From contig OZ241857.1 in NCBI GenBank assembly GCA_965203315.1, positions 672,001 through 736,000 on the forward strand: a stretch of DNA of 64,000 nt, in the 5' to 3' direction. The translations under genes and the position numbers were made by a program. How positions within the stretch are numbered: position 1 is the stretch's first letter; each line of letters opens with the position of its first letter. The notes beneath the pieces were generated by a model. It did no database searches and was not told where the DNA came from. It saw only the letters and a list, made by a program, of their open reading frames with translations. Source of the DNA: Nitrosopumilus sp. Its GTDB lineage: Archaea > Thermoproteota > Nitrososphaeria > Nitrososphaerales > Nitrosopumilaceae. Below are positions 1-64,000 of this stretch, piece by piece.

Positions 1-411
1 ATTTACACTAGCTTGTAGTTGATCCAGACTAGTTTGTATCTGTTTGATACGGGTCAACATCTCATCCATATTTGGTTTTTCTACAGACTTTACTTGAATA
101 CTAGCCAATTTTCTTCACTCTGGTATTGTTGCATGATACATAATTGCTTTGCGTGATGGTGATTTTGGTTAAAAATGAGTGCGATTGGAGGCACGATATG
201 GCCAAACCCGAATTCTGCCAGACGCTAATTCGAATCAGCGTACTAATCTAGACCAGAGGGTTTCGGTTTCGGATCTTTTCGGTTTACGTCGGATGATATT
301 TGACGAGGTTTTTTTCTGATTTTCCCGTAACCGTGCTATACCACACAAATCGAATAGATCCTCATAAAATCTAGGATCGATAATAAAAAAAAAGGCATGA
401 TTTGTATCGAG

Positions 412-861
412 TCAAGTCAAGCTCTTGAACTTGTCTCTAGTCATGCCGAGAATAACCTTCTCACCGACACCCCAGATATCTGACTTTGAGATGATCCTAG
501 AGTGTAATAGTCCATCGCTGATCTCCAACGACTCTACCTCATTTGTTTCAGGATTACGGTGGATGCGTTTTACTTTACCTATCTTTCTACGATCTAGATC
601 AATTACTGGAACACCAGTTCGTACAGGAGGTCTAGACAGCAAGAGAGTCTCATTCGAGAACTTGTCTATATAGTCATCACCCAGATAATAGTCTCTCTTG
701 AATCCTTGGTGAACAGTAACTCCACATACAACTAGGGTGTTTTGATTTATGTGTACGTGTTTTACCTTTCCATACTCTATGCCTTCTCTATCAATAACCT
801 TCTTTCCAGTAAATGTATCTGCCGTAGCAACATTCTCAGGCATTCCATCTATTACTGACAT
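412..861 (-). CDS. PRC-barrel domain protein (two tandem PRC barrels)
   Basis: Two G-x-x-V-I-D-x-x-G-x-x-x-G-K-V-type repeats (GKKVIDREGIEYGKV; GVPVIDLDRRKIGKV). Confidence 0.8.
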   Translation of the reverse strand: MSVIDGMPENVATADTFTGKKVIDREGIEYGKVKHVHINQNTLVVCGVTVHQGFKRDYYLGDDYIDKFSNETLLLSRPPVRTGVPVIDLDRRKIGKVKRIHRNPETNEVESLEISDGLLHSRIISKSDIWGVGEKVILGMTRDKFKSLT

Positions 862-1040
862 GTCAGATAATGATAGAGTTTGTTTATCATATCAAGTGTA
901 AGAAAAGTCTAGCAATCAAGTTAAATTACTTGACTAACAATGGCTCTACATGGCAGAGACGTTTATTGCAACTTTGATAACCAAAGGGCGAAGAACAGGA
1001 AGAGAGCATGCAGTAAAACTAAAAGCTGTAAGATATGCTA

Positions 1041-1233
1041 TCCATGTGAATAGCTTATAAAGATTTACTCTGATTCACGACTATTGTGCATAGCATACGC
1101 TAGGGATGTGTTCCCATGTAAAGGACTGCGAACATATATCCATTCGAGTGGTTAACTCACTATCATTCTTCGTCCATTCGTCAAAATCTGTACATTTAGG
1201 TCGCCGAGTGATATCTCAAATATCTTCCGTACG
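1041..1233 (-). ncRNA. Putative bridge/seek RNA region of IS110 copy 1
   Basis: Conserved blocks with the copy 2 non-coding end; contains CGACCTA and TATGCTA matching the target CGATC-TA-GCATA, and ATGGATA matching the donor end. Confidence 0.55.
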
Positions 1234-2370
1234 TTAATGATTTCGACTACAATGTGTGACATAATCATCCCTATCTATAAGCATATGGTACATCAATCGT
1301 AGTAGTTTGGAGGCAGTTGCAACAGTTGCTTTGCTTACCGCGCGTCTCTTTTTAATTCTGTTATGAAATTTTGTAATGTAACTATGGGGCTCACATTTTA
1401 TGTGTACATGAACTGCTTCGGTCAATGCCCATCTAAGCATTTTATCACCTTTCCTCGTTATATGTCCATGATTTTGTTTACCATCTGAATTACGAACAGA
1501 TGGTACTATTCCTGCATACGAACATATCTTACGAACAGTTGGGAATCTCTTGACATCTCCAATACTAGATATTACAACAAGTGCAACAAAGTTTCCAACT
1601 CCGGGAATCGTCTTTAACAACTGTGCATCTTGTGATCTCTTTACCTCCTCACGCATTTTAATATCCAATTGTCTAATCATTTCTTCATGGCAAGTTATCA
1701 TATCTAGATAGTTGTCTATTCTATAATCCTCAAGTTTCTTCAATTCCTCTCTAAATGACTTGCTAAAACTTGAACCAGGTATTTTAATCCCATATTGCAG
1801 TAATATCCCATGTATGAGATTCTTGTATTTTGTTCTACTCTTTACAATTACATCCCTATGTCGAACCAACTGTTTTAATTTAACAGTGTATTCACTAGGA
1901 ACAAAACAAGGCGAGATATAATTTCCTCTTAAAAGATCTGCCAGTGTCCATGCATCCACCTTGTCTGTCTTTTTCTTTGATTCGGCAATAGCCTTTGTTT
2001 GATATGGATTCGATAGTACTACATCAAATCCCAATTCATCTGTCAAGTATCTATACAGCCAATACCATACTGACGATGACTCCATCACACAACGTGTATT
2101 GAGTGGTGTAAATTGTGCAAAGAATTTTTTGAGACTGTCATGATCTGTAGCAACACGCTCATTGAGTATACGCTTGCCATCCTGATCCATTGCTGCAATT
2201 TGCAGAAACCTCTTGTGTGCATCTATTCCGATATAGATCATCTTGTTTTTCTTTTTTAGATGGGTAATCTGTTCGTTTGCATTTTCTCTTTTAGATCGCT
2301 TTACAGGTGATCGCTTGGATCGACTCACATACCTTCTATCATCTGAATGTACTCTGATCGGCTTCTTCAC
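1234..2370 (-). CDS. IS110-family DEDD recombinase/transposase
   Basis: YIGIDAHK, VMESS, KKTDKVDA, LKTIPGVG, YAGIVPSVRNSDG (catalytic Ser), ITRKGDKMLRWAL motifs. Confidence 0.95.
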   Translation of the reverse strand: MKKPIRVHSDDRRYVSRSKRSPVKRSKRENANEQITHLKKKNKMIYIGIDAHKRFLQIAAMDQDGKRILNERVATDHDSLKKFFAQFTPLNTRCVMESSSVWYWLYRYLTDELGFDVVLSNPYQTKAIAESKKKTDKVDAWTLADLLRGNYISPCFVPSEYTVKLKQLVRHRDVIVKSRTKYKNLIHGILLQYGIKIPGSSFSKSFREELKKLEDYRIDNYLDMITCHEEMIRQLDIKMREEVKRSQDAQLLKTIPGVGNFVALVVISSIGDVKRFPTVRKICSYAGIVPSVRNSDGKQNHGHITRKGDKMLRWALTEAVHVHIKCEPHSYITKFHNRIKKRRAVSKATVATASKLLRLMYHMLIDRDDYVTHCSRNH

Positions 2371-2779
2371 ATATGGTTAGATCGTGGTACTTTTCCAGAC
2401 ACCGTCCTGATAGCGACTGGTTTCAGAATGCACTTGCCTACCCCATGGTAAAGATATCACACAAGGAGGAGGTGCTCAATGGTATCGCAAGAGAGATAAC
2501 AGATCCCAAACTAGTACAGTCAATATCAAATGCCAAGTATCCAAACGAAGAGCGTGCAAAAGAACCACGGGTTGTGATCGAGGTCAAGGTACAGGATTTG
2601 TCCGCATCAGACACAACATAGAGATCTTGGATCATGATACGTATTGCAGGTATAGACACGCAACTCGTGGACAAAAGTCTCAATACTCGTCATATATTCT
2701 TAGGATTTGTCCACGATACCCATGACAAGACCATACTAGTTTGAGAACTTTTATTACAGTTGAGGTTCAGAGTCCGAAT

Positions 2780-3340
2780 ATGCCCATGACAAGACCAATA
2801 GTCAGCATCGAGAATGTCGTTGCGTCTGCAGCCGTAGAGCAAAAGATGGATCTAAATGAGATCACAAAGACCTTCTCTGACGTAGAGTATCATCCAGATC
2901 AGTTTCCTGGACTCGTGTTTAGATTAAAGAGTCCCAAAACAGCCACATTGATATTTAGTTCTGGTAAGATGGTATGTACTGGATCCAAATCTGAAGAGTT
3001 GGCAAGAAAAGCGGTAAAGACAGTAGTCCAAAGACTGCGAAGAGGAGGAATCAAGATAAAAAAAGATGCTACGGTCGAGATTCAGAATATTGTAGCGGCT
3101 ATAAATTTGGGTGGAAAAATTCACTTGGAACAAGCGGCACGGACATTACCAAGAAGCATATATGAACCAGAACAATTTCCAGGACTAATTCACAGAATGA
3201 TTGATCCAAAGACAGTAATCCTAGTATTCTCTTCTGGCAAGCTTGTATGTGCAGGTACAAAACACGAGTCAGATGTATATCGAGCTGTAAACACTTTGCA
3301 TTCACAACTAGAAGATAAAGATCTCATGATATACGACTAG
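2780..3340 (+). CDS. tbp: TATA-box binding protein
   Basis: SIENVVAS, EYHPDQFPGLVFRL, LIFSSGKMVCTG and second repeat YEPEQFPGL; ATG 2780 preferred over TTG 2741. Confidence 0.97.
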   Translation: MPMTRPIVSIENVVASAAVEQKMDLNEITKTFSDVEYHPDQFPGLVFRLKSPKTATLIFSSGKMVCTGSKSEELARKAVKTVVQRLRRGGIKIKKDATVEIQNIVAAINLGGKIHLEQAARTLPRSIYEPEQFPGLIHRMIDPKTVILVFSSGKLVCAGTKHESDVYRAVNTLHSQLEDKDLMIYD

Positions 3341-3493
3341 AGTAGTCATGGACAAAAACAAGTTTACTCTCGTTCATGACTTGTTGATGAATTGTTTTGC
3401 CACACGGTTATCAGAGTAAGAGATTGATCGATAACATGATAGGCAAGTGTGACTGTAAACTCGATTGTATCCAAACCACACATGCAAACAAGA

Positions 3494-3820
3494 TCAGATG
3501 ATTCTACTACCTGGTGGCACATCGCCAGGTACTGTTAACCAAAACGGTTTATCGTCCACATCTGCGGCTAACAGCATCGCGTTGGATTTGACGCCAGCAA
3601 TCTCTTTTGGTTCAAGATTAGTTATAACAACTACGGTTTTGCCAACTAGATCTTTTGGAGCATAGTATTGTGCGCCACCAACAATAACTGTACGTTGATC
3701 TCCATTACCGAGATCTATAAGCCCTTGAACTATTTTGGACTTGCCCGGTATAGGAGTGATCGATGTTATGCGAGCTGTACGTAGATCGATCTTTTTAAAA
3801 TCATCATAAGACACATGCAT
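3494..3820 (-). CDS. tRNA-binding OB-fold protein (Trbp111/CsaA/MetRS C-terminal-like)
   Basis: SYDDFKKIDLR, NLEPKEIAGVKSNAMLLAA, PPGSRI. Confidence 0.9.
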   Translation of the reverse strand: MHVSYDDFKKIDLRTARITSITPIPGKSKIVQGLIDLGNGDQRTVIVGGAQYYAPKDLVGKTVVVITNLEPKEIAGVKSNAMLLAADVDDKPFWLTVPGDVPPGSRII

Positions 3821-3937
3821 GACTAGTGTATAGAATTGGGTTTAAAATGACTTTCTAATATTAGTGAACATGTGGATAATTTGTTCTAGTCCAGATAAGA
3901 TATGTAACATTACAGTACAACGAAGAATGTTTTTCAT

Positions 3938-4076
3938 AGACTGTATGCGTGTTTCTTACATCATATGCACACTTAAGTACAATAAAACACACGTGTGATT
4001 TCTAGAGGCAGATTGATTCATTGTTATCGAGTTTGGTGATTGGGCATGGGCACTCTTAATAATACGCATACAGTCT
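3938..4076. mobile_element. MITE family A copy 1 (about 140 bp)
   Basis: TIR AGACTGTATGCGT/ACGCATACAGTCT; 10 homologous copies in the window. Confidence 0.85.
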
Positions 4077-4266
4077 CATGCATTCTAGTAAATTGGTAGC
4101 GATCAACAGTTTTTGTATGAGAATTCTAAAAACTTTGCAAAATAAGACGGTCAGCGTATTGTCTATGACAAATTATCCTCACTACACCCATGTTTCTGAT
4201 CACATAGCACGTGTTGATTCACACAGTATCACCTCGATCTCAACCCCCTACCAGCATAACAGAATC

Positions 4267-4734
4267 TTATCTGGTTTCAGCAATATCTAATAAACTTTTT
4301 AAATTATCTTGAATATCTTGTAATATTTTTTCTGCTTCTAGTTGAGTCATATTACGTCGATGATGAGCGACCTCACTCAAGAATTTATATTGTCTCGCAA
4401 GTTGCTCGCATAACTCTTGTCTTTTTTTATATGTGAGTTTTGATTTTTTGTTCGTGCCATAAATTAACATTTCTGTATTATCCAAAAGGTTGTTAACTCT
4501 ATCGCTGTAACCTCTTACTTTGAGTTCCGCAACACCATAAATAGATCGTTTAATCCTTGCTAAAAGATCAATCACTTCTCTCAACGAATGTGCAAAATGT
4601 ACCATTCTGTCATTATGGCGTAAATAAAGTACATCTACTGCGCCCAAATAAGCTGTCTTGATCAAAGGAGAATACTCTCCAAGATTCTCAGACAACAATA
4701 TTTGTTTATCAATGCGTATCATCCTCAATAGCAT
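4267..4734 (-). CDS. Hypothetical protein, HEPN-like or pPIWI-associated-nuclease-like domain, possibly truncated
   Basis: AHSLRE and EVAHHR motifs; AT-rich and flanked by MITEs. Confidence 0.45.
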   Translation of the reverse strand: MLLRMIRIDKQILLSENLGEYSPLIKTAYLGAVDVLYLRHNDRMVHFAHSLREVIDLLARIKRSIYGVAELKVRGYSDRVNNLLDNTEMLIYGTNKKSKLTYKKRQELCEQLARQYKFLSEVAHHRRNMTQLEAEKILQDIQDNLKSLLDIAETR

Positions 4735-4805
4735 ATGTGAGATATACTATAAATCTATAGGTTATTACACAATAACCCATAAATTGCCATAATTTTTATA
4801 GGATT

Positions 4806-4944
4806 AGACTGTATGCGCGTTATTAAGAGTGTCCATGCCCAATCATCAAACACAACAACAACGAATCAATTTGCCTCTGGAAATCACACCTGTGTTTTAT
4901 TGTACTTAAGTGTGCGTATGATGTAAGAAATACGCATACAGTCT
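4806..4944. mobile_element. MITE family A copy 2
   Basis: Same TIRs, TA on both sides, opposite orientation to copy 1. Confidence 0.85.
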
Positions 4945-5060
4945 ATAGCAAGACGTAACCGGTTAAGTCCCTTTTAAAGGAATACGTATAGTTCACAAAA
5001 CATCACTATCAGATACCAGATATGCAAATGCTCTGCTAGAATCGAGTTTTGGTGTGAAAA

Positions 5061-6680
5061 TTATACGCCGTTTATGAGATCACTGACGTCTTGTTTCTTT
5101 AAGATTCGCAACAATACGTCATGAATGTTCTTGCCTTGTTTGCGACACGTCAGAAAGATTGTCCACAGAATAGACCAATTCTTTCTTCCTGTTTCTGATA
5201 CGATGTGTTGTGATATTTTACGTTTGATCACAGGTTTGCGAACATATCTCTCGGTCTCGTTGTTTGTTGGGTCCATTCCAGGATGTTGTACAAACGTAAG
5301 CAGATCTGGTGCAGCATTGCGCAATGTCGTGGCAAATTTCTTGTTGCCTAGCTTTTCATGTTGGTTTGCAATCTCGTACAGTTTGCCCAGTAGATCAGAT
5401 ACGTCTCCTGGCGGCCGTTTTTTTGCAGTATGAAATACCCACTGTAGCTCTCGGTGTAGTGCCTGCGTTGCTGCTGCATATTTTGTTGTGTCTAGCGCTC
5501 CTTTTGAGTCACGTATGACATGCACCCAACATCGCTGTTTCTTGATTCCCAACAGTTTACAGAGGATTTGATATACGATATATCCGTCAACAGTCATCGA
5601 CATACGCAGAAATTCTTTGAAAAACTGTTCCAAAACAACTCTTGAACGAGAGGTTGCGATATATACAATTACATGTCCATCTGTGACTGCTATCCAACCA
5701 TATCCTCTTGCTAGTTTTACTTTATATGGAAATTCATCGAATTTTACGAATTTGGTCTTTTTTGCTGCTGTTTTAATTGCATCTGCGACTGGCTCTGCTG
5801 CTGTGGCTAGTGCATTGATGGCATTATTTATTGAAGATTTTGTTACGTTTATATCATAAACCTCTTGAAAATGGTCTCTAATCATACCTTGAGACAGATT
5901 ATTGGCTAATAGACTGCCCATATTGCTAACGAGATTTGCACCAAACTCTGTACCTTTGACCTTGTCTGGGATATCGTCTGCTGTATTCCATGTGTATGAA
6001 CAATCCATGCAGGCATATTCGTGTCCGATGTTTGTTGTCGTTGTAGCAGAAATTTGAGGTGGAATGTCTGTAAGTCTATTTACTGTTGGTTTTTTGTGTT
6101 TGATGTTACGGCTCTTACACTTTGGGCATTTACTGGCCTTGCGTTGTATAACCTTTACAGATTTTCGTTTACTAGTGCGTGACCCCGCATGGTTTTTAGG
6201 TCGACCTGCTCGTTTGTGTTTGTTTTCTGGTTTCTTTTTTTCCTTACTAGCTCTTTGTGCTGTAAAACTGATTGTAGATGATGACATGTGTGGACTGTTG
6301 TAGAAATTGAGTGGAATGTCCTGTGCTGTAAGTTTTTTATTCTGTTCATCGATTATACTATACAGATGCATGGCTAGATCGTTATCTTTACTTTCACCTT
6401 GACTCATATCTCGTATAATCTCATTTAACTCTGTAATCTTTTGTTCTTTCTCTGCAAGTCTATACTGCGTATCAACTAGTTGGTTACTCTGTTCGGTTAG
6501 TTGATGAGTCATCTCGGCAATAGTTAGATCACGTTCTACTATCGTTGCTGTTTGTCTATCGTTCTCTGATTTTAGAGTGTCTCTTTCTTTTACAATATCA
6601 TCATACATTTCCCATACTCGACTCAACTCTTTTCTGACCAGCACAGTTTCTTGCTTTGACATGTTCATATCTAGTACCAA
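5061..6680 (-). CDS. IS66-family transposase (TnpC-like) with long N-terminal coiled coil
   Basis: Zn finger CPKC...CMDC, FDE, TVDGY, QRCWVHVIRD, PTNNETERYVRKPVIKRKIS. Confidence 0.93.
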   Translation of the reverse strand: MVLDMNMSKQETVLVRKELSRVWEMYDDIVKERDTLKSENDRQTATIVERDLTIAEMTHQLTEQSNQLVDTQYRLAEKEQKITELNEIIRDMSQGESKDNDLAMHLYSIIDEQNKKLTAQDIPLNFYNSPHMSSSTISFTAQRASKEKKKPENKHKRAGRPKNHAGSRTSKRKSVKVIQRKASKCPKCKSRNIKHKKPTVNRLTDIPPQISATTTTNIGHEYACMDCSYTWNTADDIPDKVKGTEFGANLVSNMGSLLANNLSQGMIRDHFQEVYDINVTKSSINNAINALATAAEPVADAIKTAAKKTKFVKFDEFPYKVKLARGYGWIAVTDGHVIVYIATSRSRVVLEQFFKEFLRMSMTVDGYIVYQILCKLLGIKKQRCWVHVIRDSKGALDTTKYAAATQALHRELQWVFHTAKKRPPGDVSDLLGKLYEIANQHEKLGNKKFATTLRNAAPDLLTFVQHPGMDPTNNETERYVRKPVIKRKISQHIVSETGRKNWSILWTIFLTCRKQGKNIHDVLLRILKKQDVSDLINGV

Positions 6681-6849
6681 CTAGTATATTGATATGTACG
6701 TCAAAGTTATACGACACATTGCTAAAATATTACGATCAATATTGTTATGCAAATTACTTGGACACATCAATATACGATGATATCTGCTGAACTTTGATAT
6801 TTCACAAGAATCCCACACAAATTGGCCTTTATAAGGAACTTAACCGTAT

Positions 6850-7977
6850 GTGAAGGTGCATTCAACAAAGATAGATGGTGATAAGCATGCTGGTCGATCC
6901 AAAGAATCGTCTACAAAGCCCAAGACAGATGGAAACACACACATTATACGACTACCCAAGAGAATCAAGATGATCTATGTAGGGATAGATGCTCACAAAA
7001 AGTTTCTCCAGATAGCAGCAGTAGATGAAAAAGGCAAATTGCTACTCAATGAGCGTGTAATTAATGAACATAGGTATGTTAAAGAATTCTTTGCTCAATT
7101 TCCTAGGGATAAAACAAAATGTGTGGTAGAGTCATCATCAGTATGGCAAGGGTTGTTCAGATACATTAGAGATGATCTGGGGTTTGATATTATACTGTCT
7201 AACCCATATCAAACCAAAGCTATTGCTTCATCAAAGAAAAAGACAGACAAAGCAGACGCCAAAATACTAGCAGACCTACTCAGAGGAGATTACGTAACAG
7301 AATGTTATGTGGCTGATCTGTACACTATGGAATCAAGAGAATTAGTTAGATATAGAAACAGTCTCGTACAACATAAAACAGATTTTAAGAATCTAATTCA
7401 TGCAATAACACTACAAAAAGGAATCAAGATAATAGGTACACCATTTACTCGAGGATATACAAAACAATTAGAAACAATTGGAGACAGACGTATACTAGGA
7501 TATCTAAATCTAATTAATTCAATTAACGATGAAATTACTAGGACTAATTTTGAGATAAAGAGAAGAGTAGAAGAATCTAAATCTGCTCAATTACTGAAAA
7601 CTATTCCTGGCATTGGAGACTATATTGCACTTACAATATCTTCAGAGATTGGCGACATATCTAGATTTAACGACGCAGACAAACTATGCATGTATGCCGG
7701 AATAGTTCCTGCAGTATATAACTCGGGAGAAAAAAAAATAAAAGGAAGAATAACAAAACGAGGAAGCGGTATAATGAGATGGGTTCTAGTTGAGGCCATA
7801 CGAGTACATGTTGTTCATGCTAAAGATAGTCATATTACAAAATTTTACAACAAGCTCGCAAAAAAGAAAGGAAAGAAAAAAGCAGCAGTTGCAGCAGCTG
7901 CAAAGCTACTCAGAATTGCGTATTACATGCTCAAAAAGGAGGAAAAATTTGATATACATTATGGTCAGAATCGTTAA
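6850..7977 (+). CDS. IS110-family DEDD recombinase/transposase
   Basis: YVGIDAHK, VVESS, KKTDKADA, LKTIPGIG, YAGIVPAVYNSG; paralog of 1234-2370. Confidence 0.95.
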   Translation: MKVHSTKIDGDKHAGRSKESSTKPKTDGNTHIIRLPKRIKMIYVGIDAHKKFLQIAAVDEKGKLLLNERVINEHRYVKEFFAQFPRDKTKCVVESSSVWQGLFRYIRDDLGFDIILSNPYQTKAIASSKKKTDKADAKILADLLRGDYVTECYVADLYTMESRELVRYRNSLVQHKTDFKNLIHAITLQKGIKIIGTPFTRGYTKQLETIGDRRILGYLNLINSINDEITRTNFEIKRRVEESKSAQLLKTIPGIGDYIALTISSEIGDISRFNDADKLCMYAGIVPAVYNSGEKKIKGRITKRGSGIMRWVLVEAIRVHVVHAKDSHITKFYNKLAKKKGKKKAAVAAAAKLLRIAYYMLKKEEKFDIHYGQNR

Positions 7978-8181
7978 AGTGCGTGCTACCGGTTGGGAGA
8001 AAATCATCCCGTGAACTTAATTGCATAGATTCTGATAAAAGGACGAAGAATGGTGGTGGGACATTGCGAACCCGGATGGATAATTATCCGAAATCCTTTG
8101 ATTGATAGGAACACATTCCTAGCGTAAGCTATGCACCACAATCATAAGATCTCTAAAACCTTTATAAATACTTCACATGGA
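7978..8181 (+). ncRNA. Putative bridge/seek RNA region of IS110 copy 2
   Basis: Conserved with copy 1 (GGACGAAGAATG, ATGGATA, GGAACACAT-CCTAGCGTA-GCTATGCAC); GAACTTA matches the left target half GGAACT-TA. Confidence 0.55.
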
Positions 8182-8247
8182 TAACCGGTTACAGCAAGAC
8201 CAACACAAAATATAAATATGACGCAATCAATAAAAATATGAGAAAAA

Positions 8248-9612
8248 TTGCTAGTTGAGAAAGCAAAAGGCATTTCAGAGTTTTTACAATCTTTTGAAGA
8301 GTCTGAACCAAACTTGGATGGTGAAAAAACGTTCAGAGAATTTGTTGCGAATCACATAAGAGAGGCTTCCAAGCATGCCGACTCGATAACTACTCTTCCA
8401 TCACAGATGCAAAATGAATATCTACAAGCTATGAGTGATTCGGTCTATTTTCGAGGAGAGCCTGACTGGCATCCACTTTTAAATTTGATCGAGCAGATAA
8501 TCAACGACTCTAAATACCATCCAGAATTGATCAATAGTGATATGACAAATCTTGCATCAGACATACTTGAAAATGGAATGCGTCGGAATGTTATCAGTTA
8601 CTCCTTAAAAGAACGAGTATGGGATATTATTCTAAAGATAGTTGAGATAGGAGACATGTACAATGAACCAGAACATGCCACATCTATGGCAGCTGAGTCT
8701 TTTAAACAATCAGTAAAAAATATCGGTGGAAAGTCATACCATGTGTTGTACATGTATTTGGTTTGGTGCAACGATAATAATGAACCAAATAACAGATTCA
8801 AAGATGTCAAACAAATCTTTGAAAGGTACCTAACAAATACCAAAAAATATACAATATCTAGGCATGCAGTATTTGGGTATTTTTTATCTAGATCGTTATA
8901 CATAAACAGACAGTGGACACTAGATGTGGTGATAAAGAAGATAGAATCAAGTTCATTATATTTCAAGATATCTTTTTGGCATTGTTATCTGTTTAATGAA
9001 AAAGAGAGAGAGTTGTTCATTACAATGAGATCATGGTACCGTGAATTTCTCACTAATCGTGAGATCATACATGTCATACATGACAATAGACTGTACAGGA
9101 AAACTATTGAACATGTTACAATAGCCTTTCTGTATGATGTAAAAGGTTTTGATGAAATATTGACAGAGTTTATCAATGATGCTGACGACAAGTCGTTAGA
9201 ATGCTGTTTCAACATTGCGTTTATCGCTTCAACAGACAAAGAGAATAGCATCAGAGTTAAACCTAAAATACATTTATTGTGGAAAGATAAGAGATTTGTA
9301 AACTCGTCCAACTTTGAAATCTGGTTCAAGGAGAGCATATTTGACAAAGATAACATTGATCTATTGTTGTATTATATTCAAAACCGAACTAGAGAGTTTC
9401 CAGACAGTGAATTCCCCATTGATCGACTTGCAGAATACATAGACGATTGTCCATTAAAGGTAGCACAATGTATAAAGATGCTTGTAGGCAGACATGTAGG
9501 TCTAACACACAAGACTATACAACCACTACTAGACAAACTATGCAAGAACAATAATCCAGAGATCATCAACATGTGTAGAGAGATTGACAAAAAGATCAAA
9601 ACTACAACTTGA
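8248..9612 (+). CDS. Helical-repeat hypothetical protein, probably the C-terminal part of a larger disrupted gene
   Basis: 454-aa ORF starting just after the IS66 TSD with a weak TTG start; no recognisable catalytic motif. Confidence 0.55.
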   Translation: MLVEKAKGISEFLQSFEESEPNLDGEKTFREFVANHIREASKHADSITTLPSQMQNEYLQAMSDSVYFRGEPDWHPLLNLIEQIINDSKYHPELINSDMTNLASDILENGMRRNVISYSLKERVWDIILKIVEIGDMYNEPEHATSMAAESFKQSVKNIGGKSYHVLYMYLVWCNDNNEPNNRFKDVKQIFERYLTNTKKYTISRHAVFGYFLSRSLYINRQWTLDVVIKKIESSSLYFKISFWHCYLFNEKERELFITMRSWYREFLTNREIIHVIHDNRLYRKTIEHVTIAFLYDVKGFDEILTEFINDADDKSLECCFNIAFIASTDKENSIRVKPKIHLLWKDKRFVNSSNFEIWFKESIFDKDNIDLLLYYIQNRTREFPDSEFPIDRLAEYIDDCPLKVAQCIKMLVGRHVGLTHKTIQPLLDKLCKNNNPEIINMCREIDKKIKTTT

Positions 9613-9644
9613 GTCCAAGTACACGAGTTAGAGATAGCAGCTGT

Positions 9645-9785
9645 AGACTGTATGCGTATTTCTTATGTCTTGTGCATATTTTGAGACACAATCAAACACA
9701 TATGTGATTTCCAGAAGCAAACTGATTCATTGTTGTCATGTTTGATGATTGGACATGAGCACTCTTAATAATACGCATACAGTTT
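9645..9785. mobile_element. MITE family A copy 3
   Basis: Family A TIRs and internal homology. Confidence 0.85.
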
Positions 9786-10019
9786 ATAGAATCTTGTAGT
9801 GATTTTTCTGTAACAGTCATCCCACATAAGCCACAAAGATCCCAACAGATGTATTTACCAAGAAGCAACCTCCAAAACAGTTGTTGCTGAAGAATCACGA
9901 GATAAGTATCATGTCAAATGAGGGGACGAAATACTTTCCGGATCCTACACAGCCCACACGAAACCGTCATGTACATAAAGGATTTATATCATAAATGGTA
10001 GATATTAGAGTGACTGGAA

Positions 10020-10430
10020 TTGACTAGTGTTCAAGTAAAGAGTACAGAAAAATCAGAGATGAATGAGATGTTAGCCAACATCAAACGACTACAGTCCATA
10101 GTAAGCAAGGTTCAAACCACAGCAACAGATTTGGCCCAAAGAGAAAAAACATGCATGGATAAAGTAAATTTAAAAATTATTGAAGTGTTTGATGTTGATT
10201 TTATAAAGCAGGTGTGTTATGAAAATGATGTTGAAGATAACGAAATAAAAATAGTTGTGATTTATGAACATAATGACTTTCAATACGCAGTTGACATAAT
10301 AGTTAATAGATTCGTACAATTTAAAAAATGTTTTAGGGGTATGTATCTAGAATTAATGTTTTTTCACACTACTGAAGTTAAACCAAACCGCCTAGAGGAT
10401 ACAACAACAGTTTTTAAAAGGAATATGTAA
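10020..10430 (+). CDS. Degenerate minimal-nucleotidyltransferase-like protein (module copy 1)
   Basis: Homologous to 15965-16438 and 35114-35599 (DFIKQVCYE, VIYEH, HTTEV-P, TTTVFKR); directly upstream of a HEPN gene. Confidence 0.65.
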   Translation: MTSVQVKSTEKSEMNEMLANIKRLQSIVSKVQTTATDLAQREKTCMDKVNLKIIEVFDVDFIKQVCYENDVEDNEIKIVVIYEHNDFQYAVDIIVNRFVQFKKCFRGMYLELMFFHTTEVKPNRLEDTTTVFKRNM

Positions 10431-10432
10431 TT

Positions 10433-10775
10433 ATGTGGCATTACGAAAAAAGTAATCGCAACATTGACACATATAATTACCTTCATAAAAAAAACTTCTG
10501 ATTATGTGGATTGGGAGGCAACCACTATATTTTATGCAGGATTGCATCTAGTTGATGATTATTTTGAGGATAGTAATATCAAAGTGCGAAAGAATCACAA
10601 GAAACGAAAGATAATGGTAGAGAAATATCTTTCAGATGTAGAGGCAGATTACGAACTTTTATTTACTCCAAGTATTCGTGCAAGATATGAAGACATACAG
10701 ATATCCAACAATGATGTAGATGTTGCACTACTTGCTTTTTCAAGGCTAAAATCAAAAATTCAGGCTCTTAGATAA
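10433..10775 (+). pseudogene. HEPN-domain toxin-like gene frameshifted in an A8 run (module copy 1)
   Basis: ATG 10433 gives MWHYEKS, like MSWYYEKS of copy 2; A7 at 10487-10494 would restore a 113-aa ORF with DWE..IFYA.LH and RARY. Confidence 0.7.
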
Positions 10776-10790
10776 CTAGACATCATGTAC

Positions 10791-11049
10791 CAGTTTACCC
10801 AATTGTCTATCCAACACGCCACCGCAGATTTCGGTGGTGGCTCTGGTTCGATATCTGGGCCGATAAACGATTCGGTGTATTCGTATGTCATTTCTAGAAA
10901 AACAAGTGCAGTAATTTGATTGCAATAATCAAAGAGATCGTCTTCGCATTGTATGTTTCGTGCTAGAATCCATGCGTTGTAAAACAATACACCGAAAATA
11001 AACATCAATTCTCGTACTCATCATAGCTAAAAGTCTTTAATCTCATACT
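10791..11049 (-). mobile_element. ISH3/IS4-like transposase 3' remnant with terminal CAGTTTACCCAATT
   Basis: FIFGVLFYNAWIL tail; near-identical inverted copy at 27079-27339. Confidence 0.55.
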
Positions 11050-11184
11050 AGACGGTATGCGTATTATTAAAAGTGCCCACATCCAATCATCAAACACGAT
11101 AACATGAATCAATTTGCCTCTAGAAATTATACCTGTGTTTTATTGACCTTAAAATGTACGTATGTAAGAAACACACGTACAGTC
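11050..11184. mobile_element. MITE family A copy 4
   Basis: Family A homology with variant TIR AGACGGTATGCG. Confidence 0.8.
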
Positions 11185-11462
11185 GGGTACAGATTTAAAA
11201 ATACTAGATGGATTAATTTATGAAAATGCAATCATTACCAAATATTCGAGTTTATGAGAACGCAGTTTGCGTGGCAAATAGTCATGAAACGGTGTCTTTT
11301 CAACTAGAATCCTGCACGAATCTCGAGTCAGTTATTCGTCAATACATTAATCAAATTAGATGTTTGTGATCGAGTCAGTGATGTATAGTTGAACTATACG
11401 ATATCATTGTAGAACCACAAATGACACAAGGATAAATAGTCCTAAATCGATAGCCTCTATTA

Positions 11463-12632
11463 TTGAGTAACATTGTTCTAAACTCAGAGAATTTGAACCT
11501 AGTCCTAGATGGCAATATGGCATCACAAGAGATGATTCAAGAGATATACCATGACGCGTTGACCAAACCTGAAGAGTTGTTTGCTAGTGCACAATACTTG
11601 AGAACAAAGTTTAAGCAAAACATCGTGACATTCTCAAAAAAGGCGTTCCTGAATGTGATAAACTTGTGTAGAGACACATGTTTGTACTGTACATACAAGG
11701 CTGAGCCGGGCGAAGAAAAAGCAACACTCTTGTCAGAGACGCAGATCAAAGAGATATTGAGCATGGCAAAACGATATCGATGTGTTGAGGCTCTGCTCGT
11801 CACAGGTGAGAGACCAGAACAGCGATATCCACAAGCAAGAGAGTGGCTTGCCAAGAATGGATTCAAGACAACAGCAGAGTATCTGATACATGTATCACAT
11901 TTGGCGCTAGACATGGGACTATTCCCACACACAAATGCAGGCAATCTAGAGTATGATGAGCTATGCGAACTAGGTAAAACAAACGCTTCCATGGGAATAA
12001 TGTTAGAGAACTCGAGTGATAGATTGAGCAGAAAAGACATGGCACATCATCTAGCACCAAGCAAACATCCACGTGCAAGATTAAGAGTCTTAAAGGATGC
12101 AGGCAGACTAGGCATACCAATGACTACAGGAGTCCTTGTAGGCATAGGAGAGACGATACAAGAGATCATCGACTCGATCATCACGATACGCAACCTACAT
12201 CAAGAGTATGGAAACATCCAAGAAGTAATAATACAAAACTTTCAACCAAAGCCAGACACCGCAATGTATAACACAAAGACTCCAGAGACGCAATACTTTA
12301 AGATAATAGTAGCACTATGCAGGATCGCGATGCCAGAGATGAATATTCAGATTCCTCCAAACCTATCGCCATCATCGTATTATGATTTTCTCAAGGTAGG
12401 GATAAATGACTGGGGCGGTATATCACCACTTACACCAGACTTTGTCAATCCCGAGTTTGGGTGGCCAGAGATCTCGAGGATAGACGAGTATGCCACAAGG
12501 GCTGGTTTTCAACTAGAGTGTAGATTTCCTGTATATCCAGAGTTTCACCATATGGTACATAGAGATATCAGAGAAGAGATGAGTCACATAATGGATAGAG
12601 ACGGACTAGTTTGTGAGGACTATTGGCGATGA
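11463..12632 (+). CDS. cofG: FO synthase subunit CofG (radical SAM)
   Basis: CRDTCLYC, LFPHTNAG, ASMGIMLE, IQIPPNL, GINDWGGISP. Confidence 0.95.
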   Translation: MSNIVLNSENLNLVLDGNMASQEMIQEIYHDALTKPEELFASAQYLRTKFKQNIVTFSKKAFLNVINLCRDTCLYCTYKAEPGEEKATLLSETQIKEILSMAKRYRCVEALLVTGERPEQRYPQAREWLAKNGFKTTAEYLIHVSHLALDMGLFPHTNAGNLEYDELCELGKTNASMGIMLENSSDRLSRKDMAHHLAPSKHPRARLRVLKDAGRLGIPMTTGVLVGIGETIQEIIDSIITIRNLHQEYGNIQEVIIQNFQPKPDTAMYNTKTPETQYFKIIVALCRIAMPEMNIQIPPNLSPSSYYDFLKVGINDWGGISPLTPDFVNPEFGWPEISRIDEYATRAGFQLECRFPVYPEFHHMVHRDIREEMSHIMDRDGLVCEDYWR

Positions 12633-13858
12633 GATGTATAGATGCATTACTCTCTGATGCTGACCCAATAGTAGCATCCATCTTGAATGCCGCATTGTCA
12701 GGAAGAGAGATATCTGCCAAAGAGGGAGCAGAGCTGTATAGATCTGAGAACGATCTATATCTGATCGGACTGGTGGCAGATGAGCTCCGAAGACAGAGAG
12801 TGGGCGATACCGTAACCTTTGTGATAAATCGAAACATCAACTTTACAAACGTGTGTATAAAACAATGCAAGTTTTGTGCCTTTAGTCGTGACTTTAGAGA
12901 GGATGAAGGATACATATTACCAAATAAAGAGATCGTTAGGCGCGCAAAAGAGGCACATAAACTAGGTGCGACCGAGGTATGCATCCAAGCAGGTCTCCCA
13001 CCCGATATGGACGGTGACACATATGAACGAATATGTAGAGACATTAAACAAGAGATTCCAGATATCCACATTCATGGATTCTCGCCAGAAGAGATATTGT
13101 ACGGTGCAACTAGATCAAATATTACAACAGCAGAGTTTCTCGCCAGATTGAAAGAGGCTGGAGTCGATACACTACCTGGTACATCAGCAGAGATTCTGAA
13201 TCAACAACTACGTGACAAGATATCACCTGGAAGAATCAGTGTCAAAGAGTGGCAAGAGATAATCACACAGGCACATAAACTCGGCATAAAGACTACTTCG
13301 ACTATGATGTTTGGCCATCTAGAAACAATAGAGGACAGAACCCAACACATTGCAAAGATTAGAGATATTCAAAAAGAGACAAGAGGGTTTACCGAATTTG
13401 TGCCTCTCAACTTTGTTGCATCAGAAGCGCCAATGTACAAACACCAAACATATGCAGGAATTCGAGATGGCGCCACAGGAAGAGATGTCTTGTTGACGCA
13501 TGCGATATCGAGAATAATGCTGAACAATATTCCAAATATACAAGTATCATGGGTAAAGGAGGGCCACAGTATGTCCCAGCTGTTATTGACATGGGGTGCA
13601 AACGACTTTGGTGGAACTCTCATAAATGAGAGTATATCTACATCGGCGGGTGCAAGATATGGTCAACTTGTTAGACCAAGAGAGATAAAACAACTCGTAA
13701 ACGAGATAGGGAGAACTCTGGCACAGCGAGATACATGCTATAACATAATACAAAAATATGACAACGACGAGTATACCGAGTTAGACACGGTAAACCAAGA
13801 TCAGTTTGGATCATATGCAGATCTGATAAAGATCAAAGAATTTCGGTACATAAAGTAA
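12623..13858 (+). CDS. cofH: FO synthase subunit CofH (radical SAM)
   Basis: NRNINFTNVCIKQCKFCAF, PGTSAEIL, EFVPL, NIQVSWVK, GANDFGGTL. Confidence 0.95.
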   Translation: MAMRCIDALLSDADPIVASILNAALSGREISAKEGAELYRSENDLYLIGLVADELRRQRVGDTVTFVINRNINFTNVCIKQCKFCAFSRDFREDEGYILPNKEIVRRAKEAHKLGATEVCIQAGLPPDMDGDTYERICRDIKQEIPDIHIHGFSPEEILYGATRSNITTAEFLARLKEAGVDTLPGTSAEILNQQLRDKISPGRISVKEWQEIITQAHKLGIKTTSTMMFGHLETIEDRTQHIAKIRDIQKETRGFTEFVPLNFVASEAPMYKHQTYAGIRDGATGRDVLLTHAISRIMLNNIPNIQVSWVKEGHSMSQLLLTWGANDFGGTLINESISTSAGARYGQLVRPREIKQLVNEIGRTLAQRDTCYNIIQKYDNDEYTELDTVNQDQFGSYADLIKIKEFRYIK

Positions 13859-13879
13859 CCGCATCGTATAAAAAATCAG

Positions 13880-15377
13880 GATTCTGTAAACTTGGCTGAT
13901 GGTGTCGGTTTTTTCATAAACTTGTCAAATGTTTAATATTGCACATAAAAAACACATCAAATGTATTACAATTACTGCCACAAAACAATATTATTCTGTC
14001 TCTTTAGATACATTGTTTTTAAATAATAATGTGTCATGTTGCTAAAAATTATAAAAGTATGTATCATAATTTTGCAATAATATAACAAAATGTAAAGATC
14101 TACATACTAGTAATTTTCTAGGAATTGTATGGTTAGAAAAACAACTTGCAAAATAAATTCTCATAAAGAAGAATATTAGATAATCAAGATAAACCAAAAT
14201 GAATACACCGTTAAAGACAAACAACAAGGAACACCATATCATGTACATGTTGAAGGAAATATTTTTCGTGTTCTTATGATGACAAGACAGTAATAAACAT
14301 ATGCAAACACAGTATGCTAGTTTACTCTGTAATCAAAAAATTTATCATAAACCACATAATTGAACCACAGTCTGTTAACTGCTGTCCAAAGTGCAAATGT
14401 AAAAAATACATCAAAAACGGCAAGCGTAAAAAGAAATTGGGATCCGCTCAACGCTACCTTTGCAAGTCATGTGGTCATAGATTCACGGATAATTTGGGGT
14501 TCGAGGGCATGAGAATGACGCCAGAGATTATAACGGATGCAATCTAATCGTTCTTTACACACAAAAGTCTTCGGAACATTGCAGAAGGATTTGAACAAAA
14601 AGGCATTTCAATATCACATACTGCTATATGGAAATGGGTTCAAAAATACATTCCAAGAATAGTAAAGTACCTGTCAAAATTTGTGCCAAATTTGAGTGAG
14701 AAATGGCACGGCGATGAAACATACATAAAAGTTCTTGGCAAGGGTCACTATCTATTTACAGTAATGGATCATGATACAAGATTTTGTATTGCACATCAAA
14801 TGAAACAACAAAAATACGGTAATGCGCCAACAAGACTATTTAGAAAAGCTAAACAAGCTGCAAAGACAGTACCAAAAATATTTGTATCTGATTCATCACG
14901 TTCATTTGCTAAAGCATTTAGAAAAGAATTCCTTGAGAAAAATCCTACAAACAAACGTGTCAAACACATAAGAGAAACTCATCTGCGCAATCAACGATCA
15001 AACAACAACATAGAAGAGCGTTTTAATGGATGGCTCCAAGACAATTTTAAAGTATACAGAGGTATGAAAAAATCTGACAGTACAATTATTTCTGGACTGA
15101 TGATAACTCGAAATTTTATTACACGGCATATGGGTTTAGACGGTGAAATACCTTGTACTATGGCAGGAATTGTAATACTTGGAGACAATAGGTGGAAAAC
15201 ATTAATTCAAAATTCAAGTCTAAAAAAGTGAATTTTAAACTCTAGTTGATAAATAACATCTTGTTTGATAAATATCCAGCATATTGTTAATTTTATGGTT
15301 GAATTTAGATGAAAACAATTTGAGAGATTTAGAAAATTTTGTTTGGTAAAACCACCACCCGCCAAGTTTACAGAATC
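13880..15377 (+). mobile_element. IS6-family element with decayed transposase
   Basis: TIR GATTCTGTAAACTTGGC at both ends; no TSD visible. Confidence 0.85.
14314..15231 (+). pseudogene. IS6-family transposase pseudogene
   Basis: Zn ribbon CPKC...CKSC, in-frame TAA at 14545-14547, then WHGDETY, MDHDTRF, NNNIEERFN, WKTLIQN. Confidence 0.85.
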
Positions 15378-15541
15378 GTTGAAAGTACTGTTTATCGACA
15401 AGCAACCGCTAAAAGGAGTAGAAATCGATGATTTGTAAGAAGAATGTTGCATCATGCAGTGGCCGAACAACTTTTTGATCCCACATTTTATGTCGTATCG
15501 GCTAACACTTATATATATTTCATGTCAAATACAATCAGCGG

Positions 15542-15961
15542 TTGTTTATGGAACAGAACTTGTCAAATGTTAAAGAGTTGTTCAAAAGTCCACTTGAAAA
15601 AATGATAACACAAACAGAGCGTGGGAATTTTCTAGGTTGTAGTTATATGGCAACTGATCTAATTAGAGCGTCAATATTGCATAATGATGCAGATATTGTG
15701 ATGATCTTTGAAGTTTTAGAGTCAGTATTTTATCAAACATCTCGTGTGACGCGGTCGTTTAACATCACAGACGAGGTTATGTCTAAATTAAAAAGTGATA
15801 TTATTATAAACCTGCGGCAACTATTGAGTGCATTAGAAAATAATGATCAGGAATCTATCTATGTTAGTCTAAGAGATATTCGTCATGCTGGTACCAAATT
15901 TCAATTCAACGCATTCCACACATTGCCAAAAAACAACTCGAGTAGAATTAGGGGGGACTGA
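15542..15961 (+). CDS. Unknown all-helical protein, gene 1 of HEPN module copy 2
   Basis: Full-length homolog at 34712-35113 (CS..A.DL, FNI.D, IY..LRD, KFQ). Confidence 0.7.
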   Translation: MFMEQNLSNVKELFKSPLEKMITQTERGNFLGCSYMATDLIRASILHNDADIVMIFEVLESVFYQTSRVTRSFNITDEVMSKLKSDIIINLRQLLSALENNDQESIYVSLRDIRHAGTKFQFNAFHTLPKNNSSRIRGD

Positions 15962-15964
15962 TTA

Positions 15965-16438
15965 TTGGTAATTATGTCAAAGCCGTATAGAGAAGATCAA
16001 GAAATCGAAGACGGATTAAGTTCATATGAATTCCGCTATAAACTAGCATCGGATTTAGAAGAACAAAGTACGAAAAGTACTTTGTCTGATGCAGAAATAG
16101 AAAAAATCGTAAAGATTATGAACCTACACGATACAATTACAAAACAACAAGAGTTCAACATGGACATAAAGTCAAAAGCTATTGAAATATTTGAGCCTCT
16201 TGATTTTGTAAAGCAAATTTGTTATGAGAGCGAATATACGAATAGTGATAATGGACTACTACTTGTAATCTATGAGCATGATGATTTTGAACATTCAATT
16301 AGAACAATATGTGATGGATTTTTATCGTTAGAACGTCAATTTCCAAACATGCATATGGATTTATTATTCGCACATACATCTGAAATCGGACCTGGTGGAT
16401 TAAATAATACTATCACTATTTTTAAAAGGAAAGATTAA
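15965..16438 (+). CDS. Degenerate MNT-like protein, gene 2 of module copy 2
   Basis: Three paralogs in the window; no GS/DxD motif. Confidence 0.65.
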   Translation: MVIMSKPYREDQEIEDGLSSYEFRYKLASDLEEQSTKSTLSDAEIEKIVKIMNLHDTITKQQEFNMDIKSKAIEIFEPLDFVKQICYESEYTNSDNGLLLVIYEHDDFEHSIRTICDGFLSLERQFPNMHMDLLFAHTSEIGPGGLNNTITIFKRKD

Positions 16439-16439
16439 C

Positions 16440-16784
16440 ATGTCCTGGTACTATGAAAAAAGTAAATATAATAAAGACACTGCTGATTACTTGTATGACA
16501 AAACACCAAATCACATGGATTGGGAAGTGGTCGTTATATTTTATGCAGCAATACATTTGATTAACTACAAGCTTGAAAAAAAGAACAAACCAGTACCAAA
16601 ACGACATGAAACACGACTTGAGAGTGTTGAGAGATTTTTCCCCGAGATAGCTAGTGAATATCATACTTTGTATAGCTTAAGCAGAGCTGCACGATACTGT
16701 AATATAAAAATATCTAAAAATAGCAGAGACTTTGCAAAAAAGTGCCTCTCGTCGATAGAATCACAATTAGAAAAACGTGGTTGA
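16440..16784 (+). CDS. HEPN-domain toxin-like protein, gene 3 of module copy 2
   Basis: DWEVVVIFYAAIH, PKRH..R, SRAARY. Confidence 0.75.
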   Translation: MSWYYEKSKYNKDTADYLYDKTPNHMDWEVVVIFYAAIHLINYKLEKKNKPVPKRHETRLESVERFFPEIASEYHTLYSLSRAARYCNIKISKNSRDFAKKCLSSIESQLEKRG

Positions 16785-16901
16785 AGAATCAGTTTATTCT
16801 AGTCATACCTATAAACAGTACTTTCAACTGTCTGCTCATTAACAAGCCGCAACAGCAATCTTTGGCGGAGGCCATTTTTCTCAAGAGTTAGATGCGATCT
16901 A

Positions 16902-17070
16902 GGTTCTTTTAACTTAGCAGGTGGTCGATAGTTTTCACGCAACATTCTCTAAAAATTTTACAAGTTATGAAAAATGTCTAGATCGCCCATTGTGGATTAT
17001 TACCATAAGCTGCATACAGTACGTTTCTTGAAATACTTGTATCTTAACCCCCCGATAAATTAAAAGAACC
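16902..17070. mobile_element. MITE family B copy 1 (IS6-type GGTTC ends)
   Basis: GGTTCTTTTAACTTA / TAAATTAAAAGAACC. Confidence 0.8.
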
Positions 17071-17082
17071 AAAAAATCAAAA

Positions 17083-18006
17083 CTATCTAAAGAAGACAAG
17101 AGTCAGATAGATCACATATCCAGCAACGAGACATGTACCTACAACTCGTCCTATAGCACCCGTCTTGAGTGCCATAAACAGTGATGCACTAAACAAGATC
17201 ATTATTGTATAATCCACATAGACATCTGATGATATCAATACACCTCCCAATAATGAACCCACACCCATAATCATCAATATATTGTAGATGTTGCTGCCGA
17301 TTATGTTACCGACGCCGATATCTGTATGTCCTCGACGTATAGCCATTATCGATGTGATGAGTTCAGGTAATGAAGTTCCGATTGCAATTACTGTCAGTCC
17401 GATGAGTTTCTCGCTCAAACCAAACGTTTCAGCAAGTATGACCGCATTATCGACAGTAAATATTGCACCTACATACAAAAAGCCGATACCCAAACCTACA
17501 AGACCTATTGGTTTTCCAAGTCCAGTATGTTCTGCAACATCAGTTATGTCTCGATGTCGCATTGCGCTGCGATACGTATAGTATCCAAATATCGCCAAAC
17601 CTGCAAGCAAGATTGCTCCATCATGTGTAGCGAGTTCACCATCCAGAGATACAACAACTAGCAGTATTGACACAGCAATCATCACAGGAATCTCACGACG
17701 TAACATTGTACGTTCTATTGCAAGAGGTATCAAGATACCAGTCACTCCTATTACCATTCCAATATTGGCTATATTGCTGCCTATCACATTTCCAAGAATT
17801 ATTGCACTGTGTTCACCAGCAGCTGCTATACTAGCTGCTAGTTCTGGCGTAGATGTACCATATGCTACTATGGTCATCCCTATTACCAGATTACTGATTC
17901 GAAACCTTTTAGCGATGGATGCACCACCACCAACTAGCCAATTTCCTCCAAAACACAACATAACGATACCCAGCAATGTAAGCGCAGCGCTGATTACTAC
18001 TTCCAC
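17083..18006 (-). CDS. Ca2+/Na+ antiporter (CaCA family, YrbG-like)
   Basis: Alpha repeats GTSTPEL...GNVIGSN and GTSLPEL...GNIIGSN; about 10 TM segments. Confidence 0.93.
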   Translation of the reverse strand: MEVVISAALTLLGIVMLCFGGNWLVGGGASIAKRFRISNLVIGMTIVAYGTSTPELAASIAAAGEHSAIILGNVIGSNIANIGMVIGVTGILIPLAIERTMLRREIPVMIAVSILLVVVSLDGELATHDGAILLAGLAIFGYYTYRSAMRHRDITDVAEHTGLGKPIGLVGLGIGFLYVGAIFTVDNAVILAETFGLSEKLIGLTVIAIGTSLPELITSIMAIRRGHTDIGVGNIIGSNIYNILMIMGVGSLLGGVLISSDVYVDYTIMILFSASLFMALKTGAIGRVVGTCLVAGYVIYLTLVFFR

Positions 18007-18051
18007 AACATTACCGTTGATCTAGACATTTTAAATTATAGTGATCGATTC

Positions 18052-18214
18052 GGTTCAGTTGAGGGGGGTTGAGATCGTTATGACGTTATCTCAAAGAACG
18101 CACAATATCTGACTCAACAGTAGCAATTTACGATGGTCAGTGAGGCCGTTTCCATATTTTGCAAAGTGTCGAGAATTTTGTGCAGATGCCAACCCCCATC
18201 AATTGAATATAACC
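18052..18214. mobile_element. MITE family C copy 1 (degenerate)
   Basis: Homologous to 46330-46501, 48885-49060 and 50397-50570. Confidence 0.75.
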
Positions 18215-18332
18215 TAGTGATCTTGATCACAAACTAGTAGACCACATATCTTGTATCTTTTGTCTATAAAATGTAGCGACTTGGTCGATTCACAGCTAGT
18301 TACAAGTATAGTGGGTATGCCATAGTGTGTAT

Positions 18333-18463
18333 ACTAGTCGTGAACATAATAGTTCCTAGTGTTGTGTCATAATTTGGCGTCATCTGTTCGGTCAGATGTA
18401 AATTCCGTCTCCGATATCACATGTGCGAGAGTAAACAAGAAGACAGTTCCGTTCGTGATTATA
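18333..18463. mobile_element. MITE family D copy 1 (TATAGTCRYGAAC-type ends)
   Basis: Homologous to copies at 33010, 38725 and 56544. Confidence 0.7.
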
Positions 18464-18472
18464 TTCAAGAGT

Positions 18473-19600
18473 CTAGTTGATGGTTGGTCGCTCTTGTAAT
18501 GTTATCGTTATACTCATCTCTACACCGTCCCGCAAGATGCCTAGTGTCATCTCATCTCCTACAGTCTTGGCCCTTTGTAGATGAATCAATATGTCGTCGA
18601 TCTTTCTGACATCGATACCATCTACAGACAAGATGACGTCGCCTCCTATCATGTATGTAGCATCATCTACTGTTATCGTACTGCTAGAACCAATCAGACC
18701 AGCTCTTGATGCAGGACTGTTATCGACTACGCTGATCACTAAAAATCCTACTGCATCATCGAGGTTTAAGATATTGGCCAAATCTGGATCAATATCTCTG
18801 CCAGATATTCCAATCCATGGATGATTGTACTCGCCATCTTTGATCAGTATTGGAACTATCTTTGCAATAGTCTGTGACGGTACGGCAAAACCAACGCCAG
18901 TGAATTCGCCAGTAGTTGATTGGATGGCAGTGTTGATCCCCACAACCTCGCCCCTCTGATTCAAGAGTGGACCACCAGAGTTTCCAGGATTTATGGCAGC
19001 GTCGGTTTGTATTATATCTGGAATAGAATAGCCAGAACCGGATGGTAGTAACCTTCCCAGCTGACTAACGATTCCCGATGTCATGGAACCTGATAACCCA
19101 AATGGATTTCCTATAGCAGATATCTCTTCTCCAACTTTGAGATTTCCAGAGTCTCCCAATTGAAGCGGATGTAACAACGAGAGATCAGCGTCCACTTTTA
19201 CCACTGCAATGTCGGTATATTGATCTGCGCCGATTATCTCTGCATTGTATGACCGACCATCCAGAAATGTAATCACCGTCTTCTTTGATCCATCTACAAC
19301 ATGATGGTTTGTTATAATGTGCCCACGCTTGTCAAACACAAATCCAGAACCGACTCCAAACGGTACCAGTTCGGTATCGTTACGTTGAATGTTTACTCGT
19401 ACTACACCTGGTTCTGTTCTCTCAAATATCTCGATCAGTGTAAGATCTGAATAACTAGATGTATCAGTATAATCTACATTGCCACTTGCTGTAGATAATG
19501 TTGGAATTGATTCTGGTACAGCTATAAACATTGCAACAAATATTACCAGCACGAGTGTAGCTCCAAAAGCTCCTGACAGAATCATGCTGGGTATAGTCAT
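18473..19600 (-). CDS. HtrA/DegP-type serine protease with PDZ domain
   Basis: GSGF, TNHHV, DIAV, IQTDAAINPGNSGGPL; N-terminal TM. Confidence 0.95.
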   Translation of the reverse strand: MTIPSMILSGAFGATLVLVIFVAMFIAVPESIPTLSTASGNVDYTDTSSYSDLTLIEIFERTEPGVVRVNIQRNDTELVPFGVGSGFVFDKRGHIITNHHVVDGSKKTVITFLDGRSYNAEIIGADQYTDIAVVKVDADLSLLHPLQLGDSGNLKVGEEISAIGNPFGLSGSMTSGIVSQLGRLLPSGSGYSIPDIIQTDAAINPGNSGGPLLNQRGEVVGINTAIQSTTGEFTGVGFAVPSQTIAKIVPILIKDGEYNHPWIGISGRDIDPDLANILNLDDAVGFLVISVVDNSPASRAGLIGSSSTITVDDATYMIGGDVILSVDGIDVRKIDDILIHLQRAKTVGDEMTLGILRDGVEMSITITLQERPTIN

Positions 19601-19794
19601 CGATTTATCATGTATGGTTTGTATCTAAAAAGATTACTGATTATGGTTCTGTAAAGTTGTAGGGACCTGAGATGTTAAACTCTAGATCTCAAGGATCAAC
19701 CAAAATCATACTGAGAAAACATAGTTGTGTCGATCTCTTGTAGAGACTCGCATTCTGAATTATGGTCTTCCACTTGTTAAGTCTATCTATTATA

Positions 19795-20256
19795 GGTTCT
19801 GTATAATCTTCGAGACCTGACATTTTGATATAAAAACCATTAAAGATAGATAGTATTCTAGTTATCATAATAATGCCCACACTAGATTGGATCGGCAAGT
19901 CAGCTGTTAAAGACCATCATAAGACGATCCCCTATCACCTACTAGAAAAAGATGAGAAACTATCCATTGGGAATACCAAAAACATGTTGATACAGGGTGA
20001 TAATTTACTAGCACTCAAGAGTCTCTTACCGTACTATAAGAACAAGATCAAATGCGTGTACATAGATCCACCATACAACACAGGCAATGAATCATGGATA
20101 TACAACGACAAGGTAAACTCACCCACCATCCAAAGATGGATTGACAAGGTGGTTGGCAAACCAGACGAAGATCTATCCATGCATGACAAGTGGCTCTGCA
20201 TGATGTATCCTAGACTATCTCTATTACGAGAGTTGATGTCAGATGATGGTGTGATA
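19795..20256. repeat. 462-bp inverted repeat, left arm (partner 26226-26687)
   Basis: No mismatch found by eye; covers the TIR, the promoter region and the first 128 mod codons. Confidence 0.9.
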
Positions 20257-21243
20257 ATAATCCACATCGATGAACATGAACAAGCAATATTACATTTGTT
20301 AATGTTTGAAATATTTCATAAAAATAACCATCTGGGAACATTGATATGGAATAAGAAAAACCCTAAAGGTGACTCTAAAAAGATTTCATATCAACATGAG
20401 GAAATAGTAATTTTTGCAAAAAATGCTGTTCATTTTGTAGAAAAACATGATTTAAAACGACCAAAAGAACATGCACAAGAAATGATAAAAAAAGCAAAAT
20501 ACTTTTTTTCAAAACTAGATCAAAGCAAAATACCAAACGATATCTTGTACATTACAAAAAAATACAATATTCCATATGACTGGAGTCAAAAGTTTTCTAA
20601 AACTGTAACACTTGGTGACATAAATAAAGAATATTCAATATGGTTGAAAGATCAAAATTTTTCTGCAGGTGAAAAAGCATACTCACATATATCTGAAATA
20701 GGGAGGGTGTACAGACTGGTATCAATGGCATGGCCGAACAAGAAGAAAGCTCCACGGGAATATTTTGTACCATTAATTCACCCAATAACCAAAAAACCAT
20801 GTCCAGTTCCAAAACGTGGTTGGAGATATTCACAGAAAACTATGAATGAACTTTTGCAAACAGATCAAATTCAGTTTGGTAAAGATCATACTACTCAACC
20901 AAACAGAGTATATTTTCTGAATGAAAATATGAATGAAAACATATCTTCGATACTGAATTATGGTGGTAGTGATGATATGATTCTAGAAAAAATGGGTATT
21001 ATTTTTCCTAACTCAAAACCAATAGTAGTTGCAAAGACACTATTGAAGTGGTTTACAGATAATCATGGATTGGTACTAGATTCTTTTGCTGGGTCAGGTA
21101 CTACTGCCCAGGCAGTCATGGAACTAAACAAAGAGGATGGAGGTGATCGTCAATTCATTCTGATAGAAATGGAACATCAAATTACCAAAGACGTGATTCA
21201 TAAGAGGCTAACAAGGGTTATTGATGATTTGTGTTCTACATAA
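19873..21243 (+). CDS. mod: Type III Mod-like adenine DNA methyltransferase (allele 1, lacks the C-terminal domain)
   Basis: IQGDNL, YIDPPYNTG, TRD, LDSFAGSGTT. Confidence 0.9.
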   Translation: MPTLDWIGKSAVKDHHKTIPYHLLEKDEKLSIGNTKNMLIQGDNLLALKSLLPYYKNKIKCVYIDPPYNTGNESWIYNDKVNSPTIQRWIDKVVGKPDEDLSMHDKWLCMMYPRLSLLRELMSDDGVIIIHIDEHEQAILHLLMFEIFHKNNHLGTLIWNKKNPKGDSKKISYQHEEIVIFAKNAVHFVEKHDLKRPKEHAQEMIKKAKYFFSKLDQSKIPNDILYITKKYNIPYDWSQKFSKTVTLGDINKEYSIWLKDQNFSAGEKAYSHISEIGRVYRLVSMAWPNKKKAPREYFVPLIHPITKKPCPVPKRGWRYSQKTMNELLQTDQIQFGKDHTTQPNRVYFLNENMNENISSILNYGGSDDMILEKMGIIFPNSKPIVVAKTLLKWFTDNHGLVLDSFAGSGTTAQAVMELNKEDGGDRQFILIEMEHQITKDVIHKRLTRVIDDLCST

Positions 21244-21282
21244 CATTCAAAAATTTATATATTGACTAATCTAACTTAAATC

Positions 21283-21483
21283 ATGGTAACAAAGCCATGT
21301 AGAGAATGTCAAAAAGTACTTGTCACAAATGGAGAATTATGCGATGGGTGTTGTAAGAAAAATACTAGTTTGGGAGCAAAATCTACAGTTAATATGATTA
21401 AATCAACTAAACATAATTCTAAATATATGTCAAAAATTAAAAAATTATTTGAAAATAAAAAAGAGAGAATGAATAGATCATAA
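21283..21483 (+). CDS. Small Zn-finger-like hypothetical protein
   Basis: CREC...CDGC; upstream TTTATATA. Confidence 0.4.
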   Translation: MVTKPCRECQKVLVTNGELCDGCCKKNTSLGAKSTVNMIKSTKHNSKYMSKIKKLFENKKERMNRS

Positions 21484-22599
21484 TGATCTCTTGTACATAC
21501 TCGCATTCTGGATGATCGTCTTCCATTTATTGGGTCCATCGATCAAAATCAACGCTTCTTCAGCTGGTGTCTTACCACCCAGACCCTCATGTTTTTTGGT
21601 ACAGTTGTAGAACGTTCTAAATCCACCGATGAGGGATGTATCGTCTTTCTTGAGACCTCTAAATGCGACTTCACGATCTCGGATTGTACCATTCAATCTT
21701 TCCATCTTATTATTATTATCTCTAGATCGTTTGCCTGTCAAGTGAATGTGTTTGATGTGTCTGGTCTCTTTACCAAATACTCGTTTACTAGATTTCTCAT
21801 ATGCTGGAAGTCCATCAGTTATGAAATTGGTTGGTCGTTTACCAGTCTGTTCCAGAGTTTGAAGTAGAAACTGATCGGTATTGTGCATGTATTTTGAATC
21901 TGCCAGTTCGTGAGTAATCCAGTATCGTGTGTCGTCATCCATGGAACTGTACAGGTATCGTTGTTGTCCAGATATCTTGAGATACAACTCGTCAGCTCGA
22001 TACCACTTACCAACTCGCGGTATGATGCTGTCTATGTATGTACATGATTCATCAGAGTATTGATCTAGCCAGTTGTAAATGGTCATGTGACTGATCTTGA
22101 TTCCCTTCATTTCAAAATGGTTTGCAATATCACGAACAGAGTTACCTTGATTGTACAGTTGCATTGTGTCGGTTATTATTTCACTATCGAACTGTTTTCG
22201 TTCAAATCCATGATTAGGGGTGAATCGACTCTTGCAATCTTTGCACCAAAACAGTTGTACTTTACCTCTCTTTGTATTTCGGAATCCCTTTTTGATTACT
22301 CTGCCCGAATCACATTTCTTGCAGAGATGTAGTTTTGCTCTATCCATTATTTGGACTATATTATTTTGCCAACACTTGTTCTTTTTGATTATGTGCAGAA
22401 CGACCTTGATGTGTTTGCAGTCTGCCTTGCGGTATCGGTGATCGGGGCACTCACATACTAGACCGCGATCAGTTCTTGATACGTTGTATCTTGTTTCTGG
22501 ATTAGTCTGGGATCTGACGCTAAACGTGTCTCTGTCGATCTGGGAACAATGTCCACTCGTACTCATGATCTCGATTGATTTTTGAGTTCTTGCGTTCAT
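21478..22599 (-). CDS. IS6-family DDE transposase with N-terminal SWIM and Zn-ribbon domains (intact)
   Basis: CECPDH...CKHI (SWIM), CKKC...CKDC, WYRADE, ITDGLPAY, NNKMERLNGT; ATG 22599 preferred. Confidence 0.92.
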   Translation of the reverse strand: MNARTQKSIEIMSTSGHCSQIDRDTFSVRSQTNPETRYNVSRTDRGLVCECPDHRYRKADCKHIKVVLHIIKKNKCWQNNIVQIMDRAKLHLCKKCDSGRVIKKGFRNTKRGKVQLFWCKDCKSRFTPNHGFERKQFDSEIITDTMQLYNQGNSVRDIANHFEMKGIKISHMTIYNWLDQYSDESCTYIDSIIPRVGKWYRADELYLKISGQQRYLYSSMDDDTRYWITHELADSKYMHNTDQFLLQTLEQTGKRPTNFITDGLPAYEKSSKRVFGKETRHIKHIHLTGKRSRDNNNKMERLNGTIRDREVAFRGLKKDDTSLIGGFRTFYNCTKKHEGLGGKTPAEEALILIDGPNKWKTIIQNASMYKRSL

Positions 22600-22742
22600 T
22601 GCGTGAACGAAGCGTCGTTTTTCAATATAAAGAGTTGGGAGATACTGTTGTTTGTGTGGTGAGTATAATACAGGTGAGTGTTGAACCATTAAATCTATTA
22701 AATTTATAATATAAAATCTTTAGGTCGATTCATTATTTTATT

Positions 22743-25046
22743 TCAATCTGAAGACACAACAGAGTTATTTATTTCATCAATAAGTTCATTTATTTCTTCC
22801 TTGAATATGATCTTAGTTTTATAGTTTTCACCTGCAAGTGTAGATAAAATATCTAACATTTTTTGTTTATACACGGTCTTCTCATTACCCTTTAGGTGTT
22901 CACCCTTGTACTCTATAATATAGTAATGATCATTATTTGTTTTTATTATAAAATCTGGATAAATTAAATTTGGCTTCCAACCCATGACGTAAAATGCATT
23001 TTCGTTTTTAACAGGATTTCTATACCACCACTTTACTGTATCCAAACTGTCAATTTTTGTAGCAAAATCCTCTTCTTCCTTATTCATTCTTTCGAGATTG
23101 TTAAATAGATGTTTTGTAAATGTATTCTCTTGTGGATTTGTTAATGGCATATCATTTGATAACGATCTATACATACATACTAAATTACCTTTCTCTAAAT
23201 GTTGCATAAACTTCTTTTTGGACTCATCTTGCTCATACATGTTTATGCTGTTGTTTATTTTTTCAATAACAATTCTGATGTTTTTAGACAATTCTTTTAT
23301 TTTTTCTTTTTCAGATTTAGTTATATCGTTTTGAATATATCTATCTACTATATCATTTATATATTTTGTCATGTCTTTAGAACTATATCGCGCTCTCCTT
23401 ACCTCTCTTCTAAGTTTAGTCATAAGTTTATCTTTTGTGTAAGAATCAGAATCATCAGGAAATAGAGTTTTTTGTACAGTGGATTTTATTCCTGATTCTG
23501 TTACATCAATTTCTCGAACTTCAGATATACTTGTCAATTGCCCAATATTGATTATATCTGGGTTCGGTAGCATATCTGGCAATAAATCTTCATATTCTAA
23601 CATATGTTTAATTGGTTCAGTGATTGTAATACAAGGTAATTTAATATCATTATCATCAATAACTTGTCTAGTTTGTGTTACATCTTTCTTCTTTTTTGAA
23701 GGTATCATATCTTTTTTATCATATCCATTTCTTTCTAATTCTGATTCTAATTCTTTTACTATTTGATCCATATTAATCGATGATGTAAACACATAAGCAC
23801 AATTCAGTGCATCAATGGGTTTTCTCTTTTGTTTTGGCATTCGTAATATTCTTCCTATTATTTGTTCACCTGCTGTTCTTGACTTTGTGTTCATTATAGA
23901 TACTAGGACATATGCGAATGGATTATCCCAACCTTCTGCTAACGCTCTTACAGTTATGATGTATCTAATTGGACTACTTTTTGAGTTCAGATTCTTCCCT
24001 TTTAGATCATCGTCTTTACTCGTCTTAATGGCTATCTGTTCTTCAGGAATTTTATGGTTTTTCAGTAAATAATTTTTAACCTGGTTGGTATCAATTACTT
24101 TTTCTGATTCTTTATTTTGTTCTGCTTGAAATAGTATGATTGGACGTATGTATTCTCCAGTAATTTTTTTCAATTTATTACACTCTCTTTCTAGAAAATG
24201 TCTCTTTTGAATACCAAGATCAATTACTCTTTCCCAATCAGGTTCGTTAGTGTGGATGATGGGAAGTTTTACCATCCCTTCATTTTTTAGTTCTACAGCA
24301 TTTACATTCACTAGTACATTGGATTCTTTACCCAATTCATTTCTTGGAGTAGCTGTAAACTCTATTACAAAACTTGGATTAAAGTTTTGAATCATCTCGT
24401 ATGATAGATGTGTTTTTGTGTGATGTGATTCATCTAAAATAACTATTGGATGATATAATTTTATTACTTCATGCAAAGATGGTGTAACAGTAGAGGTTAA
24501 TCCTTGAAAATGATCCATTAATGAACCATTTTCTTTAAAGACATTCTTTTTAGACATCTTTTTTGGAGTATCTTCTGTCCTAAATACAGCAAATGTCGCC
24601 ACTATGATACATAAATTATTCTTAATATCAGATCTTTTAATCGATAGTGCTTCTTCTATACTAAATACTTTGATGTCACTAAAAGATTCGTTTAACGTAG
24701 CATAATAAATATCTCCAAAATTACATAATTTTTTAATTGTTTGATATAATATGGCATCGGTGGGAACTAACCACAAAACTAAACCAACATCATCTATACG
24801 ACTAAGATATTCTCTATGAATGGTTTTGATGGATTCACATGCTACTAGTGTTTTACCGCCTCCTGTTGGTATCTTTATACATATGGAAGGGGCGTCTATG
24901 TTGTGGTTGTTATATTTTGTTTTTGTTACTACATAAAACGCAGTATCTTTAGGATCTCCATCTTTATCCAAACTATGTATTTTGGTAATATAATTAACCA
25001 AGTCTTCAATAGATTTGGATTGATATTTTTTAAGAATGTTCGTCAT
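22743..25046 (-). CDS. res: Type III restriction subunit Res (SF2 helicase plus PD-(D/E)xK nuclease)
   Basis: PTGGGKT, DESHH, FTATP, AEGWD, QIIGRILR, YPDF...IEYKG; ATGA overlap with mod stop. Confidence 0.92.
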   Translation of the reverse strand: MTNILKKYQSKSIEDLVNYITKIHSLDKDGDPKDTAFYVVTKTKYNNHNIDAPSICIKIPTGGGKTLVACESIKTIHREYLSRIDDVGLVLWLVPTDAILYQTIKKLCNFGDIYYATLNESFSDIKVFSIEEALSIKRSDIKNNLCIIVATFAVFRTEDTPKKMSKKNVFKENGSLMDHFQGLTSTVTPSLHEVIKLYHPIVILDESHHTKTHLSYEMIQNFNPSFVIEFTATPRNELGKESNVLVNVNAVELKNEGMVKLPIIHTNEPDWERVIDLGIQKRHFLERECNKLKKITGEYIRPIILFQAEQNKESEKVIDTNQVKNYLLKNHKIPEEQIAIKTSKDDDLKGKNLNSKSSPIRYIITVRALAEGWDNPFAYVLVSIMNTKSRTAGEQIIGRILRMPKQKRKPIDALNCAYVFTSSINMDQIVKELESELERNGYDKKDMIPSKKKKDVTQTRQVIDDNDIKLPCITITEPIKHMLEYEDLLPDMLPNPDIINIGQLTSISEVREIDVTESGIKSTVQKTLFPDDSDSYTKDKLMTKLRREVRRARYSSKDMTKYINDIVDRYIQNDITKSEKEKIKELSKNIRIVIEKINNSINMYEQDESKKKFMQHLEKGNLVCMYRSLSNDMPLTNPQENTFTKHLFNNLERMNKEEEDFATKIDSLDTVKWWYRNPVKNENAFYVMGWKPNLIYPDFIIKTNNDHYYIIEYKGEHLKGNEKTVYKQKMLDILSTLAGENYKTKIIFKEEINELIDEINNSVVSSD

Positions 25047-26609
25047 ATTTTCACCTCATATGGTATTTGTTTGAAGATGCAACGCCATCGTTCTAGTTTT
25101 TTGTGTGATATACTACACAAATCTGAATAGACTATTTTCTGTACATTTTTGTCCATCTCTTTTAGATGTTTGAAAGTAAAGATATTCTTAGATTTGGGTT
25201 TGTATATTAGATGAATTTGAACTCCATCATTTGTTGTACCCAACAGAGTACCCTTTATCCGATGTATTGTCTTATTGGTCTCTGTCAAGTAAATGTGGTG
25301 TGCTAGATTAGTAAAAGTACATTTTGTTATATTGCCATCACAGTCAAAGAGTTCATTACCCAGCGTGTAAAAGTCAAATCCAAATTGATCATTGTCTTGG
25401 GGGGGGGGCGGTCTCAGCTTTTAGTTTTTTTGTCACGATATCTAATCTTTTGTGAGTAACTGATCTTACGACATTTGGATCCATCTCTATTAAAATGAAT
25501 TTTCTACTACCTTTATCTTTTTTGTTTAATTCCATTACAGTTTGTGCTGTAGTACCAGACCCTACAAAAGAGTCTAGAATGATGTCGTTATGTGATGTAG
25601 AAGCAAGTACCAAATCATGTATCAATTTAACTGGTTTTACTGTATAAAATGGTACATCTCTACCTTCTTTGATATTGAATAATTTTTTAATTTCACTTTT
25701 TGCATCATTATTAGACGTATTATCGATTATACTGTCAAATTTAATCTTTCCGTCATTATCAAATTCATAATATTTTTTATACACTTGATACTCTCCATTT
25801 TGTTTCTTTTTGAATAATATCCTCTTATCTTTTAGTAATTCTTTAAATTTTGGTTTTGCAACTAACCATTGAGTTTTAATTTCCTTCCCATCTGGAAGTT
25901 TAATTGGATAAACAAGGGTCGGTCTACTTTCTAAATTTGATTTTAATGGTCTAATGTAATACCTACCTCTACTGTTAATGAATTCGTCATCATAAACAAA
26001 TTTAGATTTGTCTTTTTCAGGGCGTGGTATCAAAAATTCGGTTACTTTAGATTTATTTTTTCCAAATACCAATATATATTCATGTAGATCAACAAAATGG
26101 TTTGAATGTTTACCTCCAGTATATTTTTTCTTCCAAACTAATTCTGCAATAAAGTTCCTTGCTCCAAATATCTCGTCACATAGTATCTTGAGATGTGCTT
26201 GTTCGTTGTCATCTATTGAGATGAATATCACACCATCATCTGACATCAACTCTCGTAATAGAGATAGTCTAGGATACATCATGCAGAGCCACTTGTCATG
26301 CATGGATAGATCTTCGTCTGGTTTGCCAACCACCTTGTCAATCCATCTTTGGATGGTGGGTGAGTTTACCTTGTCGTTGTATATCCATGATTCATTGCCT
26401 GTGTTGTATGGTGGATCTATGTACACGCATTTGATCTTGTTCTTATAGTACGGTAAGAGACTCTTGAGTGCTAGTAAATTATCACCCTGTATCAACATGT
26501 TTTTGGTATTCCCAATGGATAGTTTCTCATCTTTTTCTAGTAGGTGATAGGGGATCGTCTTATGATGGTCTTTAACAGCTGACTTGCCGATCCAATCTAG
26601 TGTGGGCAT
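25043..26609 (-). CDS. mod: Type III Mod methyltransferase (allele 2), frameshifted at a C10 tract
   Basis: DPPY and DSFVGSGTT; C9 or C12 at 25399-25408 continues into GFDFYTLGNELFD...HIYLTET...FKQIPYEVKI, giving 521 aa with C9. Confidence 0.88.
25399..25408. repeat. G10/C10 homopolymer in mod (candidate phase-variation tract)
   Basis: Sits exactly at the frameshift; very rare run in this AT-rich DNA. Confidence 0.8.
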
Positions 26610-26687
26610 TATTATGATAACTAGAATACTATCTATCTTTAATGGTTTTTATATCAAAATGTCAGGTCTCGAAGATTATACAGAACC
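26226..26687. repeat. 462-bp inverted repeat, right arm
   Basis: Reverse complement of 19795-20256. Confidence 0.9.
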
Positions 26688-26937
26688 CTATTATAATCAA
26701 TGCTTCTTCAGATAGAGTCTTGCCGACCAACGCTTCATGTTTCTTTGTACAATTGTAGAGTGTTCTGAATACACCTATCAAACTGGTATCATCTTTCTTG
26801 AGACTCCTAAATGCGACTTTACGATCTCGAATTGTACCGTTCAATCGTTCCATTTTGTTATTGTTGTCTCTTAACTTCTTACCAGTTAGATGGATATGTT
26901 TGATGTGTCGAGTCTCTTTGCCGAATACACGTTTACT

Positions 26938-27078
26938 AGACTGTATGCGTATTTCTTACATCATATGCACGTTTTAAGGTACAATAAAACACAAGTGTGA
27001 TTTCTAGAGGCAAATTGATTCATTGTTATCGTGTTTGATGATTGGATGTGGGCACTCTTAATAATACGCATACCGTCT
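26938..27078. mobile_element. MITE family A copy 5
   Basis: Family A TIRs; truncates the IS6 remnant. Confidence 0.85.
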
Positions 27079-27339
27079 AGTATGAGATTAAAGACTTTTA
27101 GCTATGATCAGAGTACGAGAATTGATGTTTATTTTCAGTGTATTGTTTTACAACGCATGGATTCTAGCACGAAACATACAATGTGAAGACGATCTCTTTG
27201 ATTATTGCAATCAAATTACCGCACTTGTTTTTCTAGAAATGACATACGAATACACCAAATCGTTTATCGACCCAGATATCGAACCAGAGCCACCACCGAA
27301 ATCTGCTGTGGCGTGTTGGATAGACAATTGGGTAAACTG
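27079..27339 (+). mobile_element. ISH3/IS4-like 3' remnant, second copy
   Basis: Inverted near-identical copy of 10791-11049. Confidence 0.55.
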
Positions 27340-27465
27340 AACAATATCAACGATGATTTTTCTAGGAGTGTATTACATTGAGTGATTTGATGTTTATTGT
27401 ACAGGTGTAATTGCATAGTTGATAGATCAACAAGAATCAGATGGATTATGGAGGGACTATTCCAG

Positions 27466-28671
27466 CTAGATCTTTATCGAATCTTGCTTGTACTCTTTGA
27501 TGGTGTAACTCCTGTCTCGCCATGTTACAGACGAGTCACTCTTTGCATGTAATAGACCACTCAAGAATCCACACACTACAAACAGACCGCCAACAGGTGC
27601 AAAGATCGAATAGATAGTCTTTATTCTCAATGCGATCTTTGTCTCTATTACTGCTCCCAGATATATCAGTACAGCGGCAACGCTAGACGATAGAGTGAGA
27701 ATCGAGTGGGATACACTAGCGTCAACATCTAGTACCAGTTGTGTTAACGAGTGTGTTGCTACCAGAAACGGCGCAAACAGTAGAAATGCAACAGCGAAGA
27801 ATATACCTACAGCAACTTTGCTACTTTGTATGTATAGTGGAATCATCAATCGTTTCAGTCCTTCCCAGAGTGTTTTACGATCTCTTGCCCAAGCTGCATC
27901 GATCAAATGCTCACCACGTATCATCTTCATACTATAGCCTGCAGTTTTGACCTTTTTTCCTAATGCTCCATCTTCAATGATCTCTTGCTTAACGCCTTCG
28001 TGTCTGCCCACGCCATCATATGTGTCACGTTTTAGAATAAAGAAACTGCCAAAGAAATACCCCGTAGCCTTTTTCGGATTGTTTACATTTAGTGCAGAAA
28101 ACCGTGTGTGTAAAAAGGTAGAGATCATTGGCAATGTGACCCGGGTCCAAAAGTCAAATGTTAAAATTCTAGGCATTGCCGATAACGCATCTAGTTTGTG
28201 AGATATCATGTATGCTACTGCAAGTGATATTAAATTTGACGCGTGGTGAGTATCTGCATCGGTAAACAACAACAGTTGACCTGTTGCTTTAGCATATCCT
28301 TCCATACATGCCCAATTCTTCCCCATCCATCCATCTGGCTTTGGTCCTGCAGACACTGGCACTATTTTTGGATTACAGCTATGTGTTGCAATTATCTGCG
28401 ACGTTTTGTCAGTAGACGAATCATCCACAACTATTATCTCATAGTTTGTATAATCTTGTGCTTCTAACGAGTCTAAACAATCACTCAGAAACTCTTCTTC
28501 ATTTCTTGCAGGTAGAATTACTGATACTTTGGGAGGATCATCCAAGTCAACAGTCTTGTTCAAGTAGGGAGTCTTTGTGAAAGTAGCAATCATGGATCGA
28601 AGTAATATGATCCATGCCGCACAAACTCCAAACATCGCCCCAGATAAGATATAGTTGATGACATCTATCAA
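27466..28671 (-). CDS. GT2 glycosyltransferase, membrane-bound
   Basis: VSVILPARNEE, VDDSSTD, GWMGKNWA, FTDAD, IEDG. Confidence 0.92.
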   Translation of the reverse strand: MIDVINYILSGAMFGVCAAWIILLRSMIATFTKTPYLNKTVDLDDPPKVSVILPARNEEEFLSDCLDSLEAQDYTNYEIIVVDDSSTDKTSQIIATHSCNPKIVPVSAGPKPDGWMGKNWACMEGYAKATGQLLLFTDADTHHASNLISLAVAYMISHKLDALSAMPRILTFDFWTRVTLPMISTFLHTRFSALNVNNPKKATGYFFGSFFILKRDTYDGVGRHEGVKQEIIEDGALGKKVKTAGYSMKMIRGEHLIDAAWARDRKTLWEGLKRLMIPLYIQSSKVAVGIFFAVAFLLFAPFLVATHSLTQLVLDVDASVSHSILTLSSSVAAVLIYLGAVIETKIALRIKTIYSIFAPVGGLFVVCGFLSGLLHAKSDSSVTWRDRSYTIKEYKQDSIKI

Positions 28672-28672
28672 T

Positions 28673-29098
28673 TTACAACTCGGCCTGCTTTTTTATGCTT
28701 TGTAATGCTTGTTCAGTTCCACTCTGAATATGTTTCTTTAACATTCCACTAAACATGCCCATCATTCCAGTGAGTTTGATATCCCACGTTGCTGTCAAGA
28801 TTGATCCTTGATCGTGAGATCGCAGTGATATAATCTTTTGACCATCTAGTATCCCTTTTGTAAACTCTGCAGATATGGTTGATTTTGGCGTAATGACTAC
28901 TTTTTGAATGCACTTTTGATCACGAAACGCAATAGTTACCTCTCGGATGATCTCGTTACCTTTTCTGCTGATGTTTCGTACTTTTTTTGTCCCCTTCCAG
29001 AATATTGGCTCACTGTCAATATCTGATATGATCTCCCAAACTTTGTCACTTGCTGCATTGATCTCAACATCAACCTCTATTCTAGCCACATGCTCCAT
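28673..29098 (-). CDS. SRPBCC/START-fold (polyketide cyclase-like) protein
   Basis: EINAASDKVWEIISD..P.FW; C-terminal helix. Confidence 0.85.
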   Translation of the reverse strand: MEHVARIEVDVEINAASDKVWEIISDIDSEPIFWKGTKKVRNISRKGNEIIREVTIAFRDQKCIQKVVITPKSTISAEFTKGILDGQKIISLRSHDQGSILTATWDIKLTGMMGMFSGMLKKHIQSGTEQALQSIKKQAEL

Positions 29099-29498
29099 AT
29101 CAATTAGATTAAATATATTGTATTGCTAGTCATACTATACTGTGGTGGGCAATATGTCTAAAATCCGGAACCGTAACTCCAGTTCTAATGACAGTTGCCA
29201 TTCTTCCATCACAGTATAGTTACATACTTGGTACACTAGCGATCTATATGGTAAGCAGTATCATGCAAGGTGAGGTAAAGCCAACACGAGAGTCAAGCGA
29301 TCAGATGGCTGTCTGAGAGTAGAATTGCTTTCGAGTTCGTATTTGTGTGTAAAAATTACATACAGCACATGTAGAAGACTAGGCTACGATATCAAATGTT
29401 CAAAAGACATAGTCAATACGGCAAACAACTAGAGAACGCCATCTTGTCGCTGTACAGCACATGACATTAAAAAATTTACCAACCACTGCATTCTGCCA

Positions 29499-29812
29499 GG
29501 TTCTTTTAACTTAACAGGGGGTCTATAGTTTTCATGCAACATTCTCTAAAAATTTTACAAGTTATAAAAAATGGTTATAACACCAATTGTAGATTATTAG
29601 ACTGTATGCATATTTCTTACACCATACGCACATTTTAAAGTACAATAAAACGTAGGTGTAATTTCTAGAGGCAAATTGATTCATTGTTATCGTGTTTGAT
29701 GATTGGACATGGGCACTCAATAATACGCATACAGTCTATTGTTGTTTTAAGTTGCATATAGTGCGTTTCTTGAAATACCAGCATCATAACCCCCCAATAA
29801 GTTAAAAGAACC
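29499..29812. mobile_element. MITE family B copy 2 containing a nested family A MITE
   Basis: Family B TIRs at both ends; interior interrupted at 29599-29737. Confidence 0.8.
29599..29737. mobile_element. MITE family A copy 6 (nested)
   Basis: Family A TIRs flanked by TA. Confidence 0.85.
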
Positions 29813-29887
29813 TTCCATTGTTACATGCCTCGATCATGTTTTCAAAGTTTTTTCCATGACCTTGATTATGTGATTTTTGTTCGATCA

Positions 29888-30694
29888 TTAATGAGACTTG
29901 TAAATTTCGTCCAATTTGAATGCTATTTCTGCTTTCGATAGGGAACGTGAACCCGCTGTTTGAGACGTGATTTCTGGCCAATCCACCGTTTTTATCAATT
30001 CTATTATACCGTGGGTCATTTCTTGTAAAAAGTAATGACTCGTTTGTGATAGATTTAGAATTCCACTGGTGAATACTCTACCCGAATAGAACCCCACTCG
30101 TCTCATTGCAAACTCGGCTTTTTGAGGAGTCGTATAAGAGATTAGGTGGTCTATGTTTGGAACAGTTAGTAATTTTCTTGGTGTTCGTTTTCGAGTCCAT
30201 ATCTGCCACGCGGATGGCACGTCATAAGGATTACCCATTCGAATAAAAGAGCGATCTGGGATATCCTCATCTTTGACCAAGTGGAAATACTTGTTCAATC
30301 TGGCATGTATGCTCCTCTTTCTAAACGTTCTCGGAACGATGAAAGCGATCTCGTTTGCGTGTTGTGCAGCGTGATTAAAGAATTTGACTGCTAGACTGGC
30401 GTTCTTGCCAAAAGGCGGATTTCCTATTACGACTATATTTTCGTGATTCCCTCTAAACAGTCCATTGGGTTTAAAGAAATCGCCTTGTTTTATACCCGCG
30501 GATTTGGGATAGAGATCCAGACCTCGTACAGTGTGACCATACTGTTTGATCGGGTTTAGAAACGCACCGTCTCCCGCAGAGGGTTCCACATACAACACGT
30601 CCTTGTCTTTCCATCTTTGCAGGACAGTCCTTGTTAGTTTGTATGCCAAAGTATGATTCGTATAGAACTGGTCTACGCGTGGGCCTAGTACCAT
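29888..30694 (-). CDS. Orphan N6-adenine DNA methyltransferase-like protein
   Basis: DQFYT, VEPSAGDGAF (motif I), VIGNPPFG (motif IV), AFIVP. Confidence 0.8.
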   Translation of the reverse strand: MVLGPRVDQFYTNHTLAYKLTRTVLQRWKDKDVLYVEPSAGDGAFLNPIKQYGHTVRGLDLYPKSAGIKQGDFFKPNGLFRGNHENIVVIGNPPFGKNASLAVKFFNHAAQHANEIAFIVPRTFRKRSIHARLNKYFHLVKDEDIPDRSFIRMGNPYDVPSAWQIWTRKRTPRKLLTVPNIDHLISYTTPQKAEFAMRRVGFYSGRVFTSGILNLSQTSHYFLQEMTHGIIELIKTVDWPEITSQTAGSRSLSKAEIAFKLDEIYKSH

Positions 30695-30918
30695 ATCTTC
30701 TCTATGTGTATATGTGTATATATAATATAATTTATTTGGTTTGAGATCTAGAGATATTGTACATCGGATTTATTTCTTGTTGAGAATATCTATGTATATG
30801 ACTTTTCTAACTAACTCTTTTTCTATTCTTTGGGTAAAAAATAATCCAATACAAGCATAAAGAGAAACAACAAATTTGTGTTTGTTTGGTACAAAATCAT
30901 CAGGTATTTTACATTTGA

Positions 30919-31135
30919 TATACCAAAGTACAAAAGTATTTTTCAAGTAAATCACATAATAACATGTGTGTAAGTATGAATCAGCCTTACGGAAATCAAA
31001 CGGACTCCATTTGAACTATTTTACCTATAGAAATAACATATACGCTGTCGTCATTACAATATGAATACGTTCATAAAAAAAATACATATACGTTATTTTG
31101 ATCTCGTTTTGGAAAATACTTTTGCACTTGTGTAT
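30919..31135. mobile_element. MITE family G copy 1 (about 217 bp)
   Basis: TIR TATACCAAAGT(A/G)CAAAAGTATTTT; partner at 60628-60844. Confidence 0.65.
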
Positions 31136-31822
31136 GTGAACACGGCCCATATCTTTATCATGTTTTAATGATGATTCTTCTAAATTAGATCTGTGTTCAA
31201 TTTCAAGGTTTTTTATTTTTTCATAATCTTTTTCTGTTGTCAATTTGAGAATTTATTTGTAATGAGATCTTTTTTATTGATTTGTTCATAATGTTTATAA
31301 TATATTTTTGTCTCATATGGAGAACTTAATTGAATTTTGAAATATCCAAAAAAGAAATCATCAACAAATTTTATAACAGATGGATTACCTGCATGTGAGA
31401 AATCAAGCAAAAAAGTATTCGGAAAAGAAACAAGACATATTAAACACATTCATCTCATGGGTAAGCGATCCCGCGATAACAACAACAAGATGGAAAGATT
31501 AAACGGTACGATTGGGGGGGATCGCGAGGTGGCATTTCGTGGTTTAAAGAGTGACAATACCAACTTGATAGGTGGATTTAGAACGTTTTACAACTGTACC
31601 AAAAAACATGAGGGTCGTGGTGGCAAGACTCCGGCTGAAGAAGCACCAATCTTGATCGATGGACCCAACAAATGGAAGACGATCATTCAAAACGCCAGTC
31701 TCTACAAGAACTCGCTATGACCAATCTCTCTTTTTGTTTATGATATTATACATGTGTGTATGATTAAGCGATCTTTGATTTTCATGTCTAAATTCCCCAG
31801 CTCCCGATAACGTAACAGAACC
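31136..31822 (+). pseudogene. Decayed IS6 transposase C-terminus and right end
   Basis: ITDGLPA, NNKMERLNGT, KWKTIIQNAS; ends in AACAGAACC. Confidence 0.8.
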
Positions 31823-32157
31823 AAAAAAGGAACAGTTGTTGACGAGTCGTCAGTAGATGAATATCATGTCAAATGAAGGAGTAAACGACTTTTCATATCC
31901 CACACCCGCTTTTAGGCAGTTCTCTTACATTTACCGAGTTGTACCGCAAGTCCAAGATTAGAATGAAGAGATCGTTCTTGCGGCATCTGAATCGTCGTAT
32001 AGAGTATGACTTTGTAAGATTAATGCAGAGACGAGTGTTCGTTATCACATTACAGAGGACGAATCGTGCTAGATCTGTTCATACAGAAGAATATATGACA
32101 AAATACGCAACATAATTTGCTCTTGTTTGGTATTTAGAAATATGTAAAGACATCAAC

Positions 32158-32883
32158 ATGGTAGAGAGTTTTCCAGAGGCTGAGGTCTTTGAGTTTAAGA
32201 GCTCAAAGTTGAACAGTCCGACCATATTTGCAGGTTTTGTGGGTGCTGGCCTAGTGGGACCTGTTGCGATAAATCACATCATAGAAGAGCTTAATATGAA
32301 AGAGATAGCTGTGATGAGATCTAGATATCTTCCGCCATCGACAGTATTCATGAGAGGGAGGTTACGTCATCCGTTTCGGTTTTATGCAAACGCAGATGGA
32401 ACAATATGTGCCATAATATGCGAGATAACATTACGGTTGGAAGGATTGTACTCGTTAGTATCAACTATTCTTGATTGGGCCACCTCAAAGGGCTCAAAGG
32501 AGATTGTGATACTAGACGGGGTCGCGAGTATGGAACACGATAAACGAGCATATTGTGCTGCAGAAGAAGACCTGATAAGGACAATGGAGGACAAGGATAT
32601 CAACATGATTCCGCAAGGATTCATAACAGGCATACCAGGAGGAATATTAAACGAATGTCTAGTACGAGAGATTCAAGGGATCGCACTACTTGCAAAAGCA
32701 GACAATACATCACCAGACTCTGAAGCAGCTGCAACGCTCATCAAAGCACTAAATCGGTTTTACGAGATGGATATTTCGACAGATATACTATACAACAACA
32801 CAGATCAGATAAGTACCGAGTTTAACGAATTGTCACAAAAGTATGTGAAACATCGTCAAGAGATAGCAGGCATGTACATGTGA
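32158..32883 (+). CDS. PAC2-family proteasome assembly chaperone
   Basis: GFVGAGLVG, PFRFY, G.ITGIPGGIL, PD.EAA. Confidence 0.88.
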   Translation: MVESFPEAEVFEFKSSKLNSPTIFAGFVGAGLVGPVAINHIIEELNMKEIAVMRSRYLPPSTVFMRGRLRHPFRFYANADGTICAIICEITLRLEGLYSLVSTILDWATSKGSKEIVILDGVASMEHDKRAYCAAEEDLIRTMEDKDINMIPQGFITGIPGGILNECLVREIQGIALLAKADNTSPDSEAAATLIKALNRFYEMDISTDILYNNTDQISTEFNELSQKYVKHRQEIAGMYM

Positions 32884-33009
32884 CACAACTAGCACACATA
32901 ACAATAGATTAACAGTGGAGGACTAGAATACAGTACAAACCTGCATTTTCATTACAAGAAGAGATAACAAATCCGTCAAGACTTGTGTCTGAATTTGATC
33001 GCATTTGGT

Positions 33010-33154
33010 TAGTGGCTCGAAATGAACAATCGCCTAATTTTTTCCTAGTGTTTAGTATCACAATTTAGTGTTATCTGTTAGGCCAGAGATAAATTCCGTC
33101 TCGGACATCACATATGCGGGAGTAAACAAGAAAACAATTCCGTTCGTGACTATA
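33010..33154. mobile_element. MITE family D copy 2
   Basis: Family D internal homology; right end GTTCGTGACTATA. Confidence 0.65.
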
Positions 33155-33210
33155 GAATCTTCAAGATCATTTATATACAAATCTGAAGCAATAGGATAGG
33201 TTATTTCATT

Positions 33211-33732
33211 ATGAATAAAAAATGCGAGATATGTTTTGAAGCTTTTACGCCAAGAAAAAGAGTCTACGAACAAAGAACATGTGGTGCCAAACCATGTCAA
33301 GACGAACTTGCAAGAAGATATAACAAGCTACAAACAGAAAAGAGATCCAAAGTTCCTAAATCTGTAAATTGCATAATATGTGGTGCCTCGTTCAAACCCT
33401 TCAGCCGAAAGCAAAATACGTGTAGCGATCAATGTAAGAAGCAAAAGAGACGATTAGGTTATGTGTATAAAGAGATGGGAGACCATCAATGTCCATATTG
33501 CAATAAAGTAACAAAAAAGAAGAGACATGATCAGCAAACATGTGGAAGCAAATTATGTCAAGCACAGCACGAAACAATGATGAATAGACAGAGAGAAGCC
33601 AAAAAACCAAAGAAACCTTTACTGGAGAGAAAATGCACAGTATGTAAAAAATTATTTCGAACACATCTTCCACAAACAGTTACCTGTGGTACTAGATTAT
33701 GTAAAAAAAGCAGAAAGGTAAATGGTACATAA
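33211..33732 (+). CDS. Multi-Zn-finger protein (four CxxC...TC units); probable N-terminal part of a frameshifted gene
   Basis: CEIC..F...TCG..C repeats; one extra A in the A7 run near 33703-33709 fuses it to the next ORF. Confidence 0.65.
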   Translation: MNKKCEICFEAFTPRKRVYEQRTCGAKPCQDELARRYNKLQTEKRSKVPKSVNCIICGASFKPFSRKQNTCSDQCKKQKRRLGYVYKEMGDHQCPYCNKVTKKKRHDQQTCGSKLCQAQHETMMNRQREAKKPKKPLLERKCTVCKKLFRTHLPQTVTCGTRLCKKSRKVNGT

Positions 33733-33785
33733 ACAGATCACTTGAAAAAGTAGAGAGAGATTATCAGAAAGGACAACAAAAAACT

Positions 33786-34448
33786 ATGAACCTTAAAAAA
33801 AGTGCATTGAAGGTTTATGGCAATCAATGTGTGAAATGTCATTTAAAGGATTGGAGATATTTAGAGTTTGATCATATAAATAATGATGGAAAGACTGATC
33901 GTGATAATGGCCTAGTAACAAGACGCCTATACGAATCACTCAGTAAAAACAAACGACGAAATGATATACAAATATTATGCAGGTACTGTAATCAGCGAAA
34001 AACAAGAACCATTGCATGGGATTGGAGTGCTAGAAAGAGTAGAAATGAATTAAGACGAAAGTCAAGGGAGCAGTTAATACGCCTTGTATGTTTGAGATAT
34101 TATTCTGGTAAAAAGATACCTGAATGTGCTAATCCTGAATGTCGTCAAACAAATGTAAGATTTCTACAACTGGATCACATAGAGGGAGATGGTAAACGAG
34201 AACGAAAGAAATATGGTGTTGCTAGAAAATTTTTCACCTATTTAATACTAAATAAATTTCCGTCAAATTTACAAGTCTTATGTTCGTATTGTAATGCTTC
34301 AAAAAATAACAAACATGTTGAATATACTAGACCAAACCTAGAAATAACATTATCGATATTGGGCAAGTGGTATTACACATATTTAGAATCAAGAAGAAAA
34401 TTAACAAAAGAAGAGTTAAAAAATAATATACTGTATGCATATTATTGA
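33786..34448 (+). CDS. Tandem HNH endonuclease domains
   Basis: C..C...LEFDHINNDG...ILCRYCN and C...C...LQLDHIEGDG...VLCSYCN; stop codon supplied by a MITE. Confidence 0.8.
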   Translation: MNLKKSALKVYGNQCVKCHLKDWRYLEFDHINNDGKTDRDNGLVTRRLYESLSKNKRRNDIQILCRYCNQRKTRTIAWDWSARKSRNELRRKSREQLIRLVCLRYYSGKKIPECANPECRQTNVRFLQLDHIEGDGKRERKKYGVARKFFTYLILNKFPSNLQVLCSYCNASKNNKHVEYTRPNLEITLSILGKWYYTYLESRRKLTKEELKNNILYAYY

Positions 34449-34568
34449 GAGTGCCCATGCCCAATCATCAAACACGATAACAATGAATCAATTTGCTTCT
34501 AGAAATTACACATGTATTTGATTGTGTCTCAAAATATGTACAAGACATAAGAAATACGCATACAGTCT
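34428..34568. mobile_element. MITE family A copy 7
   Basis: Family A homology; overlaps the HNH 3' end. Confidence 0.8.
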
Positions 34569-34711
34569 AGTATGCAAACTAGTGATCAAGATCACAGGCT
34601 TATTGGATCTCAAGTCCGATTTTACGATCTTTCGTACCTAAATTTCCCAGCTCCCGAAGATTACACAGAACCCGAAAGCCCCACATAACATTCATAAAGA
34701 TATGTAGACAA

Positions 34712-35113
34712 ATGTTAGTAATGATAGATAGTAAAACAGTGTTTGAAAAGTCGCTTGTTCGCATATTAGAACATCTAGATGATTTTGAAAGTTGTTCCCA
34801 CATAGCAAATGATCTAAGTAATGCCGCACTAATGCATGAAAATCCTGATGCGGTCATAGTTGCTGAAACTTTGAATCACATATTTTTCCAATTAGATATG
34901 ATTGTATCTGATTTTAATATTGGTGATGATGAGATAAAAACATTAAAAAATGATTTATCTACAAATATAAGATTACTGTCAGATTCGTTTAAAAATAACA
35001 ATTTTGAAAAAATTTATATAAATTTAAGAGACGCACATTATGTTTGGTCTAAATTTCAAAGTCGGGTATTTCAGACGTTAAAAGAAAAAAACCGTAAAGG
35101 AGAGAGTGACTAG
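34712..35113 (+). CDS. Unknown all-helical protein, gene 1 of HEPN module copy 3
   Basis: Homolog of 15542-15961. Confidence 0.7.
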   Translation: MLVMIDSKTVFEKSLVRILEHLDDFESCSHIANDLSNAALMHENPDAVIVAETLNHIFFQLDMIVSDFNIGDDEIKTLKNDLSTNIRLLSDSFKNNNFEKIYINLRDAHYVWSKFQSRVFQTLKEKNRKGESD

Positions 35114-35599
35114 TTGTCATCGATAACTCCCAAGTATATTGGTGAAGTTCAACGACAGTATAATATGTCAAGACAAAAAACTCATGGAAATAACTCCAAA
35201 CTGTACGAAGATATCGAGAATGTAAAGTTAGAAATTGAGAAAATCAAGAAAGAGCTTGAAGCATCAATTGAGAAAATACAAAAAGAGTTGTCATCCAAGC
35301 CCATAGACAAACAGAAAACAAGCATGGAGAATGTAAAACCAAAGATTATTGAAATGTTCGAAGGTATTGATTTTGTAAAGCACATATGTTATGAAAACGA
35401 CACTCGTGGTGACGAAATAACTCTGATTGTAATTTACGAACACGACAATTCTATAAAGTCTCGCGACATAATTTTTAAACAGTTTTTTAAACTAGAAGAC
35501 ATATTTCCAGATATTTATATGGAAGTGAGAATTTTACATACTACTGAAGTCGGCCCATACAGATTAAACGACACGACGACCGTTTTTAAGAGGGAGTGA
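35114..35599 (+). CDS. Degenerate MNT-like protein with coiled coil, gene 2 of module copy 3
   Basis: DFVKHICYE, VIYEH, HTTEVGP, TTTVFKR. Confidence 0.65.
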   Translation: MSSITPKYIGEVQRQYNMSRQKTHGNNSKLYEDIENVKLEIEKIKKELEASIEKIQKELSSKPIDKQKTSMENVKPKIIEMFEGIDFVKHICYENDTRGDEITLIVIYEHDNSIKSRDIIFKQFFKLEDIFPDIYMEVRILHTTEVGPYRLNDTTTVFKRE

Positions 35600-35955
35600 G
35601 TTTGCCGAGTTACTATCAAAAAAGCATTGCTAACAAAAAAAAAGCTTTTGAACATCTCAACCAAAAAACCCCAACACATATTGAATGGGAAGTGGTCATT
35701 ATATTTTATGCTGCATTGCATCTAGTCAACGATTATTTTTATAAAAATGGAATCGAGTTTGTAAAAAGACATGGTGGGAGAATGAAAGCGATAAAAAAAG
35801 ATTCAAAAATATGTGACTTGTATGAAGACTATCGAATAATGTTTGAGAGAAGTAATGATGCTCGATATGAAGAAAATGTACAAATAACAGAGGAAGATAG
35901 AGACGATATGAAAAGGCGACTTTCAAAAATTGAGTCAAAATTATCTGTTGTGTAA
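35596..35955 (+). CDS. HEPN-domain toxin-like protein, gene 3 of module copy 3
   Basis: EWEVVIIFYAALH, KRH..R, RSNDARY; GTGA overlap with gene 2. Confidence 0.75.
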   Translation: MSLPSYYQKSIANKKKAFEHLNQKTPTHIEWEVVIIFYAALHLVNDYFYKNGIEFVKRHGGRMKAIKKDSKICDLYEDYRIMFERSNDARYEENVQITEEDRDDMKRRLSKIESKLSVV

Positions 35956-36070
35956 GACCGACTCGGTCATAACAGTCATTGGTGTACATCCTCAGATTAT
36001 TGCGGTTTTAAAAAAAGATAACAAGATCCACAGTCCAAGACCCACACCTATAACAAGTTTGTGTTATTCA

Positions 36071-36246
36071 GGTTCTTTTAACTTATTAGTGGGTTAAGAT
36101 GCTAGTATTTCAAGAAACGCCCTTTATGCAACTTACAGTAATAATCGGCAATGGGCAATCTAACCATTTTTCATAACTTGTAAAATTTTTAGAGAGTATT
36201 GCGTGAAAACTATCGACCCCCCCCCCCCCGTTAAGTTAAAAGAACC
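36071..36246. mobile_element. MITE family B copy 3
   Basis: Family B TIRs, opposite orientation, poly-C tract inside. Confidence 0.8.
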
Positions 36247-36386
36247 CTTCACAGAACCGCAAACCTGACAGCACCAAAATTAGAGATAATTACAACCGAG
36301 CAAGAGACGATTCTGACTAATTTAAATAATTTCCGTATAAAACAGATACGCTCGTACAACATAAATCGAAGAGATCCGTTGATAAA

Positions 36387-37175
36387 ATGCTTAATAAATA
36401 CTCGAACATAGTATTTGAAGTGTATTTATCGTATATTGACACATCTGGAGGTCCTGAGTATAGTGATCCTGAAAATTTTGTTGTGGCGTCAGTAATTATC
36501 CATGATACGTCTTGGCAAAATATCACAAAAGAGATTGGTCAAATAAAGTCCAAATACTTTCCAGATTTACATTCGGATAATGTAGAGTTCCATGTAAAGG
36601 ATATGTTGAATCACCGTGGTATCTATAAAGAAATATCTCTTAATGCCACATATTCTATACTAGATGATATTTTTGATGCTATATCTGCAAAAGATACGCA
36701 TCTACATGTTGTTGGAACTATACTTGACAAAAGAAGAAGAGGACTAGATCTTGAAGTATTTGGCTATGTACCTGTATTTGAGAGATTCAATCGTTATTTA
36801 TCTCAAATAAACCGACATTTACAAAAAGATAGTGAATCTATAGAATATGGGATGGCGATTATAGATTCTGCTGGAAGCAGAGATCAACAACTTCGATCTA
36901 AACTATCTCCAATACTGAGTAGTGGTACATCGTACTCGAATTTTAATTATTTGATTAATAGTATACTGTTTGCAGATTCACGATGGGATGATCTAATACA
37001 GATAGCAGATTGCGTAGCGTACTGTATACGTAAACATCATAGAACAAACAATACTGATGACATACATTTACAACACTGGGAAAAATATTACTCCATGATT
37101 ACAGACAAGTTTTATTCAAGGGATGGAGAACATGACGGTTATGGATTGAAAATATTCACAGGAGGGGGGGAGTAA
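36387..37175 (+). CDS. DUF3800 domain protein (RNase H-like)
   Basis: YIDTSG (usually DESG), EFH, IQIADCVAY, GLKIF; true start may be GTG 36420. Confidence 0.82.
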   Translation: MLNKYSNIVFEVYLSYIDTSGGPEYSDPENFVVASVIIHDTSWQNITKEIGQIKSKYFPDLHSDNVEFHVKDMLNHRGIYKEISLNATYSILDDIFDAISAKDTHLHVVGTILDKRRRGLDLEVFGYVPVFERFNRYLSQINRHLQKDSESIEYGMAIIDSAGSRDQQLRSKLSPILSSGTSYSNFNYLINSILFADSRWDDLIQIADCVAYCIRKHHRTNNTDDIHLQHWEKYYSMITDKFYSRDGEHDGYGLKIFTGGGE

Positions 37176-37251
37176 ACTCCCCCTTGTCCTCCCTGTGGTC
37201 GTTACTAGACGCAACAACCACTCTCACCGATATCTGTGGGATACCAGAGTG
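37157..37251 (-). ncRNA. Candidate DUF3800-associated structured RNA
   Basis: Stems CACAGG/CCTGTG, GGGGGAG/CTCCCCC and CACTCT/AGAGTG; minus-strand TTTTTATA at 37272-37279. Confidence 0.5.
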
Positions 37252-37382
37252 ATATTACTAGTATTTTATGCTATAAAAATATTGTCTGATTTGGTTAAAG
37301 GTATTGGGTCAAAAGATGAGGGATCGTCAAGGAAAATTATCAAAGCCTTGAGAAAAGACATTCCACGTAAATCGAAGAGATG

Positions 37383-37497
37383 TTCTGCAAGAACTCGCTA
37401 TGACCAATCTCTCTTTTTGTTTATGATATTTCATGTGTATATAGGATTAAGCGATCTTATGCCTAAATTCCCAACTCTTGATAACTTGACAGAACCA
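37383..37497 (+). mobile_element. IS6 right-end remnant
   Basis: Near copy of 31700-31822, ending in GACAGAACC. Confidence 0.7.
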
Positions 37498-37552
37498 AGA
37501 TTTGTCTAACGGATATGATATACTTTTATTTAAAAATAATATGTTATAGTTT

Positions 37553-38572
37553 GTGGTATTAACCTACAAGAGAGCTGGAGTAGACGTAGCAAAGATCAAA
37601 ACAACACAGGATATCATAGGCAAGATGATCAGATCAACGCATAAAGGAGCAAATGTATTGCAAGGGTATGGTCACTATGCAGGAATAGTACAGATACATG
37701 GAGACAGGGTTTTAGCAACACATACTGACGGTGTTGGAACCAAAGTCGTCATTGCAAACATGATGAAGAGATACGACACCATAGGAATAGATTGTATTGC
37801 AATGAATGTAAATGATATCATATGCATAGGAGCTACTCCAATATCTTTTGTAGACTATATTGCCGCAAATCGAAACAACACAAAGATACTAGGAGAGATT
37901 GTCAAGGGTCTAGTTGAGGGAGCAAAGCAATCGTCTGTACCCATAGTCGGTGGTGAGACTGCCATTATGCCCGATGTCATAGAAGGAGATGGGTTTGCAT
38001 TTGATCTAGCAGGAACGGTTGTAGGAATGGCAGACAAGTCCAAGATCATTCTAGGAGATAATATACAAGTTGGTGACGTAATAATCGGCGCACACAGTAC
38101 AGGAATTCACTCAAATGGATACTCGCTTGCTAGAAGAGCTCTATTTGACAGATACTCAATAAGAGACAGAGTAAAGGGTGTTGGACGAATAGGAGATGCA
38201 TTGTTAGAACCCACACAGATATACACAAAACCAGTCATAGAGATCGTTAAAAGATACAAGATCAATGGACTGGCGCACATTACTGGAGGCTCATTTGCAA
38301 AACTCTTACGTCTAAAAAAGATAGGATACGTTATAGATGATCTACCGCCAACACCACCAATAATGAATCTGATACAAGAACAAGGTGTAAAGATAAAAGA
38401 GATGTACAAGACGTTCAACATGGGAATAGGCTTTTGTGTGATCGCACCAAAAGAGCATGTGTCAGATATTGTTTCCACATTTAAAAAGTACAAAATCTCT
38501 AGTCAGCAGATAGGAGAGATCATACCCAAAGCAGGTGTGACAGTAAACTCTCAAGATATAACTGGTAAATAA
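37553..38572 (+). CDS. purM: Phosphoribosylformylglycinamidine cyclo-ligase
   Basis: TYKRAGVD, TDGVGTK, DCIAMNVND, GGETA, GIHSNGYSL, AHITGG, TFNMGIG. Confidence 0.97.
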   Translation: MVLTYKRAGVDVAKIKTTQDIIGKMIRSTHKGANVLQGYGHYAGIVQIHGDRVLATHTDGVGTKVVIANMMKRYDTIGIDCIAMNVNDIICIGATPISFVDYIAANRNNTKILGEIVKGLVEGAKQSSVPIVGGETAIMPDVIEGDGFAFDLAGTVVGMADKSKIILGDNIQVGDVIIGAHSTGIHSNGYSLARRALFDRYSIRDRVKGVGRIGDALLEPTQIYTKPVIEIVKRYKINGLAHITGGSFAKLLRLKKIGYVIDDLPPTPPIMNLIQEQGVKIKEMYKTFNMGIGFCVIAPKEHVSDIVSTFKKYKISSQQIGEIIPKAGVTVNSQDITGK

Positions 38573-38724
38573 TCTTCCGACGTGTAGTCACGTTTAGACA
38601 TGTTGACTATATGTTTGATTTTTGTGAAATATGACACCAACCTAAATTGGACAGATTGATCCTTTAGACCCAGTGCATTTGTAAATTTTACGAGGTTGAA
38701 TACAACAAGGATTTTAACTGATTG

Positions 38725-38855
38725 TATAGCCACGAACTGAATTGTTTTCTTGATTACTCTCGCACATGTGGTCAGAGACGGAATTTACCTCTGGCAGAAC
38801 AGCTAACTCCAAATTGTGACACAACACTAGAAAAATTATTATGTTCGCGACCATA
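38725..38855. mobile_element. MITE family D copy 3, directly upstream of nurA
   Basis: Reverse-orientation family D homolog. Confidence 0.7.
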
Positions 38856-38869
38856 CAATATAGTGAACA

Positions 38870-39706
38870 ATGTTAAACTCGGTATATAGAGACGCCATTA
38901 CGAACCGAGACGCAATACTATCGGTAATCAAAGGCGTCAAATTTGAAGAGATCAAAAAAGAGGCTAGAACTAGATGGGTCGAGTATACTCCAACAAAAGA
39001 GTCGATAACGACAGCTGGAATAGATAGTAGTTTCAACAATACAAAGTTTCAAGGAATAGATCTCTGGGCAGTTACTGCAATATCGATCAAAGAGAATGGT
39101 GACATACTAGCAGACAGACACGAGTCAGGTCTAGGCTCCGATGTTCCATTATCAAGCATGTCAAGTCAGATGGAGATGGAAGCATGCAAAGATACCATAG
39201 ATCAGGTTGATCTAGTTTTGATGGATGGATCACTATACTCTCAGTTTATGTCTCGACAACCAAAACTCGATGCCGAGATACTTCGAATAATGCGAAAGAG
39301 AGACAACGTAATATTCATCTCAAAGACATCAAATACTAGACAACAGTTTGCCAGTATGGGCTCCCAAGCAGGAGACATATTTTACTACAATCATGTGACA
39401 AAGAGATCAGGATTTAGTAAAGTATTCGTTGAGCGCAGATATGGTCAAGACAAGTTGATCTCGACGACATTTGTTAGATTGAGTGACTCGACTCCGATCA
39501 TAAAACTCGAATTTTTGGGTGACAACATACAAGATACAGAGATCAAACATGTGATGGATAGAATTGCAAAACATAGTATCGGAGGGTATCCATACTCACT
39601 AAAGCTTGCACACAACAAATGTAAAATATCAGACAAGGAACTGACAAAGATGAGTAACATGTTGGGATTGAACAACGAGATCGGATCACGAGAGGTACTG
39701 CTATGA
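38870..39706 (+). CDS. nurA: NurA 5'-3' nuclease
   Basis: AGIDSS, LMDGSL, ISKTS, GYPYSLKLAH; operon context. Confidence 0.92.
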   Translation: MLNSVYRDAITNRDAILSVIKGVKFEEIKKEARTRWVEYTPTKESITTAGIDSSFNNTKFQGIDLWAVTAISIKENGDILADRHESGLGSDVPLSSMSSQMEMEACKDTIDQVDLVLMDGSLYSQFMSRQPKLDAEILRIMRKRDNVIFISKTSNTRQQFASMGSQAGDIFYYNHVTKRSGFSKVFVERRYGQDKLISTTFVRLSDSTPIIKLEFLGDNIQDTEIKHVMDRIAKHSIGGYPYSLKLAHNKCKISDKELTKMSNMLGLNNEIGSREVLL

Positions 39707-41229
39707 GAGTTGGTTATGTGATAGGCGAGTCCACGCCAACCTCTGTTGCTGCACTCACATCAAGACCACTAGCTGTTGGCGAGTATGTAAAGATCATCAC
39801 AGATACAGACGAGATACTAGGTCTAGTTGAGAGTTCATCGATATCTAGTGCTGCACTAGACGGTGTTCGAAACTTTGAGGAGGCCATAGAAGGAACAGAG
39901 ATTGCAAAGTTAGATTCCAGAGACAAGTCATACAATGCACGTATCGGTGTACTCGGATTACTGTATGATCTACAGCGAGGTAAATCCATAATTCCAGCAA
40001 CACCACCAGTTCCAGGCACAGAGATCACCAAACCTACAGTACAAGATCTAGATGCAATGTTTAATCCGGTACCAACCAATTGGGTAAAGATTGGCAAACT
40101 GTTACGAAACAACGAGATAAATGCCAAGATAAACTTGGACAAGATCGTCTCTCGTCATCTAGGAATTCTTGCGATGACAGGCATGGGAAAGAGTAACCTA
40201 GTATCTCTCATTGCAAAACACATCTCAAGTCTAAATGGAACTGTAATAATATTCGACTATCACAACGACTATACGTCACTAGAGATACCACGAATAAACA
40301 TAATTGCTGCAAAGATAAATCCCAGACTATTAGAGGCAGAACAGTTTGCCAGTGTTTTAGAGATAAGAGAGAATGCAACTAGACAACGAAATGTGATCGA
40401 AAAGGCCTTTGGTAATGCACGAAGCGCTACAGACTTTTGGGGCTATCTAGAGACCAACATAGAAGCTGTGATCGTCTCAGATGACAAACGAGATCGTGAT
40501 CTGCGTAGTGCAGCATACAGAGTATTGAGTATAGTCGAACATGCCAAAACAAAGTTTGCAGATATTCTAGATCCCAATACAAGCAATCCTCTGAGTTTCA
40601 TCAAAGAGGGTAGAGCCAATATACTAAACATATCAGAGCTGTCTGAAAAGCAAGCAAATGTTGCAGTTGCATTCTATTTGAGTCAGTTATTATACGATAG
40701 AAAGAATGCTAGTTTTGCAAGACACGACAACTCTAAACAACGAGATTACCGATTCGCATCTCCAATCTTTGTAATAATTGAAGAGGCACATGTATTTGTC
40801 CCAAAGGATCATGATGCAGAAGCAAAGTACTGGGCAGCAAAGATAGCAAGAGAGGGACGAAAGTTTGGCTTAGGATTGGGAATAGTATCTCAGAGACCGC
40901 GTAGCGTCGACCTCGATGTACTCAGTCAGATGGGATCATTTGCCATAATGAAGATAATTCAAGAGGATGATCAGCGTCAGATTGCGTCAGCTACAGAGTC
41001 GACTAGCAGAGAGTTGTTATCACAACTGACATCGCTGAACATAGGTGACGCAATTCTGATTGGACAATGGAGTAATCTTCCATCACTAGTACATATCGAT
41101 CAAGTCAAAGAAAAGATTGCAGGTGCAGATCAGAGTGCAGTAGATGCATGGACCAAAGCAGCAAAGATAAACGAGATGGCGACAGAGTCAACGCAGGGAT
41201 TGATTCAGAAGGATCTATTGTTGAGTTGA
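39703..41229 (+). CDS. herA: HerA DNA helicase/ATPase
   Basis: HAS barrel, RHLGILAMTGMGKS, IIEEAH, IAREGRKFG, SQRP. Confidence 0.95.
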   Translation: MRVGYVIGESTPTSVAALTSRPLAVGEYVKIITDTDEILGLVESSSISSAALDGVRNFEEAIEGTEIAKLDSRDKSYNARIGVLGLLYDLQRGKSIIPATPPVPGTEITKPTVQDLDAMFNPVPTNWVKIGKLLRNNEINAKINLDKIVSRHLGILAMTGMGKSNLVSLIAKHISSLNGTVIIFDYHNDYTSLEIPRINIIAAKINPRLLEAEQFASVLEIRENATRQRNVIEKAFGNARSATDFWGYLETNIEAVIVSDDKRDRDLRSAAYRVLSIVEHAKTKFADILDPNTSNPLSFIKEGRANILNISELSEKQANVAVAFYLSQLLYDRKNASFARHDNSKQRDYRFASPIFVIIEEAHVFVPKDHDAEAKYWAAKIAREGRKFGLGLGIVSQRPRSVDLDVLSQMGSFAIMKIIQEDDQRQIASATESTSRELLSQLTSLNIGDAILIGQWSNLPSLVHIDQVKEKIAGADQSAVDAWTKAAKINEMATESTQGLIQKDLLLS

Positions 41230-41230
41230 G

Positions 41231-42373
41231 ATGTTATTTTCACACATATCTGATACACATCTAGGGATGGAACAGTACGGCCTAGAAGAGCGTTCAGAAG
41301 ACATGTATCGTTCCTTCAATCAAGCCATAGACATATCGATAAAAGATCATGTAGATTTTGTGATCTTTGCAGGAGACATCTTTCATACGCCCAGTCCAAG
41401 TGGAAGGGCAGTAGTCATGATGGCAAATGCCCTAAAGAGACTGAAGGATAATAAAATCGAGTCATACTTTATTCTAGGAGATCATGACATCAGTAGATTG
41501 AGAGAGACGCCTATCCACTTTGTGTATAGCAATCTCAGATTTGCAAACTATGTAGGTCAAGGTGAGCCGATAATGCACAAAGATGTCATGATAGCAGGAT
41601 TGGACAAGATTCGTAGATCAGAGATTCATCAGTATGAAGATAAATTTGCAGCTCTTGGCAAAAAAGCACTAGAGCACAACGGTCACAAGATAATGATAAT
41701 GCATCAAGGCGTAACAGAGTTTAACAAGTTTGCAGGCGAGATTCAGTCTACAGAGATGCCTGCCAACTTTACATACTATGCGATGGGACACTTGCACGAC
41801 AGAGATATCAGATACTTTGATCATCTGGCAGGACCTATAGCATATCCAGGCTCTACAGAGATATCTCCCAATGAGAAGATAGGAGATGTTGAAAAGGGAT
41901 TCTTTATTGTGGACATATCCACAAAAGAGGTCAAACCAGACTGGAATAAACTCGACATCAGACCACAGTTTGTATTCGATACCGAATATGACAATCTTGA
42001 AGAGACGATAACAGAGATTTCTGAAAAGATTCAAGGTCTAGAGACCAAACCAATAGTAGAGATAAAGATTCAAGGTCAGAGTATCAAAGCAGATCAGATG
42101 CACAACATATTGGCCAAGATAGACCAAGATGTACTGTGTTGTGTTCCACGTGTTGTGTCTGAACAGATCGATAGATCCCAAGTATTATCTAGTAGGCCGT
42201 CTGCCATCGATGACGAGTTGCTACGTCTATCCACAGACATACTAGAGTCTAAAGAGTTGGCCGAGTTTGCAATAAACCGACTGTTACCATCTCTGATATC
42301 AGGAGTCTCGAGTCATGGTGCAGATGCTGTATGGGAAGAGTATGTGAGGTTCAAAGATGATAAAGTCGATTGA
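41231..42373 (+). CDS. mre11: Mre11 nuclease
   Basis: HISDTHLG, AGDIF, GDHD, MHQG, MGHLH, YPGS. Confidence 0.95.
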   Translation: MLFSHISDTHLGMEQYGLEERSEDMYRSFNQAIDISIKDHVDFVIFAGDIFHTPSPSGRAVVMMANALKRLKDNKIESYFILGDHDISRLRETPIHFVYSNLRFANYVGQGEPIMHKDVMIAGLDKIRRSEIHQYEDKFAALGKKALEHNGHKIMIMHQGVTEFNKFAGEIQSTEMPANFTYYAMGHLHDRDIRYFDHLAGPIAYPGSTEISPNEKIGDVEKGFFIVDISTKEVKPDWNKLDIRPQFVFDTEYDNLEETITEISEKIQGLETKPIVEIKIQGQSIKADQMHNILAKIDQDVLCCVPRVVSEQIDRSQVLSSRPSAIDDELLRLSTDILESKELAEFAINRLLPSLISGVSSHGADAVWEEYVRFKDDKVD

Positions 42374-45236
42374 GTTGATCAACTTTATATCGCATAGCAA
42401 TACAGAGATCGTACTCGCCGATGGCGTAAACGTATTTGTTGGACCAAACGGCGCAGGTAAATCCACCATCATAGATGCAATAACATTTGCGCTCTTTGGA
42501 ATGCACACCAGAAGCAAGAGTAAGAATTTGATCAAACAGGGCGAAAATAGCGCACTAGTCTCATTAACCTTTACACTTTATGACAAAGAGTATGTAGCTA
42601 CAAGAAAGATAGATACCAAAGGTACGTTGACGGCAACTCTAGATGAGATTATCGGCGATAAACGAGAGAGTGTTGCAGCAGGCGAACGAAAACAGTTTGG
42701 CGAGTCGATGTCAAAAGAGATAGAAGAGATGATAGGACTAGATTATAAGAAACTAGAGATTGCATCGATCGTATCACAGGGTGAGCTGAACTCTATAATA
42801 GATGCAAAGCCCAAAGAGTTTAAAGAGCTGGTAAACGCAATAATTGGAATCGACAGACTAGATGCAGCGTCGCAACAGATGAGAGGCGCAGTCGATGAGT
42901 TTAACAAAAAGATTCGCGCAAATACAGGATACGTACACAAAGATATCAGTAGACTCGAGAACGAGTATAAATCTAGATCTGATGAACTCGAACTATCAAA
43001 GTCTCAGATCAAAAAACTACGAGGCGAAAAGAGTACGATCACGTCAGAGTCCACTCAGATAGAGTCAGATATCAATGCAAATATCCGCAAACAAGATCAG
43101 ATGGATATTCTGGAGAGACGCAGACTAGAGTTAGAGAGATACATACAACAAAAGAGGTCAGAGGCACAAAAAGAGATACACAAACTAGAACTATACAAGA
43201 GAGATCTAGAGAAATCTAGGCAACAGAGACTAGAAGAGATACGAGATCAGATACGAGATCTGGAAAAGCATAAAGGAGATCTGGAGAGATCTAGGCAACA
43301 GAGACTAGAAGAGATACGAGATCAGATACGAGATCTGGAAAAGCATAAAGGAGATCTGGAGAGATCTAGGCAACAGAGACTAGAAGAGATACGAGATCAG
43401 ATACGAGATCTGGAAAAGCATAAAGGAGATCTGGAGGCAATAGAAATCCAGAGAAAGCAGAGCCTAGAAGAACAGATACAGAGTCTCAAGCAACGAGTCA
43501 GAGATCTCGAGATATCTGAAGAGCGGCGAATCAGCGATCTCAAAAAGCAGATAGAAGAAGGTGAACATAAGATCCATGATTGTCGAGACCTCTTGGCACG
43601 TACAAGAGATGCAGATAGACTAGAATCAGACATGGAAAAGAACGACAAAGAGATAACATATACGAGATACAAGATTCAGCAGCATAGAGAAGAGATCTCA
43701 TCATACAAGGAACAACTAGACCTTGCAAACAAGCTGCATCTAAAAGAAGGCAAGTGCCCTGTGTGTAATTCTACGGTTGATAAACTCAACCCTCTCTTTG
43801 ATGAGCAACATATCGAGTCAGAGATCGAAAAAACCAATCAATTGATCGTACAAGGCGAAGCTAGTCAGATGCAATTGGATACGAGACAGAGAGAGTTTGT
43901 AGACCAGTTACAGAAAGTAAAGAGTGCTCAAGACATACTTGCTACATACAAGATAACATCTATGGATGATCTTGCTACACTCCAAGCTGATATCGATGCC
44001 AAGACAGAGCAGCTAGATACAGTAGATACACAAGCTATTGACAAGGTTCAAGCTGATATCGATGCCAAGACAGAGCAGCTAGATACAGTAGATACACAAG
44101 CTATTGACAAGGTTCAAGCTGATATCGATGCCAAGACAGAGCAGCTAGATACAGTAGATACACAAGCTATTGACAAGGTTCAAGCTGATATCGATGCCAA
44201 GACAGAGCAGCTAGATACAGTAGATACACAAGCTATTGACAAGGTTCAAGCTGATATCGATGCCAAGACAGAGCAGCTAGATACAGTAGATACACAAGCT
44301 ATTGACAAGGTTCAAGCTGATATCGATGCCAAGACAGAGCAGCTAGAAGAGAGTTATGCAGATACGATCATCGAGATCGATTCACATGCAGCTCAGATGG
44401 CAGACGATATCAAACATTTAGAGAATGAGACTCGTGGATTCAGTATCACAAAACTCGAAAAACTACGACAAGAGTTAGAGTCCAATAGATCTAGATTGAC
44501 GGATATTGAAGGACAGATCGGCGCTACTGATCAAAAGGTGCAATCAGCAGAGGAATGGATCATAACCATTCAACCAGTTCTTGGCGAGTTAGGGATTGTT
44601 CAAGAGTATGTTGGACTATTAGACAATATCAGTAATCGCGTATACTCGAGGGATGGTCCTGTTGCTCAAAGTCTTCGCTCATGGGCACTAGAGAACATAT
44701 CTGCCAAAGCATCAGAGTATCTGGCACGTTTGAACACAAAGATCTCACGAGTATACTTGTCAGAGAAGGCAAAGAACGTATCCATTACATGTTATATGAT
44801 GGGCCAGACTCTGGATCTCGCATCGTTGAGTGGCGGTGAACGTGTAAGCGTTGCACTAGCGCTACGACTTGCCATGTCTAGTCTGCTCGGATCTTCTAGA
44901 CTAAACTTGATGATCCTAGATGAACCAACGACTCATCTAGATGCAGAACGAAAGAGATCGCTAGTAGGAGTGTTAAACGAACTTGCAAATATCTCAAGTA
45001 AAGATACAACACAGTTTATCATCATAACACATGATGCAGAGATATTTGAAGACTCGAATGTTGAACAGATATACAAGTTTGAGTTTGTTGGAGGAACCAG
45101 CGTCGTCAATTCACCGTCACTAGCCCAATCATCCATGGATGAACTATACAAAAGTAGTCATAACTACCAGCAGTCTCAAACGTATACTCGAATGTACCCC
45201 CAGGAGGTATCAGACCAGAATCAAATAGATCAGTGA
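42357..45236 (+). CDS. rad50: Rad50 ATPase with repeat-expanded coiled coils
   Basis: GPNGAGKST, Zn hook CPVC, LSGGE, LDEPT, ITHD. Confidence 0.95.
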   Translation: MIKSIELINFISHSNTEIVLADGVNVFVGPNGAGKSTIIDAITFALFGMHTRSKSKNLIKQGENSALVSLTFTLYDKEYVATRKIDTKGTLTATLDEIIGDKRESVAAGERKQFGESMSKEIEEMIGLDYKKLEIASIVSQGELNSIIDAKPKEFKELVNAIIGIDRLDAASQQMRGAVDEFNKKIRANTGYVHKDISRLENEYKSRSDELELSKSQIKKLRGEKSTITSESTQIESDINANIRKQDQMDILERRRLELERYIQQKRSEAQKEIHKLELYKRDLEKSRQQRLEEIRDQIRDLEKHKGDLERSRQQRLEEIRDQIRDLEKHKGDLERSRQQRLEEIRDQIRDLEKHKGDLEAIEIQRKQSLEEQIQSLKQRVRDLEISEERRISDLKKQIEEGEHKIHDCRDLLARTRDADRLESDMEKNDKEITYTRYKIQQHREEISSYKEQLDLANKLHLKEGKCPVCNSTVDKLNPLFDEQHIESEIEKTNQLIVQGEASQMQLDTRQREFVDQLQKVKSAQDILATYKITSMDDLATLQADIDAKTEQLDTVDTQAIDKVQADIDAKTEQLDTVDTQAIDKVQADIDAKTEQLDTVDTQAIDKVQADIDAKTEQLDTVDTQAIDKVQADIDAKTEQLDTVDTQAIDKVQADIDAKTEQLEESYADTIIEIDSHAAQMADDIKHLENETRGFSITKLEKLRQELESNRSRLTDIEGQIGATDQKVQSAEEWIITIQPVLGELGIVQEYVGLLDNISNRVYSRDGPVAQSLRSWALENISAKASEYLARLNTKISRVYLSEKAKNVSITCYMMGQTLDLASLSGGERVSVALALRLAMSSLLGSSRLNLMILDEPTTHLDAERKRSLVGVLNELANISSKDTTQFIIITHDAEIFEDSNVEQIYKFEFVGGTSVVNSPSLAQSSMDELYKSSHNYQQSQTYTRMYPQEVSDQNQIDQ
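43215..43436 (+). repeat. 75-bp (25-aa) tandem repeat x3 in the Rad50 N-terminal arm
   Basis: Unit SRQQRLEEIRDQIRDLEKHKGDLER starting at 43215, 43290 and 43365. Confidence 0.9.
43983..44347 (+). repeat. 66-bp (22-aa) tandem repeat x5.5 in the Rad50 C-terminal arm
   Basis: Unit QADIDAKTEQLDTVDTQAIDKV, identical at DNA level. Confidence 0.92.
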
Positions 45237-45663
45237 TATCTCGGACTGAGCCACTATTTACTGTATGAGCTGCAATGTCATCGTTGGACCATACCACTGT
45301 AGTCCCAACAGAGACGACTTTTTCAAATGGCAGATAACACTCGTTTGTGGCTTGACAGTCAGGGAGAGCAGAGTCTAGTGGCATCGATACTGTGTTTAAC
45401 ATCATGGATTCTGTATCCATAGATTCTACAGCCATAGATTCTACATTGCATGGGCCTAGATTGTGTATCTCTACTCCTGCCGACTCGACGACACAACGAT
45501 TCTCGTATGTGACTCCATCTATGCCACATACAGGAATAACCGTATCACACTTTGAATCAACACTCCTAGGTTGAATTACATCGTCTGGAGATGTCATGAT
45601 AAGAAATAGTGACACTCCAACTAGAATACCAACTGCCGTTATAACTCCATATGAAAAGTTCAT
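45106..45663 (-). CDS. Membrane-anchored Kazal-domain plus plastocyanin-like cupredoxin protein
   Basis: PVCGIDGVTYENRC (Kazal); AHTV and YFCIVHPWM (type 1 Cu); ATG 45663. Confidence 0.85.
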   Translation of the reverse strand: MNFSYGVITAVGILVGVSLFLIMTSPDDVIQPRSVDSKCDTVIPVCGIDGVTYENRCVVESAGVEIHNLGPCNVESMAVESMDTESMMLNTVSMPLDSALPDCQATNECYLPFEKVVSVGTTVVWSNDDIAAHTVNSGSVRDITDLFDSGLIPPGGTFEYTFETAGSYDYFCIVHPWMIGLVTVN

Positions 45664-45664
45664 C

Positions 45665-46153
45665 TCAACCACCAGTAAGTTTTGCAAATTTTTCATTCTT
45701 GCAGAGTTTCTCCATAAACTCAATGTTAGAGAGTGCAATTATAGCAGAATCTGATACTGGCTTGTCTGGATCGTCAAGAGCTCTCTCCAAGACATCTCTG
45801 GCTTCTTTGGAGCCTACAACACCCAGAGCGATTGCTGCTTCATGTCTTACAAACATGCTAGGATCTTGGAGTGTTGCTTCGGCAAGAGGCCCTACAGAAC
45901 TAGAATAGCACATCTGACCGAGAGAGAATGCAGCTTCATGTCTTACCAGCTCGTTGTCATCATTCTTTAATACGCGTGCAATATGTGGTACCTTGTCTTC
46001 GCCGCCAAAATCGACCAGAATGCATGTAGCTCTTGTTCGAATTACATAGTCTGGATGATCCAAGAGCTTGACAAAGTATTCTGTATCTCGTCTCTCGTAT
46101 CTAGACTCCATCTCTGCAAACAATGCAAGTCTATCATCATTAACCATCTGCAA
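45665..46153 (-). CDS. HEAT-repeat (PBS lyase/DOHH-like) protein
   Basis: Two VRHEAA motifs. Confidence 0.85.
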   Translation of the reverse strand: MQMVNDDRLALFAEMESRYERRDTEYFVKLLDHPDYVIRTRATCILVDFGGEDKVPHIARVLKNDDNELVRHEAAFSLGQMCYSSSVGPLAEATLQDPSMFVRHEAAIALGVVGSKEARDVLERALDDPDKPVSDSAIIALSNIEFMEKLCKNEKFAKLTGG

Positions 46154-46329
46154 TTTACATTTAGAGACTGCGGAGGGATATATTAGGCTACGCTAGTCTA
46201 TTCTGGAATCTTTAGTTCTGATCTTGGCGACACAAGATGATCTTCATAGCACTCTGCCTAGTATCTGTACTTGTCGATCTAGTCACATGTGAAGACGAAT
46301 AACAGCTTCTAATACCTATTTCATTTCGC

Positions 46330-46501
46330 GGTTCTGTTCAATTGACAGGGGTTGGCATTTTCTGCACAAAATTCTCGAAACTTTGCAAAATATGGAAACG
46401 GTCTCACATCGACTAGCGTAAATTGTTGCTGTTTTGAATCTCATACTGTATGTTCTGAGATAACGTCATAACGATCTCAACCCCGTTAATTGAACAGAAC
46501 C
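46330..46501. mobile_element. MITE family C copy 2
   Basis: TIR GGTTCTGTTCAATT/AATTGAACAGAACC. Confidence 0.85.
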
Positions 46502-46537
46502 GATCTCATAAATATGTCCAGAGATGATAAACTCTGT

Positions 46538-46609
46538 GGGCCGGTAGTTTAATGGCAAAACGATTTGTTGTCAACAAAGAGAGTACGGGTTCGAATCCCG
46601 TCCGGTCCA
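46538..46609 (+). tRNA. Atypical tRNA or tRNA-like gene, anticodon GTC (Asp)
   Basis: Acceptor GGGCCGG/CCGGTCC-A, D arm GTTT/AAAC, loop TT-GTC-AA, T arm ACGGG-TTCGAAT-CCCGT; upstream CATAAATA. Confidence 0.7.
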
Positions 46610-46854
46610 CAACCTTTAATTATAGCACATATACACAAGATACTGTTGACAACAAAGTTAGTTCTGCCATTGAACTAGCCCTCTTTTTATTTTGATGCAA
46701 ATTTGACATGCAAGTTGTTTCATAACCAAAGTGTGTCTTGTTGCGTATTCTATTTTTGGTTAATTTTTTACTCCTCCACACATACACGAAACCCGCAATA
46801 ACTCGGAGAATTTAGTCAGATCTGACCCATCATATGTGCCTAAAAATGACTTTC

Positions 46855-46995
46855 AGACTGTATGCGTATTTCTTACATCATATGCACATTTTAAGGTACA
46901 GTAAAACACAGGTGTGATTTCTAGAGGCAGATCGATTCATTGTTATCGTATTTGATGACAGGACATGGGCACTCTTAATAATACGCATACAGTCT
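46855..46995. mobile_element. MITE family A copy 8
   Basis: Family A TIRs. Confidence 0.85.
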
Positions 46996-47041
46996 TTTCG
47001 TATGAACTCCCAAGTACATGTTTGGGAAAACCATCAATCAC

Positions 47042-48553
47042 TTAAATCAACATTAGAAAAACAGACGTGGGAAGAAATAGATAGTCATATTTTTCATCTA
47101 ATTCGTTTTTAGATAGAACAAGTCCACTTTTCACATTCGTTTCATCTAAAAAGCTAGTCAGTCCCCCCAGTTCTCTATTATCCACTCTGTTTCTATATTT
47201 GACTTCTATAGGCATCTCAAAATCATTTTCAGTATATAGAACAAAATCAACTTCTCTGCCTTTTCTATCCTTCCAAAAGAAAACATTATCAAAGTAATCA
47301 AACGCTAGTTTGTTTTGTGCGAGTGAGAATGCCAACATTATGAGATGAGTAGAGACAATACTTTCAGCCATCTTGCCTTGATTGATTTTCTCACTTAGGA
47401 ACTTTTCAGATATCTCAAATGGATTATTTGTACTAAACCAGCTATTGAACATGTGTAGGTAAAACGGATCTTGAAAATAAATTTTTTTTTCTTTAGTAAA
47501 TAATGGAGACTTTCTTTTTTCGTTGTATCTGTGAATGATGTTAATAATTGGAAAATCTTTTAACAAGAGTGCATAATTTTGAGCAGTGTCCCACTTGTTA
47601 AGATCAGCCAATTTTCGCAAATTGTTCCAAGACGTACTAGAACCCAAGCTATTAATTATTGCTCCAATAAATTGTTTTAGCAACATCACATTTCTTAATT
47701 GACCCCAATCACCTTTGATTCCATCTAAATAGCTTGCATATATTTCAGGAGGAATAAAGTTAGTTTTAGTCTTTCCGTCAACTATTTTTGGAGTTCCTCC
47801 AATTAACATATACTCGTACAAATAATTATTCAAATCGTTTATGAAATTATTATGTAACATATCAATCTCTTTTGGGATTTCCTTGGATGATAATTGTAAG
47901 AGAATATCTTTTCTATTATTGGAGGACAATAGTTGTTGATCTTTCATGAACTGTTTAATCTCTTTATCTTGTGTTCCCACAAACTCAGAGAATTTCATCG
48001 GAGTCAATAAATGGTCATAAACATCCGTAGCCCTTCCACGTCTACCAGGTAGTCGTTCAACAGACTTTGAGATATCTACAGCGCGTGAACCTGTTGCAAG
48101 TATAGTACAATTTTCAAGTTGGCCAGTATCAATCAACCACTTGATTCCTTTTTGCCAGTCGATAATTGAAGACACTTCGTCCAAAAAGATGTATGATCTA
48201 TCAGTGTTTCCGTATTTTTTCCTTAGTCTCAAATAAGACTCTATAACAGCCACTAGATCAGATTTCGAGTCCATTAGATCAAACGAATAGTAGAAAATAT
48301 TCCATGGCCAAATTCCATCTCTCAAAAAATCTCGGATTTGGAGTTTAATCATCGTGGTCTTGCCGACCTGCCTTGGTCCTTTCAAAGTGTAGACAACCGT
48401 ATTATCTGGTTCAAAATCATATGTAATCTTGTGCCTCAAGTGAGGATCGTATCTCATGGATCTCTCCCATTTCACTACCTCGTCATCTTTTTCGATGTTT
48501 TCTTTTGCCTCCCACCATGGATTTGATGCTTTTATTTGACGATAATCTATCAC
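47042..48553 (-). CDS. AAA_14 ATPase with DUF4143 and C-terminal PD-(D/E)xK-like domain
   Basis: NPWW, GPRQVGKT, IFLDEV, ATGS, LPGR, KIYFQDP, EVDFV...PIEVKY. Confidence 0.9.
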   Translation of the reverse strand: MIDYRQIKASNPWWEAKENIEKDDEVVKWERSMRYDPHLRHKITYDFEPDNTVVYTLKGPRQVGKTTMIKLQIRDFLRDGIWPWNIFYYSFDLMDSKSDLVAVIESYLRLRKKYGNTDRSYIFLDEVSSIIDWQKGIKWLIDTGQLENCTILATGSRAVDISKSVERLPGRRGRATDVYDHLLTPMKFSEFVGTQDKEIKQFMKDQQLLSSNNRKDILLQLSSKEIPKEIDMLHNNFINDLNNYLYEYMLIGGTPKIVDGKTKTNFIPPEIYASYLDGIKGDWGQLRNVMLLKQFIGAIINSLGSSTSWNNLRKLADLNKWDTAQNYALLLKDFPIINIIHRYNEKRKSPLFTKEKKIYFQDPFYLHMFNSWFSTNNPFEISEKFLSEKINQGKMAESIVSTHLIMLAFSLAQNKLAFDYFDNVFFWKDRKGREVDFVLYTENDFEMPIEVKYRNRVDNRELGGLTSFLDETNVKSGLVLSKNELDEKYDYLFLPTSVFLMLI

Positions 48554-48576
48554 GATTCAGCAATAGTAAAAGTGAC

Positions 48577-48797
48577 TTATATAGTTGTGGATAGCTAGGT
48601 GTCAGTTTTTTATATAGTTGTGGATAGCTAGGTGTCAGTTTTTTATATAGTTGTGGATAGCTAGGTGTCAGTTTTTTATATAGTTGTGGATAGCTAGGTG
48701 TCAGTTTTTTATATAGTTGTGGATAGCTAGGTGTCAGTTTTTTATATAGTTGTTGATAGCTAGGTGTCAGTTTTTTATATAGTTGTTGATAGCTAGG
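48577..48797. repeat. 33-bp tandem repeat (about 6.6 copies) over the AAA ATPase promoter
   Basis: Unit ATATAGTTGTGGATAGCTAGGTGTCAGTTTTTT, no spacers; last two copies share a G>T change. Confidence 0.92.
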
Positions 48798-48884
48798 CAG
48801 TCATCCCAAATGTGCTGCTTCGTAGATTCATTTCGGGGGTGTTGTCCAACGAGCATTAACTCTCGAAAACGCATCTGTAAAAAT

Positions 48885-49060
48885 GGTTTTGTTCAATTGA
48901 CGGGAGTTGAGATCATGATAACGTTATCTCAAAAGACGCACAGTATGTGACTCAAAACAACAGCAATTTACGATAGCAGATATGAAACCATTTCCATATT
49001 TTGTAAAATTTTTCGAGAATTTTGTGCAGAAAAGGCTAACCACGTTAATTGAACAGAACC
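48885..49060. mobile_element. MITE family C copy 3
   Basis: Family C TIRs. Confidence 0.8.
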
Positions 49061-49102
49061 TCATCAGTTAATTAATAATGGACTGATTAACTCTCGTGGA
49101 TA

Positions 49103-49765
49103 ATGAATGCAACAATTGGAGAGAAAGTACCAAATCTAGGAGTCTCAACATGGGTACAGGGTGCACCTACCAACCTTGATCAAGAGAGAGATCGTATAGT
49201 TCTAGTCGAAGTATTTCAGGTAAACTGTCCAGGATGCTTTATGCATGCGCTGCCATCTGCAATCAACATATACAACAAGTATCGAGATGATGGAGTACGT
49301 GTACTTGGTCTAGCTACTGCGTTTGAAGACTTTGATAAGAACACACTAGAGAATTTGAAGTTACTTGTAGAGACAGGTAGTGTTATTGGTGAGACATATA
49401 ATGCGCTCTCGGTGAATGGTCAATTAAACGGCGACAAACTATCATATAAAATTCCATTTCCTTTAGGGATGGACAATCTAATCAAAAATCAGAATGAACC
49501 TACTACAGACGAGATCACTAAACTCATTCTGCCACAGATTCCAGACTTTGACTCTCAGCCCAAAGAGTATCAAGATCAGATTCGTGCCAGAGTTAGAGAC
49601 TATTTAATGTCCAAAGAGTATAACGCAGAGACCTTTGAACGTTTTGCTCTACGTGGAACACCATCTAGCATTCTTGTAGACAGACAGGGCATACTACGAG
49701 ACGTCTCTTTTGGGCAGATGAATCACATTGAGCCATTGATCAAAAAGATACTAGACGAGGACTAG
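49103..49765 (+). CDS. Thioredoxin-fold (TlpA/AhpC-TSA-like) protein
   Basis: EVFQVNCPGC, GTPSSILVDRQG. Confidence 0.85.
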   Translation: MNATIGEKVPNLGVSTWVQGAPTNLDQERDRIVLVEVFQVNCPGCFMHALPSAINIYNKYRDDGVRVLGLATAFEDFDKNTLENLKLLVETGSVIGETYNALSVNGQLNGDKLSYKIPFPLGMDNLIKNQNEPTTDEITKLILPQIPDFDSQPKEYQDQIRARVRDYLMSKEYNAETFERFALRGTPSSILVDRQGILRDVSFGQMNHIEPLIKKILDED

Positions 49766-49792
49766 AATCAGCACCGTCACAACTCTACAATC

Positions 49793-50059
49793 TCATGTTA
49801 CAACAGTAATAACCGAGCTAGTAGGATCATATCCTGGATCAAGTTTTTGTTTTGGATTCAATGTTGTGTCGTGATGACATGGTTTGTTACACACAGGACA
49901 AAACTTACGATCAAGCGTAATGCATTGACAGATGTGGTTCTTTACATAAGCTTGTGCGGCATGATTCCATTCACCGGTTCCATTACAATATACACAGAAA
50001 CTACCAAATATTGAACCAGATCCTTTACAGAGATCACAGACGTCATCAGACATATTCAT
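49793..50059 (-). CDS. Small Cys-rich Zn-finger protein (DnaJ-like CxxCxGxG)
   Basis: CDLCKGSG, CVYCNGTG, CPVC. Confidence 0.7.
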   Translation of the reverse strand: MNMSDDVCDLCKGSGSIFGSFCVYCNGTGEWNHAAQAYVKNHICQCITLDRKFCPVCNKPCHHDTTLNPKQKLDPGYDPTSSVITVVT

Positions 50060-50396
50060 GATATGTATTATATCAATATAAAGTGAGTAGTTTTAGTTCC
50101 GTGGTGTGGAATACAAAAAGTAGCATCCCCTCATTTGGCATAATATTCATCTCCTGATCACTCATCAATAATCGTTGTTAATATACTCATTATGCGGGAA
50201 ATTTGTATTCATGTTTGAACACGAGATGTTAGATCGAATTTGAACAGACATGAAGGATAGTGTTGCTCATGAAAGCGATATTCGCCAGCATAATTATCAG
50301 TAAGTCTTACTATGTCAAAAGTCTTGGTTTGCTACTAACCCAGATTACTGCATTCCAGATAGGTTAGCATGTCAATTCTATGACTTGTCAAAAACA

Positions 50397-50570
50397 GGTT
50401 CAGTTCAATTGACGGGGGTTGGCATTTTCTGCACAAAATTCTCGAAACTTTGCAAAATATGGAAACGGTCTCATATAGACTATCGTAAATTCTACTGTTT
50501 TGAGTCTCATAGTGTGCGTTCTTTGAGATAACGTCACAACGATTTCAACCCCCGTAAATTGAACAGAACC
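50397..50570. mobile_element. MITE family C copy 4
   Basis: Family C TIRs; truncates a transposase remnant. Confidence 0.85.
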
Positions 50571-50695
50571 CTGGCAAACAATTTTTGAATCCAACGAACC
50601 GATATGCCCATCTGTTCTGCAATGACAGAGTTCTTGGTTCCTTTGTTCTTTTCTCGTACAATGTATTGTACTTTTTGTTGATCTAATTTACTCAT
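50571..50695 (-). pseudogene. IS481-like transposase N-terminal HTH remnant
   Basis: MSKLDQQKVQYIVREK...IAEQMGISVRWIQKLFAR, cut off by the MITE. Confidence 0.55.
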
Positions 50696-50912
50696 TCTTC
50701 GAATTCGCTTCTTGCCTACATATTTCCACCTCCCATCATAGCTGCGTACACGCTTTTGACACTGCTTGGAACTTGCACCTACATTCTTGATTGAGGGGTG
50801 AACTACTTTCCGGATCTTACAGCCAGAACTAAAAAGGAAAACACCTATAGCAGATAGACCTGTCAAAAAAAGAACAAAACAGATAGTTGAACCCGCAAAG
50901 TCTATGTATGGT

Positions 50913-51053
50913 AGACCGTATGCGTATTTCTTACATCATATGCACATTTTGAGGTACAATAAAATACATGTGTGATTTCCAGAGGCAAATTGATTCATTG
51001 TTATCATCTTTGATGATTGGACATGAGTACTCTTAATAATACGCATACAGTCT
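50913..51053. mobile_element. MITE family A copy 9
   Basis: Family A TIRs flanked by TA. Confidence 0.85.
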
Positions 51054-51162
51054 ATTAGTAAAATACATAATCCCCTAATCTGACGATACATGCAATGAGT
51101 ATCTGCATAGAGTTAGAACAATATGTGAAAGAAACTAGTTGCCTACAGATGACGCGATTCGC

Positions 51163-51235
51163 TATCCATTATCCATTATCCATTATCCATTATCCATTAT
51201 CCATTATCCATTATCCATTATCCATTATCCATTAT
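51163..51235. repeat. (TATCCAT)10 microsatellite abutting the putative TATA box of the type ISP RM gene
   Basis: Ten perfect heptamers ending in TTATAT about 30 bp before ATG 51268. Confidence 0.92.
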
Positions 51236-51267
51236 ATGATGACACAAAGTTTGAGGGGTGCCTCTAG

Positions 51268-54200
51268 ATGGGCACCTCAAAGGCATCAACCTTTGATGAG
51301 GTGCTATCAACAATACGAGCATCTGCAACGAGTACCTCTGATCTCGGTAAACGATTCGAGAGACTGACCAAAGACTTTTTCAAGATAGATTCCATGTATA
51401 GTAGACGATTCAGACGCGTCTATCTGTGGTCAGAGTGGCCCAAACGAGACGGCACAGATACGGGAATCGATATCGTGGCAGAACAGTTTGATGGTACACT
51501 CTGTGCTGTACAGTGCAAGTGCTATGATGACTATGCCAGTCTAGACATGAAGTCGGTTGCCAAGTTTCTGGCCAAAGCAAACTCGATCGGTATAGAGAAC
51601 AAGATTCTAGTGTATACTGGCGATACATTTACTAGTCATGCACAAAAGTTGTTGCTTGATTCCAAGTGTTCCATAATAGATCAAGAACACTTTCGTAGTT
51701 CTAGTATCGATTGGAGTGATTATCCAAAACTTGTACGAGTCAAAGATCAAAAACAGCTCAGACCTCATCAGGTATCTGCACTAAAAGACGTGATAGATGG
51801 ATTTCAGAGGCATGATCGTGGTAAACTGATCATGGCGTGTGGTACAGGCAAGACTCTAACAGCACTGCACATTGCAGAAGAACAGGTTGGTATAGGCGGT
51901 ATAGTACTGTATGTTGTACCTTCTATCTCTCTGATACTACAGAGTATGCGAGAGTGGTCCGACAACGGTACCATACAACATAGTTACATGGCTGTATGTT
52001 CAGATAAATCTACAGGTGAAGACGGTTCCATAACAGAACTAGAGTCACCGGTATCTACAGATCATACGACACTACGCCCCTACATTGTATCACGACCAAA
52101 AGATGCAATGACCGTAATATTCTCTACGTATCATTCTATAGACGTTATAAAACAAGCTGCAAAAAATATACAGTTTGATCTGATATTATGTGACGAAGCC
52201 CATCGTACAACAGGAGTAGAAGACAAGTCGTTCTTTACAGCTGTACACAAGGACACAAACATACACGGCAAGAAACGACTCTACATGACTGCTACACCTC
52301 GTGTGTACAGCGATATTATACAAGCCAAGATGGGCAAGGTAATCTATTCTATGGATGATGAAGAGAGATATGGGCCAACATTCCATAGACTGAGTTTTAC
52401 AGCTGCAGTACAACAAAAGGTACTCTCTGACTTTAGAGTCAAGATTGCAATCGTACCAGCTGATAAAATAGACGCACAGTTTCAGCAATCGGTAACAGAC
52501 GAGGACCACTCCATACCGTTAGACGAACGTACGTTACTAGCAGCTGTATGGCACGGCATACAATATCCCGATGATAATAAAACACCAAAACTGTTACAAC
52601 GTGTTATTGCATTTGCAAATCGTATAGACCGTTCTCAAATGTTTGCAGGCGAGATAACCGACGGAAACAACATTGATCGTAGTTTTGCAAGTATCGTATC
52701 CCAGTATGAAGAAAAAAAGAACACGGGACATAAAGTCCAAGTCAAACACATGGACGGCAAGACTAGGGCAATAGAACGAAGAGATAAACTACGTTGGTTA
52801 GACGAGAGTACTGATGATCCCAACACTTGTAGAATAGTCTCTAATGCCAGATGTCTATCTGAGGGTATAGATGTACCTGCTCTAGACGGTGTAATCTTTT
52901 TAAATCCGCGCAAGTCTCGAGTCGATGTAGTCCAGTCTGTAGGTCGAGTCATGCGTAGATCCGCGGGTAAGAAATATGGCTATGTGATATTGCCGGTTGC
53001 AATCCCAGCTGGTGTCGAATACCACAAGGCACTAGACAACAACAAGACCTTTGCTGTCGTATGGCAGGTACTAAACGCACTACGTTCACATGACGAGTCG
53101 TTTGGTGCCGAGATCAACAGTCTGATACTAGACAAAAACACAGAGAATACGAGTCCTACTCCCAGAATCAGTGTATCTGTTTTAGATGATACATTTGTCG
53201 AGAGTGAACCGATTACAAAGTTCTTTGATCATGTAAAGTCTCAACTGGTCAAAAAGGTAGGAGACGTAGACTATTATGACAAGTATGGTGAAAAGATTGG
53301 TTCTGCAGCTAGTACGATACAGTCTAGAATCGAAAATCTGTTAAAGACAAATGATACCATACAACACGAGGTATCTAAATTTCATAAATCACTACAAGAT
53401 CTGATAAACGATACCATATCTGAATATGATACTGTACAGGCCCTAGCACACCACATGGTACTTGCTCCTGTATTTGATGGACTATTTACAGGACAGTTCA
53501 CATCATACAATCCGATATCTAGAGCATTTGAAGATATCATATGTACCATGGGACTACGCGAAGAGCTCGAGATCCTAGAAGAATTCTATGATGAAGTACA
53601 GCAAGAGATCAAGAACATCAATACAGGTACAGCAAGACAAGAGTTCATCAAGAGAATATATGGAAATTTCTTTGAATCTGCTGATAAAAAAGGAACAGAA
53701 CAACACGGTATCGTATACACACCTGTACAGATCGTCGATTTTATAATACATAGTGTACAGTATATTCTCAAGAAGGAATTCAACACCGAATTTGCAGACA
53801 GACAAGTCAAAGTTCTAGACCCATTCACAGGTACTGGTACATTCCTTGCACAACTGATAAACTCTAGATATCTGGGTGAGAACATTTACGAAAAGTACAA
53901 ACACGATCTATACGCAAACGAACTGATCCTACTAGCATATTACGTTGCAACTGTAAACATCGAGACGGTATATTCCAGTGTACGAAACGGACACAGACAT
54001 GTTCCGTTTGATGGCATCAGTTATACCGATACACTAAAGATAAATCCACTATATCGCACAGACGAGAGACATAGAGTACAGCTCAAACCATTCACAGGTC
54101 AGTTCAAACAGGCACACGAACGAGTGCATGCTCAGAGATGGTCTCATCTACACGTGATAATGGGGAATCCGCCTTATTCAGTAGGTCAAAAAAACGCTAG

Positions 54201-55920
54201 TGATGAAAATCCCAACATAAAATATCCTGAATTGGATCAACGTATTAAAGATACATTCAAACTAAAAACCAAAACAGTCAGAGTAACGTCACTGTATGAT
54301 TCATACATTCGCTCAATCCGTTGGGCGTCTGACAGGATAGGCGAATCAGGCATAATTGGCTTTGTAACCAACGCTAGTTTCATTCGTTCTCCATCTACTA
54401 CGGGCGTACGCGCCTCACTCCACGAAGAATTCACAGACATTTACTGCTTTGACCTGCGAGGAAATGCACGAACACAAGGCGAAATACGAAAGAAAGAAGC
54501 AGGAACAGTATTTGATTCAGGCTCGCGCGCACCAGTAGCCATCACAATACTAGTCAAAAACCCAAACAAGAAAAAACACACCATACATTACAAAGATATC
54601 GGCGACTATCTATCCAGAGAAGAAAAACTAGACACAATATCAAAATACAAATCCATCCAACACATCAAAGACTGGGATACCATCACACCCGACAAGCACC
54701 ACGACTGGGTTGGTCAACAAAACGAAGATTTTGAAAAGTATGTGGAAATGGGCAACAAGAATACTAAATATGGCAAAGAATCATCTTCAATATTCAAAGT
54801 ATACTCGCTAGGTACTTCAACTAATCGTGATGCTTGGGTTTATAATTCTTCTAAAGAAGTTCTAACAGACAACATGAAGAGACATGTCGATTTTTGCAAA
54901 ACAATAGATTTGAAAAACATAAAACTAAATCCAAAAATGGGAAAAATAACTAGAGGTCTAAAAAACAAATTAAAAAAATCTAAACCAAAGTTTGATAAAA
55001 CTAAAATAAGACTGACAATTTATAGGCCATTCTTCAAACAATTTTTGTACTTTGACACAACACGAACATTTAACGAAGATGTTCATTTAATCCCAAAATT
55101 CTTCCCAACCGAAACCACCAAAAACCTCGCCATCATCGTCCCCTACAAGTATCACGGCAACCCATCCACGTTCATTACTGATATCACTCCTGATCTACAT
55201 GTAATCGAAGCATGTCAATGTTTTCCATTATACACATATGAGAACGGTGAGAAGAGAATCAACATTACAGATTACATATTAACACAATACCAAGATCACT
55301 ACAACGACAAGACAATAACCAAAGAGGACATCTTTTACTATACGTATGGTCTCTTACACCATGAAAAATACAAAAAGAAGTTCGCAAGCAACCTATCCAA
55401 AGAACTACCACGAATCCCTATGGCTCCAAACTTCCATACATTCAAAACAGCTGGACGTAAACTAGCAGATCTCCACATACACTACGAGACCTGTAAAAAA
55501 TATCCACTCAAACCTAAAGCCAAGTTTGGCAAGCTAGTAAAGATGGCATTCCCCAAAGTAACAAAAAACGGTAAAAAGATTCCAGACAAGACACGACTAT
55601 TCATAAACGGAATCGAGGTCTTTGATCTACCTGAAATAAAATACACAGTAAACGGCAGAACCACAATCGAGTGGGTTATAGATCGATACCGTAAAACAAC
55701 AGACAAGGACAGTGGCATAGTAAATGATCCGACCGAAACAATGACCGAAGAAAAGACAATATCAATGATTCAACGACTCGTACACGTAAGTGTCGAATCT
55801 GACAAGATCATCAAAGAACTATCCAAAGAACCATTTGAACCTAAAGCATGGAAGCCGAAACCCTCTGGTCTAGACAGATACACCAACCCTAAAAACTATC
55901 AGTCAAAGTTGAGAGGTTGA
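51268..55920 (+). CDS. Type ISP (LlaGI/LlaBIII-like) single-chain restriction-modification enzyme
   Basis: Mrr-like GID...AVQCK, MACGTGKT, DEAH, MTATP, QSVGRVMR, LDPFTGTG, GNPPY, C-terminal TRD. Confidence 0.93.
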   Translation: MGTSKASTFDEVLSTIRASATSTSDLGKRFERLTKDFFKIDSMYSRRFRRVYLWSEWPKRDGTDTGIDIVAEQFDGTLCAVQCKCYDDYASLDMKSVAKFLAKANSIGIENKILVYTGDTFTSHAQKLLLDSKCSIIDQEHFRSSSIDWSDYPKLVRVKDQKQLRPHQVSALKDVIDGFQRHDRGKLIMACGTGKTLTALHIAEEQVGIGGIVLYVVPSISLILQSMREWSDNGTIQHSYMAVCSDKSTGEDGSITELESPVSTDHTTLRPYIVSRPKDAMTVIFSTYHSIDVIKQAAKNIQFDLILCDEAHRTTGVEDKSFFTAVHKDTNIHGKKRLYMTATPRVYSDIIQAKMGKVIYSMDDEERYGPTFHRLSFTAAVQQKVLSDFRVKIAIVPADKIDAQFQQSVTDEDHSIPLDERTLLAAVWHGIQYPDDNKTPKLLQRVIAFANRIDRSQMFAGEITDGNNIDRSFASIVSQYEEKKNTGHKVQVKHMDGKTRAIERRDKLRWLDESTDDPNTCRIVSNARCLSEGIDVPALDGVIFLNPRKSRVDVVQSVGRVMRRSAGKKYGYVILPVAIPAGVEYHKALDNNKTFAVVWQVLNALRSHDESFGAEINSLILDKNTENTSPTPRISVSVLDDTFVESEPITKFFDHVKSQLVKKVGDVDYYDKYGEKIGSAASTIQSRIENLLKTNDTIQHEVSKFHKSLQDLINDTISEYDTVQALAHHMVLAPVFDGLFTGQFTSYNPISRAFEDIICTMGLREELEILEEFYDEVQQEIKNINTGTARQEFIKRIYGNFFESADKKGTEQHGIVYTPVQIVDFIIHSVQYILKKEFNTEFADRQVKVLDPFTGTGTFLAQLINSRYLGENIYEKYKHDLYANELILLAYYVATVNIETVYSSVRNGHRHVPFDGISYTDTLKINPLYRTDERHRVQLKPFTGQFKQAHERVHAQRWSHLHVIMGNPPYSVGQKNASDENPNIKYPELDQRIKDTFKLKTKTVRVTSLYDSYIRSIRWASDRIGESGIIGFVTNASFIRSPSTTGVRASLHEEFTDIYCFDLRGNARTQGEIRKKEAGTVFDSGSRAPVAITILVKNPNKKKHTIHYKDIGDYLSREEKLDTISKYKSIQHIKDWDTITPDKHHDWVGQQNEDFEKYVEMGNKNTKYGKESSSIFKVYSLGTSTNRDAWVYNSSKEVLTDNMKRHVDFCKTIDLKNIKLNPKMGKITRGLKNKLKKSKPKFDKTKIRLTIYRPFFKQFLYFDTTRTFNEDVHLIPKFFPTETTKNLAIIVPYKYHGNPSTFITDITPDLHVIEACQCFPLYTYENGEKRINITDYILTQYQDHYNDKTITKEDIFYYTYGLLHHEKYKKKFASNLSKELPRIPMAPNFHTFKTAGRKLADLHIHYETCKKYPLKPKAKFGKLVKMAFPKVTKNGKKIPDKTRLFINGIEVFDLPEIKYTVNGRTTIEWVIDRYRKTTDKDSGIVNDPTETMTEEKTISMIQRLVHVSVESDKIIKELSKEPFEPKAWKPKPSGLDRYTNPKNYQSKLRG

Positions 55921-55968
55921 ACTATCGATATGATGTTTGAGTAACTCGATATCATAATGTGTTGGATT

Positions 55969-56307
55969 TTATGAATGAAATATCCGCCACAGACTAGATC
56001 CACAGTCAGGACACTTTCTCTCGCCATGAATCAACTCGCACGACACGCAGCAGAACTCTATTTGAGGTTTATCAATATCGGGAGTATTCGATACATCAGA
56101 TGTATTACTCGATGTACCAGATGTCTCACTAACCTGTGACCTCATCACGCCAGAACGAGACTGTTCATACTCTCGAAGTCTCTGTACCTCTCTTTGCAGA
56201 TTGTCAAAGTCGCTCAGTTTACTTGCTAGTTCTGCCTTTAGTGTGTTTTTCTTCATACCGTAATTTGACACACAGTATTCTATCAAAGAATAAAGTCGCG
56301 CAATCAA
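55969..56307 (-). CDS. Small coiled-coil plus Zn-ribbon hypothetical protein
   Basis: CVSC...CPDCGS. Confidence 0.5.
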   Translation of the reverse strand: MIARLYSLIEYCVSNYGMKKNTLKAELASKLSDFDNLQREVQRLREYEQSRSGVMRSQVSETSGTSSNTSDVSNTPDIDKPQIEFCCVSCELIHGERKCPDCGSSLWRIFHS

Positions 56308-56543
56308 AGGTCATCTTGGAACTGATGTGACGAATATCTCTATCAATCCAATTTGAATAACGATCTACAACTTTCCAATCTGCTACATGAAACGAAAGAA
56401 TAGTATGAGCAGCACTATACGGATCTCTTCGGTTTATGTGGGATGATATTGTACAAGACTGTTCTCACTGAATTTTCCTTATGGAATCACATAGTACTTT
56501 TTCTGTAAAAATTCTGTCTCATGTAAACCTAAGAGATCCTCAC

Positions 56544-56678
56544 TATAGTCGTGAACATAATAATTTTCCTAGTGCATAGTATCACAATTTGGCATTATCC
56601 GTTCCGCTAGAGGTAAATTTCGTCTCTGATCTCACATATGCAAAAGTAAACAAGAAAACAATTCCGTTTGTGACTATA
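56544..56678. mobile_element. MITE family D copy 4
   Basis: TATAGTCGTGAAC ... GTTTGTGACTATA. Confidence 0.75.
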
Positions 56679-56720
56679 GACACACCATAGGAATAAGAAA
56701 AATCGTTGATTCTGGTCTTT

Positions 56721-57308
56721 TCATTTTGTCTTGTCTTTCCACTTGATATGACCGTTTATTTCATGCTTTTCATACACATCTAGTATATCCGTGCAGAAAC
56801 TAGCAAGAGCAATATCATTATTCTTAGTCGATCTGTTCAATAAATTGATGAAAAGTTTCTTTGCTGTCTCGGTTTGATTGTAGTTTTTCTTTTTGAAATT
56901 GTGAATAGAACATAACACTTGTCCGTTGTCTATTGTAGATCTACCTCCTTTATCTCGCGGTTTGATGTGATCGATATGCATTGTCTCACCATCGGCTTCA
57001 CTCTTACCACACACAACACATTTGTAACCATCTCGCTCTAGTATCTCTTCTTTTTGTGATCGTGTAAAGTCATGGAGTCTTGCTTTCGGTTTTGGATTAT
57101 ACCGGTATACCCCAATACTGATCTTGTCTAGATATCCTTCTTGATGTAAGATCCTAATCTGTCTATCTGGATCGCGAAATACTTTGCCTGTTCTTTTCTT
57201 GTATTCGCTTGTGACCCAATCAATAATCTCAGGATGTTTTATGTCCCGGTCAGGATTGTTCTTGTAAAACTCTAGAACTATGTCACGTTGGGTAATTTTA
57301 GTTGACAT
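56721..57308 (-). CDS. HNH-type restriction endonuclease (type II RM partner)
   Basis: CVVCG, HIDHIKP..KGG...NGQVLCSIHN; overlaps the MTase gene. Confidence 0.82.
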   Translation of the reverse strand: MSTKITQRDIVLEFYKNNPDRDIKHPEIIDWVTSEYKKRTGKVFRDPDRQIRILHQEGYLDKISIGVYRYNPKPKARLHDFTRSQKEEILERDGYKCVVCGKSEADGETMHIDHIKPRDKGGRSTIDNGQVLCSIHNFKKKNYNQTETAKKLFINLLNRSTKNNDIALASFCTDILDVYEKHEINGHIKWKDKTK

Positions 57309-58045
57309 TGGCTTGACTCTATCCTCTCTTTTGCAAGTTTGTGATACTCTTTTGATATCTCGACACCTATAGCCTTACGCCCATTTGATATTGATTCTAG
57401 GACAGTGGTTCCAGAGCCAGAGAATGGATCCAGTATAGTATCTTCAAGATATGAAAACAACTGAATACAGCGTCTAGGTAGTTCGGGAGGAAAGGGAGCT
57501 GGATGTCCATTCTTTCTTGAACCGCCAAAAATCCACAGACCATTAGTCCATTTGATAAAATCATCGCGTTGTATCGTTGATGTTCCTTTATAGTCTCGCT
57601 TCCACTCGTCTTTGTATAAGACTAGGATGACTTCAACGGGAGCTATAACATGAGGTGCCGAAGCTGATAGCCACGAGCCCCACGCAGTTCTCCTCGATAC
57701 TGTTCCTTCATTCCAGATTATAGTACTATGGTACTTCCAACCCATATCCATAGCTAGTTTTGTTATGTCCGAGCATATTGGTCGCTTGCCGTTCTTGTTC
57801 TTATCTAGTCCCACATTGAGACACAGTCGCCCTGTAGGTTTTGTCCAATACAAAATATTCGAGAGGTACTCTTTTGAAAAATTTAGGTATTCGTCATACG
57901 ACACATCATCTTGACTTCCTCCTTTGTAAGATACTCCCACATTATACGGAGGAGACGTTATAGTGACATTTATTGACTCTCTTTCTAGTGTATTCCTGTC
58001 CAAAGAGTTTGCATTGAGTAGTTTGTAGAGATTTATCTTTGACAC
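57278..58045 (-). CDS. Beta-class DNA methyltransferase (probably N4-cytosine)
   Basis: ITSPPYN, HPAPFP, LDPFSGSGTT. Confidence 0.9.
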   Translation of the reverse strand: MSKINLYKLLNANSLDRNTLERESINVTITSPPYNVGVSYKGGSQDDVSYDEYLNFSKEYLSNILYWTKPTGRLCLNVGLDKNKNGKRPICSDITKLAMDMGWKYHSTIIWNEGTVSRRTAWGSWLSASAPHVIAPVEVILVLYKDEWKRDYKGTSTIQRDDFIKWTNGLWIFGGSRKNGHPAPFPPELPRRCIQLFSYLEDTILDPFSGSGTTVLESISNGRKAIGVEISKEYHKLAKERIESSQCQLKLPNVT

Positions 58046-58148
58046 CTCGGAACTAGCTTCTTATCTTCAATCAAGAATATCATACTAGGTATTAGAGACA
58101 TGTCAATTATAGGTTTTGTTGTACGATAAACATGTCTAATAATATCAT

Positions 58149-58288
58149 AGACTGTATGCGTATTATTAAGAGTGCCCATCTCCAATCATCAAACATGGTA
58201 ACAATGAATCAATTTGCCTCTAGAAATCACACTTGTTTTTTATTGTACATTAAACGTGAGTATGATGTAAGAAATACGCATACAGTCT
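58149..58288. mobile_element. MITE family A copy 10
   Basis: Family A TIRs. Confidence 0.85.
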
Positions 58289-59138
58289 CCTGTGAAATTT
58301 TCAAACATTGTTCGTAGTATGTTTATCTCTGCTGTATCGGCATAGTGCACCTTACTAGTGTACAGAATCAATTTGTCTTGATTTGTTAGGATCACTTGGC
58401 GATAGACGTGTTTCTTTGATTTGCCTGAATAAGCTGCTGTTTCATCCTTTGATTTTTTTGGCTTGTCTATCTCTGTCTCGAATCCATCCACGAATATTCT
58501 ACCACCTCTCTCGCCTGACCCATCTCTTGAACTCTAGTTGTTTTACAGCTAGTGATCTTTTCAAATATGTTCTCTACTAAAGTACTATTGGTCTCTAAAA
58601 AGTTCGATACATATGCTAGATGTCGAGATACCGTACCTTGATCTAGATCAAACAAACCTCCGATCTTCCATTGTGATAGCCCACATCTCAGATATGCGAT
58701 TATCATGAACAGATAGTACTTGGACATGTACCTACACACGTTTCCTTGTGTTACAAAGATATCCGAGAACTGTGGAGTTTTATCTGGATGTTCTTCCATA
58801 TACTCTACAAACCGTTTGTGTATGTCATCAAATCGCTCTTGTGTCATCCTAACGTACATATAGAAGAGCTTTGGATTGCTCATTATTCTGTTCCAAAACT
58901 CTAACAGGTGTTGCGTATCTCGTTTGTTCGGTTTACGTTTAAGTGAACACACCCACATCGATTCTTCAATCTTTTGTTTGGCATGTGCAAAGTCGAGTTC
59001 CTCATTCAATTCTTTAACTTTGGTCTTTAATTCTGACTCTAGCTCTAGCTGCATCACGTTCACTAGTTTGGCTAGTCTTCGTTCTAGCGATTGTATCCTT
59101 TTGTTTTCTGTGTCAGAACATACAGTAACACACTTCAT
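58289..59138 (-). pseudogene. IS5/Harbinger-like (DDE_Tnp_4) transposase pseudogene
   Basis: YLRCGLSQ..IG.LF.LDQGTVSR HTH, then DGFE..I.KP...YSGKSKKH in another frame; cut by the MITE. Confidence 0.75.
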
Positions 59139-59353
59139 AATGGCTTCTACACATTACCTATCTAAGCAACTAGGTCAGATTCTGTCTATAAGGATGTAAA
59201 CCAAATCTCACCGTTTGCGCCTGTGAAAACGAATTATACATGATATCTACTGGATCGATTCAAGACTTTTTCATACCTACAAAATGTTCCAGTTCTGGCA
59301 CCATGACTATACAATTCCAGAATATTTTTATGTACTTGTGAGCATGAAATAAT

Positions 59354-59968
59354 ATGGCAATTGAGAGTAAGATGTTAGAGATCAGTGAGATTGAAGAGTA
59401 TATCATCTTACTAGTACATGTAAAGGACGAACCCGTACAAGGTAGACAAAAACTCCAATTCTTGCTGTACATATTGGGTGATTCGTACGAAGAGCTTAGA
59501 GAGTTATGCAACTTTACAATCAAAGATAATGGTCCATACAGTACAGTATTGGATACGTCTCTAGATCGCCTTATACGTCTAGGTCTACTAGTAGAACGTG
59601 ATGATAGCATACAATTAGCCGAAAAGAGTACTACATATGCCAAAGAGATCATAGATAAAAAAGACAAGATTTTAAAGTTTCCTGGCATGTTTGACCTAAA
59701 GATGTCATTTATATTTACAAAACACAAGAGTACCATAAACGATATCACCATTCCAGAGATGTTATCCTTCATGTACTGTTTGTATCCCGATATGCAAAAG
59801 GGTTCTACAACATATGAGAAATTAAAACTAGATATTAAAGAGCATTTATTTTCTTTGCTGTCAAAAGAAAAGTTGACTCTTGCGAGAGTTGGAGAATTTC
59901 TTAACATACCAATACATCTGATGATGAAAGAGGCAGGTAAACGTGGATTACTCAGGTTATATCCTTGA
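59354..59968 (+). CDS. wHTH/UPF0175-like antitoxin
   Basis: GRQKLQFLLY, GPYS, C-terminal LTLARVGEFLNI HTH; overlaps the PIN gene. Confidence 0.65.
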   Translation: MAIESKMLEISEIEEYIILLVHVKDEPVQGRQKLQFLLYILGDSYEELRELCNFTIKDNGPYSTVLDTSLDRLIRLGLLVERDDSIQLAEKSTTYAKEIIDKKDKILKFPGMFDLKMSFIFTKHKSTINDITIPEMLSFMYCLYPDMQKGSTTYEKLKLDIKEHLFSLLSKEKLTLARVGEFLNIPIHLMMKEAGKRGLLRLYP

Positions 59969-60474
59969 AAATATTCGATACGTCTGCACTAGTTGGAATA
60001 TTTAACGAAGCTAAAAGGCCAGACGTATTTGATGATCTCTTGTAGTTGGGACATAAATTAGCAACTACAAAATATGTGTTGGCAGAGATAAAGGATCCCA
60101 ACACTTGTACAAGTGTTAAACGATTATTAAGAGAAGATAAACTTGAACGCTTAGAAGAAAACTCACTTCAAGAGATTAGAGACTTTCAACGGACGTATTC
60201 AGAATTAGGAGAAGGTGAAACAGACGTAATCTTAACTTGGCAAAAATTAAGTTCCCATCAAGACAACGTTTATTGTATTTTAGATGACGGAAACGCACGA
60301 AATGCAGCATCGAAATTAAGTGTAAGATATACCGGCATGATAGGATTGTTGCAGATGCTAAAGACTCGTGGAATTAAGAGTCCAGGTGAGATCAGAGAGA
60401 TTTTCAAACTATTAAAAGAAGGAGGTTTCAGAATACCAAAACATATTGACATCAATGGGGTTCTTTTAACTTAA
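59965..60474 (+). pseudogene. PIN-domain (DUF3368-like) toxin with in-frame TAG
   Basis: TTG 59965 gives MKIFDTSALV; TAG at 60043-60045; then LGEGE, ILDDGNAR, GMIGLL, GFRI. Confidence 0.75.
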
Positions 60475-60925
60475 CGGGGGGTGACGTTGTTTTTAGTGTT
60501 TTTAATCAGCGAGTTGAGTGTTAAAATTTCATAACGACCCTGTTTCTCGATATCGTGTGTTATTTCATCTAATAAAAGTCGCACATGTGTTTTTGTAATT
60601 AAGATTTTTTACACATTGGTAGTAAAATATACCAAAGTGCAAAAGTATTTTCCAAGACGACACTAAAAGAACGTATATGTGCTATTTATGGATGTACTCA
60701 TCTCGTAATGACGACAGTGTATGTGCTATTCCTATAGGCAAAATCGTTCAAATGATGTCCTTTTGATTTCCGTAAAGATGTATTCATAATTACACACATA
60801 CTATTCTACAATTTATTTGGAAAATACTTTTGCACTTTGGTATATATTTTGATACATGATTCGTTATTTCTAAAATTTAATGTCAAATTTGTCAATTTAC
60901 TACCCCCCGATAAGTTAAAAGAACC
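60459..60925. mobile_element. MITE family B long copy 4 with nested family G MITE
   Basis: GGTTCTTTTAACTTA ... TAAGTTAAAAGAACC. Confidence 0.75.
60628..60844. mobile_element. MITE family G copy 2 (nested)
   Basis: 28-bp perfect TIR TATACCAAAGTGCAAAAGTATTTTCCAA. Confidence 0.75.
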
Positions 60926-61771
60926 TACTAGGGATTGTTTACGCTTGATCTTTTTCCTGTATACGATAATAGCGCCTATTGGTAGTCCCGCATACATGCC
61001 AATGTTTGTTAGAATCGTCAACATACCTAATGCAACCAACTCTAGTTCTGTATCTGCATGCTCTAGTACGTGTAATGAGAAGATCATTGGCGTTATTACC
61101 AGTTTTGTTATCTCACGAAATGTAGGATATTGGCGCTCCCAATCGGCAACTGTTGGAGAGAATGCATAATATACATGATTAAAGGCAGACATGAATATTG
61201 CACCAGATACAGTACTCTGTACATTCTTGTCTCTGATCTCACGCAAGAGTTGAATTTCTGGTCCGAGTTCTGTACCATATGCAGCTGTGGCAACAAGACA
61301 ACCACCGCCGGTACTAGATTGTTGCGTGTTTGATTCGCCATAGACAACCAACTGATTATCTCCAGTACCGGTAAAGTTTAAGAGAATAAAGTAAATGTCA
61401 TCGTTTGAGTTTATAGTTGGAGTATAAGACTGACCATTTAACTCGAAGGTTATTTCACCATCAAGTACTTTGATGGGTAGAACAACTTCGCCCACATTAT
61501 TGTCCAGACTGCTATCGATATACAAAGTCAGCATCTGTTGCTCTTGATCGTATTGTACATCAGGTACGTCAAAGTTTGCAACAATGCTTACCTCAAATGT
61601 ACTATTATCTCGCATCACATCAAATCGATTAACCAATCCAGTAGCATCAGAGAGTGGTTGAGCATCTGCATCCAACATATGTACAGGCAATATGATGGTG
61701 ACGATCGAGATTGCAAACATTGTCACTAGTATAGTCATGGCGTCAGATATCGTGGATGACAATTTAGGCAA
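60806..61771 (-). CDS. Secreted/surface protein with CFI-box-CTERM-like domain; C-terminus extended into a MITE
   Basis: Signal peptide, GGGCLVATAAYGTEL...LREIRD...FNHVYYAFSP, C-terminal TM. Confidence 0.85.
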   Translation of the reverse strand: MPKLSSTISDAMTILVTMFAISIVTIILPVHMLDADAQPLSDATGLVNRFDVMRDNSTFEVSIVANFDVPDVQYDQEQQMLTLYIDSSLDNNVGEVVLPIKVLDGEITFELNGQSYTPTINSNDDIYFILLNFTGTGDNQLVVYGESNTQQSSTGGGCLVATAAYGTELGPEIQLLREIRDKNVQSTVSGAIFMSAFNHVYYAFSPTVADWERQYPTFREITKLVITPMIFSLHVLEHADTELELVALGMLTILTNIGMYAGLPIGAIIVYRKKIKRKQSLVGSFNLSGGSKLTNLTLNFRNNESCIKIYTKVQKYFPNKL

Positions 61772-62219
61772 CTTGAGGTATTCGTTTCTTTAACTCTTTG
61801 TCATTAAATATTCGTGGATGTGATGGATCAGCTAGAATCACCTCAAACCAATAGTGTTTGCCATCTTTGTAGATAAAGTATGAACCGAGTAGTCTCATGT
61901 TGGGATATCTCTCTAGTACTCGTCTCTCGGCAACGATCTTCATGTTATCGTCGGCTTTGATTCTGACTACACCTAGATGTTTAGGTCTTCGTCCACCACG
62001 AGGTCGCTGTTTCCTCATACCGCCTGTACCTACCCTCATACGAATAACGACTATGCCTTGTTTTGCTTTGTAGCCCAATCTCCTTGCTCGTTGAATTCTA
62101 CTGGGTCGTTCGATTCGTGTTATTGCATTCTGTTTACGCCACATTATTGCACGTTCACGTAGTTCAGGGGCGTTCTCCTTCCAGAGTCGTATCCATGCTA
62201 GGTCTTGACTACTAGGCAT
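61764..62219 (-). CDS. rpl15e: 50S ribosomal protein L15e
   Basis: RARRLGYKAKQG, GRRPK, YWFEVILADPSHP. Confidence 0.97.
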   Translation of the reverse strand: MPSSQDLAWIRLWKENAPELRERAIMWRKQNAITRIERPSRIQRARRLGYKAKQGIVVIRMRVGTGGMRKQRPRGGRRPKHLGVVRIKADDNMKIVAERRVLERYPNMRLLGSYFIYKDGKHYWFEVILADPSHPRIFNDKELKKRIPQVA

Positions 62220-62590
62220 ATGAGACGTGATAAAAAACCCTTTAATAATTTAAATGCTCATCAGCCATACACCTGGGAGAGTAGCGATCACGACATCAAA
62301 GCATGACATATATGATAACTGCCCGAATATTGTAGCGATCCAGTCATCTTGATCTAGATAAGGTCGAGTTGGATCATACGTTGTGAGTGTTTTGTACAAA
62401 CCCCATATTCTTTGGTCTAAGCGACAAGATCTAGTATATCATAGTTGTAATAGCAACTCGCATAGCAGAGGTTCATCAAGAGATATTGTTGCAGGTGTGA
62501 CATTGTAAATAATCATTCACAAGATGCGATCGCTAGTCGGCATGGTACAATTTGAGATTTTTATAAAGTGTATGACAACATTTAGAAGAG

Positions 62591-63241
62591 TTGACGACCA
62601 GATATCTTGTAACGGGTCTTGTAATTGGTCTTGTTATAGTCTCGATGGCATCATTAGGGTATGCTGAATCCTCAATATCGATCATATTGAAAGAGTCTGA
62701 ATATACTTACTGTCAAGTGTTGTTTTATACTATAGTTGTTGACAAAGTTGCCGTACCTAACGAATCAGCAGTAATTCACATCATAGATACAAACTCGACT
62801 TCTAGCAGCGCGATTCCAATACTGATCACAGATACGACCACACATGTACCGGCTCGTGTTCCATTCGAGAATCCACCGTTTGCTCCTGGCAAGTACACTA
62901 TTACAGCAGAATACGTGAATGGTAAAACTAGTGCCGAGTTTGAATTGGTTGAGTCAGATGTACAATGCATCTCGAGTAATATTCGGCCCATACTTGGTGC
63001 TTGGGTCGCAGGTGAATTTAGTGATGGATTTGTCATCGATGCGTTACAAAAATATACAAGCGACACAATGATCGATATACCATTTACTATAAACAACGAC
63101 AACTTTTACAATATCTACATTCCAGATTGGGTACGAACGCCAACATATTGGTGGTTGAATGGAGTGATAAGCGACGAACAATTAATTGCCATATTACAGT
63201 ACCTACTAGATGAGTCGGTCATAACCATCAAGGAGACATAG
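62591..63241 (+). CDS. Secreted thaumarchaeal surface protein
   Basis: Signal peptide; IPDWVR...WW..G.ISD...ILQYL motif. Confidence 0.75.
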   Translation: MTTRYLVTGLVIGLVIVSMASLGYAESSISIILKESEYTYCQVLFYTIVVDKVAVPNESAVIHIIDTNSTSSSAIPILITDTTTHVPARVPFENPPFAPGKYTITAEYVNGKTSAEFELVESDVQCISSNIRPILGAWVAGEFSDGFVIDALQKYTSDTMIDIPFTINNDNFYNIYIPDWVRTPTYWWLNGVISDEQLIAILQYLLDESVITIKET

Positions 63242-63242
63242 G

Positions 63243-63758
63243 ATGAATCGGTACACAATAATTAGCATAATTGCAATAACAGGCATTGTTGTACCGTGCT
63301 TGTATGGAATAGTGAACGTGTATGCTGCTCAGAATATAGAATATCGATGGTATGGGCAATCAGACTTTTCGCTCTTTGAGCTTACTGACAATGGCAGTAT
63401 AGAATTTTGTAATACAGTACCATTCTGGAGCAACTTTGAACGAATAGAGATGACTGTGCTTCGCAATGATGTTGCCATCGGCACGTTTGCGACAGAATCT
63501 GTTGTGTTGGATCCAAACTCATCCGATGTTGTACATGTCACATTTACATCATCGAGCTTTGCAATGTCACTAAATGAGCTCATGACGATCGACTTTGTTT
63601 TAGATGGTGGGAGTTTTAGAGTAGATCCTAACGAGTTCACAGTAATTCTAGAGATAGACACCACAATAATTGGGGTAATACCTTACTCTACCGTTACTCA
63701 ATTAGATATGATCGAATTTGATCAGATGATGAATACAGAGAATCTATCTTGTGACTAA
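63243..63758 (+). CDS. Membrane-anchored hypothetical protein
   Basis: N-terminal TM; co-oriented 1 bp after the previous gene. Confidence 0.65.
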   Translation: MNRYTIISIIAITGIVVPCLYGIVNVYAAQNIEYRWYGQSDFSLFELTDNGSIEFCNTVPFWSNFERIEMTVLRNDVAIGTFATESVVLDPNSSDVVHVTFTSSSFAMSLNELMTIDFVLDGGSFRVDPNEFTVILEIDTTIIGVIPYSTVTQLDMIEFDQMMNTENLSCD

Positions 63759-64000
63759 CGTCGCTTACTAGCTTTTGCAATTAATGCCAGAGCAACGGCA
63801 ATCCCGCCAGCAACTATAAAGGCAATCACTGTACTCGTAAACACATTCATTCTTTCCATAGCTGTCTGTTTAGGCGGTTCTAGAACGCAAGTGTCACCTT
63901 CAAGTATAGTTCCTGGGCCACAATTATCAACGGATGATGTATCTGGTGGAATTGGAGTCTCTTTTGCAATAACTGGATCAAGTGGTGTGTCGGGTATTGT
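63755..64000 (-). CDS. 3' end of a surface protein with C-terminal TM (partial)
   Basis: Open frame GPGTILEGDTCVL...FIVAGGIAVALALIAKASKRR* running off the window. Confidence 0.6.
   Translation of the reverse strand, partial: TIPDTPLDPVIAKETPIPPDTSSVDNCGPGTILEGDTCVLEPPKQTAMERMNVFTSTVIAFIVAGGIAVALALIAKASKRR

Follow-up and report, generated by a model that had tools for sequence, protein, structure and literature searches.

A small gene module recurs in a 64,000-nt stretch of Nitrosopumilus sp. DNA (contig OZ241857.1; hereafter the window), in which an MNT-fold gene that has lost its catalytic motif (gene 2) precedes a class II HEPN gene (gene 3) and, in two copies, follows a gene for a helical protein of an unnamed family (gene 1). 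The pseudo-MNT/HEPN pair is well supported, and this two-gene core is better supported than the role of gene 1. The feature is best described as a variant of the HEPN-MNT systems with an unnamed accessory gene 1 family, whose link to the pair is plausible and comes from one genome. The explanation that we favour, with about an even chance of being correct, is a class II HEPN RNase that is bound and inactivated by the pseudo-MNT, with gene 1 as an optional, co-expressed regulator.

Copies of the module and their surroundings

The three-gene repeats are real, and all ORFs of a preliminary description made from the sequence were found where it had placed them, with the exception of the HEPN start in copy A. 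Copies B (15542-16784) and C (34712-35955) each consist of three tightly packed genes on the forward strand. In copy B, the ORF of gene 1 (15542-15961; its start may also be ATG 15548 or TTG 15560) is separated by 3 nt from gene 2 (15965-16438), which is followed after 1 nt by gene 3 (16440-16784). In copy C, gene 1 (34712-35113, recognised as an ORF, by tblastn and by profile; start possibly ATG 34721) directly abuts gene 2 (35114-35599; gap 0 nt), whose stop overlaps the HEPN gene (35596-35955; ORF and motifs) in a GTGA. Copy A, also on the forward strand, comprises two genes only: a short-type gene 2 (10020-10430; ORF, profile and heptad test) without gene 1 upstream and, after a gap of 2 nt, a frameshifted HEPN gene (10433-10775; tblastn and three-frame translation). 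The preliminary description counted three copies, all of which exist, and missed a fourth of the two-gene type, copy D, which runs out of the window at its left edge. It is represented by the 5' end of a short-type gene 2 on the reverse strand (108..1, start at 108), again without gene 1 upstream, with 47% identity to residues 1-34 of copy A (tblastn) and a profile E-value of 2e-6. The order of an MNT-fold gene followed by HEPN, with coupled junctions, is found in all three complete copies. A TATA-like box was recognised by eye upstream of copy B gene 1 (15509-15517, forward strand), as were similar AT boxes at 34691-34698 (copy C) and 9983-9989 (copy A).

Profile searches of all 1880 stop-free segments in the six frames of the window returned two gene 1, four gene 2 and three gene 3 segments above threshold, placing gene 1 in two of the four copies (B and C). 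Within the window, tblastn aligned gene 1 of copies B and C at 34% identity (E 2e-22), the gene 2 copies at 42-45% (E 1e-21 to 1e-28) and the gene 3 copies at 36-41% (E 1e-16 to 1e-20), and codon alignments of all three genes gave pairwise identities of 33-42%. Together with the gaps of 0-3 nt or the GTGA overlap, these values agree with the earlier account of diverged copies that are tightly packed or overlapping. In all genes, identity at second codon positions (0.63-0.78) exceeds that at third positions (0.39-0.51) and synonymous changes are numerous, with different codons at 18 of 44 identical residues in gene 1; gene 1, as well as the other two genes, therefore resembles an old duplicate that has been conserved at the protein level.

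The HEPN gene of copy A is broken as assembled. Its start, previously given as 10464, is ATG 10433. tblastn splits the gene into two segments in different frames, and the frame changes within the A8 run at 10487-10494; the same break is seen in the database protein P0016 (89 aa). Since one of the six A/T runs of at least 8 nt in the window lies within the intact HEPN gene of copy C, a pseudogene, a homopolymer error and a slippage site are all possible.

The window is archaeal by its genes for a TATA-binding protein, L15e and CofG/CofH, all scoring above the NCBIfam cut-offs. The modules, with a GC content of 31-33% versus 40-42% for housekeeping genes, lie among restriction-modification genes of types III, IIG and II and transposases of IS6, IS66 and IS110. 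No neighbour outside the module is common to copies B and C. Copy C is preceded by a Cys-rich zinc-finger-like ORF and a double-HNH protein (33211-34448) and followed by a DUF3800 protein (36387-37175), and upstream of copy A lies a 454-aa ORF (8248-9612, forward strand) with no credible match in Pfam, NCBIfam or PADLOC. Elsewhere, a 503-aa protein (47042-48553, reverse strand) matches the PADLOC candidate PDC-S01 (E 7e-33), and a Rad50-like gene (42357-45236) contains internal tandem repeats of 75 bp (43201-43436) and 66 bp (43983-44347), with a further 66-bp tandem at 48577-48797. The type III restriction locus (19873-21243, forward; 22743-25046 and 25389-26609, reverse) holds two methyltransferase genes that face each other. 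Their 5' 500 bp are inverted repeats of 97.8% identity (19788-20286 and 26196-26695) and their remainders differ; an inversion between these repeats would swap the specificity regions behind the two promoters.

A miniature inverted-repeat element of about 143 bp, with terminal inverted repeats, is present in 10 copies of 77-93% identity (at 3936, 4803, 9644, 11046, 26937, 29598, 34426, 46855, 50912 and 58147), two of which flank module A in inverted orientation. Three further small repeat families were found, at 16901-17084, 29498-29812 and 36056-36246; at 18043-18215, 46330-46505, 48885-49061 and 50396-50570; and at 18335-18463, 33035-33159, 38720-38855 and 56544-56680. Two of the three have GGTT...AACC ends, which we take to resemble IS6-family termini, and the 143-bp element splits one copy. 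Mobilisation of the module by flanking miniature repeats was considered and rejected: 21 such elements occur over 64 kb, and the element common to the downstream sides of B and C is oppositely oriented.

The HEPN gene and its degenerate MNT partner

The assignment of gene 3 to HEPN is upheld by profile links, by a phage relative above the PF05168 cut-off and by motifs. Among the three window copies, one (copy B) matched the Pfam HEPN family PF05168, weakly (E 0.025; 15.2 bits, below the cut-off of 22). Because the relative from Thermus phage Tsatsa passes this cut-off (22.5 bits) and is matched by the gene 3 profile at 47 bits, membership of the window proteins in PF05168 would follow by transitivity. 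The profile scores the Dolichospermum plasmid and Tsatsa proteins at 47-48 bits, and a Microcystis phage relative was reached with an hhalign probability of 96.5%. A protein-set search gave seven matches, three of them (P0017, P0019 and P0020) from outside the window. P0017, a HEPN of 114 aa with 57% identity to copy C, lists the same longest contig as the window proteins; it is probably another copy in this genome and perhaps the partner of copy D.

The sequence motifs of genes 2 and 3 are as the preliminary description gave them. W..FY..H and ARY are present in all nine HEPN sequences examined (in copy B as W..FY..H, KRH and SxxARY), and a middle histidine is kept in seven, being lost in P0019 and P0020. 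RX4HXY occurs in none of the nine, which also have no histidine 4-6 residues after the arginine. These motifs fit the HEPN-T type, for which an alternative site has been proposed (PMC3710099, section 6), as well as class II of Yao et al. (2020; PMC7641770), and on this basis gene 3 is a class II (HEPN-T-like) HEPN with putative RNase activity. For class II (RY-type) proteins, the main text of PMC7641770 notes a conserved tyrosine only and reports that no biochemistry was done, and neither this text nor that of PMC11586414 contains toxicity or RNase data. AMPylation was demonstrated on the tyrosine of class I RX4HXY and not on that of class II (PMC7641770); the previous statement that MNT-HEPN pairs act by AMPylating the RY tyrosine is overstated for class II.

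Gene 2 encodes a standalone protein of 136-161 aa. A word-index search returned 11 matches, namely the three window copies and eight others, five of which list the same longest contig; this suggests a multi-copy expansion in at least one other genome. The model of the copy C protein (pLDDT 80) consists of a long helix (6-60) followed by an alpha-beta-beta-alpha-beta-beta domain, which matches Legionella MNT best in a VIA search of 48,161 chains (Z 9.3, rmsd 3.3, 87 residues over positions 70-161). The top matches were 8xeh_E and 8xeo_A (rmsd 3.1-3.3 and 86-87 residues over the two VIA passes), followed by Sulfolobus 2rff (8.6), MafI2 (8.2), 1ylq (8.1), 1wot (7.7) and Shewanella MntA (7.6). Foldseek placed MafI2, third in VIA, at rank 1 and gave E 9e-4 to the MNT 7ae2_B. 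The VIA Z-scores are of moderate size, and values of 7.0-7.8 were also obtained with acyl-CoA ligase C-terminal and CzrB domains. Nevertheless, because MNT or pol-beta nucleotidyltransferases account for eight of the 11 best VIA rows and the gene occupies the usual place of an MNT, the predicted pol-beta/MNT-like fold, already expected in the preliminary description, is supported; for copy B, the fold is assigned from the copy C model.

The absence of a GS/DxD motif noted before was seen throughout: GSX10DXD is present in none of the 12 aligned rows (11 distinct sequences). With catalytic positions mapped from DSSP and the published motif, Glu-Asn stands at the expected Gly-Ser, the loop between strands 1 and 2 has six residues, and the three aspartate positions are acidic in 5, 0 and 10 of the 12 rows, the second being Lys or Arg in eight. 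The family has invariant polar residues of its own (D86, E94 and H110). Since changes as conservative as D-to-E or GS-to-AT already abolish AMPylation (PMC7641770), as do conservative changes of GSX10DXD in PMC11586414, canonical AMPylation by a protein that has lost this motif appears very unlikely, and gene 2 most likely neutralises its partner through binding.

The N-terminal part of gene 2 is variable and falls into two types. The short type (copies A and D, P0008 and P0010-12) has no aromatic residue among its first 30 residues and forms a clean coiled coil in all five sequences tested, including copy A, which has no aromatic arm. The long type (copies B and C, P0006, P0007 and P0009) has two to five aromatics in this region and weaker heptads, as in copy C, where the helix or coiled coil of about residues 6-60 precedes the degenerate MNT fold of about 70-161 (heptad test, 2 of 200 shuffles). 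Within the window, gene 1 is confined to copies with the long type (two of two long versus none of two short). As the two types separate on the tree, with a weak support of 57, this correlation may represent a single event.

Three loci with external relatives of gene 3 (L002-L004, from the Dolichospermum plasmid, Thermus phage Tsatsa and the Microcystis phage) each carry a gene of 126-168 aa directly upstream of HEPN that lacks GSX10DXD. These genes appear MNT-like by eye but have no detectable homology to gene 2 (hhalign probability 0.1-0.5%). A phage integrase adjoins two of the three loci, and gene 1 was found at none of them (profile test on the ORFs of L002 and L003; ORF list for L004). 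At the Tsatsa locus (L003, 1245-3466), a 103-aa gene, the 126-aa gene, the related HEPN and the integrase form an overlapping block, so that the three-gene layout recurs with another gene in the first position; this first gene (Tsatsa_35) gave no Pfam match and is presumably DUF3467-like. Several plasmid and phage tblastn searches returned nothing or chance matches only, and one match (H4, E 0.2) was set aside. Likewise, a genome scan with the gene 2 alignment yielded 61 pattern matches and one locus (L001), a chance match in an unrelated ORF, and thus no gene 1 or gene 2 locus from outside this genome.

Other searches gave little for the module as a whole. None of the three genes had a credible match in PADLOC, where three weak matches fell on the coiled-coil copy of gene 2. 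In the ESM Atlas, the best values were 0.77 for gene 1 and 0.83 for the gene 2 core, both below 0.9. PDB sequence searches gave nothing significant; 9XBC and 9XBD, which were weak matches, may belong to further related work.

The helical first gene

Gene 1 is a real, conserved and unnamed helical family, a conclusion supported by both sequence and model. When 1.84 billion representatives were searched with HMMER, 148 proteins reached E<=0.001 and 50 of these 1e-10, and 127 of the 148 are 110-155 aa long; a match of 2085 aa is probably due to chance. A word-index search is insensitive for this gene, recovering only the two window copies and none of the 146 non-window HMMER matches, so that the sizes of the gene 1 family (HMMER) and of the gene 2 and 3 families (word index) are not comparable. 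The copy B protein is modelled as a five-helix bundle (pLDDT 86; helices 7-26, 30-46, 50-72, 77-99 and 103-126) without strands. In agreement with the earlier remark that its family could not be recognised, an alignment of 119 members, with fragments and long forms left out, had no credible match to Pfam, NCBIfam or PHROGs, no family listed there matching more than four members. A PDB sequence search with the family gave nothing under E 0.02, and Foldseek with the model gave no match at E<=0.001 in PDB or BFVD.

The closest fold in the VIA search was CheA P1 (Z 9.6, rmsd 3.5, 114 residues), below the level of about 13 that is meaningful for helical bundles, and the likeness is within the range of a common arrangement. 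A conserved phospho-accepting histidine is absent, the highest histidine fraction in any column of the 119 sequences being 0.10. Nor was there support for gene 1 as a dead HEPN: the first 50 VIA rows contained no HEPN, and a profile comparison with gene 3 gave no match. The conserved polar residues (E 96%, E 83%, R 90%, T 90% and Q 87%) suggest a candidate binding surface; copy C deviates from the family at three conserved polar positions. A tree of the first 60 of the 127 normal-length members, built with a quick method, was poorly resolved, with P0021 and P0022 as near relatives.

In two long members, P0100 and P0134, the gene 1 part is followed by a coiled coil (0 and 6 of 200 shuffles) and by a C-terminal region that is unrelated to gene 2 and that, by eye, presumably resembles a winged helix and an archaeal VapB-type tail. 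These proteins may be read-through artefacts; if genuine, they hint that gene 1 could serve as a plug-in third component ahead of different antitoxins. Four other relatives (P0056, P0088, P0115 and P0148) have a common Cys-containing N-terminal extension before the usual start, which suggests conserved upstream sequence or a small metal-binding addition.

A tripartite system, as proposed initially, is a hypothesis drawn from two copies in one genome: gene 1 accompanies the pair in two of the four window copies and is missing from copies A and D and from the three external HEPN loci. The predicted complex of copy C gene 2 and two HEPN chains with gene 1 as partner scored 0.00 in both runs (mark 0.32), without folded controls, and weighs neither way.

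Relation to known systems and possible function

Among the closest known systems are the class II HEPN/MNT pairs (PF05168 + PF01909), which are among the commonest archaeal toxin-antitoxin-like modules (Makarova et al., 2009, PMC2701414; Yao et al., 2020, PMC7641770). As in these, an MNT-fold gene lies upstream of a PF05168-like HEPN that lacks RX4H and has a conserved tyrosine and an upstream histidine. The published MNTs keep GSX10DXD (PF01909), whereas gene 2 has lost this motif and acquired a coiled coil at its N-terminus; a third gene is present in two copies. Type VII HepT/MntA systems (Shewanella 5YEP/6M6V, Aphanizomenon 7AE2 and Legionella 8XEH/8XEO) provide the best structural matches to the gene 2 model and the same gene order; however, they oligo-AMPylate the RX4HXY tyrosine, and going by the sequences, with GSX10DXD and RX4HXY both absent, the module falls outside type VII. 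MafI2 (8HHJ; PMC9970974) shares a small alpha/beta fold (Z 8.2 over 90 residues) and inhibits an RNase by 1:1 binding, but its toxin is a polymorphic toxin of the RNase A fold rather than a HEPN, identity is 7-10%, and the paper does not call it MNT-like in its main text. The nearest described case is the inactive nucleotidyltransferase of the HINPO systems, in which a HEPN gene is linked to a catalytically inactive pol-beta nucleotidyltransferase domain (10.64898/2026.10.19.760177); there, the domain lies within ParA and is accompanied by an ORC/CDC6 ATPase, neither of which is among the flanking ORFs here. The main texts considered, which also include PMC13000451 and PMC7848895, describe neither a standalone catalytically dead MNT paired with class II HEPN nor this three-gene form; the HEPN alignments of PMC3710099 or the bioRxiv supplement could include the subfamily.

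In the favoured explanation, the module would be a chromosomal, repeatedly duplicated, toxin-antitoxin-like system derived from class II HEPN-MNT. Gene 3 belongs to the HEPN family and would act as a dimer that probably cleaves RNA through the proposed alternative HEPN-T site, formed by the ARY arginine and an upstream histidine. Gene 2, predicted to keep the MNT fold, has lost the G-loop and metal-binding aspartates and, as this motif loss makes canonical AMPylation very unlikely, would most likely block the HEPN by stoichiometric binding in type II style, for which MafI2 offers a precedent of similar fold acting on an RNase (PMC9970974). The coiled coil of gene 2 would oligomerise the complex. 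Gene 1 would be an optional, co-transcribed accessory subunit, as the pair also exists without it, and would most likely regulate antitoxin availability by binding to the longer aromatic N-terminal arm of the B and C antitoxins, as the two-versus-two correlation suggests. If stress or infection led to the antitoxin being lost or displaced, the RNase would be freed and growth arrested.

The rival explanations partly overlap with this one and with each other. The first, which we regard as possible and doubtful, is an obligate tripartite sensor in which gene 1 is chaperone-like, holds the antitoxin arm until competition by a viral protein releases it, and is also employed before other archaeal antitoxin-toxin pairs. 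Toxin-antitoxin-chaperone (TAC) systems such as HigBAC and CmdTAC likewise consist of three small genes whose third component could gate the antitoxin, and their chaperones read aromatic patterns (10.1101/2024.02.24.581848), which may be compared with the aromatics of the long-type arm. In copies B and C, order and tight junctions are kept despite 33-40% identity of all three genes, and the 148-match gene 1 family has a conserved polar patch, no conserved histidine, and members that run on into a coiled coil and another C-terminal region. Against this, such fusions make up 2-3 of the 148 and could be artefacts of read-through, two-gene copies occur, and the gene 1 linkage comes from the copies of this genome. 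Moreover, the third gene of TAC systems is SecB-like, whereas gene 1 is an all-helical five-helix bundle placed first, and the variable arm of gene 2 is N-terminal. SecB has an alpha/beta fold, and no SecB family was among the listed Pfam and NCBIfam matches (first 25 families) of the 119 gene 1 members. A broader version, similarly tentative, would make gene 1 a widespread helical-bundle sensor or chaperone for the coiled-coil antitoxins of several unrelated archaeal toxin modules, a non-SecB counterpart of TAC. In this module it would control a class II HEPN RNase bound to a pseudo-nucleotidyltransferase, which would be a type VII antitoxin reverted to type II binding.

Less likely again is a hitch-hiking gene 1: as a mobile family of its own, it would have inserted in front of a single ancestral pair and later been duplicated with it into B and C. 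Transposases and small repeats are densely spread over the window, and gene 1 is missing from copies A and D and from all three external HEPN loci. However, it has been retained with junctions of 0-3 nt and the ribosome-binding-like site at the gene 1/gene 2 boundary over divergence to about 35% identity, while the unlinked neighbours differ between B and C. Still lower in probability, and in our view unlikely, is a class II HEPN that is not a toxin and forms with the pseudo-MNT an RNA- or nucleotide-binding regulatory complex that causes no growth arrest. The missing RX4H motif and the loss of the middle histidine in P0019 and P0020 would suit this reading, as would the lack of validation of class II toxicity in the main text of PMC7641770 and the binding role proposed for the inactive nucleotidyltransferase of HINPO (10.64898/2026.10.19.760177). 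Conversely, W, FY..H, Y and ARY are invariant across archaeal, cyanobacterial, Thermus and NC10 sequences, and the toxin-antitoxin-like order, patchy multi-copy spread, low GC content and integrase-adjacent phage positions argue for a toxin. Finally, gene 2 might have kept enzymatic activity through a remodelled active site (E94, E109-H110, E137 and E145) and modify the RY tyrosine or another target, which we consider improbable. These residues are invariant or nearly so and the tyrosine is invariant in gene 3, but in 11 distinct sequences that are close relatives (36-50%) such conservation says little; in addition, about five residues are missing from the G-loop, and Lys prevails at the second aspartate position.

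The module represents a natural lineage in which MNT catalysis has most likely been lost and the RY tyrosine is fixed, which would separate binding from AMPylation, and the fixation of this tyrosine implies that it need not be an AMP acceptor only. As versions with two and with three genes coexist in one genome, the third gene comes with an internal comparison. Should gene 1 be a modular sensor, this would name about 147 uncharacterised protein clusters and would offer an entry to archaeal antiviral sensing.

What the first reader, a model, noticed from the sequence alone, without database searches (positions are those of the whole stretch)
19795..26687. IS6 unit transposon whose 462-bp terminal inverted repeats encode the shared N-terminus of two type III mod genes with different TRDs
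Seen: the element has IS6-type GGTTCTGT ends and an 8-bp TSD (CTATTATA). It sits inside an older IS6 transposase. Its own transposase is central and has no separate TIRs. Both ends carry an identical 462-bp block (TIR, promoter, mod codons 1-128) that then diverges into unrelated TRDs. Mod2 is coupled to res; mod1 lacks the C-terminal domain. Known: IS6 elements make 8-bp TSDs, and TRD exchange between conserved flanks changes Mod specificity in bacteria. Inference: a mobile two-specificity methylation system. The TIR plus weaker 3' motif-I homology could let the spare TRD recombine into the restriction-coupled locus, and the interior could invert. I do not know of this architecture being described.
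Basis: partly seen in the sequence, partly recalled or inferred. Interest (0 to 1): 0.85.

Follow-up and report, generated by a model that had tools for sequence, protein, structure and literature searches.

The report
Archaeal IS6 transposon carrying two-Mod restriction system
A 6.9-kb jumping element in an ammonia-oxidising archaeon carries a type III restriction-modification system with two methylase genes that share an identical start inside the element's long inverted ends, and relatives show their DNA-recognition parts being swapped between the two genes.

Summary
Window 19795-26687 is a 6,893-bp element with exact 462-nt inverted ends, GGTTCTGT tips and an 8-bp target duplication. It sits inside an older IS6-type transposase gene.

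It belongs to an IS6-like family of Nitrosopumilaceae that carries cargo between IRL and the transposase gene. RM genes were found in 13 of 15 cargo elements scanned, and in a second element of this genome. This element is the exception: its IRR is replaced by an inverted copy of IRL, promoter region and mod codons 1-128, fused to a second mod.

mod1 lacks the roughly 118-aa C-terminal domain (CTD), which contacts Res in EcoP15I.

In five other assemblies, known here only as proteins, the same CTD-less and CTD-bearing gene types recur. Three recognition domains (TRDs) each occur in both gene types, so TRD exchange happens.

Not shown: switching within a population, methylation by either Mod, tract-length variation in reads, and the DNA layout in the relatives.

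Verdict: a real element and a new variant of known kinds. Interest is high.

The parts
19787..19794 (.). left copy of the 8-bp target-site duplication, CTATTATA
19795..20256 (+). left arm: 462 nt identical to the right arm. Holds the TIR core (19795-19826), an AT-rich TATA-like stretch (about 19826-19840, my inference) and mod codons 1-128 from the ATG at 19873
   Evidence: 2x depth in runs X1/X2
19873..21243 (+). mod1, 456 aa: type III Mod (N6_N4_Mtase) with its own TRD, a short-type 3' end and no C-terminal domain
   Evidence: E=5.3e-34; nearest homologues 55-57% identical, 572-595 aa
21244..21477 (.). AT-rich spacer (24.8% GC) with no TIR remnant. Holds an orphan 66-codon ORF (21283-21483, +)
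   Evidence: the ORF has no homologue other than itself among 1.84 billion representatives
21478..22689 (-). IS6-family transposase, 403 aa, with a Cys/His-rich N-terminal extension (read by eye as zinc fingers) and a DDE domain
   Evidence: DDE_Tnp_IS240 E=1.5e-16; 61 relatives in Nitrosopumilaceae and one Methanoperedens
22743..25046 (-). res, 767 aa: helicase motifs (PTGGGKT, DExH) and a PD...ExK nuclease motif sit in columns invariant across 25 Res sequences. Its ATG overlaps the stop of the mod2 CTD frame (ATGA)
   Evidence: ResIII E=1.5e-18; EcoP15I Res E=1.5e-7
25046..25399 (-). C-terminal domain frame of mod2, 118 codons open, out of frame with the upstream part of mod2
   Evidence: matches the C-termini of 12 of the 15 nearest mod2 homologues, mostly at 33-43%; the equivalent part of a full-length relative aligns to the end of EcoP15I Mod
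25399..25408 (-). run of 10 C (G on the + strand) at the boundary between the methyltransferase core and the CTD. 9 or 12 C would restore the frame
   Evidence: unchanged in contigs of 4 runs
25389..26609 (-). mod2 as it reads now, 406 aa: shared N-terminus, second TRD, long-type 3' end, stop just after the C tract
   Evidence: E=4.2e-44; nearest homologues 58-63% identical, 518-530 aa
26226..26687 (-). right arm, identical to the left arm
26688..26695 (.). right copy of the target-site duplication, CTATTATA
19645..19794 (-). left part of the older, disrupted IS6 copy: its terminal repeat (19645-19676) and the last codons of its tnp
   Evidence: (D4, D6)
26696..26932 (-). right part of the older IS6 tnp (78% identical to the central tnp), cut off at 26933 by a roughly 146-nt MITE
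   Evidence: (D1)

Best explanation
This is a cargo-carrying IS6-family unit transposon of a Nitrosopumilaceae archaeon. Its cargo is a type III restriction-modification system with two mod genes.

Mobility (shown unless marked). In the family the order is IRL - cargo - tnp - IRR. Here the IRR has been replaced by an inverted copy of the IRL end. That copy comprises the TIR, the upstream region and the first 128 mod codons, fused in frame to a second mod. The transposase therefore works on two IRL-type ends. That the whole 6.9 kb moved as one piece is shown by the TSD and the restored target frame. Movement by the replicative route of IS6 elements is inferred from the family.

The two Mods. 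The long Mod (mod2) has the C-terminal domain and is coupled to res. By homology with EcoP15I, this domain is the part that holds Res. The short Mod (mod1) ends where that domain would begin. It keeps all methyltransferase motifs. I infer that it methylates its own motif without directing restriction.

TRD exchange. Over evolutionary time the TRDs pass between the short and the long gene by homologous recombination in the conserved flanks (the shared 5' arm and the motif-I region). The exchange itself is shown by protein mosaics in relatives. The route is inferred. The 5' arms are kept alike by gene conversion or inversion between them (inferred).

The C tract. A run of 10 C before the C-terminal domain puts mod2 out of frame. 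As sequenced, the product is a CTD-less Mod2 and res has lost its translational coupling, so restriction is probably off while methylation may persist. I infer that tract-length change, or slippage during transcription, can turn it back on.
For: Mobility and family:
- TSD, GG...TGT tips and DDE_Tnp_IS240.
- In 21 of 61 tnp loci an IRL/IRR pair could be matched (at least 25 of 36 positions). Of these, 14 of 21 have perfect 8-bp TSDs, and their inverted repeats are 29-58 nt.
- 16 of the 21 are longer than 3 kb, and 13 of the 15 scanned carry RM genes.
- A second element in this genome (C1:511494-518527, TSD GATATTTG) carries an MmeI-type enzyme.
- Sister transposases carry different cargo. L045 and L046 share only IRL plus 122 nt and tnp-IRR.

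Type III identity:
- Pfam hits for Mod and Res.
- EcoP15I Mod at E=1.4e-55, found with the full-length homologue P0125.
- A model of the full-length relative P0243 aligns to 4zcf_A with Z 30.2, rmsd 3.7 over 362 residues, model 1-519 against chain 55-644.
- Res catalytic motifs lie in invariant columns.
- mod-CTD directly followed by res in 52 of 80 metagenome loci.

CTD role: in EcoP15I the CTD of ModA makes extensive contacts with Res, and Mod2 alone is a methyltransferase (PMC4490356, passages).

Frameshift. The tract is unchanged in the contigs of 4 runs from 3 samples and 2 studies.

Recurrence and exchange:
- Short and long gene types recur in assemblies alpha to epsilon.
- TRD-A occurs in the short type twice and in the long type once, at 94-97% identity.
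- TRD-B occurs in the long type twice and in the short type once, at 98%.
- TRD-D occurs once in each type, at 98%.
- N-termini are 100% identical within this genome and within alpha, but 88% between the two.
- The proline run stands at the same place in alpha's long gene, out of frame in a different frame. It is interrupted or absent in the in-frame relatives.

Foreign cargo: res is 29.7% GC and the TRD parts 30-32%, against 37.6% for the window.
Against: - The relatives alpha to epsilon are known here only as proteins. Whether their two genes lie inverted in one IS6 element is unknown.
- Neither the element nor its arm was found in the genomes searched: 60 relatives, 151 of the genus and 401 of the family. 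None of the 61 tnp loci has type III cargo or long terminal repeats.
- In this element the 3' homology between mod1 and mod2 is only about 75% with short exact runs, which is poor substrate for recombination.
- No read-level evidence exists for inversion, TRD swap or tract-length variation. Contigs show one state.
- mod2 may simply be a dead gene. Activity of the CTD-less Mod is inferred from intact motifs and open frames only.
- In delta all three genes seen are of the short type, which the simple two-gene picture does not explain.
Confidence: 0.7

Rival explanations
1. Programmed specificity switch. The central block (3' end of mod, C tract, CTD, res, tnp, spacer) inverts between the two motif-I regions, so that either TRD becomes the res-coupled one. 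The CTD-less Mod keeps the other motif methylated, so a switch does not kill the host. The C tract toggles restriction alone. This extends the best explanation rather than excluding it.
For: - The two genes are in inverted order with conserved flanks on both sides of each TRD.
- Three TRDs occur in both gene types among relatives.
- All 8 short-type genes seen have open frames ending within a few codons of one another.
- The CTD is the Res-contacting part in EcoP15I.
- G/C tracts also lie inside 5 of 16 cargo elements of the family.
Against: - Motif-I homology in this element is only about 75%.
- There is no dedicated recombinase beside the DDE transposase.
- No alternative junction appears in the contigs of 4 runs, though contigs drop rare variants.
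- Delta has three short-type genes.
Confidence: 0.2
2. Debris. Two related type III elements landed tail to tail, or one duplicated by intramolecular replicative transposition. A deletion then removed one res-tnp-IRR. mod1 is a non-functional remnant, mod2 is a pseudogene, and the identical arms only reflect a recent event.
For: - The region is a graveyard of IS copies and MITEs.
- mod2 is frameshifted.
- mod1 is truncated.
- The element is single-copy and was not found in the relatives searched.
Against: - The same short and long gene types recur in other assemblies with different TRDs.
- N-termini are 100% identical within this genome and within alpha, yet 88% between them. That fits ongoing homogenisation better than one recent accident.
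- Res motifs are intact, and the 118-codon CTD frame is open and homologous.
- The composite transposed after it formed (TSD).
Confidence: 0.1
3. Assembly or polishing artefact that created identical arms.
For: Identical long repeats can come from collapse or over-polishing. The best-holding runs may be the source of the assembly.
Against: - The arm is a separate contig at twice the depth in X1 and X2, and branches into both the mod1 and the mod2 continuations.
- The perfect TSD and the restored target frame need two real ends.
- A second study's run (X4) also holds arm-mod1 and arm-mod2 junction contigs (records 25, 26, 32).
Confidence: 0.02

Closest known systems
IS6 family (IS26, IS257), and its one recorded passenger-carrying member ISDsp3
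   Same: DDE transposase of the IS240/IS6 type, GG tips with a CTGT motif and an 8-bp TSD. The IS6 review states these hallmarks and names zinc-finger-extended transposases in clades h and i (PMC7986276, passages).
   Different: The review gives 15-20-bp TIRs, and a single tIS with one hypothetical passenger. It lists no thaumarchaeal members in the passages I read. Here the cargo is a three-gene RM system, the terminal repeats are 462 nt and include coding sequence, and a whole archaeal lineage carries RM cargo.
EcoP15I-type type III restriction-modification systems
   Same: A beta-class Mod (DPPY before the TRD, FxGxG after it) followed by a helicase-nuclease Res, with mod upstream and overlapping res. 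Sequence and fold match EcoP15I Mod.
   Different: There are two mod genes for one res, one of them lacking the Res-contacting CTD. Res is shorter (767 against 970 aa). The system is borne on a transposon in an archaeon.
TRD movement between type III mod genes in Helicobacter pylori (Furuta and Kobayashi 2012, PMC3467074, abstract read)
   Same: TRDs move between mod genes by recombination in sequences that encode conserved methyltransferase motifs. The result is mosaic proteins and TRD trees that disagree with the rest of the gene.
   Different: There the genes are full-length and sit at separate chromosomal loci. Here the partner is a CTD-less gene paired with the res-coupled one, in this genome inside one mobile element, with identical 5' parts.
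Phasevarions: type III mod genes with simple-sequence repeats
   Same: A homopolymer tract inside mod sets the reading frame. The frame state differs between relatives.
   Different: As I recall, known tracts lie in the 5' part and switch the whole Mod off. Here the tract lies after the methyltransferase core, so the off state should still yield a CTD-less methyltransferase. Variation within a population is not shown. No such system in archaea turned up in my search.
Inverting type I hsdS systems (Atack et al. 2020, PMC7394358, abstract seen in a search listing)
   Same: Duplicated, differing specificity genes in inverted order that exchange TRDs through shared repeats.
   Different: Those are type I specificity subunits. 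As I recall, many have a dedicated tyrosine recombinase. Here the genes are type III Mods, there is no such recombinase, and the system lies inside a transposon.

Membership tests
IS6 family of insertion sequences | DDE transposase of the IS6/IS240 type | tested here: met
   Pfam DDE_Tnp_IS240, E=1.5e-16, 61.2 bits against a cut-off of 27
IS6 family of insertion sequences | 8-bp target-site duplication | tested here: met
   CTATTATA on both sides. 14 of 21 paired relatives also have perfect 8-bp TSDs
IS6 family of insertion sequences | Short (15-20 bp) related terminal inverted repeats with GG tips and a cTGTt motif (PMC7986276) | tested here: inconclusive
   The tips GGTTCTGT fit. However, the repeat runs on for 462 nt, whereas relatives have 29-58 nt
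IS6 family of insertion sequences | Replicative transposition through cointegrates | not testable with these tools
   Needs a transposition assay
Type III restriction-modification system | Beta-class N6-adenine Mod with a central TRD | tested here: met
   N6_N4_Mtase for both mods. DPPY lies before and F(A/V)GSGTT after the variable part. The P0243 model matches 4zcf_A at Z 30.2
Type III restriction-modification system | Res with an SF2 helicase and a PD-(D/E)xK nuclease, encoded after mod | tested here: met
   ResIII E=1.5e-18; EcoP15I Res E=1.5e-7; Walker A, DExH and PD...ExK in invariant columns; ATGA overlap with the CTD frame
Type III restriction-modification system | Intact, expressed Mod able to hold Res | tested here: not met
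   As sequenced, mod2 stops after the C10 tract, before the CTD. mod1 has no CTD
Phase-variable mod (phasevarion) | Simple-sequence repeat within the reading frame | tested here: met
   C10 at 25399-25408
Phase-variable mod (phasevarion) | Tract length varies within a population | tested here: inconclusive
   Contigs of 4 runs all show the assembly's state, but contigs drop rare variants. Relatives differ in frame state
Inverting specificity systems (shufflon-like) | Inverted repeats flanking alternative specificity modules | tested here: met
   462-nt identical 5' arms. The 3' motif-I regions are about 75% identical
Inverting specificity systems (shufflon-like) | Alternative arrangements found in one population | not testable with these tools
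   Only contigs of the runs were available
Inverting specificity systems (shufflon-like) | Dedicated site-specific recombinase | tested here: not met
   The only recombinase-like gene in the element is the DDE transposase

The most novel reading that the evidence does not exclude
A self-contained, mobile restriction system that can change its target safely. Two Mods are driven from the identical transposon ends. One block of C-terminal domain, res and tnp can be joined to either TRD by recombination at motif I. The CTD-less Mod pre-methylates the alternative motif, so a switch is not suicidal. A C tract placed just before the Res-binding domain turns restriction, but not methylation, on and off. 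This would be the first such system in archaea and the first borne on an IS6 element.
Probability: 0.2. Interest if true: 0.88.

Novelty: new variant of a known kind. Interest (0 to 1): 0.74.

Why it matters
Three points go beyond one odd locus.

1. IS6 elements are regarded as plain insertion sequences. The 2021 review records one passenger-carrying member. Here a lineage of them in ammonia-oxidising archaea acts as a vehicle for restriction-modification systems of many types, which offers a simple route for defence genes to move in these abundant organisms.

2. The pairing of a CTD-less Mod with a res-coupled Mod, with TRDs found in both gene types among relatives, suggests how a type III system might change specificity without attacking its own genome.

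3. A homopolymer tract at the boundary between the methyltransferase core and the Res-binding domain would uncouple restriction from methylation. Together with the 38 long G/C tracts in this genome, it raises the question of whether contingency loci exist in archaea. Cultures and long-read methylomes can test all of this.

Tried and rejected
The queue was full each time and the job never ran. CTD-Res binding therefore rests on homology with EcoP15I only.
- DNA of the assemblies alpha to epsilon could not be reached. They are not among 151 genus genomes or 401 family genomes. The metagenome scan gave 80 loci that are 41-48% identical, apart from one 1,972-bp contig at 62%.
- Self-comparison of 128 mod loci found no inverted duplicate of a mod start. 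The one inverted duplication, in G002, proved to be two head-to-head large ORFs around a mod fragment.
- Among the 61 tnp loci, four have inverted repeats of 80 nt or more that bracket the tnp. Only L061 was inspected at sequence level, and its 614-nt repeat lies outside the IRR. For L062, L094 and L097 I compared coordinates only. In none do the repeats coincide with element ends.
- Reads. Only contigs were served, so inversion, TRD swap and tract-length spectra could not be seen.
  - Bins over the right junction are low in X3 and empty in X4, and in those runs a contig runs from the left flank through the arm unbroken. I cannot interpret this, and a part without cover is no finding.
  - Joints 21568>26717 and 23319>26664 have short sides (40 and 27 nt) and fall in tnp-to-tnp or TIR-like similarity. 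I take them as cross-matches.
- The sigma-70 promoter scan does not apply to an archaeon.
- The N-terminal 128 aa are 51-70% identical to the nearest homologues of mod1 and 56-68% to the 15 nearest of mod2, so the donor of the arm cannot be told.
- The 66-codon ORF in the spacer has no homologue other than itself.
- One literature search failed on a term that was too long and was not repeated.
- Supplementary tables of PMC6563490, which may list thaumarchaeal IS6 copies, were not open.
Full report
**What is in the sequence**

Window 19795-26687 (6,893 bp) is bounded by inverted arms that match over 492 nt at 98%. The first 462 nt are identical base for base (19795-20256 and 26226-26687), after which similarity collapses. 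Both tips read GGTTCTGT. CTATTATA stands directly outside each tip, at 19787-19794 and 26688-26695.

Removing the insert and one copy of the duplication restores a minus-strand frame...EEALIIIDRLNKWKTIIQNAS.... This frame is colinear with the C-terminus of the transposase inside the element. The target was therefore an older IS6-type transposase gene. Its own terminal repeat lies at 19645-19676, and its upstream part is cut off at 26933 by a MITE.

The element is single-copy in the 2.47-Mb genome. The arm occurs exactly twice.

**Genes**

From left to right the element holds:
- mod1, 19873-21243 (+), 456 aa, N6_N4_Mtase.
- A 234-bp AT-rich spacer.
- tnp, 21478-22689 (-), 403 aa, DDE_Tnp_IS240.
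- res, 22743-25046 (-), 767 aa, ResIII.
- mod2, 25389-26609 (-), 406 aa, N6_N4_Mtase.

The transposase has no terminal repeat of its own. Six of 8 other copies in the genome carry ...CAGAACC 60-100 nt after the stop and the central copy does not. The spacer and the res-tnp gap align to the TIR no better than a control stretch does.

The Res motifs (PTGGGKT, DExH, PD...ExK) fall in columns that are invariant across 25 Res sequences.

mod2 stops just after a run of 10 C (window 25399-25408). In another frame, 118 codons stay open down to a TGA that overlaps the res ATG as ATGA.

That frame matches the C-termini of 12 of the 15 nearest mod2 homologues, mostly at 33-43%. Those homologues are 518-530 aa long. 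mod2 is therefore a full-length type III mod broken by a frameshift, and 9 or 12 C would restore it.

mod1's nearest homologues are 572-595 aa, and 22 of the 29 nearest compared have that same C-terminal domain.

**Is it an artefact?**

Four public runs hold the stretch, as contigs only. They come from three samples and two studies, and some may be the source of the assembly.
- In X1 and X2 the 462-nt arm is its own contig at about twice the depth of its neighbours.
- Contigs join left flank to arm, arm to mod1 and arm to mod2.
- The contigs over the C tract show no difference or gap in any of the four runs.

This argues against a collapse or a homopolymer miscall. Contigs cannot show orientation isomers or rare variants. 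Low or empty bins over the right junction in X3 and X4 remain unexplained.

**The family it belongs to**

The transposase has 61 relatives in the species-representative genomes, nearly all Nitrosopumilaceae and one Methanoperedens.

In 21 loci I could pair an IRR with an upstream IRL (at least 25 of 36 positions). Fourteen of the 21 have perfect 8-bp duplications, and their repeats run 29-58 nt.

Sixteen of the 21 are 3.0-6.4 kb, with cargo between IRL and tnp. I scanned 15 of them (L086 was left out), and 13 carry restriction-modification genes:
- N6_N4 or EcoRI-type methylases with HNH, GmrSD, CfrBI or BglII nucleases.
- Eco57I/MmeI-type enzymes.
- One methylase fused to a type I specificity domain.

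This genome holds a second such element (C1:511494-518527, 7,034 bp, TSD GATATTTG). Its cargo is an MmeI-type enzyme, itself split by another IS.

Its transposase is sister to the one studied here (support 100/98). L045 and L046 have near-identical transposases but different cargo. This comes from the tree, which has 18 rows; four elements with a tnp frame under 300 aa were left out. L045 and L046 share only IRL plus 122 nt and tnp-IRR. Cargo is thus modular.

None of the 61 loci has type III cargo or terminal repeats over 58 nt.

The IS6 review records 15-20-bp repeats and one passenger-carrying member (PMC7986276, passages). The survey of thaumarchaeal mobile elements describes IS of one or two genes (PMC6563490, passages). 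I could not open the supplementary tables of that survey.

**How this element differs from its family**

With tnp read left to right, the family order is IRL - cargo - tnp - IRR. Here it is IRL - mod2 - res - tnp - spacer - (mod1, inverted) - IRL. The IRR is gone. In its place stands a second IRL with the same upstream region and the same 128 codons, continuing in frame into another mod.

The fusion lies at homologous positions of the two genes, which points to homologous recombination rather than a random deletion. A likely history is this:
- Two related type III elements lay tail to tail. IS6 elements often land in each other, as this one did.
- A deletion then removed one res-tnp-IRR and the other IRR.
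- The 5' parts were later homogenised.

This history is inferred. What is shown is that the composite transposed afterwards as one unit.

**Recurrence and TRD exchange**

The protein database holds ten close relatives (N-terminus 78-89% identical to ours).

They fall into the same two gene types:
- A short type ends within a few codons of where mod1 ends.
- A long type has the mod2-like 3' end and, where in frame, the C-terminal domain.

By segment:
- TRD-A is found in two short genes and one long full-length gene (94-97% identical in the TRD). The long copy's 3' part is 100% identical to other long genes and only 53-68% to the short ones.
- TRD-B is found in two long genes and one short gene (98%).
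- TRD-D is found in one gene of each type (98%).
- TRD-C is found in two short genes only.

So 3 of the 4 TRD types that were seen more than once occur in both contexts.

Within this genome and within assembly alpha the two N-termini are 100% identical, yet between the two assemblies they are 88% identical. In the other assemblies the within-assembly figure is 90-97%. This fits repeated homogenisation of the arms.

The long gene of alpha has the same proline run at the same place and is out of frame in a different frame from ours. In the in-frame relatives the run is interrupted or absent.

All of this is protein-level evidence. The layout of these genes on their contigs is unknown to me.

**Mechanism**

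A model of the full-length relative P0243 has a confident core and C-terminal domain (pLDDT 81-96 from residue 410). It aligns to EcoP15I Mod with Z 30.2, rmsd 3.7 over 362 residues. The aligned range runs from model 1-519 to chain 55-644, that is, into the EcoP15I C-terminal domain.

In the EcoP15I structure, the C-terminal domain of the DNA-reading Mod makes extensive contacts with Res. The Mod dimer forms through the N-terminal and methyltransferase domains and methylates on its own (PMC4490356, passages).

From this I infer three things:
- Short Mods, and mod2 in its present frame, are methyltransferases that do not direct restriction.
- Only an in-frame long Mod arms Res.
- The C tract sits exactly where it would uncouple the two activities.

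Exchange of TRDs between the two genes would need crossovers in the 5' arm (462 nt identical) and in the motif-I region. In this element that region is only about 75% identical over about 130 nt. I therefore expect exchange here to be rare, an evolutionary process rather than a fast switch. Inversion between the identical arms is likely, but it leaves the gene set unchanged.

**Comparison with what is known**

Each component is known:
- IS6 transposition.
- Type III systems.
- Homopolymer switches in mod.
- TRD movement between type III mod genes in Helicobacter pylori (PMC3467074, abstract).
- Inverted duplicated hsdS genes in type I systems (PMC7394358, listing).

Four things are new as far as my searches reach:
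- A lineage of IS6 elements that carries RM cargo in archaea.
- Terminal repeats that include a promoter region and 128 codons.
- The pairing of a CTD-less Mod with a res-coupled Mod, with shared TRD traffic between them.
- A tract placed before the Res-binding domain.

**Verdict**

I rate it a new variant of known kinds with high interest. The open points are activity of the Mods, variation within a population, and the DNA context of the relatives.

Noticed in passing
whole genome; in the window 25399-25408 and 36217-36229 (C1:708217): Long G/C homopolymers have a two-peaked length spread: 38 tracts of 9-17 nt against 14 of 7-8 nt. Most lie in short intergenic stretches, or within about 50 nt of the start of very large ORFs (528-2,427 aa), with G on the sense strand. 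A family-2 glycosyltransferase is split at a G12 tract. Relatives show them too: 22 tracts in 1.0 Mb of tnp loci, and 5 of 16 cargo elements hold one, at 73.5 per Mb inside against 22.6 per Mb outside. This looks like contingency loci in an archaeon.
   Followed up: partly
window 26933-27083: A roughly 146-nt MITE with about 20-nt terminal inverted repeats. It has 72 near-full copies in the genome and very high depth in the runs. This copy truncates the older IS6 transposase gene.
   Followed up: partly
G000 C1:511494-518527 (L102:11494-18527): A second cargo-carrying IS6 element of 7,034 bp with a perfect 8-bp duplication (GATATTTG). Its cargo is an MmeI-type restriction-modification enzyme that is itself split by an IS with a DDE_Tnp_4 transposase.
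   Followed up: yes
window 51268-55920, 38870-45236 and 5061-6680: A 1,550-aa type ISP restriction-modification enzyme, a NurA-HerA-Mre11-Rad50 gene row and an IS66-type transposase lie in the same window.
   Followed up: no
window 29498-29813 and 17006-17070: Another short repeat family with GGTTCTTTTAAC...-type ends. The 316-nt query gave 108 partial matches in the genome.
   Followed up: no
L205 (G002 C1:1148001-1168000), 7696-12224: In a genome of the same genus, two head-to-head ORFs of 599 and 629 aa that are about 90% identical flank a 130-aa fragment of a mod N-terminus.
   Followed up: partly
L061:1-614 and 11584-12197: A 614-nt inverted duplication at 99.7% identity. Its right copy abuts the outside of the IRR of an IS6 copy, and the left copy has no IS end. 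The left arm is cut by the locus start.
   Followed up: partly
window 18800-20256 and 26522-26834, runs X3 and X4: In two runs a contig passes from the left flank through the arm without a break. The right-junction bins are low or empty. X4 has a loose end at 26835. In X3 the mod1 contig has twice the depth of the res-mod2 contig. This may be strain mixture or a different right flank, and is not resolved.
   Followed up: no
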